Part shown: positions 1-46,599 of the stretch, one piece after another | Layout: each line of letters starts with the position of its first letter | Numbering within the stretch: the stretch's first letter is position 1 | From: Sphaeroforma arctica JP610 | Lineage: Eukaryota | DNA: 46,599 bases | Assembly (NCBI RefSeq): GCF_001186125.1 | Contig: NW_014040512.1 | Span: 116,719 to 163,317, forward strand | Reading direction: 5' to 3' | Position numbers and translations under genes: made by a program | The notes under the pieces: model-generated | Seen by the model: only the letters and a program-made list of their open reading frames with translations | Database searches by the model: none | Told to the model about the DNA's origin: nothing

Positions 1-318
1 TGCACGAATAGCCATCTTATAAGTATGCTCATAGTCGATGAGTTAAATTATGTATTATTTTAACTCTACTCTCGAGCTCTTCTAAGTCAGTCAGATTCTG
101 TGTAACGCTGGCTGGATGAACCATAGTCCCGTTAGATAGGGCAACTTCAGTGCCAGGAGGGGTAGACTCCTGAGATACGTAATTAACAACATTAGATTGC
201 TGAAGTATCTTCTTTAGTTGTTTCGCAACTTCTGGCTATTCTTTAAGCAGCGCTTTAAGTAGTTGAGTGCGAGCTTCGGGTTCTCTTAGAGCTTTGAGTC
301 TTTGATCCATGGCCTTAG

Positions 319-890
319 CTAGTTGTTTTTACGATCTAATACCGTCTCAATCGGCATTACCTCGACTTTTTTCTTGTTGGGTGCATGTGTTGTACGAGTC
401 TTGAATTTTTGTTCAAACTCCTTAGACTCCTCTAATTTAGCTAAGAACTCGGTTGAGGGTTTCCACTTAGTGGTACCTGCAGGACCGATGCGACAAACGA
501 TGGTGTGTTTCCAAGGTGTCTTCCTAATAGAATAGGATATCTGATACAGGAACGTGTCGGTTTCACGGTCGACATATATAGCCTCGTCTTGTATCATATT
601 AATTAAATCACGTGTCCATGGGTCGGAGCTACGTAAGGAACAACACAGCGTAATGGTAGATTTAGTAATATTAACATAATTTAATAACTGTGCGATAAGT
701 TGCCTAGGTGGGTTAACCCACACATTATGTTTTGATAAGTCAAGTTGAAAGGCATCACCTTTAGGATGAGTCAACGACCTATAATCAGAAACCTGTTTGT
801 TACGTTCTGCGGCGAACATATCAATAGTAAATGGACCTCATCTTGATTGAGCGAGGTTAAACCATTTCTTATTAAGCATCCAATTGGTTG
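319..890 (-). pseudogene. DIRS/Dam-type N6-adenine DNA methyltransferase-like domain of the Gypsy pol
   Basis: Reads WMLNKKWFNLAQSR*GPFTIDMFAAERN...DAFQLDLSKHNVWVNPPRQLI...PW. It is in frame with the RNase H ORF 838..1764 across a single TGA at an expected Trp. Motif I (IDMFA) and motif IV (NPP; AGG is one base from TGG, giving NPPW) are present. Confidence 0.8.
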
Positions 891-2305
891 CTAATAACTC
901 TATAACTGTTTTCTGGTAGTCAGGGACAAGTCGAGAGAGCATGTCAGGAAGATGATTATGTATTCCTGGTATGTGTGTAATGTTAAAAGCGAACTTAGCA
1001 ATAATGTCATGCCAGCGGCTCATCAACTGTGAATCAGGGTTCATGTCCTCTAAATATGTTAAAGACTTTTGATCACAGGCGACAGTGAAGTAACTTCCAT
1101 AGAGATAATCTTTAAACTGTCTTAGCGCAGTAACTATAGCAAGGAGCTCTTGTTTAACGGTAGGGTAATTTCGTTGACTCTTATTATAACTCTTGCTAAA
1201 GAATTGTATGTAGCGCGGTTTACCATTTATCGTTTGGTAAAGCACTCCACCTACCGCTCGATCTGAAGCATCGGTCGCTTCTTGGAATGGGACACCATCC
1301 ACAGGGTACTGCATGATGGGTGCGTCTATTACTTTACTTTTGACTAGCAGCTTTCCCAAAGGTCCTTTGTGCCGCCGTAGGTGACTGAAAGGCTTTAAGC
1401 AATGAGAAAGATGAGGTACCGAATCCGAGAAGAAGTTAACAAACCCACACACAGAGTTCACATCTCTTCCAGTAATCGGTGTTAATAAATCCAACAGAAG
1501 TTGTTTCTTGCCGGGATCAATTTTTACCCCTGCTGCAGATACCTTGTATCCAAGCAAGTGTATAATATCTTTAGCAAAAGAACACTTGTCCTCGTTAATC
1601 TTAAGTTTGGCATGGTTTAGTCGCTTTAAGACTTCCTTAACGAGGTTAGCATGTTCATGTGCTGTCTTTGTAAAGATAACTATATCATATAAATATACAG
1701 ATACATTATCCGACATGACCGCAAATAGTTCCATCATAACTTGTTGGAAGAAGGAAGGTAACATGTGTAAGCCTTCAGGTGCACCTTTAAACTAGTACTT
1801 CTTACCTTGCCAAGTAAAGGAAAAGTATTTCCTATGCGGCTCATATATTTGTAATTGATGGAATGCAGCTTTTTAAGTCTAACTTGGAAAAGATAGTCGC
1901 CCCTTCCATTTTGCGTAGTATCTCGCTTATCTTTGGTAAGGGAAAACTATGTTGCGGCATTAGTTCTTGATTGACGACAGGTCTAGTACTACTCTTGTTT
2001 TACTAAACGTTCCATCAGATTCATATTGATCGACCGCTAAGAGAGCTAAGTTAACTGGGGTTGCATCATAATTGATTTCAATTAGACCCTGCTTTAACCA
2101 ATCTTCAATTTGGGTTTTAACAACGTTTCCGTGTCTCCAACTCACGTAGTGAAGGACACTTCAACTTAGAGAAGTCAACATTTGTTAAGTCAAGCTTAAC
2201 GTACCCGTTAGAGAACTTAAACATACACCAGTCAGTTATTGCAATCTTCCTGTTATGTATAATTAAGTCCATAGTTATATCGGTAAAGTGCGGAATCATA
2301 TCCAT
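838..2305 (-). pseudogene. Gypsy reverse transcriptase and RNase H (frameshifted)
   Basis: Fragments KTRVVLDLSSIKN, AFHQLQI, FTWQGKKY, FKGAPEGL..LPSFFQQVM, YLYDIVIF (degenerate YxDD), LKINEDKC.F, LLGY, followed by RNase H motifs. Confidence 0.88.
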
Positions 2306-2757
2306 TGCTTCACCTTCGGAGGTTTAGGTATCTTTAACATATTATCATCTGACTGATCTTTATTTGGGTCTAACCCTTTTGGCAGATCAGTGAGAGTTGT
2401 ACCTAAACTGAGAAGATCAGTCATACCTATAATTAAATCGTATTTCTGAGACATTTCAGTAACGATTAGGTGAGTATTTACTTCTCTTCTATCTGACAAC
2501 ATTAGGTGTACATAGTCAATGGCTTCTTCGCAAGTGGTAACTTTGCCATTTCCCAAGATTAAATTAGTTGTTTCGTTATGGATAGTCACATCTGTAGCGT
2601 AGGCTACTCGGCGTGAGATAGCAGAGACTTCAGCCCCTGGATCAAAAAGTGCTACAACTTTTTCTCCATTTACATAAACGGTTTGAAATATACGTTCATC
2701 TCCTTTGGTATAGATTTTATTGAACTTTTTCTCATAATCTTGCTCTAGTGCACACAT
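2296..2757 (-). pseudogene. Retroviral-type aspartic protease of the Gypsy element
   Basis: VVALFDPGAEVSAIS (D-T/S-G-like motif) and the C-terminal DLIIGM motif. Confidence 0.82.
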
Positions 2758-2766
2758 ATGGAGCTG

Positions 2767-3840
2767 TCAGTGCTTAACTTGGACGTCCGGTATGTCCTTG
2801 CAATCATTTTTGTGCCAACCGTTAGTACCCTTGCAAGTAGTACAATCTTTCATATAGAGTCCAAAGTTTGGCTTGCCTGGTGCACACTTAACAGAGTCGT
2901 GTTTACCATTCCACTTGCCATCACGTTTAGTGAGGTTGTAACCACACTTCTTGCAAGGTGCTCTCTCCTTCCTTTCACCCTTTGGTTCAGTAGAAGTAGA
3001 GTCTTTACCACCTCCAACAATAGTGCGAGGTTTCTTAGTATTACGCGCAGTGTTATTCTCTATCGCGGTACGCTTAGCGGGCTGGGTAAAGCTCGAGGTA
3101 CTAAGTACTCTAGTAGATGGGTTATTATACTTTTGAACTATCTTCTCAAAGACGGACCAAGGCATAGATCGCAAATCGCCATAGGCGATGATATCATCAT
3201 TGACCTTCTTAAAAAGGTTAGCTCCCAGAGTCTCCATCATCTGACAAATTAATAAATATTCGCCAGTATAGGTACGACCTCCCATCCGAGTGTTCATATG
3301 TGTCCTATGAGCTAGAGCACCTCGAATAGTAGTATCGTTCGCAAAGGACTTGCGAGACTCTAGAAGTTCACGGTCACGTGCATCTTCAAAGAAGGCGTTA
3401 AGTATAATCTCATGCAACTGGCGTCAGGGTAGAGCTTTCCAGTTGGGCTCATGAGCCTTCAAGATAGATTTCCATTCCTCTGACTCACAAAAATGAATAA
3501 AGGCATTCATCATTTGCTTATCATTAAGGCTGGCAGACTCCTTAAGTTGGTCAAGGGCCTTCAGTGTCTCCACTGTACTCTCATTAGTAGAGAAATCGAC
3601 CTCAGCCTTCGCATTACCTAGCTGCTTTATAAAGCTTGGTTCGAAGCGTTCACGAGGCTCACGCTCAGTGCTATGGGCTGCTAGTGCCAAGATGAAGTAC
3701 ATCTCCTTTCTCTTGTTATCGATTAGATAGCGAATGTTATCCGCTTTCTTATCGTTAAGGTCAAAGTCATTCAATAGACGGTCCTCAAGGACTTGCATAC
3801 CAGAACGTAATAGCCTGAGACCATATTGTCTGGTTCTCAC
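2767..3840 (-). pseudogene. Gag-like protein of the Gypsy element
   Basis: Two in-frame ORFs (3424..3840 and 2767..3417) separated by one TGA. The C-terminus has CKKC...HDSVKC and CTTC...HKNDC knuckle-like motifs directly upstream of the protease. Confidence 0.65.
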
Positions 3841-4330
3841 TTCCTCGTCTTCAGAGCTAGAGTGGGTACTCTCTAGTGAGTTACTGATATAACGATTACC
3901 AAAGTCGTGATTACCAGGGTTAGATTATAAATGAGGATCGATGTCATGAGGGTGGTAAGACTCATCGATTTCCACGATCATAGCCTCTGACAGGGTTAGG
4001 TTTGTCGAGAGGATGGTCGATTGTAGTTTCTGAGGTATAGAGATTAAATCTTGAAAAGTTACCCACTTCACCAGCGGTAACTGGCTCGGTGGTAACCCTG
4101 CTGGCTGGTAAACCAGTGGGTCCCAGATTTGAAACCTGGCTCGGAATATTTTTTTCTTCGGTATAAGAAGAATATCGGCCACGTGGGATATGATCAAAGG
4201 GTCAGAAGTGCGGCAGTGGCTAGATCCTTTAAAAGCTCGACTTTGCAGTTCAAATGGCGTCGAGATTGAGAAAATCCAACCACTCGTTGTCGATTTATGG
4301 CGTCCCCAACATTTGCATCTTCCGCCCCAA

Positions 4331-4381
4331 CATTCAGTGGCTAGGCATTCAGTGGCGAGGCATTCAGTGGCGAGGCATTCA
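4331..4381. repeat. 15-bp tandem repeat (CATTCAGTGGC[T/G]AGG x3.4) in the Gypsy 5' leader
   Basis: Directly visible in the sequence. Confidence 0.9.
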
Positions 4382-4392
4382 ATAAAATTTCA

Positions 4393-4410
4393 CGAAATGG
4401 AACGCCACCA
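4393..4410 (-). promoter_or_regulatory. Putative primer-binding site TGGTGGCGTTCC...
   Basis: TGG-initiated motif 4 nt downstream of the putative LTR end ...TTATTAACA on the minus strand. The cognate tRNA was not identified. Confidence 0.55.
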
Positions 4411-4414
4411 TCTT

Positions 4415-4794
4415 TGTTAATAAGTGAATTTGGCTGACTTTTAGTAGTAGTAAACCGTCGATCTCGAGACGGTTCCTTCACTTGTTCAGGAGATATAGCC
4501 TTTCCAATATCTGACTTTTCGCGGTCAGATGGCGAGCTGAGGCCCTGGGCTACACTACTAGGAGACACACGGACGCTGGCGAGCCTTTCCGCGGCAGTTG
4601 AGACCTCCACTTCCGAAGCTTTAGGGTCCGACGAGTCATCCTCAGAGTTTTCCTCAGAACCAAGCTCAGAAACGGCCTCCTCTATAGCTCCAACGGCAGG
4701 CTCAGTACCAGACTGACCAGCGTCCCCAGTAACCTCAGGAATTTCAACAGGCTTAGCAGGCTTAGAGCTGGCTGCTCCCTTGCCTTTACTAAAA
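4415..4794 (-). repeat. Putative 5' LTR (~380 bp) of the Gypsy element
   Basis: Ends in ...TTATTAACA followed by the PBS. Begins TTTTAGTAA, a 7/9 inverted match to that end, exactly where the Ngaro RT homology stops. The second LTR is outside the window. Confidence 0.55.
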
Positions 4795-6650
4795 TCATCA
4801 ACCCAACGTGCAAAGAACAGTTGAGCTTGGCGCAGTACCCAGTCGAAAGTGGAGGCCAAAGTCTCGTATAGTGCGAGAGAGCTTGCCAAACCGAATGGTA
4901 GGCACAATTCAAAATAGTAGAGACCTCGCCATTCGAAGCCTAGGAGTGAAACGTCATGTTTGTGGACTGGCGTGAGCCGGAAGGCTCCTACGATATTTAT
5001 ATCGCTTATAGGCGTGCCGGGTGGATGACTATTTATCCCGTCAATAAAATAACGCAAACTAGTGTATCGGATTATTACATAAGCTATGTGTGAATTAATG
5101 CCTTTCTGCTTGCCCTTTCTTGGTTTATGAGAGGTCGTGGATGCGCCGAAATTTCTCGGACCCACCCGGGCGGATTTTAGCTATTCCGCTTAAATGTAAT
5201 ATGGTATAATAAGGAGAATCTAATTGTGACTTAGTAAAAGATCTTAAAAGCGTAGATTTGTGTATATGTGTTTGTGCGTGCGGCAATCGTTGTAGCCAAT
5301 GTGTGTGCCAGAACAAACATTATGGATGAGCTTTTCTTTTAATATAGTGTTATAACCTAAAAGAGTGGATTCTGGCTTATTGTGATCAGGTACCGACGGA
5401 GGGAGCGTAGACTGAGCTAGAGCCGTAAAATTAAGGTGTATGTATGGTGATTGCTGCGGTATCCCCATCGCGAGTGTGGCGAGGGAGCATTGGATGTGAT
5501 TTTGTACTGTTATGTGTTGCGTTTTGATGGGTGTGGTTGTGGGGCTGATATATCATTCGTGTTTGGATGGGTCGTGCTGGTGCGAGCCGTGTGTGTTTTT
5601 CGACTTGCACATGGAGCGGTTGCAAAGGTGTTTGTATGAACACTTTGTGGCGCAGATTTCGGTCTTGGGGGTGTTGGGCGGCTTGGTCTGCTTCACATTC
5701 TCGCATACACACAAGGACCTGGTAATGTCGCAGTAGTCACAGAAAGTGTGTGTCAGTCTATTTCTGGGTGTGCATAGGAATCGAGCGATAATGTCTGGAT
5801 CGATATTGGCCAGGCGTGTGGTTGCCTCATATCTGTCAAAAACCCCTCTGTGTTCTGGGTCGAGCGCAGCAACGGAACTTGAAGTCATATCGTCTAGGTA
5901 TGTTGTCAGGCAGCACAAGTGAGACAAGTGGTCGTCGATGGCTGTAGAGTCTGTTCTGAATCCGTCGTTGTACATAAAGGAGGCTGCAAACACGGCGGTG
6001 AATGCGCGAATCACGTCTGCGGAGGACGTGAAAGCCTCTTCCTTAGCCTTAATTATCGCGATGCCTGTTTTGTCAATTGTAAGTCCACTAGCTCTCTCCT
6101 GAAGGTGAGCTGGTCGGAAAGTACGCATCATATCGGTGAGGGCGACGGTCTTACAAATCGTAAATTTATTCTTGACCGAGTCAGGCAACGTTGGTAGAAG
6201 GGAGCGAAGAGTGGCATCGGCGTCAAGCTGGGTTCTATCCTTAGTCTGCGAAGACCGAGTTGCAAGTTGCACCTACAGATGTTGATTCTCCTCCTTGGCG
6301 GTAATCCTTGCTTCTTAGTGGCGCTGTTGAGAGGATTCTCTGAATTGCTGAAATTCCTTGTTTGATTCGATTTGCGTCTGGACTAGTCATTGATTGAGGC
6401 TTTAAGAGCGGTTATTGTCTCAAACTCGGAGTCGGAACCCGTATTGTTGTCCATACGATGTTTCTTGTAAGGTGGTTTGTAGGGCTCGTCCACTTTATTG
6501 GTTGTCTCAGAGGCGTCATCTGTAACATTCTGGGTGGTATCAGAGTCGCCCGTAGTGGGATAGTGCCGCTTTGAGAAAGAATCGAAAGTCTGGAATTACA
6601 AATCATGAGACCGTGTTTTTCTGAGTTCGTGTATTCTTATAACATACTTT
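4795..6650 (-). mobile_element. Degenerate Ngaro/DIRS-type (tyrosine-recombinase class) retrotransposon: gag-like ORF1 plus the N-terminal half of RT
   Basis: RT motifs G.HIGY, KFRRIHDLS, AFRL.PV...D..LLGFEWRGLYY.E.CLPFGLASS, WVDDF. ORF1 (5553..6272) ends in a Cys/His-rich C..C.YKH.C...C...H region. RNase H and recombinase are not seen in the window. Confidence 0.8.
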
Positions 6651-7778
6651 GAACACTAAGATACACTTCTGCTCCTTTCCCTACCCCATGTGCCGTGGTC
6701 TATGGAGCAGGGTTTTCCGAGCAGGGTCATAATCAATAATTAAAACTCCGACTCCGACTTTTGCACAAAATAAAACACATCCTATCACACTAAAAAATCC
6801 CCTACTGAGTGTACACTCTACACTCTACGGTCTGCACTCTACAATAAAAAACACCCCCCTAACTGAAGTGTTTTCAGTGTACTAGGGTGTATCGCACACA
6901 AGCCCTATAGAGCTGTAAATAACTGTAAAATTAATTGCAGAAGTCAGTAGAGTTTACTGTGCACTTTTAAGGAATAATTATATCAGTAGCTACTTAATTA
7001 TCACTTTGAAAAGCACACTAAAAGGCTAATACAAATAGTAGTCCTAATACAGTTGCGCGGTATTAAAATATGACTGACCGAACTGCCACAGAAAAGAGAA
7101 AGGGCTACAATAAGAACGAGATGACACGACAAAAGGGCTCGGGAGGTGCCTCCATAGTAAATTAATAGTCGCAGACGAAGCGTCGCGAAACCCTATGGAG
7201 AAAAGAAAGAGCTTTGATAGATCAATGTATAAAAAAGGTGTTAGGCCGAAACACGGAACTTACGATGATTTGAAAAGTTGCAGCCGATCAGCCTATCTTG
7301 TTCAATTTACTCACGATATTGTCCACCGAAAAGGCCACCGCAGGTACTGTACCAATTCCGTGAGCGATCGTGATCATCGGGGAATGTATACAAGTACACA
7401 TTGTAATGTCGTAATGATTAATGATGGTTGTGCAATGATTAATGATGGTCGTAGTGTAACAGTAGCATAGAGACAAGAACAAGTGCGCACATTGACCAAC
7501 TGACCTCTGTAAGTGGTTTTAAATTTGGTGAAGGCGAAGTTTACTGGCAAGGTATGTATATGCTAGTACGACTTAACCCCGTACCGACTAACGTTGAGAC
7601 GCCTCAATGTTTTACTTCGGGTACATCCAAATTCAGGGTTCAACAAAGAGGCGAATCAAGTTGAATTTACATGTGTGAATTGAAGCACGCTACACGAATC
7701 CGCTGATAGCGTTTTTATCACCCGATGCCCTTAACAAATCTGTCGACGAGTTCATCGTTAATGAAATATAAAGGTCGC

Positions 7779-8371
7779 CGTAGAAATACGGTCGCCAGTC
7801 AGTCTAAACCATCAAAATAAAATGAGATTACACATAGGTTTTTATTTGTATTTGAATAATTTGTTACAAGTTCTTTTTCAAAAATCTCCAAAGTGTTCTA
7901 TATTCACTTTGTTGGCTTCAATAGCCTGAGTATGTGGTATGACTCATTTACCTGGACCTATTTGAGACATTAGTAGATGTAGGACAAACTAAATTTTATA
8001 GTTCTCTGAACTACTACGTATAGATTCTGGTCCTCCCGCCAATCTCCGAGATCCAATAAGTCTTTTTCTTTTTTCTTTTTTCTTCACATGTAACTTTGTT
8101 TATAATAGTTAATGTATTAACGTGACTTACGTACTTAAGTCTATCCACAACTTAGGCATGTGTGTGGTCATGAACATTTATTACTTCTTGTGAATTTTTT
8201 TCAATAAAGAACAGCTAGAGATTGAGGCACTTACCAAGCGACATTCACGATCACTCTCACACAAGTGACCACTGCTAAATTATATCTGACTTAAACTGTA
8301 CCTTGGTTTATTTAACATAGTTTGAAACTTAGTAATATCCATCGAAGTTTACATATCCATAGAAGTTTACA
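7779..8371 (-). mobile_element. Solo LTR (family A, copy 1) with 4-bp target-site duplication TCGC
   Basis: Reverse complement of 20197-20705 plus 21966-22042. Termini TGTAAAC...TCTAC(G/A). TCGC at 7775-7778 and 8372-8375. Confidence 0.75.
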
Positions 8372-8555
8372 TCGCTCACTGAACAAAACTTTACAACAAA
8401 TGAGATTTGCTACTTTCCCATGAGCAAAATTAATACAATTTCTAGGTTTTCATATATCCGGAGAAGATTTTAAAATTGACTCTAGTAAGGTAGAACATTT
8501 CTTAGACTAACGTACACCGACTATGTCAGGGACGTAAAGAGTAGCGGATGTGAGT

Positions 8556-8700
8556 TGTGGACAAAGTATCCTATGTGGGTATCTAGAACCGGATCAGGGG
8601 ACCGGATCTAAGAGAAGAGTTTAGGACCGGACCAGAGGACCGGACTGACTAGTGAAATAGATACTTCCATAAGATAAAAGTGATGACTCATCCGAAACCA
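8556..8700 (+). repeat. Dispersed repeat (LTR-like fragment starting TGTGGACAAAGTA, GGACCGG-rich), copy 1
   Basis: Inverted diverged copy at ~16690-16855. Confidence 0.6.
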
Positions 8701-10565
8701 TAGAGACGGATATTCTCACATTACCCGATGGTAGATAAAGTCTCCTTCCATATAGGATCGTGATTAGTAAATATAGCAGGCGCGTCGTTCCCAATGGCAC
8801 TTCTGACTGAGTTCACTTATTTCAGACGTAACACTCTTTACTAAGCGATACTTTTTTTAACCATATTTTTAAAGTGACGGAACTACTGTATTCATTACAT
8901 TACGTTCTTTACAGGTTGAACTAGCTTAATTAATTAATTGGTATTTTTTGTCACCACGATGAATGAATTTACTATATGAGCTAGAAAGCCTGTGTTTGAT
9001 TGTTAAAACGAATTTATCGGCAATCGCCATCGCATATCGATGAAGAGGCGACATATTTGTTCTCTGATTCGATACCGAATGAAGAAACCAAGGCAGAGGT
9101 TCATGCTACGCTAGACCATTTGTATCTGAGACTCAACAATCAATTTCTACGTTGGATAAGGCCATACAACATATAAAAGGGATTATCAAGCGGAGCGACA
9201 ACCTAGGACTGCTGACACATGTGCAAAAGCTATGGAGGTTATTCTGCTATTTCGGTTGCTAATTCAAAAATGTCGGGAATTCTTAATAGAATGGGTTGAC
9301 ACGCTTAAGGCAATGGCACAGTCTGAACGGATGCGGACTATGCGATTGACAGGGGTTCATGAAATCTTTTTCAAAGGCCAACCGAAATCTATGAGTTCCG
9401 GAGGCTTTCAAATATCTATATTTGAATACTTCAGTAGCGAGATAATTCAACGGAAAAGAGGTTTATGGAGACTATTAGTGTTGCCACGATTGTCCTCCGA
9501 GTAGTCAACCAGATTGCCACTCTGCCAGTCTGATGAGGGCAAGCCGGTGATTCTTGATACGTAGATAGTTATTGGTTAAAACAATAACGAAAGACATCAT
9601 TAGTATTTTTTATATATTTACTTTCTACCTTTTTTTTCTTGAAGATAAGTACTCACACAACAAAACAATAATCGTAGGTTCGACAGAACGATTCTGAAAG
9701 CATAAATTAGAAACCTTCGATAAAATCAGTACTGAGAGGATTGTATATGGGCAATGTCTCAGTCTTTAATTCCCCTCGATTACTGTTGATATCACGAGGC
9801 AAGCCTAACTTGTTTCACTTTTATACTACATAGATTAAAAGACTCAACTACATTACAGCTTTAACGGCATTAAAAATGTCTCGTTACACTGACTTTTACA
9901 CTTTAAGAGCAGGCGACTAATAGGCAGTGGTATATGTAGTTTACAAAAGAGAGCTATAAGTGCACTTAAAAAATAGCTTACCAAACCAGCGCATGTACGG
10001 ACAAGCGACGATTGAACGCTGTCGAACGCCATTGACATTCATAGACTATGCTTCACGACAACCATACACTGCGGGCATTAGCTCTGAACTACGAAGCATG
10101 CAAACTGACAATACATGCGGATCTTAATCGGTATATACAATATCAGATTCTTATGTTTGCACAGAAGGGGAGCTTGTAGATTTAAACAGAATCCATGGGA
10201 CATTATAGAAGAAAAGAAAAATTAAGGCCTAAAATTTGGGTAAGCATATACACGTACGCAAAGTTCCAAACCTTTTTTACACTATATTCTGAATGCTTGA
10301 AAACCTTTCCTATACTTTACATAACCAAATAAAGAGTGATATAATATGTCTCTGTTACAGGTGATACTGGCGCAATCGTTATCAAGAGAAAAATTGTAAG
10401 AGTCCTAAAGGTATTAGTACCTGTGCGGCGCCCCCGCAGTATCCTGAGGTAAATGATCGAGAAGAGATGCATGAATCGCGTGCGATTTGAATTTATCTAC
10501 GATTAAAGACGCCCCGGGTCATTTTTGATATTTAAATACACTTTTAGGGTCCCCTAATTGAGCTG

Positions 10566-11181
10566 ACAAGACTTGCTCTTCGTGTAAAATCCAGGGCATT
10601 CTAACATTCAGATATACATGCATATATGTATTGTAAACTTCAGAGTATGCATTCTAAGTTCTACTATATCGAGTAAACATATGGCAATTGAAGTCAGTTA
10701 GTATTTAGCCTTTGTAGCATGTGTAAAAGTGATTGTAAATATTAGCTGACCAGGCTGACTATACCGTATACTTATCATTAATAGTTTGATATAGTACGCC
10801 AACAGCTCGATCTGAAGCGTCGGTTGTTATTTGGAATGGAACACCGTCTACGGGGTATTGCATTTCTTTACTCACAAGACTTGCTCTTCTAGTAAAATCC
10901 AGGGCATTCTAACATTCAGATATACATACATGTATGTATTGTAAACTTCAGAGTATACATTCTAAGTTCTACTATATCGAGTAAACATATGGCAATTGAA
11001 GTCAGTTAGTATTTAGCCTTTGTAGCATGTGTAAGAGTGATTGTAAATATTGGCTGACCAGGTTGACTATACCGTATGCGTACCATTAATAGTTTGATAT
11101 AGTACGCCAACAGCTCGATCTGAAGCGTCGGTTACTATTTGGAATGGAACACCGTCTACTGGGTATTCCATTTCTTTACTC
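10566..11181. repeat. 308-bp tandem duplication containing a Gypsy RNase H fragment
   Basis: Units 10566-10873 and 10874-11181. Each encodes (minus strand) YPVDGVPFQI.TDASDRAVGVLYQTIN, nearly identical to the RNase H at ~1230-1315. Confidence 0.9.
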
Positions 11182-11499
11182 ACTCGCCTGCGTTTGGCTG
11201 TATGGAGATTAGACCTTTCAGTGTGTTTTTGTGTACAAGCTGACTTTTCTATAGTAAAAAGATCAGTGTGGCGTTTCGAATTGATGTAAAGCAATCTCAC
11301 CGGTATCTCTCACAAAGTCTAACTTTCATAGTTTAATTTGCTCTTTTACAGATTTCGTTACATCTGTCCCAGACGGTGATGACCATTCAACATCACGTAA
11401 ACAGACGGTCAATTTGCCAGTGATATATGACACAGAAACCTGTGCCAGCATAATTATATCTGATAATTGATTTAAAGCCTTCGCCATATTTCATTTTCA

Positions 11500-14400
11500 C
11501 CACGGACCTTTTGACAAAAATTTGGTCTGTGAAACGCCTTTCCAGTTGCCCCGAATGCACCAGTGTGGAATTGAAGACGATAATCTGAGAAATTTACTGA
11601 CCCCTCTGATCGAGTCTCCTGCACGAAACCAAAATCCGAGAAAACACCTCCAATTTTATTTTCTGAAGCTTCCAGTTTGCTCGGCAAAAAGTCGGTGCAG
11701 AATGCATCAGCCCCTACCAATGTGCCTGGCACACAATTCCCTCACACAAAGACTGGGCTATTATGCTTAAGTCGATCGCGGACCTTCACGACCAAATTAA
11801 ACCCCTACAAGAAAAAAATCTTAGACCTTGAAACCCTCCCCATTATAACCCCGAGCGACAACCACAGTAACGCAATTCAATTTGATGTGAGCTCACCCGA
11901 GCAACCAACAAATGATGCCACTGTGATCACTGCACCGGCAAACCGTTTGCGCACCAATGAGCCACGTAACATTGAAGTCGCCAGCCACCGCTCCACAGTA
12001 GCTAATTCGACAAAGCCGTCCTCCGAAACACGACCAACCCCTCCAGTACCAAAAGTAACAGCCCGCCCGGCAGTTTCTGAAGCACTCATGTTGCAAATGA
12101 TGGGTTGCCAGATCCCTGAAAAAGCTCTAGACGGATTACTGGATACAACTCCTGTCTGGCTCTTCTTCAAAGCAGTATTTCCAATTGGCAAGCCTCGCCC
12201 ACGTTCTACCTTCAAACAAGTGTGGCGTTCTCACCATATATAAATCGTCCCCATATTTTTCTGGTATATGCCATCGAACCCAATTTCCGAACGCAACCGG
12301 CGGGGCCGAGCAACCAGCATCATCCGAATATGTAATTTCGGCTGAGGTCAAAGCCAGTTTGATACGAATTGCGAATGATTCTTTGGATTGTCAACCCCCG
12401 CTACAGTAAGTACCCATATTCAACCAAAGCAGCAATCATACATTTTCTATCTACTACCGAACCCTTTGACGAAATCAGTAGATATCAAGATCCTCAAATC
12501 TATGACCGAGTAAGAGAATATTTCAATGGACGCGTGGCAAAGCCGCAACCCAGGACTCCACCCGCATCCAAACTACCCAATCAGCGGTTTCCCTACTCTT
12601 GGAGAAGGCAGATCAGCTGGAAGCACGTGAAGGACGACATGGAAATCAACAATGCAGAAACAGTTATCAGCTTGACAGAAGACGAACAATGCTAGGACTT
12701 ATGCGGATGACGCTTCTTAAACCACGAGGTCTTAACATGAATAATCCGACCAGGTCATAAAGGTATTTGAACGTTATATCGATTTTGGTTCAGGTTGATG
12801 TTATGTGTGTGGTTGAAACCTGACACAATGTGACTTTACTAAATCATGTATGTTCTTCCACGAAGCATCATATCTTACATCATACTGCACAACACAACCC
12901 CCTACATCTCTCACACTGTGATATTCAAGTTCTATCTCATCCATTCATCACATATGCAGATGTTCGGATGCATGTATTCTACCTCCCACTTTACTCACTA
13001 ACGGTGGCAGAATTCAAACACTGCATGAATCCTCCTGAGACCGGCACCTTTCAATCAGATGTTGTATGGGGCGATCAGTATTCTACCTCCCACTTCACTC
13101 ACTAACAGAGCCAGAAGTTAAACACTACATGAATCCTCCTGAGAACGGCACCTTTGAATCAGATGTCGTTTGGGGTGATTTAAATTTCAAAGCTAGACAG
13201 TACGGTCACGCATCCACGATCCATAGACTCCGCAGAAAGACGGTAGTGGCCAATATTCTCATTGCCTGGCGTCTACAGTACTCTCATACGGGAGGCCTAC
13301 CGATACAGCGCAGTCACGTTATCTACGACAACCAGTAGAAATCTTCAGATAGTCACAAATAAACTAGTAAAACCTCAATCACCGCCCCACCACCAGAGTC
13401 TTCTATCCCACGGCTACAACCGGTATCGCCACCGGTTGCATCATTTACACGATAAGGCCTGCACTCTGTTGTTTCAGGCTCAGATATGGAAGCACCAACA
13501 TCTATTATGATCATACCTGGCAATACATGGGCCGTCAGACGGATTGAATCGTATACTAGATCGAATTTGGGCTACACAGCAAACCCCGCCATTTTTGGAG
13601 GCTACTAATACGATACTGATAAACCGTGGGTACAACGACTGCCGAATCCCACGGTCCGCCCGTGACCGGTTGCCCGGCACAACATCCGTATGTATAAATA
13701 TATCGCACATCAACGTTGATCACCGTGTCAACCTTGTATACCGGGTGTCCAGGATTCGGGTGCTGCAATACGGATTACTACCAAGATCTCTCTTATCACG
13801 CCAACGCTAACAGGCTCCCCAAATGCGAATACTCTCAACAGACACCTACTTATCTCTCCCATGCCCATGGCGGTGGAACTCTCTGGCATTTATCCGCAGC
13901 CTTCCAAATAACTGCAGATTCAACTGTCCCACGACATACCGGGTATCGACTTTGTACAACACATGGACCACCTCGTGGCAGCATTACTCCAGGCTATAGT
14001 GTCCTTCCGTGCGTATAGATTTTATGGATTCAGCTGGCGCCATCCGTGAAATCGATTGGCAATATTCACGACATTCATTCTTTCAACGGCCACCTATGGT
14101 CTGATCATCATTGCAGGGGCTCCACCTATATGCCGCGTTGAAGTCGCTGTATAAGCGGTACAACTCAGCACTAATCCAAGCAGTAGCCATCGTATCAGTC
14201 ACTGCATTCCCGAAATTCCCATATCACCGCATACGGTTCTTCGTTTGCTTTTTCGCTGCTGTTGTTTACTTCCAACACGCCAATTTATGGAGTACCTTGG
14301 TGGATGCCTGGGACTACATCTTGACTCGATCAATAATGCAAAACCATTAACCCAATTTACAAAACCCGCTTGGACAGGTAACAGATCACCGGACAAATTC

Positions 14401-15100
14401 CTGTTCAGTATTTACGTTTGTTTAGAATCGAGGGGCGGGAGTACACCTAACAACAGAGAACACTGTATGTTCTGCGAGCAGATTCACAACACGACGCTTC
14501 ACAACTAAGAAAATGGCCGAGAAAGCTCGCCGCCAATATTCCTACCGACTTATAAAGAATGTGCTTCGCATCACTGACCCAGATAAGCCGTCCCATGAAA
14601 GCCTTACTCATTGCCGTGAACACACCCCAATCCGCCTTTGTGCCATGATAGCAACCAACACGTTCCAATACAAATTGCTTGGCTAACATACTGGTAGATA
14701 CTTCTGTCTCAGTGTGCCCCGGATATGAGACTTTCACTTTCAGCCACTTTGCTTGTATCAGCAGCTTGATATGGCGTATTCTGGTGGGCCCTAATCTACC
14801 ACCAATTAGACCATACTTACTACAACAGCTACAAAATCGGCACGACTAACACGACATATGGGCTCTCCACAAACATCTCGGGAGCTTCCGAGATTACCAC
14901 TACGAGTGTGGGCCAGCTTTAATCCACACAATGGCACACGAGTTTTATCTCCCATCCAAATGGCGGAAGTGTACTGTATCCATCGTCACGAAGCAACGCG
15001 TCGTATGTCCTCAATCGTTGCATCACTCGCCCCGAGTTTCTCGCGGCAGTTCGACAATCCTAACATCCTTCAATATTCCATGAACCTCTCCAACGAATAT
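11500..15100 (+). mobile_element. Degenerate APE-type non-LTR retrotransposon (LINE), copy 1
   Basis: ORF1-like remnants 11522-12695. Endonuclease motifs MTLL.PRGLN, VDVMCVVET*H, VVWGDLNFK. The 3' region (14770-15070) is homologous to 22430-23000. The RT core was not recognised. Boundaries are approximate. Confidence 0.68.
12974..13181. repeat. 104-bp tandem duplication inside the LINE endonuclease
   Basis: GTATTCTACCTCCCACT...GGGG[C/T]GAT at 12974 and 13078. Confidence 0.88.
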
Positions 15101-15983
15101 GAAACGACTGAATGCGCAGAGTACCCTGTACTGATATCCGTATTGAGAACTTCTGTTAGAAGTGCACTGATGTGCATGTCTGTGTCATTCATGGTGTATT
15201 TCAGGTGTCCGTGTCCGTAAGTGTATACGAGTTTGTAGTGCTGTGGTATTCCCACCTGCTGCACTGTAGGCCGCTATATGAGCCCGGGCTTGCTGTATCT
15301 CAGGACTCAGAAGCTGCAATAACGCGTGCGTCTTCATCAGATGCCACTCTATATGAAGCTGAAGAGTACGCTCGTATGTGCGCAAGCCGAGAGAGTGCTC
15401 TAGTAGCTGTACAATGCAGAGGCTTAATCCGCATCCGTTCGACTACGTTCGTGCGCGCGTCCATGGTTTTTCATTAGGTATGTCATGTTTTTATTCTTAA
15501 CTTGGGATATTTGATAATCAGTTACACATGACCCTTCGCTAACTTTCAAAATACAGAATCCACCGAGTCCTTGTATATCGTGCGAGAAGGTTTACGCTAT
15601 CACATTGTTGATTGGGTTGGATGTAATCTAGTGTATACCGCTCGCTTTAAAATATTTCAAAATGGCTTATCATGAGTCAACGCTGGTTTTACAAGGTTTC
15701 AAGTAAGGACAGCTGTCATGTGTACATTCTTTAGGGCTTTTAGCAGCCCCCCCCCCCTCCCCTAGTATCACGCTCTACGACATGGCTCAAATAGTAGCGA
15801 TTAGATGGTAATTCAGGTCAACTACGTGTATCCTGCGGGTTGTGCTTGCTGGCTGTGCTGACCGTTGTTCGCGATTTGTGTATGAATCAGAGGGTTTCTA
15901 TGACTCCTCTCAGAGCTTCAGCCATTGATAAAATCTTTGTCTTCAATGCCTTGCGTAATTCTTCTGAGAGCTTTTGCATACGA

Positions 15984-16350
15984 CCATGAAGCACCTGTCT
16001 ATCTGATTAAATAGTATCCGGAGTAGGTGGTGTGAACCTGGTAGCGCTAGGTTGCACGGCACCAAAAATGTACGTCGGATGGAGTTGAATGGCTACTCGT
16101 GCAGAGCTTTAAGTTCGAACAACTGAGGCCGTTGGTTTGTGTGCAGTGCTTCCGCGCTTTGTTTCCCATGAAGCACCTGTCTATCTGATTAAATAGTATC
16201 CGGAGTAGGTGGTGTGAACCTGGTAGCGCTAGGTTGCACGGCACCAAAAATGTACGTCGGATGGAGTTGAATGGCTACTCGTGCAGAGCTTTAAGTTCGA
16301 ACAACTGAGGCCGTTGGTTTGTGTGCAGTGCTTCCGCCGCGCTCTGTTTC
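15984..16350. repeat. 182-bp near-perfect tandem duplication
   Basis: CCATGAAGCACCTGTC... at 15984 and 16166. Confidence 0.92.
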
Positions 16351-16689
16351 CTGAAATTATCAATAGACTCTGGCCTATGCGGTTCCTATCCGCCCGCTGC
16401 TTTGTGTGCACAAAATCTTGTAGAGATAGTTGCCCGCCTGATTATCGTTTTAAGATCTTATACCTAGTGTCCTACAACACGACGCTGTTTGGTCCTGAAC
16501 CCGAAAATATATATTGTCTTCCCCATGACGACTGAAAAGCTTGACGTTGGAGGAATTGTACCTATTTCTGTGCGTACTTTTGCAAATCGGTAAAGCTCTA
16601 TCTCCCATGTCTACGTTCCTGACGTGAACGTGATTAGGTTACTGCCGACCGCGTCTCTCGTTGTGTGGAACGAGACTTTCTCTGAGTCA

Positions 16690-16855
16690 TCACTTCTATC
16701 TCATTAAAATCTTTATTCCACTAATCAGTCCGGTCCACTGGTCCGGTCCTAAAATAATCCCCTAGGTCCGGCCCTCTGGTCCGATCCTAGACTCTTCTTT
16801 CACGTTCGGTCCTCTGGTTCGGTCATATATATCCACATAGGGTACTTTGTCCACA
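16690..16855 (-). repeat. Dispersed LTR-like repeat, copy 2 (inverted relative to 8556-8700)
   Basis: Ends ...CATAGGGTACTTTGTCCACA; CCGGTCC subrepeats. Confidence 0.6.
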
Positions 16856-18164
16856 CCCTACGCTCAGCAAGTGTGGCCCTTCCTTAAGTACACTCATAGC
16901 TGACACTCTCCTGCTGCCTCCGACATACCGTAGAAGTAATGCCGTGTTGTATGGATTTTCGTGTTACTATTAATCATTGCAGGCTTAATATACACACTGT
17001 CTTTGCCTCGGTTGTGTCGGTATATTTGTCTACCTCGCATCTCCATTGTCTATTTCACGCGGTATAGCTCCTGCTCATGTGCTGTCAAACAGCACACTCT
17101 ACCCCAACAGCTGTCATATTCGCTTGTTGTAGCGATTTTCGTTTGTCACTACCGCTAACAACTTCTGAAATGTAGAAATAGCAGACTACCTATCTACCAT
17201 ATAAATTGCTATAATACGTACAAACTATACACTAACTACACCAATCCGTATTCATTTGTACTACTCTTCATATTCATGTACAGTTCTCTATTGAGACACG
17301 CATTCTTTACTCTACTTACACATAGCACATACAACTATTTATACTAACGATCTGTATTTTTGTTTTGTTTATGTACAACTTAATACTATATCTTTTGTTC
17401 AGCAAACAGCGATAATTGTTACAGACCACTTCTTACTTTCTTGTATTGTTTCATATCATGTCTTATGCGCATGTGTATGCTTCTAATACATTATACTCTT
17501 CTGCCATGGGTTTAGGATTTTCCCACGCCTGTTACATTTCAATTTACTTACCGTTCGTGTGACCACTTACCTTTTTTTAATAGATCGTCTTCTGTTGGCG
17601 TTAGCGGTATTTTCGTCAACATCTGTTCTCGTTTCATATTCAGGTGTTCGGTTATCTTTTGACGTATTCAGCTTCTTATAGACTCCTCCATATCCACTAT
17701 ATTCATTCTCATTTGCCGTGGAAATCCTCTATTTAAGTATCATACATTGGTTTAATCGCTGCCAACCATTTCTGGCAATATATCTATTGCGAAGTCGTCC
17801 ATATCGTTGATACACGCTCCTCTATGTTCTTTATTGCTTTATGTGCAACATCTTCTTCGCTACTAAAATCCGACAGCAGTGCTGGCATATTTGCCTTGCC
17901 ATTCCATTACCGACTCCGCTATCTTTGTTGGTCCAACTCTCCCTCGTTTGCTCCATGTGTATTTGATGGTCCAGAAAGGGTTAATGGTGGTTTTGCCCAA
18001 TCTCTTGCTAGTCTTGTTAATAAATTACCATTAAATAGTACTTCATGCGACAATTTTATCCATTTCTCACGTTATTCCATATCTATACTTGTATATAGTC
18101 TTTACAATAATCAGTTCGTTACAACTACTACAATTTTATTAAAAATGTGGGGTTATGGTTACAA

Positions 18165-18238
18165 TCTCTGTTAACTCAGTTGGTTAGAGTGCGGACCTAA
18201 TAAGTCCGAAGTCACCAGGTCGAGCCTGGTACGGAGAA
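18165..18238 (+). tRNA. tRNA-Ile (anticodon AAT), atypical
   Basis: Acceptor stem TCTCTGT/ACGGAGA; D stem ACTC/GAGT; anticodon stem CGGAC/GTCCG with loop CTAATAA (AAT at 18199-18201); T stem ACCAG/CTGGT; discriminator A; T6 run at 18244-18249 as a Pol III terminator. Confidence 0.88.
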
Positions 18239-18865
18239 TACTATTTTTTCCACCCTTATGGTGGAACATGTAATTCATGTTTTTAGGAGATACTGTAGAA
18301 TTTTAAATGAAATTGCTATGTAATTGCGCATAGTGGTGGAACTGAGAATTTGCAGTAGATTCTGTCGTCATGGATTGTATCTAAGATCAAGATGACGCTC
18401 TTCAACCAACAAGGACTCAACATGGACAACGCAGCACATACTGATAAGTGTTTGAACGTGGTATCGATTTTGAGTCAGATTGATGTTATGTATGTGGTTG
18501 AAACCTGACATAACATCACATCTCTTATTGATATATTCTCGAACGCACACTATCATATTCTACATCACACAACACGGCATAATATCTGACACCTTTCACA
18601 CTGTGGTATTGGCACCTTTTCCAAACAGCACCCATCAAAATTTCAATTTGTACACTCCTCACCGTACGCGGTGTTCTTTATATGCTTTGGCGTTCACACG
18701 ACCGTGTCCTACCTGCCACTCAAGCCACTTACCAAAGAAGACGTCAGGCGATACATGAATCCCCCCCCGAGATTGGCAATTTTCAACCAGACGTTTTTTG
18801 GGGGGACTTCAACTTCAAAGCCTGTAAGTATGGCCACGCATCTGGAGGTCGAACAAACCAAAATC

Positions 18866-19514
18866 TTGTAACTGTACCGTGTGCTGGTCAACCATCTGTA
18901 CGCCGAAGTGGTGTGCGACACTGTCTCCGTGACACCCAAAACCATTGACGAGTTCCGCCGCCTCGTGATGGCGGATCTGCTGCCTATGATGCCGTCTATG
19001 ACAAACGCGTATGTCGTCTGGCCCGAGCTTTACACGTGCCTGGTCGACGCGGCCCGTGTTACGGTATCCGTTATGGACATGGAATTGACCCAAACCGCCG
19101 AGCTCGTAGACGCCAAGTATAATAGACCTCGCAAGCTTTACGGTGGACCAGAAGAGACGATATATTTCCGTCGCGAGGTGCGAAAATCGAGTTTTAGAAA
19201 GTTTGGATCAGACTGGTCCGTGTCCGTCTCGCGCGCCGGCGATTTCTTCCTGTACAGTTGGTTGGATATAACACTACCCTCAGGTAAGCTTAACAACAAC
19301 GACCCCAACAAGCGCCTGCATTGGACACACAAAGTGGGTCTAAACATGCTCAAGCACGTTTCTCTAACCTTTAACAACATATGCGCGTTCAGCTTTGACA
19401 AAATTTCGATGGACTTCTGGACCAATTTCACGACCCCCACGTCGCACCCACGTTGGTAACAACAATGACATTGGTAATGTCAACGCGCTGATCCAACCGC
19501 ACCGTGCCGGCGAT
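18866..19514 (+). other. Endogenous viral element (649-bp insert) flanked by AAATC direct repeats
   Basis: AAATC at 18861-18865 and 19515-19519. Removing the insert restores the LINE frame NQN-HRL, which aligns with copy 1 (GHAS..HRL...W.L.Y). Confidence 0.82.
19079..19514 (+). pseudogene. MCP: N-terminal fragment of an NCLDV double-jelly-roll major capsid protein, iridovirus/marseillevirus-like
   Basis: IDLASF (alternative frame, 19122-19139), LYGGPEETIYFRREVRKSS, FGSDWSVSVSRAGDFFLYSWLDITLP, LHWTHKVGLNMLKHVSLTFN, FDKISMDFWTNFTTP, then after a frameshift NDIGNVNALIQP. These are colinear with iridovirid MCP motifs recalled from memory (IDIATF, YGG..A..YFVRE.RKS, FGQEWSV.ISRAGDYL, W..N..HN, FN, FD...LDFW..FT.P, MIGN...LI.P). 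Confidence 0.9.
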
Positions 19515-20196
19515 AAATCACAGACTACATATGAACACAATCGAGGCTACCATGTGTAGAACGTGGCACTTGGACTATCTCTATGCTGATGGCTCAACTG
19601 GTACAGAACATGCGTATCACCGGCTTACCACCCCCGCCCCCCTCCAGACCTATAAGCTAACGCACTAGTATCTATGGTGACCACACCTTTGTACTCGATC
19701 TCCAGGTACTTCTAACGGAACAAATCCTTCGGCCCCAACAAATGCCACCGATGCCGCCGCCTTCGGACCAACGCACCTCCCCTCTCATGGATATAACCAA
19801 TACCAATATCGACTTTATCACCTACGCAACGAATCCCGCGCACAACTATTCCAAGCTAAAATATCCGGGCGCATCAGAACCTACTACGGTTGTATCTCAC
19901 CTTGCACGGTCCAGTTAAAGGGCTGATACGGATCCTCGACCGCATCTGGCGCTATGAACGGCTGCCAAACCACTCGTTTCGCCCACGTCTGACCGCCCAA
20001 AGCAATACTCAATCGGTCAAAGATATTGCGTATCAATGACGGTCTCCGCACCAACCATACATACCGGGTGCCTATGACACATGCGCCACTATCACTGGCT
20101 ACTTTGAGGACCTATCTAACTCTAAAAACCCTACGTTGCTCCACCGGATGCCGAATCCTTGCCAGATGTAACTTCCGCCATACGCCCCGACGATGT

Positions 20197-22042
20197 TGTA
20201 AACTTCGATGGATATTTCTATGTTTTAAACTATATTATATAAACTAAGATACAATTTAAGTCAGCTAGGATTTAGCAGTGGTAGCTTGCGTAAAAATGGT
20301 CGGGACTGCCTCTTGGTAAGAGCCTTAATATACTCGATCACACAGGACGTACCTCTAACTGTTCTTTATTGAATAAATTTCATTACAAGTACTAAGTGTT
20401 CATGACCACATGTCTAATTTGTAGATAGACATACGAACGTAAGTCAAGTTATTACTTTAGCTAATATAAATAAAGTTCCATCTGAAGAAAAGTTAAAAAA
20501 AGAAGAAGACTTATTGGATTTTGGAGATTGGCGGGAAGACCAAAACCTGTAAGTAGTAGTTCAGAGATTATAAAATTAGTTTATAATACCCTACATCTAC
20601 TATTGTCTCAAATAGGTCCAAGTAAATGAGTTATACCAAATACTCAGGCTATTGGAGCCATCAAAGTGAATTTAGAACACTTTGGAAATATTGGAAAAAC
20701 TTGTATTTTTTTTTTTTGAATACTGTAAAAGTCGGTCTTCTCTAGGCTGACTATACGATACCAAGACGTTTACGTTAATAATACAATACGTTAATACGTT
20801 TAAATGCAAAATGTTAAATAAGTTTAGCTTCAGCCCTTGGTAATGAGCAAAAGATTAGGGGATTTTACACTGAGACTATTGTCTATATGCTCCGCTCTAA
20901 TCACTCACTACTTCAGTCTAGATTTCTTTATGTTTTAGTTACTAAGACTAGATATCATTTCACTGGACACATGGTTTACATTTCACGCCTCGAAACAATT
21001 ACCTAATCAAACCAACCAATAAAATACCTCTAAGTCCAACTTAAGGAAATAAAAAGAAAATCAAAACACCAAGCTGGTGCAGTATACATCTGCACCTAAA
21101 CCCCATCACTTGGTACCTAGCTCCCCATCCCATTTAAGGCATAGACGGGCATATCTAGTTGGCTGGCTAGAAGGAATCAAAACCATGTTGTCCTAAATTC
21201 TAACAACTTTGATCCTGTCCTTTTCTCAGTGGATTATCTTGCTCTGAGATCATTATCGAATTATACCATAGGTTTGTATCAACAACCATTTCATGCCTGA
21301 GACCATCTCTCATGGTACTCCCATTAATTAAAGATTCCCAAAGTGTCATTTTCAGGTGTCAGATTGGTGTCGTTCCTATATTATGTACAATTCTAATTTC
21401 AGTGGAAAAGCCAATCTATATTTGGAAAACCACCTAATTGTCCACAAGCCCTCGAGTGGTGAATGTCAGGGACATCCTACACCTTCGGTTTCCCCCCGGG
21501 ATTATATCCGGGGGCCCGTCCCGTCCCTTCGGGGACGTGGAGGAGTCCTCCTACATGCCCGTTCGCTCGCTCGCTCTCAAAGAGGGCTCGCCCTCGAGTG
21601 GTGGAGAGCGGGTAGTAGCCTTCCTACACTCTCTACAAGAGTGGTGGATGTCAGGGACATCCTACGCCTTCGGTTCCTCCCCGGGATAAGGGAGGCGTCC
21701 CTTCAGGGTTGTGACCCTCCCCCGGGGTACTCGAGGGCTTGCCCTCTCGAGTGTAGGAGGACTCACCCACTACTCGGAAGAGCGTGTAGACCAGGAGGGT
21801 GTAGAGTCCCATACTATACTGAGTATTGTCACATGTTCAGAATCTTGAATTTCTCAGTTCTTGTTCATGTCCAATTCATTAAACGTATTATATTTACACG
21901 TTTACACGTTTAAGCGTGTATAATATACGCTAACTGTGCAACTACTATTAGGAACCCACTATTTTTTCAATACAAATAAAAACCAATGTGTTATCTCATT
22001 TGATCTTGATATTTGTGACTGACCGGAGACCGTATTTCTACA
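20197..22042 (+). mobile_element. Solo LTR (family A, copy 2), split by a ~1.25-kb secondary insertion
   Basis: TGTAAACTTC... at 20197 and ...GTATTTCTACA at 22042. Flanks ATGT/CTGT (3/4 match). Homology to copy 1 breaks at ~20705 and resumes at ~21966. Confidence 0.72.
20705..21965. mobile_element. Unclassified insertion within the solo LTR; includes a GC-rich block with a ~45-bp direct repeat (21454-21500, 21639-21685)
   Basis: Absent from LTR copy 1. Begins with a poly-T tract and is bounded by TATTTTTT on both sides. No recognisable protein. Confidence 0.5.
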
Positions 22043-36378: not shown

Positions 36379-37763
36379 TGAGGTGTGAGAACTGCTATTT
36401 TTAAATTTAGGTCCTCCAGTACAAATTATATAATAAATCTGTATTCTGTATGTAGAAACCTTTTATTTTAACTATAAATGTATATTATAAAGGCCAAGTA
36501 CACCCGATATTTATAAAAAACGTGAGTCATAGCTTTATCAGACTATCATTGCTCCTTCGGCAGCGTAGTGTAGCTTGGTGGATATATTACATATTTTAAA
36601 TACAAAAATAGCAGTCTATTCTATGGGTCCAATAGGATACGAAAGTGATCATAATATAGAATTTTAGATCATCAGATTGTTTTTCTTGTTTAAAAAAAAG
36701 ATAATGTCAAAAACTATGAAACACTACTCTCTCTGTAGTAGAGAGTAGAGTAGTACGGCCCAGGCCCACCAAGGGCCAGGGCTCTCTCTACTAGTAGAGG
36801 GGGGCCAGGGGGCAGGGGCCCAGGGCCCAGGGGTCAGGAATTCAGGATAAGAACTCAGGTCTCAGGAGTCAGGAGTCAGGGCTCAGGGCTCAGGAGTTAG
36901 GACTTAGGAAGACCCGAGACAGGCGAGGCTGAAGAGTGATAGGAGTCACAGACTCAGTCACTCTGCACTCAGGGGAAGTCCTAAAAATATTTAAAAAAAA
37001 ATACACCTCGCGGCTGAGAGCCTGTCGGCTCTCTACTATGTACTATGTAGCGACTAGCATGGAGTCACAACTCCAAGTCACAACTCCAACTGTAGTCAAC
37101 AGTCAACAGTCAACACAGCTCGCAACCGGCAACACAACCCACTCGCAAGTCGCAAATCGCCAGTTGCATCTTCGACTATACGTACTTTTGCGTAGACAGT
37201 GAGTCAGTATATGACTCTATGAGTCTGGGAGTCTGCTTTGTAATCCTGTGACTGTGACTCTGTGTTTTATCCTTTTTGTAAAACATACAATCACATACAT
37301 ATTTAGTTATTTACAGATGTCCATTTTGATAAATATAAAATGTAGATTGTACATAACGGCCAAGAAGAAGACTATCTGAATCTCTGACAATGGATGGCCC
37401 TCTAGTGAGAGAGCTTGAGAGAGTAGAGAGCAGAAGCACTATGCTCATTTCTTGTCAGATGATGAGGATAACCGGAGAAAGATTTTCATTTTTCAAACTT
37501 TTAGGCTTTAGGATTGTACAGTGACCAGTCACTGACCACACACAGTAATAGTTGTACTGAAAGTTCGAAGATATTCAACGTACATACATGCGGAGAGAAT
37601 ATGTCAATATGATGATTACGACTTGTTGAACCATGCACAATTTTACTTCCTCGCCAAACTGAAATAAAACATTTATTTGCAATATTGTAACTTTTCGGTT
37701 ACAACTCTAGGGGTAAGGGGCCATCACCACGTTTTCCTCTTGCTCCAAGTACGCCCGAGCGCT

Positions 37764-39309
37764 TTACTCTCGGTAAGAACTGTTGGTGGGGCAGGCAGTC
37801 GGACGCTTGCCGGTGTACAGCTCGCACACAAGTGCAATGAGGTCACTCTGAGCAGCGGCCTGTAGTGAATAAAGTTGGTAACCATGGTAACAGCATGAGT
37901 AATAACATGAATAGCAACAGACCAGCCAGTGAGCTTGTGAGGGCTCGGTGAACGAATCAGGTCGCAGACTGGCAGATATCTAGAATATGCGGACAGCGAT
38001 GTAATGTGCATAGAAGGTGTGGGTCAAGTTTCAAGTTATATATTACATCCCAGAATTTTAGATGCTATCAATTCCGAACCATTCTCACAGAGGATACCAC
38101 ATCTCAAAAATTGAATAAAGATACAAAGTGAACAGTCTAATGCAAAATTCTAGACAAGTATTGCGCATGTTCCCACAAGTCAACAGGACCCACGTGTATA
38201 TAGTTACCTGTAGCTCGTCGGTGTGCTTATCGTTTACTACGATCCATGGTACGTATTTATGCGGTGGCTTCAAGCTCATAGTTTTAACCGCATTCTCGTG
38301 GATGAGTTTTTTACCCTATACGCGGAATGGCGATAGGAACGGCACAGATAAGTATGATCCAAAAGAAAGTTTCAACGACTCGGCGACAACGCTCGCATAC
38401 TTGTCGCCCACTCACGTTAACAGACAGCAAGCCTCGCTATCGGAAAAATGATCCGGAATAAAATGACCAAGCTAATAATAAATATAGAGTTCAACATACC
38501 AAATCCGATGTGACGCAATGGCTGATGGCCACTATCTCCTCATCCGGCAACATAAGTATATTCTCACACTCACTCGCGGCCGATGCTGCATGTAACGTAT
38601 AGTGTGCACTGATTCAGCGTTTTCAAGTACTCGGCCTAAGGCCCAGATCAGAGCGGGTATGAGTGTGCGATGAAGATTATGACCAATACATACAACGCTG
38701 GTTGGTTCGCAATGTGACGGGCAAATGCTCTCCATTTAGTGAAACATCGAGCCCCCTCCGCCTGCTATTCCGAATGAACGAATGTTCCTCTCGAACAATT
38801 TCCCGAACAGCCACCGAAGACACATGGCTACGGGTGACACAGGGCCGTCGCTACAAGACCAATAACTACCGCTACCATTCAGGTACGGGACTCACATACC
38901 GGGGTCTCGGGGGTTATCGATTTCTAGGCAACGGATGTAGGGGAACCACTTCTCAGAATCCTTGAGTACGTGCTTGGCACACGCCATCTGCAGGTTGCCA
39001 CGGCATTCGTTGGGGCCATGCTGGCATTGGTAACTGTAGCAGGGAAACAAGTAAAGTGTAAGCATTGAGCGTACACCACGAGGTAGGTGTGGTTTTCATC
39101 AGCATCGAATGAATACGCCTCTATTGCTGAATAGTTTGACAAATATGTGTAACAAACTCGAGGATATTCCGTTAACGGAGATGGAGAAACATAGAATCCA
39201 GCAAATAAGACAGTGTATGTATTTTACCAGGAAGTAATATAATTCCACAATATTATTGAGTACTGATTATTTGATTATATATATATTTATAGAATTATAT
39301 AATCATATA

Positions 39310-39345
<36 letters not shown>

Positions 39346-41189
39346 GGTGAAGACAGAGGCACTTTCAACTATACAGCTGCATAGTCAAAGCACCAGAAGA
39401 GCGTAAATAAAACATTGTCCTTCGAATGTCCTCAAGCTGATTTTCGGATGAGAAAGAAACTACAGACAGCGTCATAACAATCCATTGTGTATTCCTATTT
39501 AGCTTGATACTCCCCAGAAAATATGTGCTTAAATATTTATTCGCAATGTGATACGTTTAAATTCGAAGCTGATTTCTTATACATCTTTGAAGTACTGTAG
39601 CGATAAGCTGACTATACAAGCAGAGCGTAAGCACATACCCATAGTCATCTGCAGCCGTGGGGTTCGGTATCTCGTGCGCATTTCCATAAGGGATTACATT
39701 GATCTCCATGATATCCCGGATGATAGGATCCTCCCACGCCTTGGTGAGGGCGCCTGGTTCCGAAGATCGGGATTGTGAGAAGTGAAATAGCATTACAGCG
39801 TTTATCGGAGCCATGGTAACACCGCTTCAGTACTGATTTTGGTGAAAAATGCCTCCCGTGTCTATTAAAGCACATGAGGCGAGAAAGCAACACTGTGCAA
39901 GCATTCTACAAAACGATCACACAAGCCGGGACAGTATTGTAGCATACACACCACACATACAATCTGAATTGCAATTATTAGCATATGCACCAGACACAAA
40001 TCTAAGTATTAATCATTTAAAGTTGAAATAGAAAATCATCTCACAGGACACAAATGGAACTAATGCGCTTCACAAAGATTGTCGGCTGATGATTTGATCA
40101 TCCCTCCCACAGTAACAAATACGCATCAAACGCGCGCAGTGGAGTGCCATCGGAGCAAATAGGCACCAGCTAGTCTGAGTGACTGAAGGAAGATCTAGAC
40201 TGATGGTCACGTACGACTGCTAATATTGAAGAAAGTCCACTGTAGTATATGATACATCAATACATCACCAATACGAACTCACACCTTGAAGGAAAGTGCT
40301 GCAGAAGGGACACATGGACTCCATGTACAGCTCCACCTTGACCTTCTTAGGCTCGACATCTATCTCTTGTGCTGCAGACAATACACTCTACATAGCAAGC
40401 CATGATTTCGATATCACGTGCAGTTTGCGTTAATAGGCCTTAAATATTGTGTTCTGTTTAAAATACAAAGCTTGGGTGTATATGGTGAAACTTCTGTTTT
40501 TAGCTGGAGAGCTAGACTGACTATAGGGCTCAATCAAAGTCCAATCTCAACTCCATTCTAAGATACAAGTTCCATTCCAAAACCCATGTCTGCACGGGTG
40601 TCTGTTATATAGAGCTCAGGTTGTTGGTACCAAAGGGCATATGACTACTAGGCAAACTATCTCGATAAAACCTGAGGGAGTTTACTTTCCGTCGTGAGAT
40701 TTACGCACACGTCCGTATTAAGTGCGATCTTGCTGAATGAGATCACTGTAATCGCACGAATTCCAAACTACCTTTACAATATCTATCGAAAACCGACAAT
40801 ATCGCCCAAGGAGAAACTAAAGTACAACGACGACGGACTTGTCATCGACGCATTCACTGCATTGAGCGCTATAAGTCTTGTCATCGAGAATTTATTTTCA
40901 GGCAAGTATAATACACTACAATAGTTGTGGTTATGCGGCTTTGGAACAAAGAGTAACCGGAGAAACTTTGCACTAAAACCGAATAACGACAACTCGAGTG
41001 TATGTAAAGAACAAACCAACTAATAACACAAATTAACTTAGATGCACCTATGAAGTCACCCTCTTGTGCGTACGCACATACCAATAGGTGAGCTCCACGG
41101 GCACGGGCTGTAGACATTCGCGCGGCTGCCTGGACAGTCGCATCGAGCGCCGTCAGGGCAAAGACAACTGCCGAAAGTAAACCTCGCAT
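37764..41189 (-). CDS. IFI30: Gamma-interferon-inducible lysosomal thiol reductase (GILT) family protein; exons 41189-41082, 40387-40285, 39753-39639, 39033-38900, small exon(s) ~38640-38500 (uncertain), 38315-38208, 37859-37764
   Basis: Signal peptide [27 protein letters not shown] (CxxC), IPYGNA, signature [34 protein letters not shown]. Confidence 0.92.
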
Positions 41190-41644
41190 GATGGTGATGA
41201 GCTGATAACCCCCGAATAGTCAGACCTAGGGGAGAATCCGTATGGGACGAGCAAGGATGCGAATCACACAATAATACCTAATATTGATGTCAATAATAAT
41301 AATATTTTAAAAATTAAGTAATATTTGGTTTGTTTTTGATTCTTCTTTTTTGAACAAAAATAAGTTAAAGAAAAACAAAAACAAAAACAATGTTGTATGT
41401 AAATATTTCCCTCAACAGAAGAAGAGACCTCAGGCTCCTGACCTGAGCCGCTCAGGTCAGGAGTCAGAGACTCAGGGCTCAGAGGCAGACCAAAAAAAAA
41501 GAAGCTAAGTTTAAAATAAATAAATAAAAATAGGGTATATTTAGAGGGCTAAATAATAAATATGCTATGATTTTTTGTATTCTGGAAAAAAAAAAAGCTA
41601 TGTGCGATAAACAAAAAAAGAGTGAAAGGAGAAATCTCAAATCT

Positions 41645-42010
41645 TATCGCCACCTCTACTGTAGCGAACGACAAGTCCCACGGCCACCTACATACGCCAC
41701 ACGCCACCCACACAGTCACACCCGCCACAACTTATAAGAGCAAATATCAATGACCCATCACAACAAGAGATCCACCCACACAGTCACACCCGCCACAACT
41801 TATAAGAGCAAATATCAATGACCCATCACAACAAGAGATGTCGTACAACAGTAGGCATGAATGGATCATATCGCCACTTCTGTTGTAACGAACGACAAGT
41901 CCCATGTCCTCCTACGCCACACGCCACCCACACAGTTACACCTGCCACAACTTATACGAGCTAATATCAATGACCCATCACAACAAGAGATGTCGTACAA
42001 CAGTGGGCAT
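41645..42010. repeat. Tandem/partial duplications (CCACCCACACAGTCACACCCGCCACAACTTATA...CACAACAAGAGAT x3)
   Basis: Three related units visible. Confidence 0.85.
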
Positions 42011-42129
42011 GTCATGATGTCGGCGTCTCGCCGAATATATATATAAAGCAGCCGCTCTCTCTTTATCTGTGGCGAAAGAAAGGGCCGCCCATAGGTTAGA
42101 AGCTGTATGGTGGATTTCATACAGGTATA

Positions 42130-42325
42130 TTAACTATCAGACATCTTACAGGTAAAACAATCATCAGATATCATACAAATATATCAATTGTCAGACATCA
42201 CACAAATACAATTGTCAGACATCACACAAATATATCAATTGTCAGACATCACACATATATCAATTATCAGACATCACACAAATATATCAATCGTCAGGTA
42301 TCATACCGGTATATCAATTATCAGC
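42130..42325. repeat. ~24-28-bp minisatellite (ATCAATTGTCAGACATCACACAAATAT)
   Basis: About seven diverged units. Confidence 0.85.
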
Positions 42326-42685
42326 TGGAGTTTCGGGGTTCGGGCTATATTTTTGAGTAAACAAACGTCTGGGGACGCTTCCGCGATGTAACTTGTAGGT
42401 AAAAGTAGATGGTCCAAAAACGTGTTGCATGCTATTGCTAGCTGGAATTAATGAAAGAGGTATGAGTGGACAGCAGGAGAATAGTATATCAGGACAAAGC
42501 ATGTATTGCTACAAGGATAGGTTTACCTTGTACACACAAATACATATAGCCCGCGCGCATGTTCAACTGTGGATAGGCTCAACACTTATGGATATAATGC
42601 TCGTCTGAGTACACACGGACATGTAACCCAAATCTCGTTTATTTAAATTCAGGCTTTTCTATTTATAGTTCTTTATCTATACGCA

Positions 42686-45600
42686 TCATCGCACTTGGAA
42701 CACCCTTGAGAATTGATCGCCCGAGCCAACCACTACGAAGCCATCGCCCTGTATTTTGAACGCAAAGGCAAGTTAGACAATAAACAGTATTATACGAGAG
42801 CGTGAAATAACTGATGTTCATATTATAAGAGATCCGTAGTGGTATCGAGAATGATGATATAGACCATAACACTTTGTATAACTCCATATGGACAAATTTG
42901 ACACTACGAATCGGATATATATAGTTCATGTATTCTAAACGCACCGGACTGTAATCACCATAATGACACTCAACACCTGAGCAAACTACACTATATTCTA
43001 TTTTATCATGACACTAAAAGCGAGACTATGTTATATCGGGACACTATTAGCGAGGCTCACGAATGATTGTGCTGAGGTTATCAACACCTGACCACACTAC
43101 AATATATTATATTACATCATGACACTATTAGCAAGACGACACGAATGAATGCGCTGAGGTTATCAACACCTGAGCACAGTACAATATTTTACATTATATC
43201 ATGACACTCAACACCTCAGCACACTACAATATATTATATTATATCATGACACTATTAGCAAGACGACACGAATGAATGTGCTGATGCTATCAACACCTGA
43301 CCACACTATAATATTTTACATTATATCATGACACTCAACACCTGAGCACACCACAATATATTAAATTATATCATGACACTCAACACCTGAGCACACTACA
43401 TAATACTATACTATATCATGACACTATTAGCAAGACGACACGAATGAATGTGCTGAGGTTATAAACACCTGACCACACTACAATATATTATATTATATCG
43501 TGACACTATTAGCAAGACGACACGAATGAATGTGCTGAGGTTATCAACACCTGAGCACACTACAATGGAATCCATTGGAACACCTCATAGCGAGGTTACA
43601 CCATTAAACAACAACCACACACTTACGGCAGATATGTCGCTGCAGAGGATAGACATGCTCTCTTGGTAATCGGCTACTGGGGTGCCTTGAGGTACTTTGA
43701 AGACATTGATCCAGCTGTCTTTGCCGGTGGTCAGTAACCATGGCGACTGGTGGAGTAATTGTGTGATAGATAGGAGTTGAGTGCTATCATACAATGTAAT
43801 GAACTATGTATAGTAGCAAGGTATAGGTAGAACGGGAACGCGACATCCATCAAATTTCATACAGAGTTAACTTCATTGGAACAATTCGATGTACGTCACA
43901 GTGCAGTATGTACCACCAGTTGGTTGATACAGTCAGATGCAGTATACGTGGATATGAGTAGTACCCCAAAAGGCAGCCATGGCTATAGAGAAACGACCAA
44001 GGAGGCTGCTTTATTAGAGGACCATCATTCATAGCGAGCGAGTAGAGTAGCACAAATCGAAGAGATATGGCAACGCAAAATAATATATATACATATACAA
44101 ATGAAATACACACACATATAGTACACATACAACACACATACAACGTATATAACACAGAAACCACATACATATATAGTGTGTATCCAACAAACCACCTGAA
44201 AATTGACAAGCCAATACTACGTGGCTGTACATACGCGTAGGCAAGTACATACACACACGTGTAGTATCATATACACACGTGTACAATGTGCACAGGATAC
44301 CAAGCTCATGTGGCCAAGGCGCGGACCACCACATCATATCCGTGCTGTCTGTTGGCATCTGCCAACGGTACTCAAACACCCACAACTCACCCTTGAAGCA
44401 AACTTCAGCGACAAGACCGAACCCATGTGTTTGGAGATGGCAAAGTTCTGGTCTGTTTCCTTTCGGCCGGCGCTGAATATTCTGACCTCGTGATTCTCCA
44501 GTCTGTGCGTAGTACAGGTAAGAGCATAAACAGGCGAGCACCCGTCAGTAGGTATGTATGTGGTGTGATAATGGGAATAAGGCAGGCGGGTACATATGAC
44601 TATGTATGGAAACGGACAAGAGGACAGAACTTAAGGAGGACAGAACTTTAGAAAAGGACAGAACTTTAGGACAAGGCCAGAACTTCAGGTCTCTCTTGTG
44701 CAGCTACCCAGCCCAGGGACATATGCCTGACCAAACAACATGACATACCCGGCCGCAAGCCATTTGTCCGGCCCAGCCCCGACCGAAAATACCGAGGACG
44801 GGAACGGGACATTATCGACCTGTTTGTACATGCGCAGGTCCCAAACCCTCACAAAGTGGTCCAGGCCTCCAGTGACGATGGAGTGGCCGTCCTTGAACAC
44901 GTCCACACAGCTGACACCGTCGCGGTGGCCCATGAAGCTGTTCACCAATTGCTGGTTCCGCACATCCCATATATTTATCACACCTGCACAGCCGCAGACG
45001 GAGATGGATAAGGATAAGGATAAGGATAAGGGTAATGATAAAGATAAAGATAAGGGTAAGGACAAGGACAGGGATATGGGTGAGGATAAGGATAGGGGTA
45101 AGGACAAGGACAAGGATAGGGGTAAGGATAAGGATGAGTATAAGAATAAAAATAAAGATAAGGATACATGCACGGAGTATAGCATGCGTGTGTGACGTAT
45201 CTGCTCTCTCGCGTACATCGATTACACGAATCTTGGAATGTGTGCACATAAGAGAATACACACATGGGCGCATGGCGCATACACGGATACCACAGGGAGA
45301 AGCAGATCATAACTGCACCCCGAAATGGTTAGAGAGCTGGTACTGTATAGCCCACACGCATGGAGCCCCACAGTACAAAGAGACGACCACAGCACCACAA
45401 GCTGCTGTATTCACATGCATGTGTATACATGATGAACAATACTATTGATATACAATACTCAACAAGCAATACACTAAAACACAATCACCCTAGAAAGACA
45501 TCCTCCACACTTACTCGACGGTTTATATATATATATAATTGGACACATCCAAGCATATGAAGACGCTTGGTTTATCCGGAGGCTATATCATTGGTGAGGT

Positions 45601-46307
45601 ATGAAAGTGGTGACTTTTGTATGCTTTTAGATACAACGCGTAGGCTGTCGGCGCTATATTATCCCATAAAAAACCAGCAGTAGCGTCGTTGATGTAAATA
45701 TGCACTTGGGAATACCCATACATCCAAGCCAATGTTAGTACAAAAGAATATAAATTAACACGTACAGGTACATATACATATACACGCACATATACACCAA
45801 CACGAACATACACACTATACACTACCAGGTACATACACACAAACATACACAAATACACTACTATGCACATACACATATACACTTAACACGCACATACACA
45901 TATACACCAACACGCACGTACACACACACACCAGCACGCACGTACACGCACATACCATCACTACAACCCGAGATACACAACGGATTGCTACTCTGACCGC
46001 CGCCATGGGCCGTGACCGCCAGTGCATAGCACGCAGGCGCATCGCTCTTCAACAGACCCAACATAGTCGGCTGAGGCGCCGCTATATCCCAAAGCGTTAA
46101 CTCTTGCGCCTCCCCTCCTACTATCAGACTCCCGCCGTCCGGCATCAGCTTACAGGCACGGATGTAGTGGTCGTACATGCAGTCTAAAGCCGCCAGTGGA
46201 GTGTCGTAGGTGTGGGTGTCTAGCGGACCGTCGTAGCCCTGGGGTGGGGATGTGATGTTCCATACCTTGACGCATCCTTTGCCACCTGTGTACACGGTGC
46301 GGTCGTC
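42686..46307 (-). CDS. TLE: Groucho/TLE co-repressor, C-terminal WD40 domain (5' exons not seen, probably beyond the window); exons 46307-45956, 44983-44749, 44502-44391, 43746-43627, 42748-42686
   Basis: TLE-diagnostic motifs VYTGGKGCVKVW, YIRACKLMPDG.SLIVGGEA, SDAPACYALA, SGCSDG.I.IWD, GHRDGVSCVD, TGGLD..VR.WDLR, VLSLKFA, TTGKD, ES.SIL.SDIS, GSGD....VFQV. Introns are in phase. Confidence 0.94.
42960..43565. repeat. Composite minisatellite in the last Groucho intron (alternating ~43-bp and ~80-bp units)
   Basis: ATCATGACACT-[ATTAGCAAGACGACACGAATGAATGTGCTGAGGTTAT]-CAACACCTGAGCACACTACAATAT repeated. Confidence 0.9.
45005..45165. repeat. (GATAAG)n-type hexamer microsatellite in a Groucho intron
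   Basis: Directly visible in the sequence. Confidence 0.93.
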
Positions 46308-46416
46308 CTGACTCAGCGGAGAGGAGAGGAGAGAGGGGAGTGCAGGTGGATAGAGGTGTTCGTAGATTAGAGTACGTGGGGTTACCAACGGTGGAAGATG
46401 CCGACAGCTCGAGGCC

Positions 46417-46599
46417 GATGTATATTTATGAGTGTGGGTGTGATGGTGGTAGATAGATATGGGGTGGGATGTATATTTATGAGTGTGTGTGTGTTGGTGG
46501 TAGATAGATATGGGGTGGGATGTATATTTATGTGTGGTGTGTTGGTGGTAGATAGATATGGGGTGGGATGTATATTTATGAGTGTGTGTGTGTTGGTGG
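46417..46599. repeat. ~50-bp tandem repeat (GATGTATATTTATGAGTGTG...GGTGGTAGATAGATATGGGGTGG) in a Groucho intron
   Basis: About four units running to the window end. Confidence 0.9.

What the first reader, a model, noticed from the sequence alone, without database searches (positions are those of the whole stretch)
1..1764. Ty3/Gypsy retrotransposon with an N6-adenine methyltransferase-like domain between RNase H and integrase
Seen: gag-protease-RT-RNase H of Gypsy type, continuing in frame (one TGA at a Trp position) into W.L....F......GPFTIDMFA..N...DAF.......W.NPP...I. After a linker comes ESRVKIIHNLTH, resembling the integrase zinc finger. Established: this MT domain is the usual RNase H-adjacent module of DIRS1-like elements, which lack a protease and DDE integrase. 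Inference: a chimeric LTR lineage (PR-RT-RH-MT-INT) that might mark its own cDNA or insertion with 6mA. A second RNase H relic at 10.8-11.2 kb shows the family is repeated.
Basis: partly seen in the sequence, partly recalled or inferred. Interest (0 to 1): 0.78.

Follow-up and report, generated by a model that had tools for sequence, protein, structure and literature searches.

The report
Dead gypsy retrotransposon carrying adenine methylase
This is a broken copy of a highly repeated jumping gene, likely from the single-celled animal relative Sphaeroforma, that carries an adenine-methylase-like domain between its RNase H and integrase; the design is real but was described in a 2026 preprint, and whether the domain methylates anything is untested.

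Summary
The minus strand holds a decayed Ty3/Gypsy pol: protease, RT, RNase H, a Dam-like domain (481-894), a linker and the start of the integrase zinc finger at the window edge. An intact relative (P0002, 80-95% identical per domain) continues into a DDE integrase, not a tyrosine recombinase. RT and Dam trees both place the copy in one clade with an Abeoforma whisleri protein, and the RT falls apart from DIRS-like RTs. A Sphaeroforma arctica protein fragment is 88% identical. This is the 'Ichthyosporean DAM-LTR' lineage of bioRxiv 10.64898/2026.05.21.726589, which also reports 6mA enrichment on such copies and a negative E. coli assay. This scan has found DAM-LTRs before on other DNA (23 notes).

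Added here: the in-frame stop and the NPPR motif are private lesions of this copy. Variants among family copies are mostly synonymous (16 of 21), so the domain is under selection. However, P0002 and one deep subfamily alter the catalytic motif. The lineage also carries a cryptic C-terminal chromodomain-like fold, although the preprint says it lacks one. LTRs and enzyme activity were not tested.

The parts
1..73 (-). Start of the integrase HHCC zinc finger, frameshifted at 33-34; the DDE core lies about 120 nt beyond the window edge
   Evidence: Aligns with P0002 910-934; P0002 rve starts at residue 974; clade alignment
74..480 (-). Poorly conserved MT-integrase linker, with a frameshift near 325-337
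   Evidence: P0002 and SARC_08637 alignments; 2-29% identity among relatives
481..894 (-). Dam-like N6-adenine methyltransferase domain (DMFA 811-822, NPPR 703-714, TPW 511-519), with a private stop at 838-840
   Evidence: PF05869 E 6e-5; 80% identical to P0002 MT; variants; weak methyltransferase fold matches for the P0003 domain
922..1344 (-). Ty3/Gypsy-type RNase H
   Evidence: PF17917 E 5e-28, PF17919 E 1e-24; 95% identical to P0002
1489..2151 (-). Reverse transcriptase, broken (stops, out-of-frame stretch near 1870-1965, YLYD for YLDD)
   Evidence: PF00078; tblastn with P0002; trees
2419..2682 (-). Aspartic protease (DPGA)
   Evidence: PF13650 E 8e-9, PF13975 E 2e-8
2767..3981 (-). gag-like frame with two C-terminal Cys/His clusters, in frame with the protease, interrupted by stops
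   Evidence: Position and translation; covered by family contigs; no Pfam match, so the label is inferred
4075..4155 (+). tRNA-like cassette (A-box-like, B-box-like, T7 run) antisense to gag in the 5' leader; function unknown, not called as a tRNA
   Evidence: Sequence and post-hoc pattern scan; contigs of other copies bridge it to gag; ARAGORN and Rfam negative
10771..11171 (-). Two short RNase H fragments of a related, more diverged family in a 308-nt tandem duplication
   Evidence: blastn 78% over 94-95 nt; tblastn E 1e-10 to 2e-11; repeat family D9

Best explanation
This is a dead copy of a high-copy Ty3/Gypsy retrotransposon whose Pol carries a Dam-like domain between RNase H and integrase, likely from Sphaeroforma and likely the Ichthyosporean DAM-LTR lineage described in 2026; in active copies the domain would most likely methylate adenines on the newly made cDNA so that the inserted copy stays transcribed. 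Shown here: the domain order, the breaks in this copy, the integrase in intact relatives, joint descent of RT and MT in one clade, and purifying selection on the MT. Inferred from general Ty3/Gypsy biology: gag-pol is translated, packaged into particles, cut by the protease, reverse transcribed and integrated by the DDE integrase. Inferred and untested: the MT travels in the particle next to RT/RNase H and uses SAM to put 6mA on the cDNA or RNA:DNA intermediate; host AMT1 then maintains the mark at ApT and keeps the copy in permissive chromatin (the preprint's model). A degenerate chromodomain-like module at the end of the integrase would help choose the insertion site. My odds: identity and architecture about 0.95; catalytic self-marking as the main function about 0.5.
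For: P0002 (1400 aa, one frame) has protease 27-112, RT 259-408, RNase H 473-601, Dam 638-703 and rve 974-1071, and is collinear with window 2757-1. An MT profile searched against 1.84 billion representatives gave 5,192 hits at E<=1e-3. Of the 26 hits scanned with Pfam, several full-length ones share the RT-RH-Dam-INT order, e.g. P0050, P0053, P0058, P0059, P0060. RT tree of 55 rows: the window copy sits in an 11-row clade (support 100) with P0054, and 22 DIRS-like RTs are split off at 99. MT tree of 68 rows: the same rows plus 5 fragments form a 16-row clade at 99. P0054 is from Abeoforma whisleri. SARC_08637 of S. arctica is 88% identical over 19% of the query. In the 4 runs laid, the stop and the NPPR Arg are replaced by Trp codons in >=99% and >=94% of depth at those bases. 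Of 37 variant rows over 430-960, the 16 private to this copy are 3 synonymous and 13 not, while the 21 segregating among copies are 16 synonymous and 5 not (neutral expectation 0.26; Fisher p 8e-4). MT identity to P0002 in 8 relatives is 29-67%, against 39-61% for RT and 2-29% for the linker. NPP[W/F] is kept in 14 of 16 clade members. The preprint reports more 6mA and more expression on DAM-LTRs than on other LTRs in S. arctica and A. whisleri.
Against: No activity has been shown: the preprint's E. coli expression of eukaryotic DAMs gave no rise in 6mA. The nearest intact relative P0002 reads CPPW. A variant at 703, which on the family background gives Cys instead of the motif IV aromatic, holds 63-82% of summed contig depth in 3 of 4 runs and almost none in X5; depth is not copy number. 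The 6mA enrichment could come from host AMT1 acting on transcribed copies. The MT model is weak (pLDDT 61.9; best Z 5.5, rmsd 3.8 over 121 residues). LTRs, PBS and PPT were not seen, and the host is inferred from protein similarity only.
Confidence: 0.6

Rival explanations
1. The domain is kept for a non-catalytic job, such as binding nucleic acid or SAM, acting as a structural spacer in Pol, or tethering the integration complex to 6mA-rich active chromatin; the 6mA seen on copies is written by host AMT1.
For: Motif IV is altered in P0002 (CPPW) and in a deep subfamily in 3 of 4 runs while the rest of the domain stays conserved. The E. coli assay was negative, and the preprint says eukaryotic DAMs align to only part of the prokaryotic enzyme. 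Unchecked scan notes report DAM-LTRs with lost catalytic motifs in other genomes.
Against: 14 of 16 clade members keep NPP[W/F] across deep divergence. D.FA is kept in the full-length members where my pattern could read it (not in P0054 or P0055).
Confidence: 0.27
2. The domain is an active N6-adenine methyltransferase, but its substrate is the element's RNA or the RNA:DNA hybrid (stability, packaging or escape from surveillance), not the integrated DNA.
For: It sits next to RNase H in both DIRS-like and LTR elements. The best fold matches include RNA m6A enzymes (cap-specific adenosine MTase Z 5.3, DIMT1/KsgA Z 4.9-5.1), and DIRS-like relatives weakly match PCIF1. No DNA methylation was seen in E. 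coli.
Against: The fold matches are weak and tied with DNA adenine MTases (M.BseCI Z 4.9). The 6mA enrichment on genomic DAM-LTR copies fits a DNA target more simply.
Confidence: 0.1
3. The junction is a local accident: a DIRS fragment nested in, or misassembled with, a Gypsy copy.
For: A DIRS-like relic lies just upstream at 4341-6272, and SARC_08637 itself is a chimera of this family's MT/linker with a DIRS-like RT piece.
Against: RNase H runs into MT in frame; single-frame relatives from independent sources share the order; RT and MT trees agree on one clade; family contigs bridge RNase H and MT (e.g. X16 record 10, 811-1093).
Confidence: 0.01

Closest known systems
Ichthyosporean DAM-LTR lineage (Fernandez-Moreno et al., bioRxiv 10.64898/2026.05.21.726589; whole main text read, supplements not available)
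   Same: [quoted passage not shown] Here an A. whisleri protein falls in the same RT and MT clade and an S. arctica fragment is 88% identical.
   Different: This copy is dead. The preprint says the lineage lacks chromodomains; I find a sub-threshold chromodomain-like module after the integrase, including in the A. whisleri member. The main text has no occurrence of 'tRNA', so the tRNA-like leader cassette is not discussed there. I could not compare with their sequences or figures.
DIRS1-like tyrosine-recombinase retrotransposons (RT-RH-MT)
   Same: Same Dam-like domain directly after RNase H. Most of the 150 listed MT hits that have an RT end with the MT (46 of 62), and 30 of 31 metagenome loci best match DIRS-like proteins.
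   Different: This element has an aspartic protease, a Gypsy-side RT, and an HHCC/DDE integrase after the MT in the same frame.
[quoted passage not shown]
   Same: Integrase followed by a GPY/F, SH3-like module and a chromodomain-like fold in relatives; P0064, P0078 and P0080 have RT-RH-Dam-(INT)-Chromo with strong Pfam Chromo hits.
   Different: Those proteins lie outside the window's clade in both trees. The module in P0002 and P0003 has no Pfam hit and by eye lacks most of the aromatic cage positions (cage positions recalled).
Phage Dam-like family PF05869
   Same: D.FA and NPP[W/F] motifs; one weak phage hit, a putative methyltransferase of Campylobacter phage F341 (E 6e-3).
   Different: Fused inside a eukaryotic retroelement Pol; activity not shown.

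Membership tests
Ty3/Gypsy LTR retrotransposon | pol order protease-RT-RNase H-integrase | tested here: met
   Window has PR, RT, RH and the start of the zinc finger; collinear P0002 has rve at 974-1071
Ty3/Gypsy LTR retrotransposon | RT groups with Ty3/Gypsy, not DIRS | tested here: met
   Trees (split support 96 and 99); references were fetched proteins, some named ty3-gypsy or Tf2 by their source, not a curated set
Ty3/Gypsy LTR retrotransposon | HHCC finger and DDE catalytic triad | tested here: met
   H-H, C-C and D-D-E columns aligned in 11 proteins including P0002 and P0003; in the window only the first His pair is present; Ty3 integrase is the top Foldseek row for the C-terminal model, E 7e-3
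Ty3/Gypsy LTR retrotransposon | two LTRs, PBS, PPT, target-site duplication | tested here: inconclusive
   The 3' end is beyond the window, no genome is held, and the metagenome scan gave no locus of this clade
Ichthyosporean DAM-LTR lineage | Dam-like domain inside a Ty3/Gypsy Pol | tested here: met
Ichthyosporean DAM-LTR lineage | Dam domain and RT in one clade with ichthyosporean elements | tested here: met
   Clade with A. whisleri P0054 in RT (100) and MT (99) trees; S. arctica SARC_08637 88% identical.
Ichthyosporean DAM-LTR lineage | no chromodomain at Pfam level (the preprint screened at E 1e-5) | tested here: met
   No Chromo row for P0002, P0003 or P0054; but custom profiles and a fold search show a cryptic one, so the description, not the membership, needs amending
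Ichthyosporean DAM-LTR lineage | AMT1-encoding host and 6mA enrichment on copies | not testable with these tools
   No genome or modification data here; reported for S. arctica in the preprint
DIRS1-like elements | tyrosine recombinase instead of DDE integrase | tested here: not met
   rve follows the MT in P0002, P0003, P0004
DIRS1-like elements | no aspartic protease; MT ends the RT-RH frame | tested here: not met
   Protease at 2419-2682; 620 residues follow the MT in P0002
Dam-like N6-adenine MTase (PF05869) | motif IV NPP[Y/F/W] and D.FA | tested here: inconclusive
   Met in 14 of 16 clade members; not met in this copy (NPPR, private) or P0002 (CPPW); a Cys variant is deep in 3 of 4 runs
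Dam-like N6-adenine MTase (PF05869) | SAM-dependent methyltransferase fold | tested here: inconclusive
   Model pLDDT 61.9; no Foldseek match at E<=0.001; the top 15 VIA-align rows are all methyltransferases, but Z is only 4.5-5.5
Dam-like N6-adenine MTase (PF05869) | catalytic adenine methylation | not testable with these tools
   Needs an assay; the preprint's E. coli test was negative
Chromoviruses | chromodomain at the integrase C-terminus | tested here: inconclusive
   Outside the window; 8 of 11 clade proteins with a C-terminus match an outside chromo profile at E<0.05; P0002 and P0003 match only the clade's own profile (22.5 and 14.7 bits vs max 3.1 in 400 shuffles); fold Z 6.6, rmsd 2.5 over 57 residues
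Chromoviruses | RT placed among named chromovirus clades | not tested
   No curated reference set was fetched

The most novel reading that the evidence does not exclude
The ichthyosporean DAM-LTRs are hidden chromoviruses: the whole lineage carries a cryptic chromodomain, and the Sphaeroforma family prospers with an altered catalytic motif. The Dam-like domain and chromodomain together read, rather than write, active 6mA-marked chromatin to steer integration, and an antisense tRNA-like Pol III cassette in the leader supplies or replaces the primer for reverse transcription.
Probability: 0.1. Interest if true: 0.62.

Novelty: already known. Interest (0 to 1): 0.22.

Why it matters
If the self-marking model holds, a retrotransposon carries its own writer of an activating DNA mark and inserts already licensed for transcription, the mirror image of silencing by cytosine methylation. 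That idea, and this lineage in this likely host, are already in a 2026 preprint, so this dead copy adds little. The useful additions are modest. There is evidence of purifying selection on the domain. Natural motif IV variants (NPPW, CPPW, NPPC) exist within one family and make the open question, catalytic or not, testable with existing nanopore data. A cryptic chromodomain amends the preprint's description of the lineage.

Tried and rejected
No genome is held for this window, so the element could not be extended leftward in its own locus.

Scans for DNA of the clade: metagenome contigs gave 31 loci from 76 pattern matches, 30 of 31 best matching DIRS-like proteins and 1 (L023) a different DAM-LTR; viral contigs gave none from 26 pattern matches. 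LTRs, PBS and PPT therefore stay untested.

Expression: no RNA holder listed; runs marked RNA are guesses, so I draw nothing from them.

Structure searches: the PDB sequence search with the MT profile found nothing at E<=10; Foldseek gave no match at E<=0.001 for either model; no ESM Atlas result was obtained.

tRNA-like cassette: not called by ARAGORN (window scan, or 3901-4500 down to 70% threshold, where two other low-grade calls appeared) or by Rfam; its acceptor and D stems do not pair in this copy. My pattern (1 hit in the window, 0 in 30 Markov controls) was written after seeing the site and also misses the real tRNA-Ile, so it is not a proper test.

Composition: the element shows no depletion of six 4-mers such as GATC that would hint at a target site.

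EVMPIETVLDRK in the linker looked like a chromodomain start by eye; I dropped it because the P0002 counterpart is unremarkable linker and the chromo profiles hit only the far C-terminus.

The careful RT tree did not finish (one search is the quick tree). A DIRS donor for the MT is not claimed: the deep branches in the MT tree have support 83-84 and no outgroup. The 'DIRS-like' label rests on architecture (MT at the C-terminus); I did not look for their recombinases.

Look-ups of earlier scan notes by place and by sequence returned nothing.

Full report
Verdict. The feature is real and is a dead copy of a kind of element that was described in May 2026, very likely of the same lineage and in the same or a closely related host.

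What the window shows. On the minus strand, a gag-like frame (about 3981-2767, no Pfam match) leads in frame into an aspartic protease (PF13650 E 8e-9), then RT (PF00078), RNase H (PF17917 E 5e-28) and a Dam-like domain. Read with X at the single TGA, the RT-RH-MT stretch gives PF05869 at E 6e-5, 23.2 bits, which is under the curated cut-off of 28.1. After a linker and a frameshift comes ESRVKIIHNLTH at 38-73. The copy has several stops and frameshifts, a 30-nt deletion at 1348, YLYD for YLDD and NPPR for NPPW, so it cannot be active.

What lies beyond the edge. No genome is held. A search with the MT region among longer proteins returned 3 hits from 117 candidates. P0002 (1400 aa) is collinear with window 2757-1 and is 86%, 95% and 80% identical in the RT part, RNase H and MT. 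Its domains run protease, RT, RNase H, Dam, rve. The window ends at its residue 934, about 40 codons before the integrase core. The HHCC and DDE residues align across 11 proteins.

Relatives and trees. A 4-sequence MT profile found 5,192 of 1.84 billion representatives at E<=1e-3; 150 were listed. Among all proteins fetched, 62 had both RT and MT: 16 with the MT internal and 46 with it terminal. The RT tree used the 16, a random 22 of the 46, 16 of 30 RTs without MT, and the window copy (FastTree). The window copy falls in an 11-row clade (support 100) of MT-internal elements on the Gypsy side; the 22 DIRS-like RTs are split off at 99. An earlier quick IQ-TREE of 42 rows agreed. The MT tree (68 rows) recovers the same 11 plus 5 fragments as one clade at 99; deeper branches are weak, so I name no donor. 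One clade member, P0054, is from Abeoforma whisleri; of the 10 proteins looked up it is the only one with an organism. SARC_08637 of Sphaeroforma arctica JP610 is 88% identical over 19% of the query, covering the MT end and linker. The host is therefore inferred to be Sphaeroforma.

Copy number and selection. Four of the 24 listed runs were laid on 1-4400 and gave 12,042, 42,493, 4,268 and 169 contigs. On 430-960 (three of those runs plus X15), 37 variant rows passed the 20% share. Sixteen are private to this copy, including the stop and the NPPR Arg, where other copies read Trp; of these 3 are synonymous. Twenty-one segregate among copies or strains; of these 16 are synonymous, against a neutral expectation of 0.26 (Fisher p 8e-4). 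Leaving out three rows at the RNase H junction gives 3 of 15 and 14 of 19 (counted by hand). This is a rough proxy, not a codon model, and depth is not copy number. MT identity among relatives (29-67%) resembles that of RT (39-61%) and far exceeds the linker (2-29%).

Evidence against simple catalysis. NPP[W/F] is kept in 14 of 16 clade members, but P0002 reads CPPW. A variant at 703 that gives Cys at the aromatic position on the family background holds 74%, 63% and 82% of depth in X1, X7 and X15 and almost none in X5. The MT model of P0003 is weak (pLDDT 61.9). Its top 15 structural matches are all methyltransferases, but at Z 4.5-5.5 only.

What is in print. A search for gypsy, retrotransposon, adenine methyltransferase and DIRS gave two papers. 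I read the whole main text of bioRxiv 10.64898/2026.05.21.726589; its supplements and figures were not available. [quoted passage not shown] It reports more 6mA and more expression on these copies than on other LTRs, a negative E. coli assay, and the model of cDNA marking followed by AMT1 maintenance. Of PMC5890265 I saw two passages, on Dam-like domains in DIRS. Of PMC10886601 I saw 12 passages, on tRNA-derived sequence in the LTRs of non-autonomous elements. Searches listed nothing further on this lineage. The scan's own notes hold 23 similar findings in at least 3 other genomes; I had found the preprint before seeing them.

A small correction to the preprint. It says the ichthyosporean lineage lacks chromodomains. 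At Pfam level that holds for P0002, P0003 and P0054, though P0004 has Chromo at E 2e-4. A profile from four outside chromodomains, run on 15 proteins, matches the C-terminus of 8 of the 11 clade members that have one at E<0.05, best in the A. whisleri protein (E 9e-8); the other 4 proteins were outside the clade or truncated. A profile of 8 clade segments finds P0002 at 22.5 bits and P0003 at 14.7 bits, against at most 3.1 in 400 shuffles. A model of the P0003 C-terminus, built with P0002 and P0004 in its alignment, has chromo or chromoshadow domains as its top six matches (best Z 6.6, rmsd 2.5 over 57 residues), which is suggestive, not decisive. This region lies outside the window, and by eye the aromatic cage is largely lost in P0002 and P0003 (cage positions recalled).

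Mechanism. The most likely reading is that active copies replicate as ordinary Ty3/Gypsy elements and carry the MT into the particle, where it would methylate adenines on the cDNA or hybrid, after which host AMT1 would keep the mark and the insertion would stay transcribed. Architecture and selection are shown; every step from packaging onward is inferred. A non-catalytic role is the main rival, an RNA substrate a lesser one, and a nesting artefact is excluded.

Score. Already known; interest 0.22, for the natural motif IV variants and the cryptic chromodomain rather than for the architecture.

Noticed in passing
window 4075-4155 (+): tRNA-like layout antisense to gag, about 95 nt upstream of its start: A-box-like at 4082, B-box-like 46 nt later (canonical spacing), then a T7 run. 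Contigs of other copies bridge it to gag (X7 record 31, 3865-4288). Not called by ARAGORN or Rfam; could be a captured tRNA-derived promoter or an extended primer site.
   Followed up: partly
window 4341-6272 (-): Decayed DIRS/Ngaro-like element directly upstream: RT fragment (RVT_1 E 0.01; tblastn to DIRS-like P0065 E 4e-7) and a gag-like frame at 5553-6272.
   Followed up: partly
window 8433-8585 (+): Short RT fragment closer to P0003 than to P0002, i.e. a relic of a sister family.
   Followed up: partly
window 18872-19459 (+): Frame matching the N-terminus of a large-DNA-virus major capsid protein (PF16903, E 8e-9): a likely endogenised viral fragment, next to a tRNA-Ile gene at 18165-18238.
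   Followed up: no
window 23977-24525 (+): Exon matching prokaryotic-type cytochrome b561 (PF01292, E 2e-13) in a eukaryotic gene; possible horizontal transfer.
   Followed up: no
window 31789-33099 (-): Host gene frame with C1 and SH2 domains, in keeping with a holozoan host.
   Followed up: no
proteins P0079 and P0112: Elements with protease, endonuclease/exonuclease/phosphatase domain, Dam, a very divergent RT, RNase H and integrase zinc finger; may correspond to the Euglena-type chimeras of the preprint.
   Followed up: no
protein P0006 (SARC_08637): The annotated S. arctica gene model joins this family's MT end and linker to a DIRS-like RT piece, probably a mis-spliced model over nested elements.
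   Followed up: partly
L023 2711-4810: Metagenome contig with a DAM-LTR of a different clade, best match P0080.
   Followed up: no

What the first reader, a model, noticed from the sequence alone, without database searches (positions are those of the whole stretch)
18861..19519. The viral DNA is a clean 649-bp insert with a 5-bp AAATC duplication inside a LINE endonuclease
Seen: AAATC flanks both ends. Excision restores GHASGGRTNQN-HRLHMNTIEATMCRTWHLDYLY, which aligns with the uninterrupted LINE copy at ~13205-13290 (GHASTIHRLRRKTVVANILIAWRLQY). The insert has no TIRs, TG..CA ends or poly-A. Inference: viral DNA was captured at a staggered break or by microhomology repair after the LINE integrated. 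Alternatively it was captured in a LINE lineage that then spread it. Either way, both junctions can be read at base resolution.
Basis: partly seen in the sequence, partly recalled or inferred. Interest (0 to 1): 0.75.

Follow-up and report, generated by a model that had tools for sequence, protein, structure and literature searches.

The report
Giant-virus capsid scrap inside retrotransposon
A roughly 670-base decayed piece of a giant-virus capsid gene region sits in one copy of a repeated retrotransposon-like element in the marine protist Sphaeroforma arctica, likely patched into a DNA break; it is real but of an ordinary kind, and the "5-base duplication" is not a true target-site duplication.

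Summary
Public sequencing contigs carry it with no differences in 8 of 8 runs laid; one contig bridges both junctions in 5 of 8. Only one contig lies on the insert per run, so the LINE did not spread it. Other copies of the same repeat leave the window at 18843 and rejoin at 19515 with two letters between; none of 6 listed joined forms holds 18844-18860. So the foreign DNA is 18844-19512/19514 (669-671 bp), the left AAATC lies 17 nt inside it, and excising 654 bp leaves 15 extra bases. AAATC is therefore not a clean target-site duplication. The insert holds the 3' part of an unknown ORF and the 5' third of a decayed iridovirus-like major capsid gene (PF16903; annotated SARC_01201). Host: Sphaeroforma arctica, where Iridoviridae/Marseilleviridae-like inserts were reported in 2017. 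Best explanation: near-blunt capture of virus-derived DNA at a double-strand break (0.68). A reverse-transcriptase jump onto viral RNA is not excluded (0.10). New member of a known kind.

The parts
18391..18843 (+). Left part of a decayed high-copy repeat copy, LINE-like endonuclease region (motifs VVET 18494, GDFN 18802)
   Evidence: High summed depth and loose ends at 18391 and 18843; 72% and 70% matches to 12706-12925 and 13083-13214; motifs
18844..19512 (+). Foreign, virus-derived insert, 669 bp (671 bp if 19513-19514 are counted); GC 0.52
   Evidence: Absent from all listed empty-site forms; one contig per run; composition
18844..18860 (+).
   Evidence: tables 5c and 7
18861..18865 (+). 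Left AAATC, inside the insert; not a target-site copy
18845..19093 (+). Coding-like stretch of unknown origin, probably the 3' part of a viral gene upstream of the capsid gene (GC3 0.73, one stop at 18869-18871); no homologue found
   Evidence: frames; no relatives
19101..19514 (+). 5' third of a decayed NCLDV double-jelly-roll major capsid gene; stop at 19107-19109, frame break near 19135, 14-codon gap near 19196, frame break near 19440-19455; cut off at the right junction
   Evidence: PF16903; PDB 6ojn E 8e-15; tblastn/tblastx to relatives reach 19511-19514; gap
19513..19514 (+). Two ambiguous letters (AT) where empty copies read AC: either LINE with one substitution (no loss) or viral (2-bp loss)
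   Evidence: table 5c
19515..19519 (+). Right AAATC, the LINE's own sequence
   Evidence: Present in empty-site contigs
19513..20196 (+). Right part of the host repeat copy (motif GDHT 19676)
   Evidence: tblastx to 13222-13770
20197..20705 (.). A different, very high-copy repeat that interrupts or ends the host copy; 79% alike to 7865-8353 on the other strand
22140..22973 (+). Further piece of the same repeat family, possibly the continuation of the host copy
   Evidence: tblastx to 14486-15043
12706..15043 (+). Second, more distant copy of the repeat family without the insert (empty-site control)

Best explanation
A 669-671-bp piece of DNA from an iridovirus-like giant virus lies in one copy of a high-copy LINE-like repeat of Sphaeroforma arctica with 0-2 host bases lost and no target-site duplication, and was likely ligated into a double-strand break by end-joining repair, as mitochondrial fragments (numts) are. 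Shown: both junctions, the empty-site form of the repeat, one contig per run on the insert, capsid homology up to the right junction, decay of the capsid gene. Inferred: that the break was repaired by end joining; that the donor was viral DNA in an infected cell (or an older genomic viral insert no longer detectable at 80% likeness); that the 5' part is the viral gene next to the capsid gene; that capture came early in the life of this repeat copy and the piece has decayed neutrally since. The repeat copy was a bystander target and did not move the insert.
For: Empty copies join 18843 to 19515 through AC, including the high-depth form in X18 (61.7 against 2-5 for unique contigs). In-window copy agrees. 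One contig with 0 differences on the insert in 8 of 8 runs, 7 studies. Capsid homology runs to 19511-19514 and stops in mid-gene; no terminal repeats or poly-A at either end. No other NCLDV-like match in the rest of the window against 158 viral loci. 11 of 34 highly conserved capsid columns differ in the insert (138 relatives: median 0, maximum 7), with stops and frame breaks. In primates 54% of numt integrations lost no bases, 65% of fusion points were blunt-type and 24% of integrations had a duplication (PMC2567098, abstract and section 8). S. arctica is reported to carry small Iridoviridae/Marseilleviridae-like islands (PMC5294986).
Against: The donor is unknown (best relative 48% amino-acid identity), so microhomology and filler bases cannot be excluded. 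No orthologous empty site was seen; all runs look like one strain, so the empty state is read from paralogues about 11-12% diverged (35 differences over 18560-18843, 33 over 19561-19856). The insert looks about as decayed as the repeat copy itself (32% of conserved columns, matching about 12-15% neutral change if all is decay), and both viral frames are in the sense of the LINE, which a co-insertion would also give. AAATC so near the left end has only about a 2-3% chance if taken as an exact, pre-chosen word.
Confidence: 0.68

Rival explanations
1. The left AAATC is not chance: 18844-18865 is filler made during repair, partly templated on the right-hand LINE end (as in polymerase-theta-type joining, recalled), or a 649-bp insert with a 5-bp duplication plus a separate 15-17-nt insertion.
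For: 18853-18865 is A/C-rich and resembles the LINE's ACAAATC; exact AAATC in a 22-nt window has about 3% chance; a stop at 18869-18871 follows it.
Against: No template of 9 nt or more for 18844-18870 within 17800-20600 on either strand (longest 8 nt, far away); the segment reads without a stop in the same frame as the downstream coding-like stretch; some shared 5-mer near both ends has a 25% chance; it needs two events at one site.
Confidence: 0.15
2. The LINE reverse transcriptase jumped from its own RNA to a viral RNA and back during insertion, so the chimera was made in one retrotransposition event.
For: Both viral frames are in LINE sense; insert and host copy look similarly decayed; no host bases need be lost. 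Template jumping by non-LTR reverse transcriptases is known (PMC8857657, search listing only).
Against: Needs two jumps with return to within 0-2 nt; the insert has no poly-A and spans what look like two genes; sense orientation is a coin toss; the decay estimate is an upper bound because the donor may itself be divergent; no reverse-transcriptase domain was detected in the window's copies.
Confidence: 0.1
3. The viral piece was captured in a LINE lineage that then spread it.
For: None found.
Against: Depth over the insert equals that of one contig in each of 8 runs laid at 80% likeness, while flanks draw many contigs.
Confidence: 0.03
4. Assembly chimera or contamination with a free virus.
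For: X14 and X17 show no cover at 18868-18955.
Against: Left junction bridged in 6 of 8 and right in 7 of 8 runs with 0 differences, years 2009-2025; the capsid gene is broken.
Confidence: 0.01

Closest known systems
Endogenous NCLDV fragments of the Iridoviridae/Marseilleviridae cluster in Sphaeroforma arctica and S. sirkka (Gallot-Lavallee and Blanc 2017, PMC5294986)
   Same: Same host species, same viral neighbourhood; small islands amid eukaryotic DNA.
   Different: Their table, as text, gives DNA polymerase and ATPase for S. arctica with the MCP cell blank (a symbol may have been lost in the text; Figures S1 and S5 could not be seen). No junctions are described in the sections read. This piece is under 0.7 kb, less than two genes.
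Numts captured by non-homologous end joining (Hazkani-Covo and Covo 2008, PMC2567098)
   Same: Foreign DNA fragment, arbitrary ends, little or no loss of target bases, no element-type ends.
Giant endogenous viral elements of Amoebidium appalachense (Sarre et al. 2024, PMC11244446) and Acanthamoeba (PMC12210455)
   Same: NCLDV DNA in a protist genome, decaying, associated with mobile elements.
   Different: Those are large multi-gene, methylated regions that mobile elements colonise; here a sub-gene fragment sits inside the mobile element, in a host reported to lack 5mC, where ViralRecall gave no reliable hit.
Iridovirus major capsid protein (PDB 6ojn; PF16903 Capsid_N)
   Same: N-terminal jelly-roll region, E 8e-15 to 6ojn.
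   Different: Closest relatives are unnamed metagenomic proteins at 39-48% identity; family placement unresolved in the tree.

Membership tests
Endogenous NCLDV (Nucleocytoviricota) element | NCLDV hallmark gene homology | tested here: met
   PF16903 35.8 bits, cut-off 24; 100 proteins at E<=0.001, 98 of them other than the window's own product and one repeat-protein match
Endogenous NCLDV (Nucleocytoviricota) element | Physical linkage to host DNA | tested here: met
   Contigs bridge left junction in 6 of 8 and right in 7 of 8 runs; host genes SARC_01201/SARC_01204 on one contig of 191 kb
Giant endogenous viral element / provirus | Many viral genes over tens of kb, near-complete genome | tested here: not met
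   669-671 bp; no other match in the window against 158 viral loci or in Pfam scans of 48 ORFs
Iridoviridae (as donor family) | MCP groups inside Iridoviridae with support | tested here: inconclusive
   Best PDB match is an iridovirus MCP (identity of 6ojn as Singapore grouper iridovirus is recalled), but the insert is a long unsupported branch in a 39-row tree with a single named iridovirus
Insertion with target-site duplication (staggered break) | Direct repeat whose left copy abuts host sequence, empty site holds it once and excision restores the empty site | tested here: not met
   Left AAATC is 17 nt from the last host base; excision leaves 15 extra nt against 5 of 6 empty forms and 12 against the sixth
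End-joining (numt-like) capture | Little or no loss of target, no element ends | tested here: met
   0-2 bp lost; no terminal repeats or poly-A
End-joining (numt-like) capture | Microhomology or filler pattern against the donor | not testable with these tools
   No close donor found
LINE with APE-type endonuclease (host element) | Endonuclease motifs in order in one frame | tested here: inconclusive
   VVET, GDFN, GDHT in order; the 2-nt differences read in other copies at 18761 and 19666/19667 put them in one frame; motif meaning is recalled; Pfam and PDB searches of the broken frames gave no endonuclease hit
LINE with APE-type endonuclease (host element) | Reverse transcriptase downstream | tested here: inconclusive
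   No RVT hit in 15 read-through frames of the decayed copies; no intact copy available
TE-captured cargo spread by transposition | Insert present in several copies at different loci | tested here: not met
   One contig on the insert per run at 80% likeness in 8 of 8 runs

The most novel reading that the evidence does not exclude
A LINE reverse transcriptase jumped onto a giant-virus transcript and back in mid-element, fixing an mRNA-derived piece of a DNA virus with no loss of LINE sequence: an RNA route for giant-virus endogenisation, from an undescribed iridovirus-like virus of ichthyosporeans.
Probability: 0.1. Interest if true: 0.65.

Novelty: new member of a known kind. Interest (0 to 1): 0.3.

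Why it matters
It is one more fossil showing that an undescribed iridovirus-like virus entered Sphaeroforma cells. Because it landed in a high-copy repeat, the many empty copies stand in for the pre-insertion site, so the junction can be read to within 2 bp; this supports passive break-repair capture, not a viral integrase or transposon transport. I found no paper describing this locus's junctions (searches). The capsid homology itself is already in public annotation (SARC_01201), and the mechanism is a well-known one, so the gain is modest. It is also a caution: an in-frame excision between two short repeats looked like a target-site duplication and was not.

Tried and rejected
Whole-genome search: no genome held; replaced by contigs of public runs. 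Word-index homologue search with the whole ORF among longer proteins: 0 of 464 candidates. Close relatives in viral contigs and metagenomes: 0 of 15 and 0 of 176 pattern matches. Homologue of the 5' 240 bp: none among 100 HMMER hits or 158 loci (best E 0.41); the protein-atlas tool did not complete, so that part is unassigned. Local template for 18844-18870: none of 9 nt or more. Pfam/PDB proof of the endonuclease or RT: none. Tree placement: unresolved, 8 of 36 inner branches well supported (39 rows chosen from the hits, not all). Naming of top relatives: of 20 proteins looked up, one is the window's own and one is a named iridovirus cluster; the others are unnamed or 'hypothetical'; none of 120 listed has an informative name. 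Expression: no RNA holder listed; X12 and X15 are only guessed to be RNA and say nothing. Missing cover at 18868-18955 in X14 and X17 and at 19220-19483 in X18: holes, not used as evidence. Orthologous empty site: not seen in 8 runs. Earlier scan findings: none in 3 look-ups. bioRxiv 10.1101/2025.04.19.649669: no mention of Sphaeroforma in main text (supplements closed).

Full report
Observation. AAATC stands at 18861-18865 and 19515-19519 (and once more at 19184), with 649 bp between the outer two. The DNA between is viral: the frame 18872-19459 matches Pfam Capsid_N (PF16903, E 8e-9) and a major capsid protein in the PDB (6ojn, E 8e-15).

Host. The C1-SH2 protein at 31792-33099 is 100% identical to SARC_01204 of Sphaeroforma arctica JP610, and the insert's ORF is the start of SARC_01201, already named 'Major capsid protein N-terminal domain-containing protein' in UniRef. 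That gene model continues with residues from the LINE-like flank (compare) and is probably an automatic-annotation chimera (inference). S. arctica is an ichthyosporean, a unicellular relative of animals.

The junctions are real. No genome was held, so I laid contigs of 8 of the 24 listed public runs (7 studies) at 80% likeness. One contig with 0 differences spans about 18737-19620 in X1, X2, X3, X12 and X15; X18 bridges the left junction only and X14 and X17 the right only. So left 6 of 8, right 7 of 8. Depth across the insert equals the depth of that one contig in every run and is like that of other unique contigs, while flanks draw many contigs. The tool warns that depth is not copy number, but no second contig at 80% likeness was laid on the insert. 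Zero differences suggest one strain throughout, so these runs confirm the sequence, not its spread in the species. No orthologous empty site appeared.

Other copies of the repeat stop matching at 18843 in all 8 runs (loose ends in 7, a joint in X18). In X3, X15 and X18 contigs run from 18843 to 19515 with only AC between; in X18 this is the high-depth form (61.7 against 2-5). Six distinct joined forms are listed over the site (table 5c; 3 rows were not shown): five have exactly this length, one is 3 nt longer, none holds 18844-18860. The in-window copy agrees: it aligns up to 18842 and its best register on the right has the LINE resuming at 19513 (30 of 60 matches; at most 20 in the 40 other registers). 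So the foreign DNA is 18844-19512 (669 bp, no host loss, one substitution at 19514) or 18844-19514 (671 bp, 2 bp lost). A target-site duplication must abut host sequence on both sides, so this is not one. As to chance: the exact word falls in 18 of 587 interior 22-nt windows (3.1%); some shared 5-mer between 25-nt stretches arises in 25% of 20,000 draws (one search gave 5.6% before the word itself was excluded). A templated filler is therefore not excluded, but no local template of 9 nt or more was found, and the segment reads without a stop in the frame of the coding-like stretch behind it, up to a stop at 18869.

Anatomy of the insert. The 5' 240 bp looks coding on the + strand (GC3 0.73, one stop) but has no relative among the 100 HMMER hits from 1.84 billion representatives, in viral or metagenome scans or in 158 loci around related capsid genes. 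The capsid gene begins near 19101, where the N-terminal motif of relatives has its best score among 93,116 positions of the window (9.8 bits; next 7.7), in another frame than the main match 19130-19444; a third frame carries homology from 19437 to 19511-19514, so viral homology reaches the right junction and the gene is cut after about a third. It is broken by a stop at 19107, two frame breaks and a 14-codon gap near 19196. Closest relatives are unnamed metagenomic proteins at up to 48% identity; a 39-row tree leaves the insert on a long unsupported branch. 'Iridovirus-like' is thus a best-match statement, not a family assignment.

Host element. Endonuclease-like motifs VVET (18494), GDFN (18802) and GDHT (19676) occur in order (their meaning is recalled), and the 2-nt differences read in other copies at 18761 and 19666/19667 place them in one frame. 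Pfam and PDB gave no hit on the broken frames and no reverse transcriptase was detected, so 'LINE' is likely, not proven. The copy runs 18391-20196, is followed by another repeat (20197-20705) and may resume at 22140-22973. It differs from other copies by about 11-12%.

Age. At 34 capsid columns conserved in at least 95% of 138 relatives the insert differs at 11 (relatives: median 0, maximum 7); neutral change of 12-15% would alter 24-30% of residues. If most of this is decay, the insert is about as old as the repeat copy. This is an upper bound, as the donor may be divergent.

Mechanism. Most likely (0.68) a fragment of virus-derived DNA was ligated into a double-strand break with 0-2 bp lost, like numts: in primates 54% of integrations lost nothing and 24% showed duplications (PMC2567098; abstract and section 8 read). 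Rivals: filler or duplication plus a second small insertion (0.15); reverse-transcriptase jump onto viral RNA and back (0.10; favoured by sense orientation and similar age, disfavoured by the exact return, lack of poly-A and two-gene span); spread by the LINE (0.03); artefact (0.01).

What is known. Gallot-Lavallee and Blanc 2017 (PMC5294986; passages, sections 3.2 and 3.3 and Table 1 read) report Iridoviridae/Marseilleviridae-cluster genes in S. arctica and S. sirkka, in small islands. In the text form of the table the MCP cell for S. arctica is blank, but the 'unknown clade' symbol is lost in that text and Figures S1 and S5 were not visible, so they may have counted this gene. Sarre et al. 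2024 (PMC11244446; passages) report that S. arctica lacks 5mC and gave no reliable ViralRecall hit. The Acanthamoeba study (PMC12210455; passages) describes mobile elements colonising viral regions, the reverse nesting. I found no description of this locus's junctions in four searches (listings only except where noted).

Verdict. A real, single, decayed NCLDV capsid-region fragment in a protist repeat; junctions corrected to 18843/18844 and 19512-19514; no target-site duplication, no spread. New member of a known kind; interest 0.3.

Noticed in passing
window 18976: In X14 and X17 (two studies) the insert contig begins at exactly 18976 and 18868-18955 has no cover; six other runs cover it. Unexplained; may be a filter effect.
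   Followed up: no
window 18968-19950 (SARC_01201): The public gene model joins the viral frame to LINE-derived sequence into a 264-aa protein; probably an annotation artefact, expression untested.
   Followed up: partly
window 319-6272, minus strand: Retrotransposon remnants with RT, RNase H, a weak Dam methyltransferase match and an aspartyl protease; the RT-RNaseH-Dam order recalls DIRS-type elements (recalled); further pieces at 10772-11171.
   Followed up: no
window 23977-24525 and 26023-26337: Exons matching prokaryotic-type cytochrome b561 (PF01292, E 1.7e-13 and 0.022); possible bacterial-type gene in the protist.
   Followed up: no
window 31789-33099, minus strand: Long exon encoding a C1 plus SH2 protein (SARC_01204) with no other relative at E<=0.001 among 7998 scored candidates.
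   Followed up: partly
window 20197-20705 and 7865-8353: Very high-copy repeat in opposite orientations, 79% alike, with many junctions at 20197; likely a short non-autonomous element.
   Followed up: no
window 12974-13179, 10563-11183, 15984-16351: Tandem duplications of 102, about 310 and about 182 bp (88-98% alike), the first inside the second LINE-like copy; some may be assembly duplications.
   Followed up: no
window 27155-27816, 42100-42334, 42960-43588, 44988-45191: Minisatellite arrays with units of about 38, 27, 45/82 and 6-12 bp.
   Followed up: no
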